Numbered from the stretch's first letter, positions 1 through 64,000 are shown. The stretch is 64,000 nucleotides of DNA from Podospora anserina (GCA_017654855.1 CM030332.1:7130001-7194000), one strand, 5' to 3'. The notes: generated from the sequence alone by a model not told the origin. Made by a program: numbers and translations.

Positions 1-90
1 CTTCTTCTCTCGATTCCGTCTGTTCCGCAGGGTTGTTGTGGAGATCTGAAGTCGAGAAAAGACTTCTCGCTGAGATAAATAAGCAGTCAT
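1..90 (-). CDS. Possible 5' end of a gene running off the left edge (MTAYLSQREVFSRLQISTTTLRNRRNREKK...)
   Basis: ATG at 90-88 followed by 30 open codons to the window edge; no recognisable motif. Confidence 0.25.
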   Translation of the reverse strand, partial: MTAYLSQREVFSRLQISTTTLRNRRNREKK

Positions 91-166
91 ATAGACGGGA
101 CGGTGCGGGGCTTGTTGAGCACGTTGGGTAGAGGGGATGGAATACAGATAACAAATACTTTGGATA

Positions 167-211
167 GACTGATGGGTGGTGGATTGATGGGTGGTAGACT
201 GATGGGTGATG
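167..211. repeat. 15-bp imperfect tandem repeat x3 (GAYTGATGGGTGRTR)
   Basis: gactgatgggtggtg / gattgatgggtggta / gactgatgggtgatg. Confidence 0.85.
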
Positions 212-598
212 GAACTGATCAGTAGACCATAGGATGCCCTAAACAGACTAAACAACGGACAGCCAGATTGAGGAGGCAGCATGCTGACAGATAGACTGAT
301 TGCTCTACACCAACTGCACTCGAGGCAACTTAACTTCAAGAGACACCATGAACCAGACGGTGGGTGACCGGGCTTTCAATGGCCCAAGCACTTCACCATC
401 AATACACCAAGCCATCCCTCTTAAGGTAGGTAAGATCTCATAATATCCAATTCAGATTTGCATCTCCTATAAAACCAAAAAAAATAAAAAAAAAATTTCA
501 AACGCAACGCCTCAAATGCACAAAGTTTACAGTCTTGCTTCTCTTCGCTCACCACCACATCATCATTAACTTCTCCCCCCATCACCCCCCTTCTCCAC

Positions 599-2348
599 TT
601 ACAACTTAGCAGCCGCTCTCGCCGGACCAGCAGAGGTGATCTCATTGTACAGCAGGCTCGTCAAGAAATCAGCATAGTCCTCACCGGTGACCTGACCGGA
701 AAAGTACTGGGCCGCAAGACCATACTTGTTGCCCTGAGGAGCCTTGCTGGCGAGCTCCTGGGTCTGCTCCTTGAGGAGCTTGAGGGCGTACTGCTTGTCG
801 ACCTTCTTGCCCTCGGCGGTGGTGACGCCGTGGCGCACCCACTGCCAGAGCTGGGAACGGGAAACCTCGGCTGTGGCGGCGTCCTCCCTGTTTTCATCGT
901 CAGCATCGTGTCTCTTCGTCATGGTATGCAGCGGAGAAATACTCACATCAAGTAGTTAATAGGAACACACCCAACACCCCTAATCCAAGCCTCCATGTAG
1001 CCCAGGCCAATGTTCAGGTTCTTCCTGATACCCGCCTCGGTAATCTGACCAGGCACGTTCATGTTCAACAAGTCATTCTGACCAATCGTGACATCCTCCC
1101 GTCTGACAAACAGCTGGTTGGGAGTGGGCATGTGCTTGTTGAAGATGTCCACCGCGATGCCCGCCAGCGCAGGGTGAGCAACCCAGGTGCCGTCGTGGCC
1201 GGCCTTGACCTCGCGGAGCTTGTCCGCTCTGACACCCTCCATAGCCACCTCGTTGGCCTTGGGGTCGTCCTTGATGGGAATCTGGGCAGCCATGCCACCC
1301 ATGGCGTGGACACCGCGCTTGTGGCAAGTCTGGATGAGGAGCTTGACGTAGGCGTCCATGAAGGGAACGGTCATGGTGACGGCCGACCGATCGGGAAGGA
1401 CAAAGTTGGAGTTTTGACGGAACTTCTTGATCACGGAGAAGATGTAATCCCACCTGCCGCAGTTCAAGCCGGAAGAGTGGTCGCGGAGCTCGTAGATGAT
1501 CTCGTCCATCTCAAAGGCGGCGAGGATGGTCTCGATGAGGACGGTGCCGCGGATGGTGCCTCTGGGCATGCCGATGTAGTCCTGAGCAAGGTTGAAGACA
1601 TCGTTCCAGAGACGGGCCTCAAGGTGAGACTCCATCTTGGGAAGGTAGAAGTAAGGGCCGAAGCCCATCTTGACGGTCTGGAAGGCATTGTGGAAGAAGT
1701 ACAGACCGAAGTCGAAGAGAGAGCCAGACATGGGCTCGCCGTCGACGGTAACGTGCTTCTCCTCCAGATGCCAGCCACGGGGGCGGACAATCAAGGTGGG
1801 GAGCTTCTTATCAGTGCGGAGCTTGTACTCCTTGTTGCCGATCTTGAAGTCGACCTGGCGGCGGTTGGCGTCGTAGAGGTTGACCTGGCCGTTGATCATG
1901 TTGTCCCATGTGGGAGCGCTGGAGTCTGTGAATCACATGTCAGAACCACCGCCCCTCCCTCGATCTCATCTCATTCCCAAAACTCACCCTCAAAATCAGC
2001 CATGTAAGTCCACACATCAGCGTTCAACGCGTTCACCACCATCTTGCGGTCAGTAGGGCCCGTGATCTCCACACGGCGGTCCACAAGCCCGGGAGCGGGC
2101 GGCGCGCCCTTCCATGTTGGGTTCTCGCGAATGTGTCTGGTCTCGGGAAGGAAGTCAGGCAGAGCGCCCTTGTCGAGCTCGGCCTGGCGGATCTTGCGGC
2201 GCTCAAGGAGAGCCTTGCGAGTAGAGTTGAATGACCGCTGGAGAAGGGCCAAGAAAGCAAGAGCTTCCGGTGTGAGGATCTTCTTTTGTGACTCCGAAAC
2301 GGGGCCGAGGACGTTGACGCCCTGAAGGATGGACTCGGTGCTAGGCAT
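599..2348 (-). CDS. MLS1: Malate synthase, glyoxysomal/peroxisomal (542 aa; exons 2348-1988, 1925-947, 887-599)
   Basis: Motifs [66 protein letters not shown] introns 1926-1987 and 888-946 restore the frame; C-terminal AKL is a PTS1 signal. Confidence 0.97.
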
Positions 2349-2432
2349 TGTGATGTTGTGTGCGTGGGGTGATGTGGGTGGGTGTGGTGTTTGCAAAGCT
2401 CCGTTATCCTAAAAAAGGGAGGCGAAGCTGTT

Positions 2433-2434
2433 TA

Positions 2435-2474
<40 letters not shown>
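2433..2474. repeat. (TA)n microsatellite just upstream of malate synthase
   Basis: Run of about 20 TA units with a few TG interruptions, starting about 85 nt upstream of the ATG. Confidence 0.95.
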
Positions 2475-2475
<1 letters not shown>

Positions 2476-2559
2476 TCTAGAACAGAACCAAAAACGTTAG
2501 GACCTCGTGACGAAAGAGCAAGCTGAGTCAATCAACAATCGCTAACGGTTGTGAAAATG

Positions 2560-2565
2560 CCGAGG
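2560..2565. promoter_or_regulatory. Candidate FarA/FarB (CTF1-type) site CCGAGG/CCTCGG upstream of malate synthase
   Basis: Exact CCGAGG about 210 nt upstream of the ATG, second copy at 3795-3800; motif known from fatty-acid and peroxisomal gene promoters in Aspergillus; a hexamer can occur by chance. Confidence 0.45.
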
Positions 2566-4531
2566 TGAGCCGCGGGTCAAATACTTAGTCGTAAAACAGC
2601 TGCCAATTGGTAGTGGGGGGTGGGCAGGGTGTGGTTCACCCAAATTGTGGAGGAAGAGCTGTATGGGGAAATGGAACAAAGAAAAAAGGCGGGGAGTGTT
2701 GAGTTTCAATTGACGTATGAGTGCCGGGGACGCGGATGTGTGTATCAGAGAAAGTGGGAAAAAAAGAACAGGACCAGAAAGGGAGAGATCTCGAGCTTTG
2801 GTCATAACGAAGCTCTCGCTCGAATCCAAAACGCATGCCCCGTGACCGACAGACAACGACCTCAGACGAGCTGATTGAGTCAAGAGAAGGAACCAACCTG
2901 ACTCACCGATAATAAAACCAATTGTCGTGTCTCCCCTCAGTATAGAGAGGTTATCAGAGCAAGATGCGCGATGTTTGTTCAAGAAACCAGAGAAAAAAGC
3001 TCCCGCATGCGGCGAAAGCAAACGCTTGGAATTCTGATGATGTGCTGTCAAAACGATGACGTCCCTCCCAAAACATCCAAAACCCGACATGAACCCAGAC
3101 CTATATCTATCTAACCCATCTTCCCCCAAGACAATCTCTGCCTCCTTCTGCTTCCTCAACCACTCGGCAATCCGGTTCAAGGGACTCCATCATCGCCTCG
3201 CCCAGACAATCCATAACATGTGGTTGGTCTCTTCATGGCATTCAATTCCCATGCTCGCTCGGCCGTCCGGGTGCTCCCACCGCTGCCATTGGTCAAATCC
3301 GCTACCCCACAATCAGGGGAAAACTGGACAAGCTCACAACGGGTGCAGCCTCTCACATGTGACATGTGCCGCGCCCCTACCAGCGTAATGACTTGCGCTC
3401 CGATGACCTCACCTACTCGTTCCCCGCCATCAAACAAAAACACCCTTTCAAACCCTCCATCGCCATCCAATTCAATTCTTTTTTATGTGGTTCCTAAACC
3501 TCCTTCTGTAAACCCCCAAAGTCTCCATCTCTCCTTCTTATTCCCATCGACTGAATCACCGCTCCCTCCAGCGATATCGGCGATTACCCCCCAACCAGAT
3601 TACTCGATCCCATCGAGATAAAGAAACTCCTCTTCCAACCCTTTCCTTCCATACATCATAAGCCAAGCCAGTCACCCCCAGCTCCCGTAAGCCAAGAAAA
3701 GTTAGGGGTTGGCAAAACCAAAAAACAAAAGCTCTTCCCACTTCCCTTGCCTTTCTCCACCACCGCCGTGAACCTCCGATCTGCCGGCCCAGAGCCGAGG
3801 TCATCGCCCCCCAATACCATGTCCTCATCGGCGTCATGCATCCGCCTCTGCCTGCGTTTGTCTGGTTGTGCTATGACACCTCGCCTGTCTGCCCTTGCCC
3901 GTTTACTACCGGCCGCCCCGTCCGCCCGATACTTTCCGATATCTCTTACACTTACTTACCAGGGGTTTGTGTCGACGGTGATGCTGCATGTCGCAATACG
4001 AAGGGGGAAAAAAGGGCTTCCGACCCGTGATTCCAATTGGCATATCATTACGTTGGCCAGACCAGACCACATGGGACATCATACATACCCATCACCATAG
4101 CCGTGGCTCGGCTTCCTTCTAGCTCTTATCTCAGTGACACATCATGAAACAACCTTCTCTCCTCTCCCCGCAAAAATGAGTATATATAGCAGTGGTGGTA
4201 TCAATTTAATTTTCTTCATGGCTAATTTTCTAATCATAACACATCTTCGTAGAGGTAAAAGGGTAAGGGGTATGTAACGGTAAGGTGAAGTCATCGACGA
4301 CAAGGGGTATATTGTTACACGGAGGTGTGTTTCACGCAAAAGTGATGGGTGGTGGGTGATGCGGTCAGGCATATCGCTGCCTTTGGGTTTTAATCCCAAG
4401 TCTCACATATCAAAACCTTTACCCAATCAAGGGGAGGCTTGATCGAGACGACTACACGATACGCTCGCCGACATCACACAACCCCTCTACGCTCTCTCTG
4501 GGTTTCCAGCATTCTTCTGGTGGCTGGCAGT

Positions 4532-5000
4532 TTAACCCTTGTAGGGGGAAGGGCCAACCATGAGCTCGGGTCTGACGAGGGTGTCAAACTCCTCCTCGGT
4601 GAGGGCGTTGAGCTCCATGGCGGACTCCTTGAGGGTCAGGCCCTTCTTGTGGGCGTTCTTGGCGACCTTGCTCGCCATGTCGTAGCCAATCTTGGGGTTC
4701 AGGCAGGTAACCAACATGAGGCTAACAAAGTGTCAAGTCAGTATGCAATATCTCACGAGTCAGCTTGAGTTCAGGAAGACTTACGACTCCTTCATGATGC
4801 TGGCAATCTTCTTCTCGTTGGCAGAGAGGCCGACAACAAGGTTCTTCTCAAAGCTCTTCATGCCGTCGGCCAGGATGCGGATGCTGTGAAGGAGGTTGCG
4901 GATAATCAGGGGCTTGTACACGTTGAGCTCGAACTGGCCGTTCATGCCGCCGATGGTGCAAGCAACCTGGTTACCCATAACCTGAGCGCAGACCATGGTG

Positions 5001-5041
<41 letters not shown>

Positions 5042-6298
5042 GGACGAACCGGGCTCGTTCTCAGGGAGGTTGAGCTCGCCGAGACCGCAACGGGGACCGC
5101 TGCCGAGGTAGCGGATGTCCTGAGCAATCTTGCTGAGCGAGGCAGCGAGGGTGTTGAGGCTGCCGTGGGCCTGCACGATGGCGTCGTGGGCAGCGAGCGC
5201 CTCGAACTTGTTGGGGGCAGTCTTGAACTCGGTGCCGGTCATCTTGGAAACCTCCTCGGCGATGGCCTCGGCGAAGCCCTCGAAGGTGTTGATGCCGGTG
5301 CCGACGGCGGTGCCGCCCTGGGCGAGGAGGCGGAGGTCGGGGAGGGAAGACTCGACGCGCTTGATGCCGAAGTCGAGCTGGGCAACATAGCCGCTGAACT
5401 CCTGAGCGAGGGTCAGGGGAGTGGCATCCTGGAGATGGGTGCGGCCAATCTTGATGATCTTCTTGGCCTCGAACTCCTCAACCTTGGCCTGGAGCGCATC
5501 GCGAAGGCTCTTGAGCGCAGGGAGGAGGGTGTTCTCAAACTCGAGCACAGCAGCAATGTGCATGACGGTGGGGAAGGTGTCGTTGGACGAAGCCGAGCGG
5601 TTGACGTGGTCGTTGGGGTGCACAGGCTTCTTGGAGCCCATCTTGCCGCCCAGAATCTCGATGGCTCTGTTGCTGATGACCTCGTTGGCGTTCATGTTGG
5701 ACTGAGTGCCGGAGCCGGTCTGCCAGACGACGAGGGGGAAGTGGTCGAGGAGCTTGAGGTCAGCAACCTCCTTCGCGGCCTGCTGAATGGCCTTGCCGAT
5801 CTCAGCATCTACATATTGCCCGTCTGGTCAGCCCCTCGTTCTTCTTCGGACCACATATACCAGAGCGCATTGCAAGAGCGCAAAAAGAGGGTACATACCA
5901 AGGCCATAGCGCATGTTCACCGTCGCCGCAGCACCCTTGAGGATACCGAACGCCTTGACGATGGGTGGGGGCATGCGGTCCTGGGGCTGGTTGATCTTGA
6001 AGTTCTCGAGGGAACGCTCAGTCTGAGCGCCCCAGTACTTGTCGGCCGGGACCTGGATCTCGCCAAAGGCATCGCTCTCGGTTCTGGTGTTGGCCGACAT
6101 TCTCGCGGCACTACTGTGGAAGGTTCTCTGGTGGCGGATGGCGGGGTTGGCGGTTTGGCTGTTGGAAAGTGACAAAATGGGAGCGTTGCACGCACCGGCC
6201 GCCGCCTTGAGACATGTGCTCAGCGACCGGCTGGCTGTCCTCGGCACCCCAAGGCTGGCGCGGCCTGCGGGCCCGGCAATGCGAACCGATCGAAGCAT
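4532..6298 (-). CDS. FUM1: Fumarate hydratase class II (537 aa; exons 6298-5899, 5808-4785, 4721-4532) with N-terminal mitochondrial presequence
   Basis: Signature [15 protein letters not shown], plus [36 protein letters not shown]; introns 5809-5898 and 4722-4784; Arg/Ser/Ala-rich acid-free N-terminus. Confidence 0.97.
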
Positions 6299-7403
6299 GC
6301 TGGGGAAAAAAAAAGTCGCCTGACAAACAAACCGTAGCCCTGTATCTAGCGCCGAGCGGCGGTTAGCAAGTCGTGCTGCGGGAGGGGGAGGTGCGGGGTG
6401 CCGATCAGCTACGTACTTTGTTAAATGAGATAACTCCGGCGCCCAAAAAAGAGAAAAGATACCAGAGGGAGAGTGAGTTGCTGCGAGAATGAGGGTATTA
6501 GATGACAGGAGAGCGATGCGCCAAAAAAGTTGAAATGGAAAAACGCGCTCTCGCCTTTTTTTTCTACCCGCGACCACCTTTTCCCAACAACTTGGCTGAC
6601 CCAGCCTGTCAACCCATCCGTCCGCGCCGGTCCGGCAGATCCCGACATCAGAAACCTCAAGATAATTGGGCAATTCCCAAATGTCCCACCCCCGGAAGGC
6701 CAACCGGCAATTAACGAATTGCAGAATCGAACAGAACATCGCCGATTCGCCCGCCGCTGCCCCCGGCAACCCTGCATCGCTAACAAAACAAACCCCTGAA
6801 TTCATTCTCAAGAGCAAAAAAGGGGGCTTTTTGGTACAGACTAATGGTAACACATTATTTGATTACATTCATCCTGCCTGGCCTGCTACCTAACAACCCC
6901 AGAATTTTATGCACGAAAGGTATAGAAAACCTTGAACAAAACTCGAACCTCCAAGCGCGGGTATCTAGCAAAGCATCTAGCCCCATCTGTCGCTGAATGG
7001 GGAAACCAAAACACACCCTTTCCCTGTTTCCCTCCATCATGCTCCTGCGCTACAATGCCAACAAAACAAGAATAATCCCCCCAGCCAAGGCCCCCGTCTT
7101 ATCCATCTGACCCGATCATCTCCAATGCTTCCTTCTTTTCTCCAAGCTATTTCCCAAACTCAAGTATACCTGCCGTCAGCACCTTTCACTCCAATAGTAA
7201 TATTACCAGACCCTGGTGGCCAAACTCCGCCATATATAGACGAAGAAACAACCTAGGTCCGAAGACCAAGTGCCAGATGCAGACAGTGGAAAGAAAACCT
7301 CCTAAATTCCCTTCCATTGTGGCCAATAGCAGGTGTGAGAGAATGCCGAAGAAAACAAAAAAAAAAAGGTGCAAAGAGGATATTCGTCCGGCCATCGTCG
7401 ATA

Positions 7404-10400
7404 TTAGGAGTTGAGCGTCTTGATCATCATACTGATCTTCCGCTTGTCGGTAACCATGAGAGCCCGGTTATCGAAAGCAGTGCTGATGGCCTCCACCACC
7501 TTGTGGAAGCTGCTGGCGGCGCCCTTCTCCTGTGTGAACCGAGCAATGCAGAGCTGGTTTCGCTTCCCGTGCTCAATGACGGTCATGAGCTCGATGGCAA
7601 AAGATACTTCCTTGAGGTTGAGATCTAATGACGGAGGGGTGATCAGCAAGCGGACCTCACAAGCAATGGGAAAGAAAACCTACAGTTCTTGGCAGCGACA
7701 CGGGCAAAGATGATGTTGCGCTCCTTGTCAACCTCGATATCCTTGATGCCATACTTGCGCCAGTCACGAAGCAAGATCGCCATCTCCTGACGCGCGCGCC
7801 GCTTGGGGATGGCAAAGCAAAGATATCGCATGGCCGGCTTGACCCTGAATAGCCGTGCCAGCCAGTTCTGCTGCACCTCAATCTTACGGCCACCCCCATC
7901 GCTCTCAGACCAGACACTTTGAGCGGCCATACTGTTGTGCTTCTCCTTAGATCTCTTCTGAGACCTGCCGTCTTCGTGGACGTGCACATCTTCAAACTCG
8001 GAATCTATCATGGCAAAGCAAAGTTAGCATGTCACAGCTGAAGACATAGCACAGCGTCTTCTTCTCACCTCCAATAGACATCTTCGGCCCATCCTTGTTG
8101 CTCTTCCAGAACGACAAACCAAACGCCTTCTTCTTCTGAGCGCGCGATGCCGCAGGCTCGTCGATGGAATACGAGACAGGCCTGCTGGGCCCGCTAGCCT
8201 CCGAACCGGCGTATTCCTCGCCGTGCCGGGGGAACGTCCCGGTGGTGGGGGTAACGGCGGGGCTGTTTCCATCCTTGGAGGCGCGTTTGAACCAAGATGA
8301 CACCCTGTTCTTGGGCTGCGCACCAACGCCATTCTCTGTATTGTCAACCGAGTGGGTCGGTTGATGACCCGAGTAGGATGCATGTCTTCGTGACTCCTGA
8401 ACAGTGGTAGGGCGTTCGTTCTTGGTTGGATGGAGAGATAGCTTGCGGACGTTGAGCGGCCGCGGAACCGCAGCCGGATCGCCACCTTCTACCACCGTTG
8501 GCGAGTTCACCACCCGAATGGTGTTCTCAGCCCGGGACAAATAATCCAGCCCTCTGTTCTTAACACGAGCTGGGGTTTCCGCAGGGACAACCTCCGGGCT
8601 GCTCTCATAAATAGATGGAAGCTGGTTGACTGTCTTCACTGAGCGGTTGTGAATCGGATCTGACACCACCCGACGATCAGGAAGATGAATGCTTGAGCCA
8701 GGGTCAAGGAGTGAGACTTTATGCGTTACAGGCGCAACCTCCAGACTCTGCTTGCGGATTGACAGAGGAGAGACGGTGGATTGGGACGGAACTGGAGGCA
8801 ATGGTCTGCTATACTCTCGCTGGTTACTCGCAAACGAGCGCGGACCAGCAAGCGATGACTGCGACATTTGCGCAAAAGACGAATCAGCCAAAGAAAAGCT
8901 CAAGTGGCTCCCTTCACGGCTCTGAAGTAACGTCTCGCTGGGCGCTGACACGAGGAGTGAGCTGCCGAAGGCTTCGTCAATGTCTCGGGCAATCGAGGTA
9001 TGAAACTGTTTGAGTTCCTCGCCCCAAAGCACCCTCTCCTCCTTCTTGTTGTTGTTGACGTCAGCCATAGACACAGTGGTCGTAGGCCTTGGGGTCTTGG
9101 TGGCTTTCCGTGGCGAGTAGGCATCACGGTCGTATGTCGTGTTGTCGCCCGCAATGCTAGCTGGGGCAGCCACAGAACCATGTCGGCTTCCCTGATACTT
9201 CTGACCTTTGCGGACTGCTGAGAAGTCAACCCCACGCCTGGAGAGCCTGCTGCTGACACGAACTCTCGGGGTGCTGTGGTGGCTATGAATTGAGCCCATG
9301 GAGCCCCGAGGGGTTCGCAGACGACCGGCTGTTGTCGCGGTCCGTTGTGAAGGGGTTCGAAGCTGGTGTCGCACCGAACCACCCTTGGACCTGTATGAAC
9401 GATACGAGTGCGAGACAGTGGTGGGAGAACGTCCGATGCCATCCTGAGAGCCATTGCGGTGAATTATAATCTTGGCGTGACTGGCGTGCGGGACAGAATG
9501 GAACACCCGGGACGCATTGTAAGGATCATAGCTGCGTATTGTGCCCGTTTCGTCCTTGTCTGCTTTCCCCGGCACATTCGAGATGACTGTGAACTTTGAC
9601 ACTGCTCGCTTCTGACCGTATCGCCCTGGCTGGGTAAACTCGCAAGTGGAGATGCGTTTGCCCCAGTTGGGAGGCTTGAGGTGATGATAATCGCTCTTCG
9701 AGATGGGTACGTTGTTGTTGTAGTTTTCCAACTGGACTTCACGGTGATTATAGAGCAGGTGATAGAACAGTTTCTGGTCGTTCGGTCTGCCGGAATGATT
9801 AGTTCTGTGTTGTCACCGCAAGAAAGGCAGGAGAACTTACTTTTCCTGGGCCAACTTGAGCTTGAGCTCAGCTTCGGGGTACGCGTGCCAGAGCGCCTTG
9901 AGCTGTCTCAGAATCTGAATGTCCACCTCCGCCTCAGGGATGGGCGAGACATTGCGTTTCTGCAAACCTGATTGCTGGCGCTGTTCCCACTCGAAGCATT
10001 GTGGAATATCGGGGTACTTGAGGATGAGCGGGTGTTGCCACATCTGGGCCATGGTGATACGATTCGCAGGCTGGGGCACCAGCATCCTCCGGATCAGATC
10101 CTGAGCTTCCCTGCTCAAATGCGGGGGCATGCGGTACTCGGCGCGTTTGGCCTTTTGAATCATGACACCAAGGTCGTCGTCATCAAACGGCAAATAGCCA
10201 GCAAGCATGACGAACAGGATGACGCCCATGCTCCAAATGTCGACCGCTGAGCCTTTGTAGGCCTGGTGTCGAAGCAACTCCGGAGCCGCATAGTGAGGAC
10301 TTCCACAGGCCGTTGTGAGCTGATGGTGTTGGCTTTGTTGCAAAGCCGCCATCCCAAAGTCCGCAATTTTGACCTGACCACTGCTGTGAAGCAGAATGTT

Positions 10401-11293
10401 CTCCGGCTTGAGATCTCGGTGGCAGATATTCAATGAATGGCAGTAATCCAGCGCACTCATGATCTGGCGGAAGTAAAAGACGACCTCCCATTCACGTAGA
10501 GCACCAACCGAGCGGATAAACTCGAACATGTCGCCTTTTTCAACAAATTCGGTGACCATGTAGCTAGTAAGGAGCATCGAGTTAGTCCACAATTCGAGCA
10601 CGCACGGGGTATGCTGACTTACATCTCCGACCTGTTCTCCCAAATGTCAAGCAGTTTGATAATGTTTGGATGCTCGATGAGCTTAAGGACGGCAATTTCG
10701 CGCTCGATAGCTATCGGCATTCGACGAAGACCGCCTTCCGCATCGGTTTGGGGAGTTCGATATTCGAGCCGGTCAAGATTCGCCAGACTACCCGACTGGT
10801 TGATGAAGGCGGTGCTTTTGGACAAAATCTTGATGGCCACCAATTGGCCAGTAACACGGTGACGTGCGAGACGAACACGCGCCGAAGTCCCCTTGCCTAA
10901 TGTCTTGCCCAGCTGCCAAGGTCCAATGTGTGTCTTGAGCTGTCTTGTGGTGGAAGCATTGGAAGAAACATTGGAAAATTGAGAGATGCGCCGGGCGGCT
11001 TCGAGGTCGACTTCCTGAGAAACAGCTGAAAGATGCTGATTGACTGGCGCAGGGTGTTCTACTGCAACTGGTCGATCTGATGTGCCTTTCGTCTGACGCT
11101 CGACTTGATGACTTGTACCGGCGACAACAGATGTTGACGAGCCTCTGACAACCTTCTTGGACCTCAATACGTAATTCTCATCATTGCCTTTGTGATGGGA
11201 ACGCGCCGTGCTGACGACTGTTGTATTGTTGACTCGCTTGGTCGTGTCAGCGAGCGGCTGACGGCCATGTCGCGAGTTGCTGTGCCTATCCAT
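7404..11293 (-). CDS. Nim1/Gin4/Hsl1/Cdr2-family Ser/Thr kinase (1217 aa; exons 11293-10623, 10563-9841, 9786-8069, 8004-7684, 7624-7404)
   Basis: IGPWQLGKTLGKGTSARV, IEREIAVLKLIEHPNI, HRDLKPEN, DFG, CGSPHYAAPE; NDQKLFY segment after the kinase domain; C-terminal KA1-like domain; four GT..AG introns give a continuous frame. Confidence 0.92.
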
Positions 11294-12640
11294 GATTGAC
11301 GGGATGGAGGGCGGATCAGTACATGGTCCGATGCAGAAAGGACTGTAAGAAGCAAATAGACGATCGGATGGTTGGAAAGTTGCAGTGATAGTGAAGGAGT
11401 CGGTTGGAAGATGTAACCTCGAGAATTAGAAGCTGTAAATGAATTAACGAGTGGTGTTGAGGTCCGACTGGCGATGGAAGGAAAGACACACAAAAATGAG
11501 TGTGTAAGAAGCTAAACGACTGTGGTGGTGGTGCGAAGGTCAGCACTGTCCGGCGACGATCTGGAGAGAGAAGGAGAGTGGGAGTTGGGTCGATGGGCGG
11601 AGTTTGATAGATGCAGCGAGTGGAATGGCGGGGAGTGAAAAGCGTGGGGCCTGAGGGAAGGGTAGGAGCGAGAGAAAGCTTGCATAGCAACCAGCTTTGT
11701 TGTGATCAAAACAAAACAACCCGCTGCAACAGAGTCGCTGCCAGGCTCGCGTGGGCCTGAAAAACCAGTGCTCCAATGGGGCTGGCCAGTAAGATGGAAA
11801 CGCGATATGCCATGGAACCATACAGTGCATTTTACGGCTTGCTCGTCGTCACCTGCTATGCAAGGGGAAGCTCGGTATCTCGAGTTGTCGAGCTGAAGGC
11901 ATTCGGAAATTAAGACCCTTGGGGTGTTTTCTGTCAGGATCCAACAGTACACGCTCTTGTGTGCTGGCATCAACTACCCATATGAGTAGTTTATCGATGA
12001 TAACACGCATGTACCCAGTATGAGAGAATCCTCTGTGTTTGTCTGTACCGGTATATCTCAGTGTTGGTGTGGAAGAGTGTGAGGAATGCAGCAGAAGCAT
12101 GGTGTTTTGTTTTTATGTGCGATGGAATTCCAGACAAAACTGGTTGTGCCAAGTATTCTGGCCCCAAAACACGATTCCGGAACCACTTCTTCATGCCGAT
12201 ACATCTAAAACTACTGATCTGATCCATGATACATAATATCTATCTACCCATGGTGAGAGCCTCTGGTCCCCGGCAAAGGGGCTCCTTCATTCTTTCGAGC
12301 CTACCCTTGTCATCATGAGATTCGAAATGATACACCCATATTTTTGTATTGTCCCGAACAGTTGGACTGTAACAGATCGAAATTTCATGGCCACCCGTAC
12401 TCGAAAATCCATCCACCTTGTCGTTCTCCTTCGTTGATAGCAGCTGTGATGTTGAACTTGGAACAGCGCGAATATAATATCTTACCTAAGCAACAGCAGT
12501 TGCATTTGCCGAGCTTGGACCACACTGACTGCCTCTTGTTGGCCAGACTTCAAGGTCGCCGTGCACGGACTTGGGTACGGATTGCAGTTCCACCTTTTGA
12601 GTTTACCAATTAACCCCAACCCCACCACGCGCTGCAGCAA

Positions 12641-12651
12641 ACGCGACGCGT
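12641..12651. promoter_or_regulatory. Tandem MCB-like element ACGCGACGCGT upstream of SMC5
   Basis: Two adjacent ACGCG cores about 150 nt before the SMC5 ATG, with another ACGCG at about 12627; typical of MBF-regulated G1/S and DNA-repair genes in ascomycetes. Confidence 0.6.
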
Positions 12652-12796
12652 TCTCAACCTCTTAAAGGTCACGCTGTAACGACGAAAGGCGTGCATATTC
12701 CTTGTGGATTTTGGTCTTTCAAAATACCCTCTTTCTCAGAAGAATCCTTGACGGAAAGCGAGTTACCCAGTCCATTTACACCTTGGCTTGGGCGAA

Positions 12797-15700
12797 ATGG
12801 CGCCAACGACCTCGCTGAAAAGAGCCGCCCCAGATGATGCCGGCGACTACAGCTTCCTACGACGAAGAGGGGGAGATGGGCCACGGGCTTATCACGATGA
12901 TGACACTACCGCGAACGAATCAGCAAGTACATTCCAACCGGGTGCAATTGTGCGAGTGAAATTACGCAACTTCGTTACCTATTCCGAAGCCCAATTCTCT
13001 CTCGGACCTAATCTGAATATGGTTATTGGGCCAAACGGCACAGGGAAAAGTTCGCTGGTCTGTGCCATTTGCTTGGGACTTGGTTATCCACCGAACGTAC
13101 TGGGGAGGGCGAGTACTTTTGGCGACTTCGTCAAGCACGGCAACGATGAGGCGGAACTCGAGGTTGAGCTACAGCGGAAGCCTGAAGATGCCGAGAACTA
13201 CGTCATTGGACTTGTCATCAGGCGCGAGGATAATAGTCGGAAGTTCACTATCAACGGAAGCCGTTCCACCCTCAAGGATGTTCAGAAGCTTATGCGGAGC
13301 CTTCGTATCCAGATCGACAACCTATGTCAGTTCCTACCACAGGACAAGGTGGCGGAGTTTGCTGGGTTGACTCCGGTAGAGCTGTTGGAGAAGACTCTGC
13401 ATGCCGCCGCGCCACAGGACATGATTGTGTGGCAGCAGGAATTGAAACAGGGATTCAAGGAGCAAAAGGAAGTGCAATCCATCACGGACAAGACTCGCGA
13501 GGACGTCAAGAGGATGGAGGACAAACAGCGGCTTCTGCAGGCGGATGTCGACAAACTTCGCGAGAGAAAGGCTATCCAGGAAGCGCTGATCAAACTGAAG
13601 CAACTTCGACTGATCGCTCAATATCAGGAGGCCAGGGAACACTTTAACGAAGCCAGAATGCGTAAGAAAGAGTCACAGCGCGCCTATAAGAGGCTCGAAA
13701 GAAGCGTCGCGCCTGCCCTCGAAGCCGTCAATAGAAAGCAGGATTATTCTCGCAAAGTTAGAGGCATCGTAACTCTTCGGCGACGAGAACTGGAGCAGGC
13801 TGTAGCCGAGGCCGACAAAGCGCTGGGTCCGGTGGAATCAGCAAGTGGGAGAATGACGCAGATCGAAAACGCGATTCGGACGGAGGAAGACAATTTCAAG
13901 GACAAGAGGAAGCGGATGGGTGCTTTGAGGAAGGAGATCACCGATCTGAAGGCAAAGTACGCACAAAAGCCCAAGGAATTCAAGGCTGGTGAATGGAACC
14001 TCCAGATTGTGGGTAGTTTGAGCAGTTATGTACACTCGAAAGGTTTGTGTCGCTGACAGTTTTGACAGCGAGAGCTAGACCACCAGAAGCGCGAGAAGCA
14101 GCAGAAGGCCTTGGATCTTGTCCCAGAACGTGACGCTATCAAGACGGAGGGATATGGTTTGAGGCAACAGAAGATGGCATTGGTGCAGGAACTGGAGGCC
14201 CTGGACTCGCAAGAGGGCCAACTTCTCAACCAGCTCAAGAACATGAACCCTGATGCAGCAGCGGGCTGGGCCTGGCTCAAAGACAACCAAGGAGGGTTCG
14301 AAAAGGAAGTCTTTGGGCCTCCCATGCTAACGTGCTCCGTTAAAGACAAGCGCTACAAGGACTTGGTCCAGTCCATGCTCCAGGGATCTGATTTCTTTTG
14401 TTTCACGACTCAGACCAGGGCGGACCACAAAAAGCTGAGCGACCAGCTGTATGGGACTTTGGGCCTTTCCGTTACTGTTCGGACTTGCTTTAGCTCATTG
14501 GATTCCTTCAAGCCACCTATGCCTAAGGAGCAGCTTTCACGGTATGGCTTCGATGGCTATGTTCTCGATTTCCTCGACGGACCCGCTCCCGTGCTGGCCA
14601 TGCTTTGCGCAGAGAAAAGACTACATCAGTCTGCCCTTAGCTTGAACGAGATTTCCGATGACCAGTTCGAGCAAATCCAAAAGGACGAGCTCATCAACTA
14701 CTTTTCTGCTGGTCGCAAGTTTTATCGTATCATGCGCCGGAGAGAGTATGGGCCGGGGGCGGTCTCTACGCGCGTCACTGGGTTCAGCGAGGGCCGGTTC
14801 TGGACAGACCAGCCGGTTGACGGTTCTGAAAAGCTCGAAATCAGACGCAAGATCGAGGAGATCGATGGCAAGACTGATGAGTTGCTGACAAAGTTGAAAG
14901 AAGTGGCCGAGAAGCACAAAACACTCACAGCGGAGATCAAGGAACTTGAGGAGAAGAAGGTATGTATCTTTTCCTGTCGCATACCTGGATATAACTAACC
15001 AACTATCAGAGCGGTTTAATGGCGCAGAAGAACCAATTGCAAGCCGAGTTTACGCAGTGGAACGGCCTGCCGGACAAGATAGGTATGACAGACCCCTGGC
15101 AGTGGACCCGATTGTGGTGTATTAACAGAGCTGCTCCCAGATGCCAAAGAAAAGGTCCAAGAACGCACCCAGAAGGAGCTTGACGAGGCCAAAGCTCGCA
15201 GGGTGGATCTTATGAGGCAACTCGACGATGCCACCGTGGACATGTCCAAGGCCGTCATCAAACACTTCGAAACGCTTGGTGCTATCCGTAAAACGCGACA
15301 AAAACTCCTCGAAGCCCAAGTCTGGGAGCTGGAGGCCGAATCGGATGTCAAGTGCCTCAAAGATAAGAACGCCGAGATCACAGCCAGACTAGAAGACGAG
15401 AAAGCAAAGGTGGAACAGGCTAAGAAGGATGTCGAGGAGTTTAGACAAACTGCCGGAGAAGCTCAAGACAAGGTCAGCGAGTTCTTGAACGATGAGAACA
15501 GGGTGGCCCTTCTGGCAGCTGCTCGGGACAGGACAGTGGCCGAGTTTGAGGGATCAATCACGGCAGAGCAGGCGAAGCTCGAGATGATCGAAGCGGGTAA
15601 CCCCCAGGCGCTGGAAGAGTACGAGCTTTACGCCCAAAAGATCGAACAGATTCGCCATGCTGCGGAAAACCAGGAGACAAGGCTGGCCCAGCTCAACGCC

Positions 15701-16252
15701 GGAATCGAGGAGATCCAGAGCCAATGGGAGCCCCGCCTGGACGAGCTCGTCGGACAGATTAATGATGCTTTTAGCTATAACTTTGAGCAAATCAGCTGTG
15801 CCGGCGAAGTTGGTGTCCACAAAGACGCGGATTTTGACAAGTGGGCTATCGATATCAAGGTCAGATTCCGTCAGGGGGAGACACTTCAGCGGCTCGACCA
15901 GCACAGACAGTCTGGTGGTGAGCGTGCCGTGTCAACCATTTTCTACCTGATGGCCTTGCAGGCTCTGGCTCAGGCGCCATTCCGGGTGGTGGACGAGATC
16001 AACCAGGGTATGGACCCGCGCAACGAGCGTATGGTCCACGAGAGGATGGTGGAGGTTGCGTGCCGAGAGCATACAAGTCAGTATTTCCTCATCACACCCA
16101 AGCTGTTGTCGGGGCTCCGGTACGATCCTAGGATGATGGTTCATGTCATTGTCAGTGGAGAGCGGGTGGATGAGACGAGCACGACGAAGATGAACTTCGG
16201 CAAGTTTGCACAGATACAGAAGAGGCTGAAGGCACAGGCGGGGAGGTTGTGA
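12797..16252 (+). CDS. SMC5: Structural maintenance of chromosomes protein 5 (1095 aa; exons 12797-14008, 14069-14959, 15010-15082, 15141-16252)
   Basis: Walker A GPNGTGKSS, IQIDNLCQFLPQDKVAEF, long coiled coils, signature QSGGERAVST, Walker B FRVVDEINQGMD, QYFLITPKLL; three GT..AG introns. Confidence 0.96.
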
Positions 16253-17502
16253 TGATACCATATGCTGAGGAAATGGGGGCCGGGGACTTCAGTTGCAAGC
16301 GTTGCTTTAGGGCATGACGATATTCACATCATGTCGACAGCCAGTTGGAAAGAATGGAAATCTAGCTGTTTGATGATGTCGTGCCCCAGCCACATAGTGG
16401 GCATACAATTAGAACATGGAAATGTTTACCTAACACGCTTGCTTTTGCTCAAGCTATTCGTTCATTGCATGGATCTGTCAGGGAACCGATATTGCCAGAT
16501 TTCTATGAAACCCCTTCGCACGTGAAGACCCTGGGGGTTCCCTGTGATATCATTGCCCAGCCGCAAACAACAATTGCTTGATGTCCCACCAGAAGACCCT
16601 GAAAATCCAGCCGATGGAACCCGCCAAGGTGAACTGACACTGACAGAAGCAGGCAGCGCCAAGAGCGGACGGGAAGGGCACAGACCACTTGAGAGACGAA
16701 ATGTCAATGACGTCAATATCCACTTTGGGGAGACAGGCCACGCGCGTGGTGCGCAAGTGTTCGCCTTTGAGGACTGTCGAATCAGAATGCAGATCAAGCC
16801 ACAGTTCGGGAGGTGGCCGGTACGAAAGGTGGTACTCTTGCGGGCTGTTGTACATAATTGAAAGAGAGGTGAAGTCATTGCGAAGAGGGATGGGCATGGA
16901 GACGAGGAGCCGTATCTTCCGAATGTCTTGTACGGGCAGGAAGTCATGATACATCGGGCATTTGATGATTCGATTTCGAGATGGCTGGCAAGCAGCGCAC
17001 CTTCACCTGCCATGATTGAGCTCAAATTCAAGCTGTTGGCTGGCCAGCAACTCCAAGTTAGAAGGGTAGCTGGAATGCAGAACCCAACGGCGCGTCATTC
17101 TCAAACAAATCCCCCATCCCAAAAAAGAGAAAAATGCCATCTGATGGCTTTCCATTTTCGCAAACTGATTGATCGACGACAGGGGTGTGTTAGTGGTCGG
17201 CCGGGTAGAACACAAAAAAGCAGACAATGCCAAGTGACGTCACATTCGGCCAGAGACGACCACCAGACAGACCAGTTGACCAGTGACGATGACGGGGGGC
17301 GCCAGTTCAGCCAGCCCAGCCGGCAGGAGCAAACAGAACAGGACAGGAACAGGTTATTGACGGAGACGTATGTGGTAGTGGCTGCTAGAAAACTGTGTTC
17401 AAAGAAAAGGAACCAAGTCGTGGGGAAAGTTTGGTATATTATCCTCCCATCCCACCACCAGAGTTGATTCCGTTTTTTTCTTTCTTTCATCAGCATCAAC
17501 AA

Positions 17503-17540
17503 ACACAACACAACACAACACAACACAACACAACAACACA
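17503..17540. repeat. (ACACA/CAACA)n pentanucleotide microsatellite; an (AAACC)n-like run follows at about 17613-17641
   Basis: Read directly; lies in the A/C-rich leader of the small gene at 17649. Confidence 0.9.
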
Positions 17541-17648
17541 CAAATACAAAGTATTTGCTTGCTACTTCAAATAAACCACCACCACTTTACCACAAACAAA
17601 CAATCACAAATCAAACCAAACTAAACCAAACCAAACCAACCAGTCAAA

Positions 17649-17967
17649 ATGGGCGCCGTCGTCTCTTGCGTATGTCCCCTCCACCACCACCACCACCACC
17701 ATCTTTCATCACTAGCGACTGATAACTAACCGATTGAAACAGATCCAGAGTGCTCTCCGCACCATCGGCCGCACAATCATGGCCATCATCAACGGCATCG
17801 GCAACATCATCATGGCCATCGTCAACGGCATCATCAACTTCCTCGGCATCATCGTCGGCTTCCTCACCTGCAACACCTGCGGCGGTCGCCGTCGCCACGG
17901 TGGCACCACCACCCGCAAGAGCAGAGGGTTTGGGAGGAGGAGACACGGGACTACTGCTGCCATTTAA
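17649..17967 (+). CDS. Small 81-aa protein MGAVVSC-IQSALRTIGRTIMAIINGIGNIIMAIVNGIINFLGIIVGFLTCNTCGGRRRHGG... (exons 17649-17669, 17743-17967)
   Basis: CAAAATG start context; GTATGT..CTAAC..CAG intron 17670-17742; strong C-ending codon bias; MGxxxS myristoylation-like start. Confidence 0.85.
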
Positions 17968-18652
17968 GTTCCATCAACACAGCCACAGCTCATGATTGAT
18001 GGGAAAGGGGAAGATTTCTTTTGTTATCGATGAATGGGATATGAACTGGTGTTTTTTCTCTTTTGCAAGCGACCGAGTGGAGGATAATGAATAAAGATAC
18101 CCAAATACCCAGACTGCGTTTCTTACGCGGGAGCAGTCAGGAGGGGAGGCGAGGAGAAGGGGAGGAGGAAGGGCATTGCGTTTTGATGGGGGTTACCTAC
18201 TAGATAAATACATCTTTCATACGGCATACTCTTGGAATGATTTTTGTGTTTGTGTTACTGGATATGTTGAATGTCAAACCGACAACCAAATCACATTGTT
18301 TGGCGACTATAGTGTTCAGTTCTTAAATATGGAAGAGCTGAACATTATACACAAGAGCAACTTCTCAACCTACTTCCTAATGCGATTCGTGGGAGGGATT
18401 GGCGCAAAGTGGTAACTGGGGGTGGGGGGGCCTCAGAAGCTGCTGCTCTTCAGGTCACCCCGAGGGTAAGCCCCCTCTGGCTGGAAAGCGAATGACGCAG
18501 AGGCGCCGGGAAAGGCGCACAGGTTCAAGCCACATATGAGCAAGTTACATGGCCAACAAACATTTTTTTTATTTTTATTTTTTTATTTTTTTATGCATCT
18601 ACCTCCCACCTCATACCACATATCGACACATCTACACCCTCCTCTCAGTCAC

Positions 18653-21543
18653 TTAACTATCCTCCAACAAATCCCTCCCAAAGAACCTCTCTATCTGCCT
18701 GCCCGCCTCCTTCCCAACAAGCGCACTCAGCTCCTCAACCGTCGCGTTCGCAACCTCCTTTATATTCTCCATCTTGGCCGTAATATTCCCAATATTCTTC
18801 GGCGTGACCCCGGGCACAGCGGCCAGCATCTCCCCCGGCTCCGGGTTGAAAGCCGCCCCTTGCCCCTGCTGGCTCCCCTCGACATCATCCCCGTCATTCA
18901 ACCCTGCCCTGACCGCGGCAATCGGATCAGGCTCCTTCTCTTGACTCTTTAGCCGTTCGAAAATCTCTGCTGTTTCGTACGGGCTTGAGCTCCAGATGAT
19001 TCTTAGCTTGGGGAAGGCCAACGTCAACAACACAATCTTGGACTGGAGGTCCTTCTCGCCTGCGTTGGCCGAGTTGAGGGAGGAGATGCTTCCTGACAGG
19101 TCGGCGAATGGTTCGAGGGTGAAGGATTTGTTTTGGTCGAATTCGATGAGCAGCATAGGGTTTTGGTAGTGTTGGAACATGGTCTCGCATTGCGAGTAGA
19201 GCCTTCCGTTGGAGAAGGAGGAGATGAGATCCGAGACGGATTTTCGTTCTATGCAGATGTTGGGGGAGAGGATGTAATCTCCTACTGTCAACATGCACGG
19301 CACGATGACCATCGACCGGCCGTGGAGGAGGGACGGCAAAGAAGAGCGGAATTCACGAACGTCGACCACCACTCGGGGCGGCTCAGCGGTGGCGGTGGAG
19401 AGCTTCCCGCCGCCGGCGATGCGGGTGTTGATTGTGCGGAGGAAGGCTTCTTGGGGGTCTTCGGTGGAGGAGTCGACTGTCATTACCAGGGACATGGAGG
19501 CGCGCTCTTTGATGAGTTTGGTGAAGTTGTCTTTCTCTCGGCGGACGGTGGAGAGGTAGCGTTGTTCTTCGACCGAGCCGCCGTAGTAGAGGAAGTAGAC
19601 CCTGACATTTCGATCGTTGTGGCTGGAGCGGTAGACTTCCACTCGGCGGATGAAGGAGGCGTCGGGTTCGTACATGATGATGTACTTGGGTTTGACTTCT
19701 TCGAGCACGTGCTCGTCCTGATCGCCGTCGTAGGCGTGGATGACGACGAGATCTTGCATGTCATAGAGCTGATAGTAGTCGTCCATGTCTTCCAACGGGT
19801 CAGCCATGACGAGGTCATCTTTCTGGTTGGCTTCCGCTTCGGTAATGTCAATCTGCCCCATCAACTCGGCGACCTCATTAGGCTTCTCAAAGTACTGCGG
19901 GATGCTGCCATTCTCTAGACGGCTCGAGCCAGAGCCTACCGCTCCACCACCGCGGACCCGACGTCTCTTGTTAGATGGTGCCCGGCTTTTGGACTGCGCA
20001 AGACGGGGGTCAACGGCACCACTAAGCGCCTTTTGATTCTCCGCGAACAGTGTGGCGCTGACCTGAGCAAACTCCCTCTTCCACTTGAGATAGTTGCGCA
20101 GCTTCTTGCGCATCATGTAGGCGGCTGAAGGCTTGTCCTCTTCTGGATCGTAGACCTCCTCAATGCGCTTCTCAGTCCTCGGCTTGACGTGCATGGTCTG
20201 AAGATAGTCGCGGAGCTGGCGGCATGTGTTCGTGTCCGAGCACATGATTAGAATGGTGCCGTTGGAATCGTCACGGGCTTGCTGCTCAAAGAAAAGGTCA
20301 CGGTCTATCTCTTCTAGCACATCGGCCAATACTGACCACTTTGGCTGTTCTTCGAGTACAGGTTGCAGAGAATCGATGCTGGAGTCTGCCTTCGCTTTCT
20401 GGGTGCTGGCATAAACCCTCTTCTTGGCAGTGTCAAAGATGGTCTGGGCTGCATCGAGAAAGAGCCACGGAGACTGGGTCTGTCTTGTCGATCCAGGGGG
20501 TGGCGAGTGAGCAGCATGAATGGTATCGAGTTGCTGAAGAAAAGAGACCGCATCGAGGGCCAAGACTGAGTGCAGCATACCCCTGAGTACAGTCAAATCG
20601 CCCACAATCTGCTTTGTTTTCCAGCTGACCCGGTGCCAATTAGGATCGAGCTGTCTGCGGATAAGAACATCAAAGTTCTTGAGAAGAGCGCTGTCGAGGT
20701 TCCAGTCTTCCATCTCAAGCCCCGTGTTGCCCTTCTTCAGCTCATGAATACTGACTTCGACACATTCCATGATGGCCACCTGAATCTCACGCATTGCGTT
20801 GGTCATTGGCACCTCCAACTCGATGACCTCGGCTTTCTTCTTCCCCTCGAGTGCCTGCGCGACGTGGACATGAAATCGTGGCCACAAAGATGCTTTTCGT
20901 AAAAACAAGTTCCTCATCATGGTAGCCAAGGGCGAAAAGCCGGCCGTGAACGGGTCTGGGTTGTCGGAGAACGCCTTTAGAAAGCCGACCTTGTTCTTTT
21001 GGCGGTATATCCTGATGATGAAGGCCTCTAACGAAGTTGCAACAGCCTTGTCGGCGTGAAGAACGAGCATGCCGGTGATGGTTTCCGGATTAAGGAGACC
21101 GGTCAACATATCGACGACCAAGATACGTGATGTGACGCTGAAAATACCACCACCAGCATACATCTTCTCTCGAGCACCCACGCTCGTGTAGTCGGTGTTG
21201 ACCACGGTGAGGCCCCTGGCCTTTGGTGACATACTGATGGCGGCATGCTCGGCGAGCGCTTCACCGATCCAGGCATTTTCCCTGTCTTCGGCATTGACGA
21301 TGACAATCAGGTTGTTGCCTGCGGCATCATAGGAGTGAAGGAGGTTCGTGATAAGGCGCATGAGGCCGAGACCTCGGGCCAGAACCACCAGTTCATCTTC
21401 TTTGCGGAGCTCCTCAAACAGCTTCTGCTGGTATACCTAACACATGGAGATGGGAGTTAGCAAACGGCTGTGGATGCAACTCAAGAGAGACGCACTAAGG
21501 GCAGTGAGAGCTTCACAGGCTGGGGGGTGCTGGCAGAAGACAT
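18653..21543 (-). CDS. RAD1: Rad1/XPF/MEI-9 structure-specific endonuclease (943 aa; exons 21543-21496, 21436-18653)
   Basis: LVVLARGLG, VTSRILVVDML, LWPRFHV, FIRRVEVY, GGSVEEQRYL, ERCC4 nuclease core VVVDVREFRSSLP..VGDYILSPNICIERKSVSDL, C-terminal HhH; intron 21437-21495. Confidence 0.96.
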
Positions 21544-22097
21544 GCGGGGCGCCTTCACTGACTTGCTGTGTTCAGTCTGGAGTTCTTCTCACACCGCTTC
21601 AAACAACATCGTCGTGACCATAAGATGGTACCACAAGGTGAGGTGTCATGCATCAAGGGTTGTGTGGATGAGAGGAATGGTGAGTTCGATGTGGTTGGTA
21701 ACACAAAGGCAGGCACGTAACCCTGGACCGTTTGTTAGTACAGGAACCCCCCGTATCGCTCAACTGGGCACTAACTCATTAGCGGACCGCGCCCCAAAGA
21801 TGCCCACCGAAGGCCGCTCCAACCCGTGACCCTCGACGTCATTGTCCCCCAGCAAGATCCAAAGTGTGATGATACGTACCAGCTCAGGGAAATCTCCTTT
21901 AAAAGGCAAGCAAAGGCTCTCCTCCTTCTACTCGCAACTCTCCTCTTTCTTTTTCTTCATCAAGTCACACAAAAACCTAACGATTCCACGAAAGATATCA
22001 TTCTCAACCCTCAAGAACCCTCTGCCCCACCTACACACCCCTGCAACTGCAACATCACCAACTGCACGTCACCGCGCCAAACAAACAGACAATCACC

Positions 22098-22368
22098 ATG
22101 TCTGAGTCCAACAAGAAGTTCTCCATCCAGCCCGTCGATGAGCAGGAGCAAGATAAGGTAGGCAGACCGCGGTCTTCCACCATCTCGATATGGCATGGGA
22201 CTGACATTGTGTGAAAAGGGCACCTTCCAGAAGCTCAGCGAGGAGACCAAGAAGGTCCTGGAAGCTCACTCCGCCAACCCTGGACCTGTCATCAGTGATA
22301 ACTTCAATGCTCAGGAGGAGGGGACCAAGGAGGAGCGTCATGAGAAGGCAAAGGACCTCAACAACTGA
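22098..22368 (+). CDS. Small hydrophilic protein of 65-69 aa (MSESNKKFSIQPVDEQEQDK/[GTFQ]KLSEETKKVLEAHSANPGPVISDNFNAQEEGTKEERHEKAKDLNN); not present in the ORF track
   Basis: CACCATG context; donor GTAGGC at 22158; branch site CTGAC at 22201; in-frame acceptors AAG 22218 or CAG 22230; biased codon usage; stop TGA 22366-22368. Confidence 0.75.
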
Positions 22369-23415
22369 ATGGACTAGACCATCATCTTCCTAGTTTTCAT
22401 TTTTCCATGGCCGACTCTTAGACGGATCCCTGACCGGGCTGTATTACTATGCGTGTATGAGTTTTAATGACAAACCTGACGAACCTACAATAACTATGAA
22501 TTGTCCAATATGTGTGCTTATGTTTCCGTCGGAATATCGTTCCTACATGTGACCTCTTCAGATATGTATGTATAGCTGACAAGGAACTCACTCAACCAGC
22601 TTCTTGGTAACGGCCGTTCGCCGATCACTTGAAGCCGTGAGCCAACCAGCATGTGAGTTCTCAAACTACCGTTTGGCAGGTCATGTACAGAATACGGCTG
22701 GGGATCGCGCTTCAGATGCCAGAAAATACAAAAACTGATGACTTTGACCTCTTTTTTCTCAAATGCATAAAGGCGGCGCTCAAAGAGCCAAAAGAGACCT
22801 CGCCTAGGAGTCGACGAGTCGTTGGTGAGCTGTGGCGGTGTTTAATCTTACTTATCCCTGCTCCCCTCATTGTGGCTGACCCGTAGTGCCAGCCATGCCA
22901 TTCCAGAGAGGAGACCGCTGGATACCTGCAAGGGTTCCCTGAATCAGCAGCCTGGTGATGCAAGCAAACGTTTAATGAAACTCCCCAGTCAGCAGCAGCC
23001 TTTCCAGAATCATCATCACGAACCCGACGTATCCGCCCTCCGTCTTGCCATTGTTCTGAACCCTCTGGGTACCATTCCTACCAGCAAACAGCTACTGCAC
23101 CCGCACCGCACCGGGCACCTCGCTCTCCGCCGCGCACTCGCTGACGACAACGGCCCTTTTGCTGCGCACCAGGACGGTAGCGCCGAGTTTCTATGTGCCT
23201 TATCAGCGCCTCGCTGCGTCTATCAGGCTATCAGTCACCAGCCAAACCACCCACTGGACAACAACGACCGCTGCCTGCAAGATTCACAAACTGTTGATGT
23301 TGAGCCTACAGGGACAATAATTTTCTGGGCTATCTTTTCAAACTACCTCCAAGCCGAAGGCCGCACGGAATCACCGACCACCACCGCCGCCCGACCTTCC
23401 CCCTTTTCCCCCGCG

Positions 23416-25569
23416 ATGCCCTCAATCTTGAATGACGACGACAAGGAGACCGTCAAGCGCCATGTGCCCAAGCAAACCAACAAAATCCACGCCGTTGCCA
23501 TTGCTCGCCTCTACGTAGCGTATCCCAATCGGTCGAAATGGACATACACGGGGTTACAGGGTGCTGTGGTGCTGGCGAATGACCTGGTCGGCAACACGTA
23601 CTGGTTGAAGATGGTGGACATCTCGGTAGGCAATTCTTGGGACTTGTGGCACAATGGTATTGCTGGTACACCTTGCTAACGGCTGGACAGCCCGGAAACC
23701 GAGGTGTCATTTGGGACCAAGAGCTATTCGACACATGGAGTTACAACCAAGACCGTGTCTTTTTTCATACGTTTGAGTTGGAAGAGTGTTTGGCGGGGCT
23801 GTCCTTTGTGGACGAGAAGGAGGCCAAACAGTTCTTGAAGAAGATGAATGACCGGGAGAAGAACGCGAGCAAGGCCACGCTGAAGACACCGTTTGGAGGC
23901 TCGGCGCAAGCTGCCCCGCACAAGCATCACCATGGTCTGCTTGGGGGTCTCTTCGGTCACCGTCACTCGTCCGCTCCCACTCCGCCCGAATCGCCACGTG
24001 CCCCTGCCGCTTCGACGCGAGATAACAGATCCGGGAGCGTCAACGGGTACAATGCGCCGCCTGTTTTGGCACCGGCCCCCTCTGCCTTTGCCACCCTGGA
24101 CGCCTTCGACCCGCTATGGAGAGAACATTTCGGAGACGATTTGAAGGCACAGGGTCTTACCGACGACTTTATCCAGGACAACCAGGACTTCATCATTGAT
24201 TTCCTCAAGGAACAGCAGGCAAGCCAGGCCAGTCAACCAGTCTCGGCACCCCCTCCCCCACCACCTCCAGTCAATGGATCAGGGGCAGGACTGAGGGCGC
24301 CTCCTCCGCCACCTCCTCCGGCAGGGCGCCCGGAGGCCCCCTCGGCACCACCAGCGCCCCCGGCCCCGAGAAGAGGAGCAGCGCCACCTCCCCCGCCGGC
24401 TCCGAGAAGGTCAGCCAATAAACTGGATGCGCCAGCCGAGCGCGAGCCAACACCACCGCGAGAAGACACCCCCCCTCTTCCCTCCCGACCAAAATTCGCT
24501 GTTCCCCCGCCTATCGCGGACGCTGGCAAGTTTGCGCGTATCGAGCCGGTTCGATCTGTGCCGGCACCTCCAGCTCCCGGACCCCCACCGCCGCCTCGGC
24601 CACCAAAGACACCGATCGAAGATGGCGAACCATCACACCGACATGCCGTCCCTCCACCCTTTGCTGGACAGCGGAGCGTTCCTCCTCCTCCCCCGAGTCG
24701 CGGCACTGTGCCTCCCGCTCCACCGTCGAGAAATGCGGCACCAGTGCACGCCCCGCCTCCACCTCTGCCTCCCAAGGCCCCGGCTTCGAGCGCGCCTCCT
24801 CTTCCACCGATGAACTCTCGACCACCTCCTTCATTGCCGGTTAGAAGCCCAGCTCCCCCTCTGCCATCATCCAATGCGCCTCCTCCACCACCGCTTCCAG
24901 CTTCGAATGCGCCCCCGCCTCCTCCTCTACCTTCCTCACACGCACCTCCCCCTCCACCCTTGCCTTCGTCACACGCACCCCCTCCCCCTCCTCTTCCGGC
25001 ATCCAGCGCACCCCCGGCACCACCACTCCCCCCATCGGGCGGTGCTCCTCCCCCACCACCACCTCCCCCTCCCCCTCCAGGACCAGGAATGGGCGGTATT
25101 CCCCCCCCTCCTCCCCTCCGCCTCCTCCAGCAGGAGGCATCCCCCCTCCTCCTCCTCCTCCTCCCCCAACCGAGACTCGGGGTACTCGTCCAGCGTGCCC
25201 GCCGCACCCGCCCTTTCCTCTGGCGATCCAGGACGTGGCGCCTTGTTGGATGGTATTCGTGGTGCTGGCGGTATTAAGGCACTCAAAAAAGTGGATCGGA
25301 GCCAGATTCGGGATCGATCTGGAGCCCAAGTTCCCGGGAATGATACGGGCCCTCATGGGAGTGGTCTTCCGCCTGCGGGAGTCGGGGCTGCTGCTGCTGG
25401 GGTTGCGGCAGGTGGTGGGATGGCTGATGCTTTGGCGCTAGCGTTGGAAAAGAGGAAGAACAAAGTTAGCAAGAGTGGTAAGTTTCCCTTGATCATGAAA
25501 TGTTTATGTTTCGGGCGGTTGCTGACCATGTGAGTAGATGATGAGGATGACGGGGATGACTGGGATTAA
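23416..25569 (+). CDS. LAS17: WASP/Las17/Wsp1 actin nucleation-promoting factor (WH1, proline-rich, WH2, acidic); frame broken at about 25100-25170
   Basis: WH1 domain AVAIARLYVAYP..W..YNQDRVFFHTFE; polyproline tracts; WH2 GRGALLDGIRGAGGIKALKKVDR; C segment ALALALEKRK; terminal DDEDDGDDWD after intron 25478-25537; intron 23626-23690; spliced length 2029 nt is not a multiple of 3. Confidence 0.93.
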
Positions 25570-26392
25570 GTGTGAGGATTTGTGGAAGAAGAGGCTGCGT
25601 TGAGAGTTTGGTGAGAAGGGTAGTTTGACATGAAGGGAAAGAGTAGACGGAGAAGTTTGTATGGCTGGTTCAAGCGAGTTTTGTAAGGAGTAGGAGAAAG
25701 GGGTCGGGAGTTTGAGAAAGAGAGGGTACTTTGAGATGGCATCACGAGGTCCAAGGATGTTCACAAAAGCGAAGAAAAGGGAAGGGGTATGTAGAGTTAG
25801 GGGAAATAGGCAAGATAAGAAAAGAGTCATTCTGAATTCGTAGTTTGAAAAGAGCATTACATGCCACTCTTGCGAGCGCTTCGGGCATGTCTCCTTTGGC
25901 CCCCTCCCAAGCGAAATATCACTGGTACATTAAATAAGATGGACCTGAAAACGATGGTATGTTGATTCAGAACTATTTTGCCAGCCCAGGCAGTCTATTT
26001 CCCACGCTTTTGACCGATGCAAAAAAAAAAAAAAATCAACACAAAAGTGTAAGCAAAAACAACACAAGGCACAAAAAGGTTTCTTTATCATCAAATCCAT
26101 TACTCGAGAAGGATCCAGCCCATGACGTCTCTCCCATCACGGAGCCATCTCCCCTCCCACCCCTCTCCTCCGCTATCAACAACTTTTCCACACTTTGCAA
26201 CAGGACTAACACCAACTGTCGGGGACCTTGGCTTGCGTTACCAACGAACCAAGGTTTGAGAGAGAAGACAGTTTTGTGCTTCCCCGACCCTTTTGAGACC
26301 AAAAAGTAGGAAAGGGTGCGCCCCACCGCAGAGTGTGAAATGCTACGTGACGTTTGCGCTGATATCTGGCGAGATTTCTCGGCTGAGGTTTC

Positions 26393-27148
26393 TCAAATGT
26401 CATCAATCTCGATATCCTTGCTGGCGCCCGCAGCGCCGCCCTCGTCGTCGCTGTCACGGTCCTCGTCGAACTCGAAGCCGCAGTCGCCATCCTCGCCGGG
26501 GCCGAAGGTGTCGGTCTCGTTGATCTTGGCGGTGTCTGGGAGCTCGCCGTAGGCCTTGCTGGGGGGTTGTTAGTAGGCTGCGGGTGATCGAGAGCGAGCG
26601 GACAAGGGGGGAGAAAACGTACAGAGAACGAGCCTCGTCGGCGGAGTACTTGAGGATAACGTCACCCTTCTCATCCTGGTACTCGCGGAGCGAGACGAGG
26701 ATGATGTCGCCGTTGTTGATCCAGATCTTTTTCCTGAGCTTGCCGCGGATGAGACCGAGACGCTTGACACCGTCGAAGCACTGTCGCAAGAGTCAGTTTT
26801 GCTGCTTCTACAACCCGGCCGGTCGAGCGGGCTGGCTGGATTCGGATCCGAGCCAAGGGAGGGATGGGGGGAATGGGAAAGCGAGATGTGTGGGTGAACT
26901 GGTGTTTGTAGTTGCTTACCATGGCCTCGAGTCTGCCGTTGCCCAACATCTTCAGGACCTGGGCGTATTCTTGCCCGTCCTCCTTGAATGTGAGTTCGCG
27001 CTTCTCATTGCTGCGATGCGATTAAGATGTCAGTGGGCTGCTTGATGGGCGCGCGCAACAGGGAAAAAGATGGAGGGGTAAACACGCACTCGTTCTCGTT
27101 CTTTCCTCTACGTCTGTTTTTGCCTCCCTTTCCCTTGTTCTTGGGCAT
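26393..27148 (-). CDS. TIF11: Translation initiation factor eIF1A (157 aa; exons 27148-27090, 27010-26920, 26780-26623, 26558-26393)
   Basis: [67 protein letters not shown], acidic tail ending IDDI; three GT..AG introns. Confidence 0.97.
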
Positions 27149-27673
27149 GTTGACTGTTTTAAGCGCTTAGGCTGGACGGCTCGATATGTGATGGGGTCGA
27201 GTTCTCGGCGATGCAAGAACTTTTTGGTTGTTTTTTGGGCTGGCAAAATGCTGCAGCGATGACCGATGCTTTTGGGTGTGAAGGGAAGCGCTGGGTAGGA
27301 GAGAGGGGCAGTGGCAGGCGGTTTATACCAATAAACCTTGTTTTTCAGTTTGCCGCTGATTGGGTGTGTGCACTGTAATAAGTGGGGGCCAACAGTGGCG
27401 CTTGTAGTAAATTGTTGCCATTTGTGGCTCCCATCTCTTCTTTTTTGACCATTTTGAAACACAAGGTGCCTCCCAAACCATCCGCTCCAGACAATACCTA
27501 CCGACAATGCTTACCGGCACGAGCGCTGTGTAGCTGGGGACAGACACTGAGCCGGAGGTGAATGCCCTTTGTGAGCGGAGCAATATCTGCCCCTCCCAGA
27601 GTCTCTTCACTTCCTGTGGGAAACTCAGCCACAGCCACCAGTGACTCGACTCCTCATCCATCGCTCTCTCAGC

Positions 27674-28441
27674 ATGGAGCGGGCAATGTGCCGCGCCGCC
27701 TCGACTTACAAGGCTCTCATCCCACCATTGCTGTCTAAAGCTTACAACACACGACCAGCCGCAAAATCATGGAAACCATCAGTCTTCAAGCAGGCAAACC
27801 TGCCCATAGCACTCAGCTGGGACCCAAGCCAACCAGTCAAAGATTTCGCCGCGGCACACAAGATCGAATCTAGCGAGGCCGTGAAGACCATCCCTAAGCA
27901 AACCAGACTCACCATCCTGCGTGTTCAAGCTTGCCGAAGGCATGCTTTTGACCATCAGCATGAACCATACCTGCAGCCCCAAGAACATCCTCTGACCAAG
28001 AAGATCCTCTGGCGCTGTTATGAGTGGAAGCTCAATAGGCCTCTCTGGCTTTATGCAACAGCAACTACTAATGATGGTAGTACTGTGGTGATGCGCCGCC
28101 AGGCCGAGTGCAGGACACTGGCCGCCATCAAGGCTGTTATCAAAGCCAATGGCTTTGATTCAGATGGGACAGCGCTGGACGGGAGCGGCAGAGTTCTCTA
28201 CGGTACCATAAATCTGGTAATATGGTCACCAAAGACACTACTGAACTTCGAATGGAACGACTTGGTCGAGTATCTGGCCGGGTTGGTCAAGACTCAGATT
28301 CTGCCAAGCTATGTCAAGATGCCTGGATACACGCCCATGGATTCTCAAAGACCACAGACACAGGTCCCGAAGCCACAAACTCAGAGACCTAATTCTCAAA
28401 GGCCTAGGGGTAGAAAGCCAGAAGGATTCACCATCGTGTAG
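27674..28441 (+). CDS. Hypothetical protein of about 250 aa, basic, possibly mitochondrial; divergent from eIF1A
   Basis: Uninterrupted ORF with ATGs at 27674 and 27686; globular-looking core; no family recognised with certainty. Confidence 0.7.
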   Translation: MERAMCRAASTYKALIPPLLSKAYNTRPAAKSWKPSVFKQANLPIALSWDPSQPVKDFAAAHKIESSEAVKTIPKQTRLTILRVQACRRHAFDHQHEPYLQPQEHPLTKKILWRCYEWKLNRPLWLYATATTNDGSTVVMRRQAECRTLAAIKAVIKANGFDSDGTALDGSGRVLYGTINLVIWSPKTLLNFEWNDLVEYLAGLVKTQILPSYVKMPGYTPMDSQRPQTQVPKPQTQRPNSQRPRGRKPEGFTIV

Positions 28442-28752
28442 TTTGTGTACAAAAGTGTATTATAGCTGAAAGTCAGAGCTCGGTGGGATCTGTGGGAGTG
28501 GCTTCGAGATGCCAAGCCACAAGGTGAGCTTTTGGGGCTTAGCGTCAATATGTACGTCAAAGGTGGAACTCGACGACACTTATGCAAGTCCGCCTGGAGC
28601 TTCCAGAGCTTCCCCAAACCTCAATCGCAACATCGTCGTCCGGGGCATCCCAGCATCACAAGCCGTCCGCGATTGGAAGCCGCATAGCTTCAGATACAAC
28701 ACTGCGCCAGTCTATTATCTCCCCCCGTGCAAGTAACTCACAAGCCGCAATC

Positions 28753-29914
28753 ATGCTCGTCTCTCTCACAGTCGGCAAGGTCGACGCCGGCGTCACTGTC
28801 CTTCTGACCCCTGACAAGCGACTGGTACTTACAACGCCTTCTACAACCCTCCTACTCCCCAGTTCCCGAGCTGACCCTTACCCCAAGATCGAATTCCCCT
28901 CCATTCTTCTTCCTCCCGACATCTCCTCCGGCTCCATAGTCGACATCAACGTTGCGCGCAACAAGGCCTCCGAAGCCCACGCCGAGCGCGCCTTCCGTTC
29001 CCTCCAAGACTCGATCCTCTCCTCCTTCGGCGCCGACGCGCCCTCCCCACCCGTCCTCCGCTGCCGCAACGCGACCCAGACCAGTGTTGTTCTAGAATGG
29101 GATCCTATCCACCTCGCTACTGCCGATTTAATCTCGCTGGCTCTCTACCGGAACGGCCAGAAAGCCGGCAACATCCCCAAGCCCCTCGAAATGCATTCTA
29201 CCAAGATCAGCGGCCTGGCGGTCGACACCGAGTACACCTTCCACCTCATCCTTCGCACCACGGCCGGGACGTTTGCCAGTCAGCGCGTGACGGTCCGGAC
29301 GCATAAGATGACTGATTTGAGCGGTATCACCATCACGTTGGGCATCCTCCCCGCGGTGGTGAAGGAGGGGTTGACGGCGGCGGTGGAAAGGATCGGGGCC
29401 AAGATTGTGGATGGGGTTAGGATAGACACCACGCACTTTGTTACCACGGAGGGCAGGGGAATACAGTGGGAGAAGGCCAACGAGATGAATATCCCGGTCG
29501 TGAGGCCCGAGTGGGTGGATGCTTGCGAGAGAGGAGGGAGGATTTTGGGGGTGACCAAGTTTTATTTGGATGCCGCGAGGGTTGGGCCGGGGAGTTACGA
29601 GACGCCCCTCTCGGCGACGGCGCCGAGCCCGGTGCCGAAGCAGCCTGAGCCACAGCAGCAGAAGGATTTGCCTCCTCAGCCACCGGCTGCTGAACCTGCC
29701 GTGGCGACGACCGGTGCGCCCTCTGGAGAGGAGGCGAAGGAACAGGGAGGTGGTGTTGAGTCTGGCTCCAGTGATGGCGAAGAAGACCAGGAGGGGGATG
29801 CTGGAAAGGATGAGGAGAACGATGCGGAGCCCGGGTACAAGGCGCTGTCGGGGGAGCAAGATCATAAAGAGCTCCCTTCACACCCCAAGCAACCCACTGT
29901 TGAAGAAGGTGACA

Positions 29915-29945
<31 letters not shown>

Positions 29946-30087
29946 CGACGACGATGATGATGATGATGGGAGTAATAAAGGCGAGGACAGAAAAGGCAGC
30001 AGTAGCGCCGACGAGAAAGGAGGAGAGAAAGACGCGGGAAAGAAATCCCCAGGTGACGGAGCGTCCTTTCAGGATGTCGCTCTTTAA
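28753..30087 (+). CDS. CHS5: Exomer subunit Chs5 (N-terminal dimerisation, FN3, BRCT, acidic tail; 423 aa; exons 28753-28824, 28888-30087)
   Basis: MLVSLTVGKVDAGVTVLLT..IEFPSILLP; RNATQTSVVLEWDP (FN3); THKMTDLSGIT; IDTTHFV..IPVVRPEWV (BRCT). Confidence 0.95.
29914..29967 (+). repeat. (GAC/GAT)n trinucleotide tract encoding poly-Asp in Chs5
   Basis: Read directly; about 17 consecutive Asp codons. Confidence 0.9.
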
Positions 30088-30268
30088 GTTTCTGTTTGGT
30101 GGCATCCAACAACAAACGAGCCGTTTGTCGCTGGTTACTTTTCTCATGTATAGACGTACTGCTTCTAGCTAAGCGTTGCTTGGGGCGTTGTATGGAGGTA
30201 TTACACAAAAGCACAAGCTCAGGCAGTTTTTGTTTCTATCAAAGCGTATCTTGATTTACTACCACACA

Positions 30269-31104
30269 TCAAGGGGGCACCTCCTCTCCTTTCCAGTCCC
30301 AGATTTTGCCTCGCTGTGATGGGTTTAAGGAGGTGATCACGTTCCAGAGCTTTTCGGCTGCGTCGTCTGGGGAGAAGAGGTTTGCTTCAGGGACGCCGGA
30401 CCAAAATCCGCGGGAGAGGTCGGTCTTGACGGTGCCCGGGTGGTAGCCTACCGCTATGCATTTGGAGGCTGACTTTTGCTGGAGCTCGAGGTCGAGGGTT
30501 TTGACGGCCGAGTTGAGGGCTGATTTGGAAAGACGGTAGGAGTACCAGCCTCCGAGGCGGTTGTCGGTCATGCTGCCTACTCGCGCCGAGACAGACAACC
30601 TGCCGCGCCTGTTTAAGAAAGAGATTGAGGTTACGGGATAAGGGGGAGGACGAACCAAGTTGCGTGGGGGGGTAGACCTTCTGTGGGCTCGAGAGGGGCG
30701 GATCTCTTTGGGAGAAAAGGAACGAAGTGCTTCATTAAGAGGACTGGGCCGAGGGTGTTTACCCTCAGCGTTTCGAGGAGGCTGGGCTCGGTGATTTGGG
30801 AGATGGATTTCTCCGGGGGGGTGAGGAGGATGCCGGGGAGGGTGAGGGCCAGGTGGAGGTGGTGGGTTGTGGGCGGGAACAGCTCCCTGGCTTTTTCGGC
30901 GGCGGATTGGATGGCTGATTCATCTTTTACGTCTAGGTTTACGACGTGGAGGCGGTCTGACTCGGGATAGGAGGGGGGGAGGCTGGGGGAGCGGGTGGTG
31001 GTTAGGATGGGGATTGTGGAGGGGGTGGTGCGGAGGAGGTGGTGGAGGAGGGAGTGGGAGATGCCGCGGGTTGAGGGGGTGAGGAGGATCCAAGGTTTGG
31101 ACAT
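30269..31104 (-). CDS. Short-chain dehydrogenase/reductase, CsgA/C-factor-like (about 259 aa; exons 31104-30656, 30599-30269)
   Basis: SARVGSMTDNRLGGWYSYRLSKSALN (YxxxK), HPGTVKTDLS, VNTLGP, C-terminal WDWKGEEVPP; degenerate cofactor motif TPSTRGIS; intron 30600-30655 (alternative acceptor 9 nt upstream possible). Confidence 0.88.
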
Positions 31105-32917
31105 GGCGACAAGTTTGGTGATACTGATGGGAAGAGTGTTAGGATGGTGATGGTTTGTGAATGGATTCCTGATGGGGTGAGGTTGCCAACAAAGCCATGT
31201 GCGTCATTCAATGGGCGGTTTGAAGCCGTTGGATGAGGCGGCTCGATCTGAACCCCTGCCAAGACTTTACCGGATCATGTTGAGGTGAAAGTCGTCAACG
31301 CCGACATACTCATCAAGGCAGTGTATCAACTATGGCTCTTTAAATACTGAAGGGGCATTGCAAACAGCCCGGGGTAACTCGAAATATAACCTGTTGATGA
31401 GGTTGGCAGATGGGTACAAAATATAAACTGGCAGCACAGAATCGGTACCTATTCTTCTGTGGGCATCTCGCCAAAACTCTCCATCACCAGCTGTGCGTTA
31501 ATTGCACTGTTATAAGACAACCCACTTGTTATTAGTGTGTATCTCTCTAATGACCAAGTAGCCAGTTACAGTAGTATCAAACAACTTTGACCTGAAATTC
31601 TCTGCGATGGCAACAGATCGCAATGGTATCACCTTTCCGAATATGGCCACTCAACAGAAGATGTCCCCTTTCTCGAGCGTGCTTTTTTCGTTCATGAAGC
31701 GCCTTGGTCGCCGCGTTTGCATCCGACAGGGCCGACTGGGATTTTGCTCTAATATGATCCATCCATTTCTTCAACTCTGCCCTCTTGGGTGTACCGTCGC
31801 TCGGGTAAGACAGGGGAGGAACTTGTGGCAAGTTTGATCTTGCCTCTTCCACTCCCGTTCCCTCCACCGCTTCCATCCCCGTCCCCTTTGCTTCTTCCTC
31901 TTGGATAGCTCTCTGCTGTGAACAGCCGGTTTGTCTTGTGATGAGTTGCTCTTCCAGAGCTCCTTCCCCAATAGCCAGCCTGCTCTTTGCGAGCATATTT
32001 CACGTTGGAAGACTCGATCGGTTTGAACATTGAAACTGCCTTACCACATCACATGTCGGTAGTTATCTGAGATTCAACGAAGTAGATATCTTTCCACCAC
32101 CCCTATTCATCGAGCCCATTCTTCAACCCTTCCTATGCCCCATGGCTAGGTACACTGTCCAAGCTCTTCTACCACCTCCTTTACTCTCTCGTTCAGTCGA
32201 GAATCCAATGACTGGAGGAAGCCGACCAGCGCCACTAAGGCCCTCTCCATCCACCATATTATCTCGGACCCCCTTTTCATCTGCAAAACCTCAAGCTCTG
32301 GCTCAAGAACCTCCTGGACTCGGTCTCGAGTAAGAGTCTGGGCGTAACAGCTTGCCGTTCAAAGTGATCCCTTTTGAAGATGACTAGCTTCTTGGTCGTC
32401 ACGGTAGTCGTGACCTCTCGCTTGATGACCTCCTGTCGACGCCCTTTGTGTTATTGTAGGTTTGGTGCCGTTGCAAGGGGGCCAGGTGTGAAGGTGGAGA
32501 TGTGATAGGAGGTGATTATGACAAGGTGATGATTCTGCATCTCGCCCTGCCTGATTGGAAAATAGGGTTTCTGTCGGTATATGTAAAAGTAGCAGGAGCT
32601 CTGGGGTTGGGTGCTGTTGGTTGGGTTCTGAAGGCGATGTTTGCCTCGTTTCTCATACAGAGCTCTGTTATCATGTATCTATTTGACCGATGGGCCATCT
32701 CACGCCAACCGTCATCTAGCTGCAGCAGCTGTGGTGACTACTCTGCCTATTTTCGCAATCCAATCATCCATACTCGGTCAAGACTGGAGACAACCACCCT
32801 CTGAGAATGTGCCATGCAAACACTCCGATTGATTCTAGAATCGTTTACTTCTAAAGCTCATAACTCCATCACATGACACATAAAATATAGACTTTATCCC
32901 CTTTCCCCTATCCACCA

Positions 32918-35374
32918 TCACCTGTGCCCCCCAAGAGGATCCTCCACCTCTCTCAACTCCCCCTCCTCCCCAGCTCCAATCTCCTCAACCAACCCCCTCA
33001 TCACCGGCTCCAGCGTCTCCATCCCACTCAGCTGCGACATCCCCGGCCAAGGCCACTCCCTCTTCCCCAGACCGCTTTCCCCACCCCTCTCTTCCTCTTG
33101 TCTCTGTTCAACCTCCCTAACGCGCCTCGTAAACATTGTCCCAAAGTCCCCTCCCAGCAACGACACCCCCGCATGCCGTGACGGCAACCGATCAACCGCC
33201 ACCTCCTGCCCCCCCTGACTGTACGAATGCAGCAACAGGTCATCATTACTCGGATCCCAATAATGCGAGCTCACATCAGAGGTATTCCTTGTCTGTGGCG
33301 GCTCGTAGTACCGGGAATGATAACCCGCCGGGATGGGTGGGTTGGAGTGGGAGAGGTGTCGGTAGTCAAGGGAGTCACTGTCGTTTGTGGAGGCCTCTGA
33401 GGAGATACGGTGGCGAGGGTAGGGGTTGTGGTGTTGAGGGCAGGGGTTGCGGTGTTGAGGGCAGGAGTAGTGTTTCCTCCTTGTGGTGGTGGTGGTGGTG
33501 GTGGTGACTCTGGGCGTGGCGTCCCCCGAGGCGATGTCGCTTGTGCTTTTGTAGGTGCTCAATGTTGATCTGGAAGAGGGTAATCGGCGGGCCAGGCGCT
33601 CGATCAGGGGGATGAGGGTGTTGAGCCAGCGGTTGTTGACCGATTCTAATCTGTCGAGGCGTTGAACCAAAAGTTCAATTTCGTGGTTGTGGGTGTAGCG
33701 GAGTTCTTCGTACTGACGTAGGAGGTTCTGGTGGGACTCTGACCGGGGGACGGCTGCTGGAGAGGAACGACGGAATGAACAAGCCGTTGGAGGTCGGGTA
33801 GAAAGGGTGCTATAGGAGGTGCTTGTTGAAACTGTTGGAACGAAACTCGAGTGTCGCGCGAGAATGAGATGTTCAATAGAGGTCGTGCTTCGCATGTCGG
33901 AGAAGCTGGGCATATGGCGGACTTTTCGTCCATGATGTTGAGAGTGGGGGGACGTGTCGGAGCCGGTGATGTGAATCTCAGGGGTGCTGTGGAAAGGGGA
34001 AATAGTGCTTTTTTTGCTGACAAGACTGCGCTGCTCCTTCAAACGAGGAGCTGATGACTGGCGTGCTGAGACTGGCTGCACATCAACAACGGTCATGATG
34101 GGTGTGATACGGAAAGTGCAAGAGGGTTTCGGTTTGGGTGATAATGGCGAGAAAGGTTCTAGAGGCGGAAAGATCGAAGCGGCCCTTGATTGGAATGACA
34201 GAAGGTGAGGGCTCATAGGTGTGCAGTGTCTCGTCGACGGAATGTCCTCTCTGTCGCTTTGTTCCGCATCCAGAGGGTCATGGATAGCAGCCAGCGTGTG
34301 TTGTCGAAGGAACATATTGGAGGTATGAGCGGTGGCGGTGTTATCACGTTTGATGCCCATGGCAGGGTGCTCATCTGCGGGACTTCGAGGATTGCTCATG
34401 ACGGTATGAGGTCGAGTGTCGACAGTGACGACATCTACTGGAACGAAATCTGATATCGAGCCTTTTGGGAGCGGTGTCAGCTCATGGGGGGAAGGGATAG
34501 TAATCATGCTGTGGGCACCGACCGAAGAGTTTGCCATCCGCGAGGGTGGCCGAGATTGCGTCCGGCTCCCAGTCCCCCCCTGTGCTATGGGTTCTGCGGC
34601 CGAGAGCACGCGGTCAGTAGAGAGCCTTTCCATTGGCGACTCTGGCGACGGGAGCATCGGGAACAACTCCTCACTGTTGGCACTTGTACTGTCGTTGGTG
34701 GTGCCTGAAGCAACCGATTCGCTAGACTCACGCTTCTCTTCTTCTACTGGCGGCAGAATCGTGACAGTGCCAGCCCGTTCGTCATCTGAAGGCGGCGGGG
34801 TGGGCTCTTGGGTAGGCTCATCAAGATGGTCGTACTCAACAGGTATCGATATGGCGATGTGGCGATAACCACCAGTAGTTGTTCCAGCAACAGCTGTATC
34901 TGGCAGCCGAATTACGCCACCAGATGCGGGCCTCCCGTCCTTCTTCTTTCCTCTCTTGACCCTCTTCTTCCAAAATGACCAAAATGGGCGTCTCTTCTTC
35001 GTGGTGACAGGTGGAGACTCAAACGTGTCAGGAATGGACATGTAATTCTGGGGTGGTGGCGAGGTGTTGCGGAGAAACTCAATCAGGGCCCTCGAGCTAT
35101 CCCTGTCGTTCGCCCTTTTGATCTTGCGCCGAATGACGTCCTCGTCGGTGTCTGGGCGGAAAATGTCGGTGAGAATGCTCGAAGCATTCGAAAGCTTGCG
35201 GAAGGTCTTGGGCCGGCTGTACTGGGATATTTGGCTGTCCATTTCTTCCAGCTCGTTTGAATGGATGGTGGTCTCCAGAGAACCGCCTCGCCTGTTGCGC
35301 AGATGGGAACTGTCTTCCACCACAATGACAGTCTCCCTCTGCACTCGTATCCCGCCAATGTTGTCCGAAGACAT
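32918..35374 (-). CDS. Hypothetical 818-aa largely disordered Ser/Pro/Thr-rich protein with a C-terminal coiled-coil segment
   Basis: 2.4-kb uninterrupted ORF; short ordered-looking motifs ALIEFLRNTSPP and IRLPDTAVAGTTTGGYRHIAISIP; coiled-coil-like IELLVQRLDRLESVNNRWL; branch site and acceptor at about 35403-35420 suggest a 5'UTR intron. Confidence 0.8.
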   Translation of the reverse strand: MSSDNIGGIRVQRETVIVVEDSSHLRNRRGGSLETTIHSNELEEMDSQISQYSRPKTFRKLSNASSILTDIFRPDTDEDVIRRKIKRANDRDSSRALIEFLRNTSPPPQNYMSIPDTFESPPVTTKKRRPFWSFWKKRVKRGKKKDGRPASGGVIRLPDTAVAGTTTGGYRHIAISIPVEYDHLDEPTQEPTPPPSDDERAGTVTILPPVEEEKRESSESVASGTTNDSTSANSEELFPMLPSPESPMERLSTDRVLSAAEPIAQGGTGSRTQSRPPSRMANSSVGAHSMITIPSPHELTPLPKGSISDFVPVDVVTVDTRPHTVMSNPRSPADEHPAMGIKRDNTATAHTSNMFLRQHTLAAIHDPLDAEQSDREDIPSTRHCTPMSPHLLSFQSRAASIFPPLEPFSPLSPKPKPSCTFRITPIMTVVDVQPVSARQSSAPRLKEQRSLVSKKSTISPFHSTPEIHITGSDTSPHSQHHGRKVRHMPSFSDMRSTTSIEHLILARHSSFVPTVSTSTSYSTLSTRPPTACSFRRSSPAAVPRSESHQNLLRQYEELRYTHNHEIELLVQRLDRLESVNNRWLNTLIPLIERLARRLPSSRSTLSTYKSTSDIASGDATPRVTTTTTTTTRRKHYSCPQHRNPCPQHHNPYPRHRISSEASTNDSDSLDYRHLSHSNPPIPAGYHSRYYEPPQTRNTSDVSSHYWDPSNDDLLLHSYSQGGQEVAVDRLPSRHAGVSLLGGDFGTMFTRRVREVEQRQEEERGGESGLGKREWPWPGMSQLSGMETLEPVMRGLVEEIGAGEEGELREVEDPLGGHR

Positions 35375-37354
35375 GATGACGAACGTGCTTGATAATTATT
35401 GACTGCGATCCATGTTAGTCATCTACGGAAGGTGTCTCCGGGGTCACTCATTGGGTAGGTAGGTAGACCTCTCCAAAACCCAGCTCTCGGTCCCTCAAAT
35501 ATCGGATAAGGGGTACGATATTAACCAGGGCAATGACCCCTTTCTCGTCAAAAAGGAAACCAAAAATGAAAATAATGTCTCAAAAAATAACTTTTGTCAT
35601 CAAATCATCAAAACTGCTAGAGACTCTGCACCATGTTTGCCGCAAGGGAAGACGAACGAATGCGAACAAGTCCCGTCTGGGCATGAAGACGTATAGAAAC
35701 AAAAGAGGGAATCAACTCACCCTTCCCAAAATGCGAGATGAGTCGACTCTTAACCAAGTAATCGCCCACTCCCCCTCCACGATCTCAAACTCCAAACAAA
35801 CATTTCCTTCTACTAAGCTCCCCTAGTCCCAAGCAACGCGCATGAGGAAAGCGTCATCTGAGCGTGGCAAGCTTCCCAGCAGTTATCACCGTCTGAGCAC
35901 TCGCGAATAAACCCGAGCTAGCTGATAACCAGCGTCTCTTAGGTAATATCCCATCTCTCATCCTAGGAATAATCGCAGCCCGTCCCGACAAACCCGGCAG
36001 ATTCTGCACGCCTGCTTCCATTGTGTCTTCACCTCAGCCGAACCTCAAACATACGCTCCCAGAATGACGAGCATGGCAAAGCAACAACAAACAACATCCC
36101 CAACCTGCCGAGGCAGCCCCGATCAAGGTTCAACGCTCCGCCCCGATTCCCAAACCCCTGCGCCAGCTCCCGAAAGACTTGGCCCCTCTCCCCAGCGCGT
36201 CCACACGACCTACTGACGACAAAACCCGGGACCTGACGATCTCTGTTTCGACTCGGGAAAACAACCCCCGAAATCAGATATGCGCTACCATATCTCCAGT
36301 TGAGCTCTCGCAACTTGTGTACCCGAGGCGTCCTTCTCTCTTCAACAACACCCCCCCTCAGATAGCAACTGGTATGCGTGGCATCACTGGTTGCCTTCCC
36401 GCAATGCCCGCCCAGTCCTCCCAGTCCTCAAGCACGTATTATGCATCCCGACTCACATACATATGCAAAGACGATCTGTTTCAGATTCAAAATAAAACAC
36501 GCCGGACCAATTTCTGCAGGCTAACTGCATCTCCTGCACTTCCCCAACGTCTTCAACGTCGTCGTCATATCAACGCCAAGCCCCCCGTCCTGCCAAGCCC
36601 ACACAGTCGGAGAATATCTACCAATCAAGCAGCTTCCCCCATCTCATCGCCATAAAATAAGCTTCTGGTCGATCGTCAACCGGTGGATCGGTGATCTTGG
36701 CAATGGAATCCACTGTCAACAACGTCGACCGGGCCAGCACCGTTCGCTAGAAGGTGGTAAACATTGGCATCAGTCCCAGTAAATCTGGGAAGAAGGTTCC
36801 CATGATGGGGAAAAGAAGAAGGAGGGGGAGTTCATCGTGCTGTATAGCATGCCTGTCGATGAACAAGCGGAGCCGTAGCACCCATGACGGTGTGTCCGAG
36901 GTTCGAATCTCATCAATGCCAGGTTGACATCGAGTACAATCACGATTTGTGCAGCAGCCACGTTGTTGCACCCAAAGCCCTCACCTCGCCTCACGTAGCC
37001 ATCTCACGAGCCCTCTCAACCCTCACCTCAAGCAACCATCTCCCCACTGTAAAACTAGAGCCCCAGCCCCGGAGCCATGGCATAAACCCTCTATGGTCGC
37101 TTCTACAAATATCTAAGCATGAAATCTTCATGGTTAACCCCCGCTCCATGGCTGTGGCCAACCAATGCTACCAAATGCCTTTGTTTAGCCATGAAAATGC
37201 GCAAGGCCTTCCCACTGATGAGCATAGTATATAAACCATAAAAAAACAATAAAACCGATATTTGCCGTGACCGGAGGACGCATCAAGTCGTTTTTAAACG
37301 TCAAACACGCCCTCGCACTATCTCCAAACGTATCATGAGCCACACGTCTCTCGG

Positions 37355-40300
37355 TTAACGTCTTGGCCCTGGTTTCCGCCTAATAAAGGGGTCGCTCGCT
37401 GGCTTGCGTGCTGGCGGTACCGGTCCCTATTTCATTCATCAGCACTCCCCCTGAACTGGCAGGACACATCTATGACTTACCCTAGATCCGGGCGGGGGTC
37501 CACTAGGCCTCTGACCCTGTCCATTAGGCGGCCCGTTCGGTCTCGGGCCCTGTCCTGGTCCCGGCACATTCGCCACCTGAGGCTGCTGACCCCATTGCTG
37601 CGGACGTGGAGGTTGAGCCGCAGGTGCCCTCTCCGGGGGCGCCAGGCCCAACACCTCCATAGCTGACGGGTCGATGGGTGGCTTCACCGTGGCTGCTCTC
37701 GGCATGACTGGTGGAGCGGCATTCATATTGTGACGCGCCACATTCGCGTTCTGTTGAATCTAATGGTAGAGTGTCAGTCGTCTGCGTTCTTGATTCTTCG
37801 TTTCGTTCCATGTCGATATTCACCTTTTTGGACGGGCGGCCGTCGTCGTTGCTATCGCGCGCCCGCTTCTTTCCTGTTGATCCAACCGTTGGCTGGATAG
37901 TGGGCGGCATGTCATCACGAGGACCGCTTGGGCGACGATATGGCAGGTTGGCTGGAGGCGCATCAGGCATCTCCACATTAGAAGAAGGCACATCAGGCAT
38001 CTCAACATCTTCGGTTGGGCGTGGGCGAGATGGTGCAGGAGGGGGGGCACCCAGCTGTTTAAAGGCGGCAGCTGGCAACTGCGGACCACGGCTGTCCAGC
38101 ATGGCCAGAATGTTACCGGTGGTGTACCGGTCACGCTCCTTGGCGTCCTCAATGAGCTTATTCCAGTATTCACCCTGCTGAAGCGCCCGGGAGTCGCCCA
38201 AAATCCACAGGGATGACTTGGCACGTGTCAGACCGACGTTCATGCGGCGAATATCAGTCATGAAACCGATACCACCAGTCGGGCTGGCACGAACGCAAGA
38301 GAAGATGATGATCTCACACTCACGACCCTGGAACGCATCGGTAGTGTTGAACTCGATCTCCTCTGTAATGCCCTCACCATACTTGTCGGTGAACCTCTGT
38401 CGCAATCTGTGAAGCTGAGCCTTGTAGGGAGTAATGATGCCGATCTTGCCTCTGGCATCGACGTTGCTGTAGTCAGAGCGGAAGCGCTGGTACAGTTTCA
38501 TAGCAACCTTGAGCTCTTCCTCGTTAACCAGGGACTGGTTTTTAGGCCCACGCGATTGCGAACCCTTGACATCAAAGAACCGGTAAGGGCCAAGATAGAC
38601 GCTCTGGTGCCACGGCTGGAGACGCAAGCCTGCCATGTCAGCGCCGTCTTGGAGCAGCCCTTCGTAAAACTCCTTGCTTGGGAACCTGCTGATTTCGGGG
38701 TGCATGCGATACTGCATGTCGAGCAGGTGGACATCTTTGGCGTGGTTCTTTTGCATGCGGACGAACAAGCTCTGGTCGTAGCCGTATCTAGCAGCAGACT
38801 GAGAGAGAACGGTAGGCGGCAGCTGCTTGGGATCACCGACCAGAATGCATTTTGAGCAGCCATACTTGAGCGGAATGAGTGCACTAAGCTCCACACATTG
38901 GGCCGCCTCATCAATGATGACCGTCTCAAACTCGACATTGAGATTCTTGAACATCTCGTGGCCGCTACCGCTCAGTGTGGCACACAAGACCTGAGCTTTG
39001 TCGAGAATTTCTTGCTGAACCTGTCGGCGTTTGATCTCGACCTCACGTTGGAACGTGTTTCCACTGCTCTTGTCGGCCTCGATGCGAGCTCCGATGTGGG
39101 CACGGCGTTTCATCAGGTCGTCGTACTCTCTCTTCAGCTTGTTCATCAACTGATGATCATCGGCAGCTTGAGCAGCATCAAGCTGTGGCCGAAGCTCGGA
39201 GAGTTTGACCTTGATCTCGCCAGCTTCCTTGTGCATTTGCTCGCGGTCGCTGGGTCCACTGCTGTTGATCACCGCTTCCATCCGTGCCTTGACTTGCTCA
39301 TCCAGGGTCACGTCTTTAACACCAGCGTTGATAGCGTCAGTTCGACCGAGACGCAGCACCTCGATCTTGTGGTGGGTTCCGTTCATTGTCTTTACGCCCT
39401 GCTTGAGACGCAAGACCAGCTCATCCACGGCTGCGTTACTGGGGGCACAGACAAGCAGCTTCCTGGCCGGGGCTGTGGTGGGTTTTGCCGTGAGTCCCGG
39501 CCGGGGGATGCTGACGGCACCATTGGAACCCTTGAGAGAGTTCGACAACAGGCAGCCAACCATGGCGACAATGGTTTTAGTCTTGCCCGTACCCGGAGGG
39601 CCCTGTACCAAAGTAAACCCATCATTCTCCTTCGCATTCAAGATGGCCTTTGCTTGCCCAAGATTGAGTTGGTAGTTGTCCATCACCCCTTTGATAGCCT
39701 GATCGCCAAAGTTGAGCATCGGCGACGGCTCAGCCTTGAGAACCTCATCCATCAAGTCATAGTACTGCAAGCTTTCCAGTGCAGCATATTCGCGCTCGAT
39801 TGTGGTCATGTTGGTGATCTTGACCACCGAGAACTCGCTACCCGGAACAAGGGCCTGATGGATTGGATTTCCCCTACCATTCAACCGATAGACAACCTCG
39901 ACGATGTCTTTCTTGTAGGTTGTCTTCCAGATACGAGAAAGACAATGCAACTCCTCCGGTTGGTTCAAGGGATCCTCTCCTCTTGACATCAAAACAATGT
40001 CGCCTTCCGAGAGACCACGGTCTTTGGAAACCGCAGCAGGCACCGAAGCCGTGACCTCGACAAACTTGTCAACCGCCATACGACTCAAAACCTTGATCCC
40101 AAATTGCTTCGAGGTAGTTTCATCCTTGGCCGTCACGAACGACCGCCAGGCTTCATTGATGAGCAGGGGGAAAAACGTTTGCTTGTAGCTGACGGGATCG
40201 TTGTACGTGTTGGAGACTTCCGCACAGCGATACCCATTTGGAGGGTCATTCCCTTCATGAAAAATATCCCATTCAAGAATCGCAAGGTGAAGTGTGTCCA

Positions 40301-43300
40301 TCGGGGGGATCAGACGAGCACGCATATCCTTGGCGGACCGCATGAGCTTGACCTTCTTCACAGGTCCGCGGTTCTTCGCCATCAAGAGCTCAAGACGACG
40401 TTGATCAGCCTCGCTCAAGGTCTTGTTCGCCTTCTTGGCCTTGAGAACAATCACCTCATCATCATCATCCGACTGGTCCTCATCCTCCGAAGACGACCCA
40501 ACCATGATTTCGTCCTTCAACGCCGGGGCATGGTCTTTGCCCTTTGCACCAGCGATGCCTTGCAAACCAGAGCCTTCACCTGCCACAATCTTTGTCGGCG
40601 CACGCAAAGCTCTGGCCTTGGCAATAGCTTCGGCGTCACGCTTGGCCTTCTCGGCCTTCTCCCTAGCTCGTGCCTCCTTGAGAGAGGCCTGCTTTGCAGA
40701 AATAGCGGCTGGACTAAGCACTGTTGGCTGCTTGGGCTTGACAATCTCGGACTTCAGCTGCTCCAGCTTCGACTTGTTCTTGTCATACGTCGGTGTGAGG
40801 CTGAGCAGAGGATCTTTGTAGTCCTTGGAGGTCGCCTTGAAGAAGTCAAGCTTGCTCTGCTTGAGAGCGCGCTCTCTAGCCTCTTTCTCGCCGGGTTTGA
40901 TGCCCATGAACTGCTCCTCGATCACGGCATCCTCTCCGAGAGCCTTGAGTAGTTCAATGCGCTGCTCGTCCGTCAGATTTGTCTTAGTAGGATACTCTGG
41001 CCTGGCGCCATGTGATCGCTTGGCGTCCTTGATCATCTTGCCCAGGTGTAACAAGGTGTTTGGAGGCAGTGCCATGTCCTGCTGCTTCATTCTGGTGATC
41101 AGCTGCTTGACGATCCTGATAATACCAGAGATAAGGTATTGATCACGGAGCTGAAGCATGTCCACCAGCGAGAAAGAATAGAACCGAGGCGGCTCGAGGA
41201 CATCCTTCATGGCGTCTGAGGTCGGGATTCCAGTTTCACTGCTCTCTTGGTGGGTTAGAGCAGAGGCAAGAACACCATCTTGCTCAAACAGCTTGTTGGC
41301 GAGCTCCATGACATCTCGACAAAAGTCCTCCATTACCTTCTTCTCGACCATCTCGTGCCACTTCCTCATCATCCTAAACGAGTGATCGATGGCCCTCCAA
41401 ACACTTCTCCACCAGCTCTTGACGACGGCCCGCTCATCGGCCGTCATGGTCTTGCGTCTCAACTGACCGGACGATGGATCGCAAAGGCCATTCAGTACGA
41501 ACTCACTGCACTGGAGGATGGGGATCATGTGCGTCCAAGGCGCACCTTCACCCTTGTACGCCGAGATGGTTTCAACAGCATTGGTGATAGCTTGCACAAA
41601 CGGCTGGAAATGCCTCTCCACCATCCTTTCAATGGCATCGCTACGAACCATTTCGTCAGTTATGGCCTTGATCAGCTCAAAGCCAGCTTCGCGAATCGCC
41701 TCTTCGCCATGGATGAGCGATGACACGATGGCTTGGATCGTCTTGCCATAATTGGAGCACAGGTTTGCTAGCTCTGACTGCGTAAAGTCGGTCATGCGGT
41801 TCAGGACTTTTCCAATAGCAGCTGTTTGTTGTTGATATCGATTGTTGAATACCTCGTGTTCCTTCTTGAGCTTATCCTTTCGCTTAGGGATGAACTTCTC
41901 GATGGCACGTAGCGGCAGGGTAGCTTGTAGCATAGCTTCTGCCAGTTCGAAATGGCCGAACTGAGAGGGCCAGAGCATCTCAAGAAAAGACTCCCACAGT
42001 TTCCCGGAATCCCTATTCATAATATTTTGGACTGGCCGGCGATCAACTAGGGCCTTCCATTCGATCTCCGTGGCTCGCGCATCAAGGGCCAAAGCTGAGT
42101 GAATAATGGCTATGCCGGCCTTGGAGAGACCGATGTTGTATGTGTCCCCAGGCCTCAGCTTTGCGGCCCCAATGATGACTTCACCATACTGGAGTACTTT
42201 GTTCAGCAGCTGATTGACCGTGATGAGGGATGTCTGTGTGTCGAATGGGTTCTCTGGGTCCAAGAAGCCCTTCAAGCATTCGTGGAGAGCAACCAAGCCC
42301 GAGAGAGTGCAAGTAGCATGTGCTGAGCGGTCGCACGACGGATCCTGCCGAAACGTGCTCAGGAGATGCTGCAAAACAGTGTCGCATGCATCTGAGCGCT
42401 GGATTTGCGGCAGTGAACGAATGAAGGCCATTAGCCAGCCAGCCAATACCGGTACCTTGTCGCCACTGTCACCTCCCGATTCCATCCTCTCGGGCAGAAG
42501 CGAATTGTTCAGGAGCGGACGAAAGCCTGGGCTCATGAAGATTTGCTCCACCAAGGTGCTGGGCGAAAGCTGAGCAAACGCAGCCCAAAACGCTTTGGGT
42601 GCCTTTTCCATGAGACCTCGGAGTCCTTGCAAGACCGACAACAGGGCCTCGTCTGAATCCGTCATCAAGTGCTCCAGGGCAAGAAAATAAATATTGGGCG
42701 AGACCTCCATTGCTCGAAGCCAGTTCACAATTTGTTTCTCGCCCAACAGCCGCAGTATCTTCGAAAAGCCCCGCCAGAATCTGGGTATCTTATCTGGAGT
42801 GTTGCCCCCTCTGCTCATCGAAACCCACAGGATTGACTCTGTCAACCAGGGAGATACGGCCCAATCCCACTCGTCCTGCTTCAAGCTTTCGGGTTCTCGC
42901 CGGTCCCAAGCGGCCTCGGCAAAGTCCCTCTTGTACTTTGACTCGGAGAAGAGAAAGGACGTCATCGATGGAAGCAAACCGCCAGGCAGTTTGGCGGGCT
43001 TCTTACGCTGGGTGTTCTCAAAAACATAGTCAAAGTCCTGGATGCGATCCTTGAACGCAAGATACTTCCAACTGCAGAGTGCCTCGAAGAGAGCCAAGAC
43101 TGCCGAGATGCTGTGCTGGACCAACTTCGTTGTTGTCATCGGACCATTCCTTTCAAGTATATCTCTGGCTTCCTTCAGCCCACGGTCGATGCGTCCCCTG
43201 TCGAAATCGTCCAGGTGGGTTTCCATGACACGGATATGCTCAGGGCGCAGGCATCTACAGCACATTAGAACCAACCTTTGGGTACTCAAGTCCGCCTGAT

Positions 43301-43687
43301 AACTACTTACTCGGGGAGGCGTTGCAGAAAGGGTTCCCGTGCTCGGTGCCAGCGTCGTATGCATGAGTCGCACCGTGTAAGGTATGTTTCAACACGCTCC
43401 TTCCAATTAGGAAGCCATGTGCTCGAGCGCTCTGGCGGGAGTCCCATCAGGAGGCTGAGGTTGTATGATATCTGGAGGCGATGCTTGTAGTCCTCGTTTC
43501 GCTTTTTCTTTTCCTCGACGGACACAGCGCCGCCACCAGACTCGTCGGGCTCATCGGGGAAGTCGAGGTTCTCATAGTCGGTGAGATCATCGTCGTTTAA
43601 TTTCGGGCAGCACAGGTGAGCGTCGGGTGGGAAGTCTTCGAAATCATTGTGCCATTCGATGATGGTCTGTTCGAGATTGCCCTCCAT
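37355..43687 (-). CDS. SEN1: Sen1/senataxin SF1 RNA/DNA helicase (about 2052 aa; exons 43687-43311, 43254-37824, 37759-37481, 37426-37355)
   Basis: Large helical N-terminal region; QGPPGTGKT, LVCAPSNAAVDE, VIIDEAAQ, LVGDPKQLPPTV, QYRMHPEIS, IGIITPYKAQ, TTDAFQGRE, RRMNVGLTRAK; introns 43255-43310, 37760-37823, 37427-37480. Confidence 0.95.
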
Positions 43688-44510
43688 GGCTGCGGTTGGC
43701 TCGACGAGCAACGTCGATGTATCGAACGCTGTACCGATGTGGTTTATTGAAGATTAGGTCAGGCCAGACCATCCATCGGCAACCTGGTGCTAATACTGTC
43801 AAGTTGTTGTGGGGGCATGCAGAGAAGAAAACCCCCGGAGAAAACCAGGGATATCCGGTCAGAGTCAAAGAGAGAAAGAACCAGCAGTGGAAGCCACGGT
43901 CAATCTCTCTAGAAATTTTCTGAGGGAAGCAAATCTGTGCAATGCCAGGTTCTTCACGTGATCCTGGGCAGGTAGCAAGCAAAATGCGCCGACCTGCCAA
44001 ATATTTGCAGTGCGTGGGTGGATTTGATTGCAGCTTCTGGATTTCTGGGGCAGTCGCGAACTTTGAGAAGTTGATCCCACAGCAAGCGCGTCGTGCCGTC
44101 TGTGGAGCACTTTAAGTGGGGCAACAATTAGAACCCCTGCAAAAGCTTGAGGCTTGAGTGGGGTGGGTGACCTAGTGGGGTCCTTTGAACTGTCGTGCCT
44201 GTTAACATCACCAACATTTGGTTACTCCGTAGCACTTCATCACTTCATCAGATCGAGCACCTTGGGTTGACTGGATTGATGTATAAATGAATCATTGGCA
44301 AACTATACGCTATCTGGAAGTTTGGGCCCGTCGTTTCTATACTCCCTATAAACCGATATCATCGGCAACCTTTCGCAACTATGAGAAGCGTCAACATGGT
44401 TGAATCAAATGCTCTCTCGCCGTTTGCAAGCTCATGAAAACCACTGTGTTAATGGCAATGCCACAATCACCCCGGACTGCGATTTAAGCGTCATGATCCA
44501 TGTCGTCCTT

Positions 44511-46952
44511 CTAAATCTCATCCTCATCCTCCATATCAACGTCCTGGTCCTCATTCTCTTCCTCGTCAGCATCCTCTCCGTCATCTTCTTCCACACGATC
44601 CATGCCTTCATCCACATTAGCATCCTCCTCCTCTTGATTGAAACCATCCTCACCCTCATCCTCCTCCTCATCATCATCATCCACATTGTCCTCGCCAATC
44701 TTCCCGTTTTCTTCGTCCTCCTCATCTTCATCCTCCTCCTCCTCCTCATTGGCCATCTCCTCTTTGCTGACCTTCCCCTCCTCATTGGCCTTCTCCTCCT
44801 CGTCAGCCATCTGCTCTGGGCCATGCTGCTCCTCATCTTCATCGTCTGTGCCTTCATCTTCAAATTCCTCTCCCTTGACAGCACCCGAATCTTCCGAATC
44901 CTCGTCCTGTTCTGCTTTCTTTCTCATCTTTCTCGGTTTCTTGGGCGCCGGTGGCTTAGCATCGTCTTTGCTTCGATCGAGCAAATGTTCAAGCGGGCAA
45001 TCGGGGGCCCCAAGCCAGTCCTTGGTGCCGGGCTTGGTGTTCTTCCTGCATTTGAAGCAGGTCTGTCCATGACGAATAAATAACTGGTGTAGCCCGTATT
45101 TTAAATGGTCCGGCACCATAAAATCTCCGTGGCGAAAGACATTGTCAGGGTCAGCCTTGACTGGCGTCCAACCAAGCCAGCGACAAAACTTATGAACATG
45201 GGTATCGACAGCAAAGCACGGCATGCGCAGGCAAAAGAGTGAGACGCAGGCGGCTGTCTTGATGCCAATTCCAGGAAAGCTCACAAACTTTTCCATCGCT
45301 TGGTCTTTGGTCATGGCGTGCATGTAGTCGAGCGAAAGAAGATCGGGGGGAGCGCCATCCTTGTCAGTGTTTTCGGCAGTGCCAGCCTGCTTCATGCGCT
45401 CAAGGTTCTCCTCATACACTTTGTCCAGGATTAACTTGATGTGTTGAGCTTTCTTGGGGCCATTGCCAGAGATTCTGATCGAGTTCACCAGAGCTTGGGG
45501 CGATGAAACCCGCACCTTCTCCCAATCAATACTACCCGCACCGCTTCCCTCTGTACGAATCCCAAAGTCTTTCCCCAAATTTCTGATCGCTGCATCAGCC
45601 ATGGCCATCAAAGTATTACCGCTGATGAGTGTGCGTAAAAGAGCGTCAAGGACACAAGGTACCTCACCGCAACCAGCAATTTCCAGAGAGGCTGTGGGGA
45701 TTCTGTCCGGCTGTTTAACCTCCCCGTGCATCTCCGTCAGGATCCTGTGAACCTCTTCGCAGGCCTCGGGGGTGGGGACTCTTCTGTAGGGATATGGGCT
45801 GTAACCGGGCGTCAACCCATAAGGATTGTTTTGGCCACGCTTGACTTGGGTTCTGTAATCGGGATTCAGAATCTGTGAGGCATCCACCACAATCTTCCCC
45901 AGACTTTTGGTGACGAGGTTGTCCTTCAAGGTGGCCCCTTTGAAGATGATGAGCTTTCGAGTAGTCGCAACAATGCTGGTCTTTTCCTCAGCGACTTCCT
46001 CCTTTTTGGTAACAACAACGGTCTGCTCTGGGATCTTTTCCTCGTACTTGACCACTGTTTGGGCGGTGACAGCAGTACGGGAACGAGTAACCCGGCCAAT
46101 GATCTCTTCTTGGTGTGTGACATGCAGGTTCTCGTCAACAGTCTCGGAGTCACCGACAACTGTTTCTGCCTTAGTGATCCTTGAGGCAGTTTCGACAGCT
46201 ACTTCCTGCTTAACATCTACTTCCAGCTGACTGGATGTCTCTGATTTGCTGTCTTCTTTTGAAGGGGCTTTGGCTTTGGTGACACGATAGCCAATGCGTT
46301 TTTGTCTGGCTGCAGTCTTTGGAGCTGCTTTTCTGGGGGCAGCCCTTCTGCCAGTTGCTTTTCTTGGGGCAGCTCTTTCAGACGGAGATTTGGTTGAAGG
46401 CTGAGCACTCGCGGAAGGTGAGGTTGGTGGCGTCAAAACGATCTCGGGATCTGGGACGGCGGGGTGTTCGTCCGTCTGGAGTTGATCTGCCGGATTGTCT
46501 TCAGAAATGGGCTCGGGTTCACTGCCCACTGAAGTCTTCTCGGTCTCATCTAGGGCAACAGCTGAATTCTGCGTGACCAAACCCATACCATGGGGAAGAA
46601 CCCAACCACCTTTGATCGGCTGAGCGGTCTTCTTGGTCCGACGTGTGCGTTTCGCGGGAGTCTTGGTAGCCAACGGTTCAGCCAACGTCGCTTCAAACTT
46701 GCGCTTGGAGGTGGCAATGTCTGGGGGGGTGATAGGCTCAGTCGATGAGGCAGCGGGAGAATGCGCTGGAGACTTTGCAGGCACTGAATTGCTAGGGGGG
46801 GCGAGTTGGTCAAGAAGTGAAACTCCCGCAATCACAGCATTGTCTTCAGCGCCGGTCGGAGTTTCTCCGGTCGTCTGGAGAATTGGAACAAGAGGGCCTT
46901 CGGCCGCTGCCGCAGCTTGGGCAGCTCGTCTTGCTGCCCCGCGAGTCCGCAT
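44511..46952 (-). CDS. HhH-GPD DNA glycosylase/AP lyase, EndoIII/DEMETER-like (813 aa) with a long disordered N-terminus and an acidic C-terminal tail
   Basis: VLDALLRTLISGNT; IDWEKVR..IRISG..KKAQHIKLILDKV; LSLDYMH..FPGIGIKTAACVSLFCLRMPCFAVDTHVHKFCRWLGW (HhH Lys565 and Asp583, 18 residues apart); LHQLFIRHGQTCFKC..CPL. Confidence 0.92.
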   Translation of the reverse strand: MRTRGAARRAAQAAAAAEGPLVPILQTTGETPTGAEDNAVIAGVSLLDQLAPPSNSVPAKSPAHSPAASSTEPITPPDIATSKRKFEATLAEPLATKTPAKRTRRTKKTAQPIKGGWVLPHGMGLVTQNSAVALDETEKTSVGSEPEPISEDNPADQLQTDEHPAVPDPEIVLTPPTSPSASAQPSTKSPSERAAPRKATGRRAAPRKAAPKTAARQKRIGYRVTKAKAPSKEDSKSETSSQLEVDVKQEVAVETASRITKAETVVGDSETVDENLHVTHQEEIIGRVTRSRTAVTAQTVVKYEEKIPEQTVVVTKKEEVAEEKTSIVATTRKLIIFKGATLKDNLVTKSLGKIVVDASQILNPDYRTQVKRGQNNPYGLTPGYSPYPYRRVPTPEACEEVHRILTEMHGEVKQPDRIPTASLEIAGCGEVPCVLDALLRTLISGNTLMAMADAAIRNLGKDFGIRTEGSGAGSIDWEKVRVSSPQALVNSIRISGNGPKKAQHIKLILDKVYEENLERMKQAGTAENTDKDGAPPDLLSLDYMHAMTKDQAMEKFVSFPGIGIKTAACVSLFCLRMPCFAVDTHVHKFCRWLGWTPVKADPDNVFRHGDFMVPDHLKYGLHQLFIRHGQTCFKCRKNTKPGTKDWLGAPDCPLEHLLDRSKDDAKPPAPKKPRKMRKKAEQDEDSEDSGAVKGEEFEDEGTDDEDEEQHGPEQMADEEEKANEEGKVSKEEMANEEEEEDEDEEDEENGKIGEDNVDDDDEEEDEGEDGFNQEEEDANVDEGMDRVEEDDGEDADEEENEDQDVDMEDEDEI

Positions 46953-49730
46953 GGTGATGATGATACGTGAGAGAATTGACAAGTTGTTGCGAAGACTAAG
47001 AGGAGAAGGTCAGCACGAGATCGAGGAGTTTTGCATAAAGTTTTCAACATGTATTGATAGGCTTTTGTGAGACTTGTGTTCGTCGAGATGCCTGGTCGGT
47101 CGGTTTGCCCGATAGAGCTTCGCTGTGCTCGATATTCCCACTCTGGGGTATGTGAGAAGTCTCTGAGGCAAGAGAAAGGGAGGAAGTTTTCACAACCCCT
47201 CCAGGAGTGAGAGAACTCAAGATGTATAGACCGATAAGAAACAGGTCCTGGAAATCCCAGAGCAAATCGGCCGCCCCACCTGCCGTGAGGTGGCTTGCCC
47301 GATAAAGCTTCGTTCTTTCCGTCCGAGACCAATTCACCAGCCAGATTACCGCCGAGACTAGCGGTATTACAGTGCGGCTGATACTGCAGAGTTTTCATTC
47401 AGGAGTGGCTAGGCAGGAGCGATAAGGTACAAAACATCGGACGGACCTGAGTTCTCGGCCAGTTGTTGGTAGAAGCTGGATCTCTATTGTGAATACAGGC
47501 AGGAGCGAGGGCTTCCACAAGATAACAAGATGGAAAGCCCTTCGAAGCACTGAGAATACCCGTCGAAAGCCATGGACGGAATTTGAGCCTGCTTGCCCGG
47601 TGGTGGGAGTATGGTATATAGAAGAGTACTGGTGGTTCAAATGTCTGGAGTAGGGGGCCAATGTGTTGCGTATGTTGGGCCTTGAAGCATGAATCCGGCG
47701 CAGGAAGATGTCATCTAAAGTCTGAATAGTCTTCCTATGACTTGAAAATGGTGTGTAATCAACTTTGTGGTGAATGATCCTTTACTCTCTCTAAAGCACA
47801 CACCAACCCGAGCTGCTGAAGTCACGAGATGGAATGAGACATGCGAGTAGTATGGCAAACAACGGTAAATTGACTTGGTGAATCGATCATGTTATTATTC
47901 TACTCTTTGATGGGAGTCATAATTACTTAATACAACATCGTTTGAACCTGGACAAAATCTGTTAGTCAAATGGCCAACACATAGAAGTGGTACAAAGGTG
48001 TGATTTTGTATGTTGTTGTTCAGCGATGGATATTTTCTCCGCACAAACAGTCTCGGCAGTCAAGGTTTTGTCATATCGTAGAGTCATCAGGCAACAAGGA
48101 AAATGTCATAGAGAGGGTGACTTACTCAAAGATTATTTATATTGTCGCTGTGTGTGACATCGAGTTCCGTGAACTGGGTGAGGATGGGTGAGGATAGCAA
48201 AGAAAGTTGAAGCAATTTTCAAGCTCCAAAATTGCTGCAGGCTGCGAGGGATTATTTTTCTTGGGTGGAGCATGCGGAAAGCCGGGAACAGTTTCCCCGT
48301 GCACTCCACTCAAGCTGAAACAACCCTAACCCATTGGTCTTCCCAGTGACGTAACCAACTAAGTTCTGGATCTGTTGACAAACATCAGCCCCTGAATGCG
48401 ACTATCTTCAAATTCCGCAGCGGCACAAGTTGTGGAACATGGTTTTCCATAGAGTAATGATACTGACCGGCTATCTGAGCTATCTATCTTCTTTCTGTGA
48501 TACACCTTCTCTTTTTCGTGGCTGCCCTGAAGCGGGAAATTGCCCACCCCTTGCCGACGCTCGGACCATATCACGCTGCTCCGACAACCACTTCCACCAC
48601 TTCGACACAGGTGGATGGCTCACCGGTTGTCCTTGTCTGAGACCCTCACTTTACCCTATAATGGAAATATCGACATCTTGTTGATAAAGAGCACAGCAGA
48701 TGGCCATGATCTTTGATTGTCCCAATGAGTTTGATACAGTGGAGGTGGGGGACGCTGCCCATCTCATGGCGGCCGACCCCCTACCGAGCTCTTCCGCAAC
48801 ATCATGGGAATTATGACAGAACGTTCCGTCACAGTGGTGCTCTTACTAGTTCAAATAACCTTGAGCCAGTAGGGTTTCCTTCACGGAGCTATGAAGTTCA
48901 CTATTCAAGCATCCAGGTCCAATTGGCTGAGAGACTCTCCCTATCACTGACCTCTCCAGCTCCAAGTGCCCTACGGACTCAGCAAGTGAGCCGACCCCTG
49001 TTGAGTACTCCGTCGTCGAACCAACCCAGATACAATTCTACGACTTTGCGACTCGAGCACTTCCTGCCTCACCACCCCTCAAAATCACTGACCACTCAGC
49101 TTCGCCCACCAAATCCTCATCTGCGTCCATTTCACCACCGCTCAGCACACTGCCCTGCCAGCAGCCTTGCCTTTTACAAGTCCTTATCTCTGGTAAGAAA
49201 GTTTCTGGCAGATTCGCTTCCTTATCACACAATCTGGAAGTCCAAGCTCCCGCTCTGGATCAGTATCTGTCGAGCAAGCAAATGTGTGAGTGGGCTAGCG
49301 GTTGCCCTTATCCTTCTTGCTCCTTCTTCCCATTCACTTCTTATTGTGCCGCGCCTTTCACTATCAAGTGAATAAGAGATAAGGGCCTTTTTCTTTGCAG
49401 TCAATAGGACCCAACAATTATTTATTGTTTGCTCTCCTCGACCGAAAGCACCGCTATATATTTGCCCTCCCCCCCCCAAAACAAAAGACTTTTAACTAGC
49501 AGCCGATCTTCTCAATTCCTATTTTGAGCTTCCTTCTCTGACAACCAAAAGCAGCTATACGAGCAGATCAAGCATCAGAGCTCCCTTTTTGACTTGTAAG
49601 CTATCGTTTCAAGACTCCGCTTCATTTTCGGCAACCTCAACTGACCCAGCTGAACAGCCGTCATAGACCTTTAGCCGCTTAGAATACTCACTTGTCACAA
49701 TTTTCAAGTTGTTGTTACTCACACAAAAAA

Positions 49731-51989
49731 ATGGCCGAAATTTACAACCCGGGGTCGGTGTCACAGCCACTCGTGATTGATGACGACGATGGCTATGAGT
49801 CGTTGTCAGGTATCAAGCATGAGCTTGAGGAGGGTCATCTTCTTCTCGAAGAAAGATTCGACGTCGACGATGTTTTCGAAGTCGACGAGTACGGCAACGA
49901 GGTCAACCCTTTTGAGGAGTTGGACCAGGAGTACCGGGCCGAGGGCCGACTGGAGGGCGACTTGTACGAGGTAATCGACCTTACCGAAGATGCCGACGAC
50001 AACTCGGCAACTTCACGGCCAAGGACGGCGACAGCCAGCGATGAGGACATTCTCCAATACTGGACACTGGACGACGGGCTTCTTCTTACGCCACACATGA
50101 CGGTGGAGCTCCGACCTTCCGTGGACCAAGAGGCAATCGAGTTTCTCCGTATCCTCTCCATCGTGAAGATTACCGAGCCTGAACGAACTTTCGCCGTGCT
50201 CCGCGGCTGGGGCTTCCGCAGGAGCCGGAACTTCCAAGGCTGCCTCCCCAAGAAGCTGAACGAGGTTTGCTTGATCGCCAAGATGAAAACCTCAGACAAG
50301 CGGGGTTGGATGGAGCAAGCCCTCATCGACGTGGATCCCAGGCAGGTGATGATGCTCAGGGATCTCCGGATGACCAATGCCGACTTCCCAGATTACCGGT
50401 TCAACGCTAACGAATATCACCGGCTGGGCAAGGAGATGATCAAGGAGTCTGGGCCTCTCGTCTGCCGGTGGAGGAAAGAGGAGCACCGCCATCCGAGGAC
50501 GAAAGCCGCCTGCGAGTTCGCCTTTGTCAGGCTAAGCGAGGATGAGGTTGATGACCGATACCGAGTGAAGGACGCACAGATGGTGAACAGGTGGAGAGGG
50601 GGCGTTGTCCCTGGTGGCTCACACATCCCCAACAGGGACAGCCCCGGTCTAGTTCTCGACCTCGAGGACGAAGGGTCAGAACAGGCCAGTGATCTCCAGC
50701 CCGGGCAGCGCTATACTGCCGCGGATATTTTCGCCGGTGCGGGTGGCGCCTCGCGGGGTATCGAGCGCTCCGGTTGCCGACTTCTGTTTTCTCTCGACCA
50801 CTGGGAGCCCGCCGCGAGGTCCCTCCGTCGCAATTTCCCCGGCACGCATATCTACCAAAAAGAGGTAACCGACTTTGTGACCGAAGATCTCCCGCCCGAG
50901 CATTCCTACCCGGACATCCTCCACCTCTCCCCTCCGTGTCAGTTCTGGTCCCCGGCTCACACCGTCGCCGGGAAAGATGACGAGAAGAACATCGCTGTCC
51001 TCTTCAGCTGCACCGACCTCATCAAGAAGCTCCGGCCCAGGGTTTTCACGGTGGAGCAAACATTCGGTCTCGTCCACGATCGTTTCCGTCTGTATTTCCA
51101 CACCTTCCTGCAAGGTTTCACCTCGCACGGGTACTCCCTCAGGTACAAAATCCTCCACCTGAACCAGTACGGCCTCGCCCAAACCCGTCGCCGGCTGGTC
51201 ATCATCGGTGCTGGGCCAGGCGAGAAGCTTCCCCCGTTTCCTCCCCCTACCCACTCCAAAACACCCGAGGTCGACGGCCTGAAGCCTGTCGTGACCCCCT
51301 ACCAAGCGTTGTTGGCGATCAAGCGTATCAAAAGCGGCCATCCGATGCACAATCTGGCCACCGTTCATCGGTTTGACCCGCCCAAGCGCCCTTGGGATCC
51401 GAGCAAGCCGGTCAACACGATCACCTGCTCTGGCGGCCAGAATTACCACTGGTTGGGGGAGAGGCAATTCACTGATCTGGAATATGCTGTGCTGCAGGGG
51501 TTTCCACGCTGGCATCAGTTTTCCGAAACCAATGTCAAGAAGCAGATCGGCAATGCTTTCGCGCCGTCGGTGGTGAGGGTGCTATACGAGCATCTCATCC
51601 GCTTTTTGAGGAAGCAGGACGGGGTGGCTGGGAGCAACTTACCTCCTTCGTCCTCGTCGGGTGACAGTTCCCCTATTGCAATCCCAGACTCGGACGAGGA
51701 GAGGGACGAGCTCCAGTTTCTGGGGCTGGGCGGCCTGGGCACAAAGGACCAGCCGATGAAGTTGGATGATGAGGAGGTGGAGTACCTGGGGGAGTCCGCG
51801 AGGGGGTGGTCAGCAACGATGACTGGACGGTGGGACGGAAGGAGGGAGGGGGTTGGCAGGCGGACGAGGTGTGAGGCCCGGAGGTATGAAGTTGATGCGG
51901 ACGGGTGGCCGGAGTATAGGGAGGAGGACTTTATGGAGTTGGATGCGGGGACGATGCAGGACCCAGTGGTTATTGATTGGGAGACGTGA
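49731..51989 (+). CDS. rid: RID/Masc1-family C5-cytosine DNA methyltransferase (752 aa, intronless)
   Basis: Motif I DIFAGAGG, motif IV SPPCQ (Cys403), motif VI EQT (RID/Masc1 hallmark replacing ENV), motif VIII QTRRRL, motif IX LEYAVLQGFP, motif X KQIGNAFAP. Confidence 0.96.
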   Translation: MAEIYNPGSVSQPLVIDDDDGYESLSGIKHELEEGHLLLEERFDVDDVFEVDEYGNEVNPFEELDQEYRAEGRLEGDLYEVIDLTEDADDNSATSRPRTATASDEDILQYWTLDDGLLLTPHMTVELRPSVDQEAIEFLRILSIVKITEPERTFAVLRGWGFRRSRNFQGCLPKKLNEVCLIAKMKTSDKRGWMEQALIDVDPRQVMMLRDLRMTNADFPDYRFNANEYHRLGKEMIKESGPLVCRWRKEEHRHPRTKAACEFAFVRLSEDEVDDRYRVKDAQMVNRWRGGVVPGGSHIPNRDSPGLVLDLEDEGSEQASDLQPGQRYTAADIFAGAGGASRGIERSGCRLLFSLDHWEPAARSLRRNFPGTHIYQKEVTDFVTEDLPPEHSYPDILHLSPPCQFWSPAHTVAGKDDEKNIAVLFSCTDLIKKLRPRVFTVEQTFGLVHDRFRLYFHTFLQGFTSHGYSLRYKILHLNQYGLAQTRRRLVIIGAGPGEKLPPFPPPTHSKTPEVDGLKPVVTPYQALLAIKRIKSGHPMHNLATVHRFDPPKRPWDPSKPVNTITCSGGQNYHWLGERQFTDLEYAVLQGFPRWHQFSETNVKKQIGNAFAPSVVRVLYEHLIRFLRKQDGVAGSNLPPSSSSGDSSPIAIPDSDEERDELQFLGLGGLGTKDQPMKLDDEEVEYLGESARGWSATMTGRWDGRREGVGRRTRCEARRYEVDADGWPEYREEDFMELDAGTMQDPVVIDWET

Positions 51990-52599
51990 TTGACTTTTGG
52001 CAGGAGAGTGGATTTGTCTGAGTGTTGTACATAGAGCCTATTCTTTCAACAAGCTGGCATGTTATTGGCGATCTTATGAAGCAAGGAGTTACGCGGGTAG
52101 GCTAGATGTTTGTCATGAGCGAGGAGTTGGGTGGGAGGAGGTTTCGAGGTTTGTGGTCTCTTAAGCTGTCATTGTATTTTATATCAGGCAAGCGAGCATC
52201 AAAGTACAGCATTTCCATTGGTACAGGCAGAGTCCGTAAACACAGTATGCACTCTATTCCTCTTGTATTGTACTACAAATCTCAGTTCGCTACGGTGACA
52301 TGTTCAATCTTGGCCCAACTGCCACCCATCAACTTTTCCTACGCCCAAAGTATCAGCAGTATTACCTCTTTTCTCCAAACCAACCCCTGAACTAATGTTC
52401 AACAGATGAAGCATGCCTGTCCTCTGAATGTGAACACCCGCCAAAACTCCTGCCGCTTCCCAAACTGGCTACCCAAGAAACCCGAGACACCGCCAACACA
52501 AACTTCCCAAAGTTCAATATCCCAAACCAAGACACCAAAGACAAGAAGAAAGCAAATACAGCATATCTTAATCAAAGCTACCCCTGTTCAGAATTTGGC

Positions 52600-53897
52600 T
52601 CACTCCTCCTCGCTTACCTCACTCTCGTTACCTCTGTCGTTCTCATCCATCTCCCCAAAGGCTGCCTCAAGCTCCGCCTCCAAATCACCCTGCATCGGAT
52701 CCACCTCGGCTTCCTCATCTTCATCTGACGAGCCCACATCAAAAGTGTACTTTTCAGGTTCCTCCACCGGCACTCTAGGCTGAGAATCGTAGCTCGAAAC
52801 CGGAGCACTCGGAGCCGGCGCCACCTCCTCAAAATCATACTCCTCGTCCTCGTCTGACTCCTCGCGAAGTTGCTGAAAGTGCCGGAAGTCTTCCTCGTGA
52901 TTATGCTCTTCCTCTTCTTCGTAGGCGCCCTTGCCAAACTCTGAAAAGCGTCTATTGAGAGACGCAGCAGGCTGGAAAGTCGTAGGCGGTGGGGGCTTGG
53001 CGTCGGGATATTCGATTGTGAGACCAAAATCATCATCGTCGTCGTCCTCATCATCCTCGTCATCATCGACTTTCTTCTTTGGTGGTGGTACTTCACGCTT
53101 CTTCTCAGGAACAGATGGCATGGGAAGAGATGGTGCGGCGGGCGGGGCGGCGTTGGGATCCGGTAGAAAGAGAGCTTCCGCCCCCTTCTTTTCCACTTTG
53201 CCCTTTCCTTTACCCTTGGCCTCTGGCGTATTCTTTGCTGCTGGTGTGTTTTTGGCCGCGGCGCCTCTGGCTGCCGGCTTGGCCTTGGCTGGAGGGTCCT
53301 CTTTGAGTTTGGATGCCGCCGCTTTCGAGGCTGCCGCCTTGCCCTTCGCTTGTGTTGGCGGCGGCTTGGAACCAGAGGCAGCAGATGAACCGCCATTCTT
53401 GATCTCCAGTTGGGGGAACTTCTCTCGTAATGTTTCCACATTATCCGTTGGCGTCCTTGTCAGATTCATGTGGAACATGGAATCGACGCGGTGCAGTATG
53501 AAGGCCTGGCGCGTGGGATCGAATATGAGGGTATAGTTGTTGTCTTCGGCGGTTCGTACGCCATTGTATTGATATCTGTCGCCCTTGTCGTCGAAGCCAA
53601 TGTTGTAGGAACCGTCTTTGGCCGACTTCTTGAGATGGGCCGTGTTCGGAGCTGTGTCTGACGAGAGCGTTGGTCGGTGGTTATCTGCAAACGAGATATT
53701 GTTAGCACGATTGGTGGTAAACGCACGCTGCTGTTGTCGGGTGGCTGCCTTGCTGAACCAGACCAGCAGAGTAGGGGTCTTTTTTGGTTCCGCTTACACC
53801 GAATGCCTGTGTATGTTTCCTTGGATGGCTTCCCCAGCAGCTCAGGACTGAGGAGTACTGGGTATTTTCCCACCTTTGTGGGGTCGATAGCAGCCAT
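52600..53897 (-). CDS. EAF (ELL-associated factor) N-terminal-domain transcription elongation protein (394 aa; exons 53897-53798, 53684-52600)
   Basis: GKYPVLLSPELL..YTGIR/YNHRP..YQYNG..YTLIFDPTRQAFILHRVDS fits the EAF pattern; acidic tail ending ESEVSEEE; intron 53685-53797 (GTAAGC..CTAAC..CAG). Confidence 0.82.
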
Positions 53898-55625
53898 GAT
53901 TGGCAATTCTCGCGTTGGCAGAGACGCGGGCGGGGTCGTAGGCGAGGCAATGCAATGCTCGAGGGCGGACGGCGGATGGCGGACGGCGGGAGAGGACAGG
54001 ATCTGAATTGAACAATGGTTGGGGGTTGGAAGAGGGAAGTTCCAGGCCGGCTTCCGTGATTACAGCATCCACAACAAAACGTCTAGTGGGCAGACCGAAC
54101 AGCGAACAGCAGTTGGGGGCTCCCACGTGCCGTCAAGGGTACCGCTGACCGCTGCTATTTATTGCCCGGCTGGGGTGATGGGCTTGGGACGCCGCTAAGA
54201 CTTAGCGACCGGCGACAACAGCGGGGAGCAGGGAGCAAGGGGCAGTGGCTTCAGTCTTCCCCAGATCGCTGGGATGTCTTGGCGCGTGGGATGATGCTCC
54301 GTGGGATTGTTTGGGATTGTTTGGGACCGTGAGAGAAGACAACCGCAACCAAGGCTGTCCAGGCTAAATATCTGCAGAATCTGGACGCCCGTTCCCTTTG
54401 ACAGACGACGCGCCTCGCATTGCGCCTTCTTTGTCTTTGTTAGCTCTCGCAAACGTTGAACAAGCGCTGAGACAAACAGGATTGGCTTATCGGGAAGCGG
54501 TTGAAAATGGGCCGAGGGGCTCGCTTGGCAGTGGGGCTGGCCGTTGTGACACCATTCCAGGTCCACCCTTCCACACTGCCAACCTCAATTCCAACTTCCA
54601 TCGTTTGTTCGATGAGTTACACGCAACTTCCAAGACGATTCTAGCGACTTTACCAAACCGAGATCCCCGTTCTATTGGCCGTATCTATCGATATGTTTTA
54701 TCAGTCTGCCATCTCAGCAAACATCTATCGACAGTCTTCAGCTTACCTACAAGCCATCTTGGGGAAACGGATTCAGGGTCCTCGGCGCACAAGGACACAA
54801 GCTTATCCCATGTGGATAATATGGTCTCGCAGTGCGGCTCTGCTGGACCAATTCCACGGAAGAGGCTTGTACAATGAGGCTGTGGTTCCCTCCAAGTGGT
54901 CAGACTGAAGCCCATTCTCGCCATTGTCATCCGGCACCGCAGCTGCAACTCAAAACAGGCCTCCGGGTACATCATCTAGATCGGCTACCGTTAAAGATAG
55001 ACAAGCCTAGGACTGCTGTGTTCCTGGATCAGGCCCCAGTTCCAGGCTTTCTCATTCCCGCGCCGTTGAGATGGCTGTGAGTCAGTGAAGGTACAGCCTG
55101 CATCTTTTCACCATCTCCAACCTTGAAGTTTGCCAGGCATCCGACTTCTTGTTAGCGCAGAACTGACGCCATGTTGACCGGCCCATCTCCAGCCACAACG
55201 GTTTCCAGGGTCGAGTCAGGGTCCCAACTGCCTCATACTTCTGCAAGACAATCTGCTAGGCTGGGTCAGGGACTTCAACATCGGGGAAAGCGCGCCGGAC
55301 TCTTCTTCGTCCAAGGCCATTGCCTCCGGTCCCACGTTTGTTAGCCAGTTCCATGTGAGCAAGCGCAGCAGAGCTAACGGCCAAGCTCTACCATCATGGG
55401 ACGAAACGGGCCTCTTCAAGTCCATGACTTGATACTCGCTAATCTATCGAAGCTTCAAGTTTACAAGTCCTATCTCCCTCTCTTTAATGCCACATTGCCT
55501 CCGGACAAGTGCCCTCTTTCTTTCATGGCCTGTTGTTTTTCTATTACTGGACCCCTTCGATGGCATCCACCACCATACAAGGGCCGAGATGCGCTCGACA
55601 ACCCGGGTCTAGCAGGACGACACCC

Positions 55626-57793
55626 ATGGCAACGACGCGGACATGGCTGACAGCCAGTCTACTGTCGATCTCGCAGCTCACTGCAGCTTACACACTTGAT
55701 TTGAGCTCAACGGGTGAGGCTCGGTGCACCACATCCTGACCACAGTCCCGGCATTGACTCTATGACACCCTGCAGACTCTCTCAAATCCGTCGCGAGCTC
55801 CATGACCGAAGACATGATGTCATTCTACTCAGGAGACAAACCAGGGGGCACCCCTGGTTTGCTCCCACAGCCATACTACTGTGGGTTGCTACCCAACCCA
55901 CCAGAGAATCATCATGAAAGACCTCACACACACTAACCCAACCGGAGCTCAGGGTGGGAAGCAGGAGCCCTCATGGGCGCTCTTATTGACTACTGGTACT
56001 ACACCGGCGACACCCGCTGGAACGCCCTCGCCACCGAAGGCCTCCTCTTCCAAACCGGCCCCAATAACGACTACATGCCCCCCAACCAAACCGTCACCGA
56101 AGGAAACGACGACCAAGGCTTCTGGGGCATGGCCGTCATGACGGCCGCCGAGTACAACTTTGACAACCCACCCCCGGGCAAACCACAATGGCTCTCCCTC
56201 GCCCAAGCTGTCTTCAACACCCAGGCCGCTCGCTGGGACGCTGAGGACTGCGGCGGCGGCCTCCGGTGGCAGATCTTCACCTGGAACAACGGCTACGACT
56301 ACAAGAACTCCATATCCCAAGCTTGCTTTTTCAACCTGGCTGCCCGGCTGGCCCTGTACACAGGGAACCATTCCTACGCCGACTGGGCAGACAAAGCCTG
56401 GGACTGGATGGTGGCTACCAACCTCATCAATCCAGAATACTACTACATCTACGACGGCACCCACATCAACAACTGCTCCGAAATAACCCCCTACCAGTGG
56501 ACTTACAATGCTGGCGCGTTTTTGCTGGGTGCGGCGGCATTGTACAATTACACCACCGGCCCTGTCCAGTCCGTCTGGAGAGACCGTGTCGACGGCCTGT
56601 TGAACGGCACCTCTGTCTTCTTCACCGGCCCCAACAAGGACATCATGACCGAAGTCGCCTGCGAGCCCGTCGACCTCTGTGACCTCGACCAGCAGTCTTT
56701 CAAAGCTTACCTCTCCCGCTGGATGGCCGCCACGACTAAATGGGCGCCTTGGACATACGACAGGATCAAGCCGCTGCTGCAGTCTTCTGCCCAAGCTGCC
56801 GCGGGAACGTGTAGGGGAGGGGCGAATGGACGAATGTGCGGGCTGAAGTGGAATCAGGGGCCCAAGTGGGATGGGAGCACGGGGGTGGGGCAGCAGATGG
56901 CGGCCATGGAGGTGGTGTTGGGGAATATGATTGGGCAGAGGCATGGTCCGGTGACTGATCGAAAGGGGGGGACGAGTAAAGGGGATCCGGGGGCGGGGGG
57001 ACAGGATATGGGACGGAATGATCCGTTGCAGCGGGCGGGTGCGTGGCCGCCGGTTAGTCAGGGGGGTAGGGCGGGGGCGTGGATACTGATGTTGCTGACT
57101 GTTTTGGGGGTTGTTGGCGGGTGTGTTTTTGTTTTGGTAGATGAAGGGGATGGGATGGAGGAGCAGATTGAGGGGGTCGGGGACGTGGTTACTGTTGCTG
57201 GCGGGATGGGGAGGAGGAGCGATGGGAATAAGTTGAGGAAGGAGAGTCCGAATATTTTGGGGGCGATGGTGGCGGCGGGGTCGTTGGAGAAGGAGAGGGG
57301 CGGGGCGGTGAATAGAAGCGATAGTGATAGAACGCTGAGGGGGGATGAGGATGGGATGGGGGTGGGTGAGGTGAAGAGGGGGGCGGAACACGTGGACAAG
57401 CCGGTGGGGGAGCCGCCTATTATCAAGGTGCCTCATCCGAGGAATAGGAAGCCGTTGAGGACGACGTTGTTGGCGAAGCAGCATCAGAGGCAGTGGTCGA
57501 AGTCGAGGCGGAATTATTGGGGAGATAATGATGGAAGTGGGGAAACGGTGGTGGGGGATCTCGTCAAAGACAAAAATGTTGATAACAATAACCGTGTTGA
57601 AGCCGTCAGTGCGCCACCGCCAAAGAAGAGAAGGCAATCAGATCCCGGGTCAGACAGCAATAAGGATAAGGTCACGCTTCCGAGAAAAGGGCCGTCGAGG
57701 AAGGGGGTTAGGTGGAACGATACGGTGGAGGGTAGCTTGCGTTTGGATGCTCAGCAGACGTATTCGGCGTATTGGGAGAGTGAGTGTTATTGA
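55626..57793 (+). CDS. GH76 Dfg5/Dcw1-like alpha-1,6-mannanase/transglycosylase (677 aa; exons 55626-55713, 55776-55880, 55953-57793)
   Basis: Signal peptide; PYYWWEAGALMGALIDYW; catalytic EGNDDQGFW; CGGGLRWQIF; YKNSISQACFF; QWTYNAG; SFKAYLSRW; GVGQQMAA; introns 55714-55775 and 55881-55952. Confidence 0.94.
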
Positions 57794-60404
57794 CCTCCTG
57801 GGTTGGAGTGTGTGTACATACTTTGCATTGGTTGGAGATTTTCTTCTGGGACAGTCATTTTGGGATTCTGAGAGGCACAATTGGGATACAATCACAACAT
57901 TGGAAGGGAGGGCATATTGTATATCATTTGGCACGGGGAAGTGCTGATGTGGTTTCGTATGTGTAGGGTTAGGTTGAACTTGATCAGTTGGCTTACCTCA
58001 TCACACATTGTCATGTTGCACATGCAGGGTCGCTGCTGGTGAGGGGGCTTGATATGTCAGGAGTGGGCGAGAAAGGTGGTCGAGTGTATTGTATAGTAGT
58101 TCAAACATACTCCTTCCAACAGCCTCAGTTACCCTCGTCACAACAACCCTTGTGGTCAAGTGGCAAGGGTATCAGGGCTGCTCACGCCGCCGCCCACCGC
58201 CGGGCTCACCAAGAGCTCGATGGCGGATTCCTTGCAAAACCTTTCGTAGCTGGGTTTTCGGCGCCCGCCCCTTGAGGGCGGGTGAGCTTTTGTTTTTCAG
58301 GCCAGGCTTTTACAAGTTTGGGTCTGGGGTCTGGTTTCATGTTTTTGAACCTCAACTCCAATCAGCTCATAATACAGCTGCGACTTGCTCGGATTGTCGG
58401 AAAAACACGGAGGTAAGTGGTAGAAATTACTTCTTGTTGACGGTTGCCCTCAGCCACGAGCTGTTGCGATTTTGGAGTCGAAATAGGCACTCATGTAAAA
58501 GTCGAGGAAGAAAAACATTCTGCTCCGTTTCTCATTTCTACGACTGGCTAACATTTGGCCTGCTATGGCCGTGTGTCTGGCAGAATGCCAGTATGGGAGT
58601 GTTTGAAACTTCGGATTTTGGCCTAGAGAAAATATAAGTTTATGTGTCAATAAAGCATCCGTTTCGGAATGTCTAATCACGTTTCGGGACCGCAAGTCAA
58701 AAGACTGAGATGTGAGTTGGAAAGACGGAAAGCTCTGGTCACCGCTTCTTTAGACATGAGCCGGGTACTTTTTGAAGCATAGCCTGAGGAGAGATCTACT
58801 GTGAAAAAGGCAACAGCTGACTGGCGATGAAGTTCCACAAATCAACGTGATTGCCAAACACAAAGCAGATTCTCTTCGCACAATCACAATCACGATGTGT
58901 GGAATGTGTACCACCATCTCGACGGTCGACAGTGGCACAAGTACAACCGTTGATCAGTGCGCTTAAGTCCTTAAGGCCACCCTGTTTGAGGAGATGCTCG
59001 ACCCACGCACGAGAAAAAGATAAATGAGGTGTCAAAATAGGGTGCTGACATGCGAAGTGAGTTACGTGCTGAAGTCTCAGTCACCACGATGGGAATATTC
59101 TCCGTGGCCAATGAGACTTATAGGAGAATGAAAGCGCCTCGATCGATCCGGGACCGGGAACTGGGGGGGCGGGCGGTGAAATTGGCACTTTCGGTTGTTG
59201 AAACAGGCTCTGTGGTGATGTTGTGGTTGTTGCGATTGCCCATGAGGTTGTTCGATGCTGTTCATTTCAATGTGACTATTTGCGACATAGAAACCTTCTG
59301 TCCAGTCGTTAAGGTCATCTGACCATCTGACAGCGGAGATCTGGTCTCGCAGCAGCGTTGCCTGCATGAAGCAGTGTAATATTCCTCGGTGCCTTGCTCG
59401 AAGGATCGATGAGCAGGGTCCCCTGAAATATCTTCTTGTGCTCCTGTTACCTCCTGCCGAGGATGTCGGGAGGCGCTTGCAGTTGATCCGTCCCCAAGTC
59501 GGTGACCCACGGGCATGATACACGAGGTTGGTCCGTGGTAGCGTTTAATATATGCTGATCTGGAATGCTGCAGGAGAAACAGAGATGCTAGATACAGTGG
59601 TCCATCGTCGGCTGCGCGGGTATCCGTAGGTTCGGCCGCCTGGTCCACCTGGCCTTCTTGTCGAGGGAAGAAGACCCGGTTAGGGCACGGTAATGGCTTT
59701 GGTTGGAGGATGAGCGAGAAACTCGAGATCGCATGCATAGGTTGCTCAAATCCGGTGGTACTGTCACCAATGCTGACAGCATGGGACGAAGAAGAGCTGG
59801 AGCAGCATTCACTTCCCAAGCGCTCACCAAACCTAGCACTTGGACCCTTGATCCGACACACAAACTCTTGGCCGAGAGCATTAACCGCTCTGAACCGAGC
59901 GGCTGAGTTTGGCTGATTCACTATGTTGTGGCAGCTACCCGCTTGTACGAGGCACTGGCGCCGTCCCGTCATTGTCTCCAGTTCCCAATCAGTTCACTGT
60001 GCTCTTGGTGACTTGAAAACCTTGACCGCTCCGCTCTTGCAGGTAGCCATGGAGTTGCTCTCGGTTTGCGATTGTCGGCAAGTTCCATAACTTGGCGTCT
60101 CCCCGGATTTCCCTGGGGCACGTCGGGACCGGTAGTCATCCGGCGATGCGGAGAGTGAGTAGGCTTCCTTCATCGGCTCGAGTCAATACTTTATCAGGGG
60201 GTCCGTCCAAAGATTGCCTCCTCCACAACATAACTGACAGGACAAAGATTTTGACTCCTTGGACGACTCCAACACTCGGTGTCGACGCGTGGCAACCTTT
60301 CGCCATCCACCCATACGCAATTCCGGTACGTTGGGGATAGTTTAGACCACTCAGCGGTCCCGTCGACGAGTCCTTGCAACTGACGAAGCGCTCAGGGACC
60401 AAAA

Positions 60405-60957
60405 ATGCCAGATTATATTGGGTCACCTGGGGGTGACCATGCAGATTTCAACCAGTCTTCGAATGCCATCCAGGACAAACTCGGAGGCACCGGCAATATC
60501 GTTAACATCACCGCCGCCGAGATCGCCGTCATCGTTATCACAGTCACCCTGGTCTTGTTGGCTCTAGTTGGTGTCTTTTACTGTCGAATCTTGCAAGCTC
60601 GTCGGGATCTCGATATAGAAAACAAGGCGAAGGAGCGGGCTGCGGGCCCCGCGCTGGGCGATGCCATAGAACTGGTACACACCAAGAGAGCATCCGGGAG
60701 CTCTTGCGATACGGTATCGATCAAGAATAGAGACGAGATTGGCGAGCCCAGCTCGAGCAAGGGTAAAACGCCGGCCGCCATGGAATCGAACCAAGAACCA
60801 AAACTGCCTCTTCGACACTATATCCACTGGAAGAACCCAGATCCGAACGGACAAACTAAGCAACAAGAAGAAGGTAAGCAAAAGCTGCTAAACCAAGGCT
60901 TCGAGCAATCACTTACTCGGTGTTGCAGGTTCCTCTTCTTCACACCCTCCGTACTGA
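60405..60957 (+). CDS. Small single-pass membrane protein (about 165 aa if intron 60874-60928 is spliced; 199 aa to 61004 if not)
   Basis: AAAAATG context; hydrophobic helix IAVIVITVTLVLLALVGVFYC followed by basic residues; GTAAGC donor and TGCAG acceptor. Confidence 0.65.
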
Positions 60958-62909
60958 CCCCAAGTCTGGAGCATCTCGCTCCTTTTGAGAAGACCTTGAC
61001 GTAATGGGGTCTTGCAGAATTCCCGCCCCTGAGTAAGCTGGATATGGGCCGACGATATTCGAAGGGGCAAAAGTTGGTTGCCCAGTGGCTGTTGTTGGAG
61101 AGATGATGGAACGAAGGGGAGATTTTTTCGTCAAGCTTCGGGTACCATTCCCGCCATAGCGGGCAGTGTGTGCAGGAAGGTTAGATCATGGGGCATTTTG
61201 GTGAGCTGTTTTGAGGGGATTGTTTTGCGGCGTTCACGAGATACTAGACTGTAGAGGCTTCATGCCAGAAATTGTTAGCGCCTATTTCCACCAAGCTTCC
61301 AAGTTTTCTGAGTTGGATACATACAACTGAAGCATCGGTCCAGAGGCCCCCCAAATGACGATAAGAGTCGATCAAAGAACGTAGGCGAGGTCGATAGATT
61401 GGTCCTTGTGTGTTGGGCGAGATGCCGAGCCGCAAATACGTCGAGTGGTCAGGTCACTGAGTAACGAAGAGCTTGGTAGGAGCAGCTTGAGGTACGTAAA
61501 CATCATCAAGGAAAATGAACAGAGCAGGACATGGAGTGTGTGGGCATCGCTTGAATCCCCCAAAAGTGCAATCAATGCTCGCGACAAGCCAAGTGATCCT
61601 TCGCGGGCCGCACCGAGTGATCCCAGCTTAGCGTCTCGGCTGCTGACAACTCCCCCAACCCACAATCCGGGGGTCACTAACCCGATTTCACTGCCAACCC
61701 CAACCCAGTTGCATCTTCGCCCCGCTGTTATCGACATGAGATGCCCCGAGGACCGCACCAGTCAATGCTATTTCTGGTTATCAACTGTTTCCATTATCCT
61801 GCTGCGCAACTCGATGGATTCTCGGCATGGGGAATCATCGACCATCAACCGGCACTTGTTCCAATCTCCACCTCTTGCTGCCTGGTATCGCTGCAGTATC
61901 TCGTCTCGGGACAAGAGCAGGCGAACATGATCGCCGAGGGATACCTCAATCAAGTAAGCCGAAACCATGGAAAGGTGACTACTGAAACAACCCAAACGTC
62001 CCCAGATATCCCCAATGCAGCCTCTAGAAACAATTCGCCAAGGCAAAATCCCCGCACCGGACCGGTCAACGAGAATGCAGCATGAAGAAGCAAAATGGTG
62101 GAGGCAGTCCTCACACAGATCCACACCGGTGAGGATCTATTGCAGAAGAGCATCCAGCAAAGGTCTCATAAGCTTAGAGACCGTCCAATGATAACCCATC
62201 GGCTAACACTTGGATACCGTAGACATGCACCTCAATCCATTTTTGCCATGCATTTCGCCATCTCAGTTGTTCGCAAGCACGGCAAAAGCTTTGATGGAAC
62301 CCAACAATCAGTCCTCTCAAGTGCCACCTCCGAAAGGGCGACACGACAGCTGTCATGATGCCTCTCTGGTTGTAAAGGGCAGGTTTGAACGGTTCAGGAG
62401 CATATTCCCCGGCAGAATCCCTTCAAAGGCCTATCAAGTTCGATGCTCAGTTCCTCACGATCTCAGACTCCATGATATCTCGGAGAATCCTCTCCGAGAG
62501 ATGTGCTCTTGAAGAACATAAACCCAATATAACCAAGGAGAAACTTCTCCGGAAACTCAACTTTGTAGGAGATAAGTCTCCGGAAACTGTGATCGAGTCG
62601 ATGAATGACGATGGCCTCAGTAGGATGTACGAGGCATATTTCATGTCGTACGATCAGTTCTGCATCTTGATTCGTTGGCGGTCATCAACCAAGCCAGATG
62701 GAAAGGGTATGCAACTCGTTGTTGAGTTTCTGTGGTTGAGATCCTTGTGCACCCATCACGTTGTACTGACCAATCAGCAAGCGGCTGGTCGACATGATAG
62801 CACTGTGAGGCCATCCTGACAGTTTGTTTTTGATACCAGACTGACGGCAAAATGAAGGTACGTTTACGACAAAGCGAGCATACAATGACTTGCACACGAT
62901 AGCATCAAC

Positions 62910-62953
62910 ATCCCATCAAAATCCCATCAAAATCCCATCAATTTCCCATCATT
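62910..62953. repeat. 11-bp tandem repeat ATCCCATCAAA x4 (last copies degenerate)
   Basis: Read directly. Confidence 0.88.
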
Positions 62954-63051
62954 CTCACCCAATGAACTTCTCACATGCACCAACGTGAGACTGTCGCCTA
63001 CACATGTCGTCCCACAGTGCTCACCCAGCCCCAGCTCTCTGGCCGAGACAC

Positions 63052-63363
63052 TTGCGCAAAAATTGCTTCAGCATTTCTTGCGCGCGCAAAAATTCAGAGT
63101 TTGGGAAGTTTCGATTTTCTGCGCGCAAGAGTTGAAATTTTGCGCGCAGATTTAGGAGAGACAGGTCCGCAAGAATTGTGGCTCTTGCCATGAATTCTAC
63201 GATTGGAGAGAATACGCGAGTGCGAAAAAGACACAGACCAATAGCATCACCGCATCGCAACTGCTCCCTTGGCAGCCTGCACCCTGGGTGCATAAGTCAC
63301 CGCTGTGAAATGAAGATGTGGGGCACTGCGCAAGAATTCATGTTTTTGCGCGCAGAAATTCGA
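63052..63363. repeat. Cluster of about 7 quasi-palindromic TT(T/C)TGCGC(GC)A(A/G)AA(TT)-like motifs
   Basis: Copies at 63052, 63078, 63115, 63135, 63167 (partial), 63326 and 63343. Confidence 0.8.
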
Positions 63364-64000
63364 CATCTTTTTTTCTGAGGGAACGAGAGCGTCATTTCTC
63401 TACAATCATGATTTTGGGCGTGACCCTCACCACCTCCGGACCACGCTTCTTCTGGGTCTGGTCCGGAGCGGCACCTCTTCGCCGCGAGAAGGGGGTCGCA
63501 CCCCCTTACCGCCGTCTTCAGACTGCTGTCGTGAATCCCGATGTCACTGCTCCGCCGTTTTATATTCAAAAGGACCCCCCAAAAAATACCTCTAACTGAG
63601 GATCCTTCAAATGAATCGACTCTGGCTTTGTCACCGCGGATAACACCACAAGCTTCCTGGCCTGCGCGATGGTGACAGTAGGAATGAGTATGAATGCATG
63701 TCGATCTTCCGGGCCACCGCGGGTGTCGTCGTCGAACATCCGGAGCGCTGTTCATCTTCACCAAACACATCGCGGGCAGCATCTGGAGCATCCATGCGCT
63801 GCTATGACCGCGTATATGAAACGTTGCGTCCCTGTCGTCTGTGCCTCCGGGGAATGAGATATATCGCGTCCGGATCTTCCCTCAGGTATCATCACCGCCC
63901 GCGTATATGGACTGTTGCTTCCGCAACTCTCTCCGGAAGCCAGTTGATGCCTCCTCGACGTCTTCGCCCCCGGGGACAAATATTGACCTCCGGATCCAAC

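What the first reader, a model, noticed from the sequence alone, without database searches (positions are those of the whole stretch)
44511..51989. Head-to-head pair: RID cytosine methyltransferase and a DEMETER-like DNA glycosylase/lyase (candidate writer/excision module)
Seen in sequence: rid (ATG 49731, +) and an HhH-GPD glycosylase (ATG 46952, -) are immediate divergent neighbours. They share a 2.8-kb upstream region containing no convincing gene. The glycosylase keeps the HhH Lys565 and catalytic Asp583 at the 18-residue spacing of bifunctional EndoIII/DME enzymes. By eye its core (IDWEKVR..IRISG..LSLDYMH..DQAMEKFVSFPGIGIKTAACVSLFCLRMPCFAVDTHVHKFCRWLGWTP) aligns with the DEMETER/ROS1 core as I recall it (LDYEAIR..IKERG..IDLEWLR..DKAKDYLLSIRGLGLKSVECVRLLTLHNLAFPVDTNVGRIAVRMGWVP). 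Established: RID/Masc1 proteins mediate RIP (C-to-T mutation of repeats) or MIP and are needed for sexual development in several species. Their methylated product has been hard to detect and the step from cytosine to thymine is unexplained. DME/ROS1 excise 5mC and T:G mismatches. Inference: the neighbour may process RID products (5mC, T:G or U:G), either keeping RID methylation transient, protecting unique DNA, or shaping RIP outcome. This would parallel the bacterial dcm-vsr and archaeal methyltransferase-Mig pairs. I know of no description of this coupling, but adjacency alone does not prove function.
Basis: partly seen in the sequence, partly recalled or inferred. Interest (0 to 1): 0.85.

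Follow-up and report, generated by a model that had tools for sequence, protein, structure and literature searches.

The report
RID methyltransferase beside ROS1-related DNA glycosylase
A fungal gene for the RID cytosine methyltransferase sits back-to-back with a gene for an uncharacterised DNA-repair glycosylase related to plant demethylases, and this old neighbourhood suggests, but does not prove, that the two enzymes work on the same cytosines.

Summary
A 752-aa RID gene (49731-51989, +) and an 813-aa HhH-GPD glycosylase gene (44511-46952, -) are divergent neighbours. The window matches what is published for Podospora anserina PaRid. The 2.8-kb spacer is not empty. RNA contigs show two long spliced 5' leaders starting about 200 bp apart. 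An intron in the spacer holds a conserved candidate box C/D snoRNA.

The glycosylase belongs to a single-copy, Pezizomycotina-wide family. It keeps the lyase Lys and catalytic Asp but lacks the canonical Fe-S motif. Its nearest solved relatives are Deinococcus EndoIII-1, then ROS1.

Linkage with RID holds in all Sordariales that could be compared, and in 8 of 15 informative distant fungal contigs spanning five class-level clades. In most of the distant clades a housekeeping ADE4 gene lies between the two genes. ADE4 and an aldehyde dehydrogenase gene are kept about as often as RID. Synteny alone therefore cannot separate functional coupling from an inherited block. RID is, however, the only neighbour kept where that block broke up.

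Five bacterial relatives are glycosylase-C5-methyltransferase fusions. They are a precedent, not sister sequences.

Functional coupling is plausible (about 0.4) and untested. I found no prior description.

The parts
44511..46952 (-). Intronless CDS of the HhH-GPD glycosylase/AP-lyase candidate (813 aa). It has a disordered basic N-terminal half, a conserved core and an acidic D/E tail.
   Evidence: The ORF is. An RNA contig spans 44289-47637 without a splice in the CDS (X8 record 18). Family assignment rests.
44931..45860 (-). Conserved catalytic core, residues 365-674. It contains K565 (45258-45260) and D583 (45204-45206). It also contains the invariant Cys residues C428, C632, C635 and C652, spaced C...C-x2-C-x16-C.
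   Evidence: Alignments are; coordinates. The AlphaFold model has pLDDT 84.3 and pTM 0.82. Motif counts across 366 family proteins are.
46581..46610 (-). Short conserved N-terminal motif GGWVLPHGMG (residues 115-124) inside an otherwise variable tail. It is a possible docking motif.
   Evidence: The consensus is. The motif is present in 91 of 120 Sordariomycete-centred homologues, 23 of 127 representatives and 0 of 119 Eurotiales homologues.
46996..47446 (-). Intron in the 5' leader of the glycosylase mRNA. Its acceptor lies 43 nt upstream of the ATG.
   Evidence: A joint 46995/47447 with CT..AC ends appears in RNA contigs of 2 of 4 runs (table 5).
47946..48123 (-). Upstream (-) strand intron that hosts the snoRNA candidate. 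The flanking exons are 47447-47945 and 48124 to about 48197.
   Evidence: A joint 47945/48124 with CT..AC ends appears in 3 of 4 runs. Fragments carrying adapter sequence end at 48178 and 48197 (tables 5 and 7).
48015..48095 (-). Candidate box C/D snoRNA. It has a C box TGATGA at 48084-48089, a D box CTGA at 48020-48023 and a 4-bp terminal stem.
   Evidence: The sequence was read. A 57-nt block is 79% identical to the L004 spacer (E 2e-8). The C box, a 13-nt block and the D box are kept in L004 and L002 on the glycosylase strand. There is no Rfam match at E<=1, so the call rests on motifs and conservation only.
48198..48402 (.). Inferred bidirectional promoter region, about 205 bp between the outermost ends of the two divergent transcripts. 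It contains a CCAAT motif.
   Evidence: The (-) strand fragments end at 48178/48197. RID-leader contigs from two studies begin at 48403 and 48404 (tables 7 and 8). Contigs do not prove transcript starts, so this is an inference.
48403..49730 (+). RID 5' leader, about 904 nt when spliced. It has two introns (49192-49553 and 49596-49657) and 11 upstream ATGs.
   Evidence: GT..AG joints appear in 3-4 of 4 runs (table 5).
49731..51989 (+). Intronless RID (PaRid-type) C5 cytosine methyltransferase CDS, 752 aa. Motif I DIFAGAGG is at 50724-50747, motif IV PPCQ at 50931-50942 and EQTFG at 51054-51068. A poly(A) tail starts at about 52223.
   Evidence: RNA contigs span 49658-52222, and a poly(A) loose end lies at 52223.

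Best explanation
Shown here:
- The window carries the RID (PaRid-type) methyltransferase gene.
- A single-copy gene for a bifunctional HhH-GPD DNA glycosylase/AP lyase is transcribed divergently from it. The two transcripts start about 200 bp apart.
- The glycosylase belongs to a Pezizomycotina-wide family related to Deinococcus EndoIII-1 and plant ROS1. NCBI names one member 'At3g47830-like'.
- The two genes have been linked since early Pezizomycotina, inside an old block ordered RID <- -> ADE4 -> glycosylase -> (aldehyde dehydrogenase).
- In Sordariales, and independently in one Dothideomycete-like contig, the genes between them left. RID and the glycosylase then became direct head-to-head neighbours.

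Inferred mechanism:
- The glycosylase flips out and excises a cytosine-derived base made or promoted by C5-methyltransferases: T or U opposite G after deamination, or 5mC itself.
- It then nicks the abasic site through a Lys565 Schiff base, starting base excision repair.
- It would act as the repair or erasure counterpart of RID, and probably of fungal C5-methyltransferases in general. It could limit off-target damage, keep RID methylation transient, or shape RIP outcome.
- In Sordariales the compact bidirectional promoter could add co-regulation.

Substrate, timing and any dependence on RID are untested.
For: 1. Gene identities and catalytic residues are established. K565 and D583 are invariant. 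The K-18-D motif is present in 337 of 366 family proteins.
2. Among solved structures, ROS1 ranks just after Deinococcus EndoIII-1. ROS1 structures include complexes with 5mC and T:G DNA. By sequence profile the values are 2.6e-20 and 2e-14. By fold they are 7.6e-9 and 5e-7.
3. NCBI names an Aspergillus lentulus member 'putative DNA glycosylase At3g47830'. Two papers treat At3g47830 as an uncharacterised fifth DME/ROS1 paralogue (PMC10573277 and PMC9257373, passages).
4. Linkage holds in every Sordariales genome that could be compared.
   - Of 7 species with comparable locus or protein numbers, 5 pairs differ by one and 2 differ by two. Examples are CTHT_0012470/0012460, N0V88_003557/003556, N0V85_002233/002234, OQA88_7281/7282 and CHGG_06516/06518.
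   - Accessions are consecutive in N. hispaniola and in one N. tetrasperma strain.
   - About 30 further named species have both proteins on contigs of identical length, some only 48-200 kb.
   - No species present in both lists contradicts the linkage.
5. Direct DNA evidence comes from the metagenome contigs. RID lies upstream on the opposite strand in 8 of 15 informative unique distant contigs. These fall in five class-level clades on the family tree.
6. RID is the only ancestral neighbour still present where the block broke up, in Sordariales and in L018.
7. RNA contigs from 4 studies contain both transcripts. The outermost transcript ends are about 205 bp apart.
8. Precedent exists in bacteria. 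Five bacterial relatives are single-ORF fusions of this type of glycosylase domain, with K and D kept, to a C5-methyltransferase.
Against: 1. Housekeeping neighbours are kept about as well as RID. ADE4 is present in 6 of the same 15 contigs. An aldehyde dehydrogenase gene is present in 6, and an unknown gene Y in 5. In the probable ancestral order ADE4 separates the pair. Block-level inheritance therefore explains most of the synteny.
2. Seven of 15 informative contigs have no RID within 10 kb. Whether those genomes have RID at all is unknown.
3. The family extends to Basidiomycota-like contigs with no RID nearby. Its nearest other Atlas clusters are from plants. The enzyme is therefore not RID-specific.
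4. The closest solved relative is an EndoIII, a class that acts on oxidised pyrimidines (recalled). This fits a general repair role.
5. The bacterial fusions are not the sister group of the fungal family. The scan that found them was also limited to a shared motif pattern.
6. There are no expression time-course data for the glycosylase. Contig depths cannot rank genes.
7. Neighbours of RID could look 'suggestive' in many ways. The Sen1 helicase gene, for example, is also adjacent. The coincidence is therefore less striking than it first seems.
Confidence: 0.42

Rival explanations
1. This is inherited microsynteny only. The glycosylase is a general base-excision enzyme, for example for oxidised or ring-damaged pyrimidines, and has no special link to cytosine methylation. 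It sits near RID because both belong to a slowly rearranging ancestral block (CHS5-like, RID, ADE4, glycosylase, aldehyde dehydrogenase). Local rearrangements in Sordariales then happened to bring the two together.
For: - ADE4 lies between the two genes in L009, L012/L013 and L022, with fragments in L016 and L024.
- ADE4, the aldehyde dehydrogenase and gene Y are kept in 6, 6 and 5 of the contigs, against 8 for RID.
- A CHS5-like gene next to RID in L024 also lies in the window at 28543-30084. This indicates a large old block.
- The best solved relative is an EndoIII.
- The family is single-copy, follows the species tree and is more conserved than RID. Its core is 42-49% identical between classes, against 27-44% for RID. 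This is typical of a housekeeping enzyme.
- The family occurs in Basidiomycota-like contigs without RID.
Against: - RID is the only neighbour retained after two independent break-ups of the block, in Sordariales and in L018.
- The chance that one of roughly ten glycosylase genes lies within a few genes of RID is well under 1% (my estimate, not computed).
- The nearest characterised eukaryotic relatives are 5mC/T:G glycosylases.
- Fungi already have canonical Nth/Ntg enzymes for oxidised pyrimidines (recalled, not checked in this genome).
Confidence: 0.38
2. The pair is co-regulated without any biochemical coupling. In Sordariales the ~200-bp bidirectional promoter and the long uATG-rich leaders tie the expression of both genes, and of the hosted snoRNA, to the same chromatin or developmental state. 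The enzymes act on unrelated substrates. Selection acts on the shared regulatory region rather than on a joint pathway.
For: - The outermost ends of the divergent transcripts are about 205 bp apart.
- Both leaders are long, spliced and rich in uATGs, with 11 and 8.
- A conserved element is kept in the spacer in three Sordariales-like genomes.
- Direct adjacency holds across Sordariales.
Against: - The shared promoter is derived. In other classes ADE4, not the glycosylase, is RID's divergent partner.
- In one RNA assembly (X8) the glycosylase transcript is assembled in full while RID is fragmentary. In X1 and X4 RID is assembled in full. This is only a weak hint of non-parallel expression, because contig depth cannot rank genes.
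- PaRid peaks sharply 12 h after fertilisation (10.1101/2024.12.09.627484, passages). No such report exists for its neighbour.
Confidence: 0.12
3. The glycosylase-like protein is not an active enzyme. It would be a base-flipping reader of modified or mismatched cytosines, comparable to the inactive EndoIII sensor domains of bacterial END nucleases. It would recruit other factors through its long disordered tails.
For: - The window protein's Pfam score is below threshold.
- The metal site is non-canonical.
- The protein has very long basic and acidic low-complexity tails and a conserved short N-terminal motif.
- Sensor use of EndoIII domains is described in PMC12191111 (passages).
Against: - The catalytic Lys and Asp are invariant across classes. 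They are present in 337 of 366 family proteins. This argues for retained catalysis.
Confidence: 0.05

Closest known systems
RID / Masc1 / DmtA family (PaRid, Pa_1_19440, of Podospora anserina)
   Same: The protein is 752 aa, as published for PaRid (PMC6709928). PF00145 is its only domain. Motifs I and IV (PPCQ) are present. Named relatives are 'RIP defective'.
   Different: Nothing differs. This part of the finding is already known. What is new is the transcript structure seen here: a leader of about 900 nt with two introns.
Arabidopsis ROS1 / DEMETER 5mC DNA glycosylase-lyases (PDB 7yho, 7yhp, 7yhq)
   Same: It shares the HhH-GPD fold and the Lys and Asp 18 residues apart. ROS1 is the second-best solved relative by sequence profile (2e-14) and by fold (5e-7).
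   Different: The canonical C-x6-C-x2-C-x5-C Fe-S motif is absent (0 of 366). It is replaced by C...C-x2-C-x16-C. No DME accessory domains were detected. The conserved core is only about 310 aa. Substrate is unknown.
Deinococcus radiodurans Endonuclease III-1 and III-3 (PDB 4unf, 4uob)
   Same: These are the best solved relatives by sequence (2.6e-20) and by fold (7.6e-9, TM 0.72-0.80 on the target).
   Different: They are bacterial proteins of about 250 aa without tails. I recall that they carry the canonical Fe-S cluster, which I did not check here. Sequence identity is 21-25%.
Arabidopsis At3g47830, an uncharacterised short DME/ROS1 paralogue
   Same: NCBI names an Aspergillus lentulus member of the fungal family after it. 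Plant HhH-GPD clusters of about 290 aa are the nearest non-fungal Atlas neighbours of the Basidiomycota-like subfamily. It lacks the DME accessory domains (PMC10573277).
   Different: I could not fetch or align the plant protein, so the relationship is name-level only. Neither protein has been characterised.
Bacterial methyltransferase-plus-repair modules: dcm-vsr and M.MthTI-Mig.MthI (recalled), and the EndoIII-like/C5-MTase fusions found here (L046, L047, L050, L051, L052)
   Same: A C5 cytosine methyltransferase is genetically coupled to an enzyme able to act on its deamination product. The fusions carry the same K/D glycosylase signature and are 26-36% identical to the fungal core.
   Different: - The fungal genes are separate and divergently transcribed, and in many lineages a third gene lies between them.
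- The fusions are not sister to the fungal family.
- Three of the five fusions show the canonical Fe-S spacing.
- L052 lies beside an HNH nuclease and a 1919-aa helicase. Its role may therefore be defence rather than repair.
- Mig, MutY and MBD4 gave no profile hit at E<=1.

Membership tests
RID/Masc1/DmtA fungal C5-methyltransferases | C5-MTase catalytic domain with motif I (FxGxG) and motif IV (PCQ) | tested here: met
   PF00145 hits at 2.1e-40. DIFAGAGG and PPCQ are present.
RID/Masc1/DmtA fungal C5-methyltransferases | No BAH, RFTS or chromo accessory domains, plus a RID-specific N-terminal region conserved among orthologues | tested here: met
   PF00145 is the only Pfam hit. Residues about 110-313 align to the RID genes of distant contigs. 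Several residues in this region are invariant (F138, G159, R164, N177 and others).
RID/Masc1/DmtA fungal C5-methyltransferases | Orthology to experimentally studied RID proteins | tested here: met
   Best named hits are 'RIP defective' (Neurospora) and 'DNA methylase essential for RIP'. The length matches PaRid.
HhH-GPD superfamily, bifunctional EndoIII-type glycosylase/lyases | HhH-GPD fold | tested here: met
   The AF2 model has pLDDT 84.3. Foldseek probability is 1.00 to EndoIII-1/3, ROS1, Bst EndoIII and NTHL1. Pfam PF00730 is below cutoff for the window protein (23.1 against 26.2). It is above cutoff for the L018 orthologue (32.8).
HhH-GPD superfamily, bifunctional EndoIII-type glycosylase/lyases | Lyase Lys in the HhH motif and catalytic Asp 18 residues later | tested here: met
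   K565 and D583 are present. They are invariant. The motif occurs in 337 of 366 family proteins.
HhH-GPD superfamily, bifunctional EndoIII-type glycosylase/lyases | Glycosylase and AP-lyase activity | not testable with these tools
   This needs an enzyme assay.
EndoIII/Nth proper and DME/ROS1: [4Fe-4S] cluster loop | Canonical C-x6-C-x2-C-x5-C motif (spacing recalled) | tested here: not met
   The motif is present in 0 of 366 fungal family proteins. Instead, 341 of 366 have HG..C-x2-C...C[PV][LI], together with an invariant remote Cys (C428). The canonical spacing is present in 3 of the 5 bacterial fusions. Whether the fungal Cys4 site binds Fe-S or Zn is unknown.
DEMETER/ROS1 family | Accessory domains flanking the glycosylase domain (domain A, and a C-terminal domain with permuted CXXC and an RRM-like fold; recalled) | tested here: not met
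   There is no Pfam hit other than HhH-GPD at E<=0.01 over the 813 aa. Outside the 310-aa core only a 10-aa motif is conserved.
DEMETER/ROS1 family | Excision of 5-methylcytosine | not testable with these tools
   This needs an enzyme assay.
Mig / MutY / MBD4 mismatch glycosylases | Sequence membership | tested here: not met
   No chain of these families appears among the 51 PDB sequences hit by the family profile at E<=1.
Methyltransferase-repair gene module (dcm-vsr type) | Linkage conserved beyond background synteny | tested here: inconclusive
   RID is linked in 8 of 15 informative contigs and in all comparable Sordariales. ADE4 (6), the aldehyde dehydrogenase (6) and gene Y (5) are kept similarly. 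RID alone persists after two break-ups of the block.
Methyltransferase-repair gene module (dcm-vsr type) | The repair enzyme acts on the methyltransferase's product or its deamination product | not testable with these tools
   This needs biochemistry and genetics.

The most novel reading that the evidence does not exclude
RID and this glycosylase form an ancient eukaryotic writer/excision module that predates the split of the Pezizomycotina classes. On this reading the glycosylase is the missing downstream enzyme of RID biology. It would either process RID-made cytosine intermediates, and so set RIP frequency and spectrum and the RID-dependent step of sexual development. Or it would be the long-sought active 5mC demethylase of filamentous fungi. 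Its plant (At3g47830-like) and basidiomycete relatives would then do the same job for other C5-methyltransferases.
Probability: 0.15. Interest if true: 0.9.

Novelty: new variant of a known kind. Interest (0 to 1): 0.6.

Why it matters
How RID turns cytosine into thymine in RIP is unresolved. So is why RID is needed for sexual development in Podospora, Trichoderma and Ascobolus (PMC12366691 and PMC6709928, passages).

Whether fungi have an active DNA demethylase is also open. Recent papers on Neurospora, Magnaporthe and Trichoderma raise a DNA glycosylase as the possible agent, but none names a candidate gene (PMC13001447, PMC4338423 and PMC11381340, passages).

This finding gives one concrete single-copy candidate. 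Its catalytic residues are invariant, and orthologues exist in the genetic models Podospora and Neurospora and in Aspergillus. Both questions become testable with ordinary knockouts and in vitro assays.

If the tests are negative, the family is still an uncharacterised, widely conserved repair enzyme with an unusual metal site. The locus would also remain a clear example of how old block synteny can mimic a functional gene pair.

Tried and rejected
- The window's whole genome is not held. Co-occurrence and paralogue checks in the same genome were therefore impossible.
- A genome-contig scan with the fungal profile found no relative. I did not use the second scan.
- Predicted complex of RID residues 100-650 with the glycosylase core: no verdict, score 0.00. 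This is neither for nor against binding.
- The look-up of sequencing runs listed no holder on record as RNA. Four runs guessed to be RNA nevertheless gave spliced, adapter- and poly(A)-bearing contigs.
- Rfam found no family in the spacer. The only hit was a chance mir-67 match at E 0.99.
- I rejected the idea that the bacterial glycosylase-MTase fusions are the closest prokaryotic kin of the fungal family. On the tree they are no closer than non-fused EndoIII-like sequences, and long branches make the deep nodes unsafe.
- Mig, MutY, MBD4 and AlkA membership: no profile hit at E<=1.
- Literature:
  - No paper holds Pa_1_19430, 19435, 19420 or 19450.
  - NCU02033 appears only in a mutation list, and NCU02035 nowhere.
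  - Searches combining RID or RIP with glycosylase, DEMETER or HhH-GPD found no description of the pair.
  - A search for glycosylase-methyltransferase fusions found only unrelated work.
  - One search term was malformed and was resent corrected.
- Supplementary tables are closed. The P. anserina time-course tables of 10.1101/2024.12.09.627484 may hold the neighbour's expression profile, and I could not see them.
- I could not obtain the N. crassa OR74A locus tag of the glycosylase. The cluster listing gave other strains only.
- Linkage outside Sordariales within Sordariomycetes (Xylariales, Hypocreales, Glomerellales) could not be tested. The two truncated homologue lists shared no such species.


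Full report
OBSERVATION

The two ORFs are exactly as described. An 813-aa ORF lies on the minus strand at 44511-46952. A 752-aa ORF lies on the plus strand at 49731-51989. Their start codons are 2,778 bp apart and they face away from each other.

The plus-strand protein has a C5 cytosine methyltransferase domain (PF00145, 2.1e-40). It carries motifs DIFAGAGG and PPCQ. Its named relatives are 'RIP defective' or 'DNA methylase essential for RIP' proteins of Sordariales. Its length equals that published for PaRid, Pa_1_19440 (PMC6709928, passages). The closest named relatives of both proteins are Triangularia, Cercophora and Apiosordaria, at 76-91% identity. I infer that the window is Podospora anserina or something very near it.

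WHAT THE GLYCOSYLASE IS

The minus-strand protein scores below the Pfam threshold for HhH-GPD (23.1 against 26.2 bits). Other evidence makes it a clear member of that superfamily.
- A profile of 15 orthologues hits Deinococcus EndoIII-1 at 2.6e-20 and ROS1 at 2e-14. It hits EndoIII-3 at 9e-12, Clostridium Ogg at 3e-8, Bacillus EndoIII at 6e-8 and E. coli Nth at 8e-7. No Mig, MutY, MBD4 or AlkA chain appears among 51 hits at E<=1.
- An AlphaFold model of the 310-aa core (pLDDT 84.3, pTM 0.82) gives the same order by Foldseek.
- Lys565 and Asp583 are 18 residues apart. They are invariant in alignments of 15, 23 and 30 sequences. The motif occurs in 337 of 366 family proteins.

The canonical Fe-S spacing C-x6-C-x2-C-x5-C (spacing recalled) occurs in 0 of 366 family proteins. 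Instead, 341 of 366 have C-x2-C followed by a distant C[PV][LI], together with an invariant N-terminal Cys (C428). No DEMETER accessory domain is detectable.

The protein therefore works like a bifunctional EndoIII/ROS1-type enzyme but is not a DEMETER-family member. NCBI names one Aspergillus lentulus member 'putative DNA glycosylase At3g47830'. Two papers describe At3g47830 as an uncharacterised fifth DME/ROS1 paralogue that lacks accessory domains (PMC10573277 and PMC9257373, passages). I could not align the plant protein myself.

The family is large, with 720 representatives at 50% clustering scoring E<=1e-30. It looks single-copy and its tree follows fungal class phylogeny. A sister subfamily is Basidiomycota-like, and its nearest other Atlas clusters are from plants.

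THE SPACER

RNA assemblies from four studies contain both genes. These runs were only guessed to be RNA, but they show splice joints, adapters and a poly(A) tail.
- RID mRNA. The leader starts at or before 48403, and contigs from two studies begin at 48403 and 48404. It has two GT..AG introns (49192-49553 and 49596-49657), an intronless CDS and a poly(A) tail at about 52223.
- Glycosylase mRNA. It ends near 44221-44289 and has an intronless CDS. One leader intron spans 46996-47446. A further minus-strand intron spans 47946-48123, and fragments end at 48178 and 48197.

The '2.8-kb upstream region' is therefore mostly two long leaders. The RID leader is about 904 nt with 11 uATGs. The glycosylase leader is about 616 nt with 8 uATGs. 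The outermost ends are about 205 bp apart. From this I infer a compact bidirectional promoter, although contigs do not prove transcript starts.

Inside the upstream minus-strand intron lies an 81-nt candidate box C/D snoRNA (48015-48095). It has TGATGA and CTGA boxes and a terminal stem. The boxes and a 13-nt block are kept in two other Sordariales-like contigs on the glycosylase strand. Rfam has no match.

LINKAGE IN SORDARIALES

Seven species have comparable locus or protein numbers for both genes. Five pairs differ by one and two differ by two. Accessions are consecutive in Neurospora hispaniola and in one N. tetrasperma strain, and two apart in the other strain.

About 30 further named species have both proteins on contigs of identical length, several only 48-200 kb. 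No species present in both lists contradicts the linkage. Three metagenome contigs (L002/L003 and L004) show the pair directly, head-to-head, 2.4-3 kb apart.

LINKAGE BEYOND SORDARIALES

One metagenome scan with the family profile returned 80 loci. I counted loci of the Pezizomycotina-type clade that have at least 5 kb upstream of the glycosylase, and collapsed duplicates (L002/L003 and L012/L013). L018/L019 and L020/L021 are also duplicate pairs, of which only L018 and L020 met the 5-kb criterion. This leaves 15 informative loci.
- Eight have a RID orthologue upstream on the opposite strand: L002, L004, L009, L012, L016, L018, L022 and L024.
- Seven have none within 10 kb on either side: L007, L008, L010, L014, L020, L028 and L042.
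- L005 and L015, with 4-5 kb upstream, also show none. Eight other loci are too short to judge.

The RID hits include the RID-specific N-terminal region.

On the family tree, and by nearest named proteins, the linked loci fall in five clades:
- Sordariales.
- A Eurotiales-like clade: L009 with Penicillium and Aspergillus (support 100/98).
- A Lecanoromycetes-like clade: L012, L016 and L024 with Mycoblastus (99/100).
- A Dothideomycetes-like clade: L018 with Coniothyrium (95/95).
- The deep-branching L022.

THE CONTROL THAT WEAKENS THE CASE

In L009, L012/L013 and L022 an intact amidophosphoribosyltransferase gene (ADE4; Pfam GATase plus Pribosyltran) lies between RID and the glycosylase. It is on the glycosylase strand. 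L016 and L024 hold only fragments of it. L008 and L005 have ADE4 followed by the glycosylase, with no RID seen.

JGI and Atlas labels of some Eurotiales and Ascomycota glycosylases as 'amidophosphoribosyltransferase' point to the same adjacency.

An all-against-all comparison of neighbouring ORFs gives these counts within 10 kb of the glycosylase:
- RID: 8 unique loci.
- ADE4: 6.
- An aldehyde dehydrogenase: 6.
- An unknown gene Y: 5.

The denominators differ, because several loci have short downstream flanks. L024 also has a CHS5-like gene beside RID that lies at 28.5-30 kb in the window.

The likely ancestral state is therefore a block: (CHS5-like) RID <- -> ADE4 -> glycosylase, then Y and the aldehyde dehydrogenase. 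The direct head-to-head arrangement is derived.

Against that, none of ADE4, the aldehyde dehydrogenase or Y is in the 64-kb window or in L018. RID is thus the only ancestral neighbour that stayed with the glycosylase through two independent break-ups of the block.

BACTERIAL PRECEDENT

Five of the ten best non-fungal loci from the scan are single ORFs without internal stops: L046, L047, L050, L051 and L052. Each joins an EndoIII-like domain, with Lys and Asp kept, to a C5-methyltransferase. Three of them have the canonical Fe-S spacing.

This shows that nature couples this kind of glycosylase to C5-methyltransferases. Three caveats apply.
- The scan was limited to two peptide patterns.
- The fusions are not sister to the fungal family.
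- L052 lies beside an HNH nuclease and a 1919-aa helicase, so a defence role is possible.

MECHANISM AND ODDS

Shown:
- Gene identities.
- Invariant catalytic residues.
- Transcript structures.
- Old linkage.

Inferred: the enzyme excises a cytosine-derived base (T or U opposite G, or 5mC) and nicks the abasic site through Lys565. It would serve as the repair or erasure counterpart of RID and probably of other fungal C5-methyltransferases.

I put this at about 0.42. Plain inherited synteny with a general repair role is about 0.38. Co-regulation without biochemical coupling is about 0.12. A non-catalytic reader role is about 0.05.

PRIOR KNOWLEDGE AND NOVELTY

RID itself is well known. I found no paper describing the neighbour or the pairing. 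Three papers leave open whether a glycosylase mediates fungal demethylation.

I rate the finding as a new variant of a known kind: the methyltransferase-repair pairing, here in eukaryotes. Interest is 0.6.

Noticed in passing
window 48015-48095 (-); L004 about 5874-5960 (+); L002 about 7840-7925 (+): Candidate box C/D snoRNA inside a minus-strand intron (47946-48123) upstream of the glycosylase. It has a C box TGATGA, a D box CTGA and a 4-bp terminal stem. A 13-nt block AAACCTTGACTGC is invariant in three Sordariales-like genomes. RNA depth is high over this bin in two runs. Rfam has no match. A TATAAATA motif lies about 50 nt upstream of the C box, so independent transcription is also possible.
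   Followed up: partly
window 46953-49730: Both divergent genes have unusually long, spliced, uATG-rich 5' leaders. RID's is about 904 nt with 11 uATGs and two introns. The glycosylase's is about 616 nt with 8 uATGs and two introns. This suggests translational or developmental control.
   Followed up: partly
L009 7083-8845; L012 6877-8537; L022 2685-4508; L008 6341-8128; L005 377-2116; fragments at L016 4990-5688 and L024 6164-6546: An amidophosphoribosyltransferase (ADE4/PurF-type) gene lies immediately upstream of the glycosylase in several fungal classes. In two Lecanoromycetes-like contigs only degraded fragments remain. Several public gene models label the glycosylase itself 'amidophosphoribosyltransferase', probably through merged or mislabelled models.
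   Followed up: partly
L046, L047 (986-2713), L050, L051, L052 (2679-4454): A bacterial family of single-ORF fusions joins an EndoIII-like glycosylase domain to a C5 cytosine methyltransferase. The MTase parts are 52-58% identical to that of L052. In L052 the fusion sits between an HNH endonuclease gene and two unknown ORFs followed by a 1919-aa DEAD-box helicase gene. This looks like a defence island.
   Followed up: partly
window 46581-46610 (-), residues 115-124: A short motif GGWxLPHGMG is conserved in the otherwise variable N-terminal tail. It occurs in Sordariomycetes and in Leotiomycetes-like and some deeper lineages, but is absent from all 119 Eurotiales homologues examined. It may be a partner-docking motif.
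   Followed up: partly
window 37527-43753 (-): A Sen1-type RNA/DNA helicase gene (SEN1_N, AAA_11/12) lies directly downstream of the glycosylase. It has a 56-nt intron at 43255-43310, seen in RNA contigs. This neighbour is kept in L001, and in another orientation in L015.
   Followed up: partly
window 44511-44930 (-): The last 120 or so residues of the glycosylase are an almost pure D/E tail. This gives a GC skew of -0.52 over 44500-44999, and part of it (44642-44756) was skipped as a repeat when reads were laid. Orthologues in Chaetomiaceae and Neurospora are 200-250 aa shorter.
   Followed up: no
window 46362 and 43990: Two single-base differences separate RNA contigs from the window. T>C at 46362 occurs in two runs and is absent in a third. 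On the glycosylase mRNA it is A>G at a third codon position. C>T at 43990 occurs in two runs. Strain polymorphism is the simplest reading. A-to-I editing cannot be judged without DNA from the same strains.
   Followed up: no
window 52233-53500 (-): The gene just beyond RID's poly(A) site encodes an acidic, low-complexity protein with a sub-threshold Cdc27-like Pfam hit. Its RNA contigs have far higher word depth (46-344) than either gene of the pair. Its 3' end lies within about 10 nt of RID's poly(A) site, in convergent orientation.
   Followed up: no
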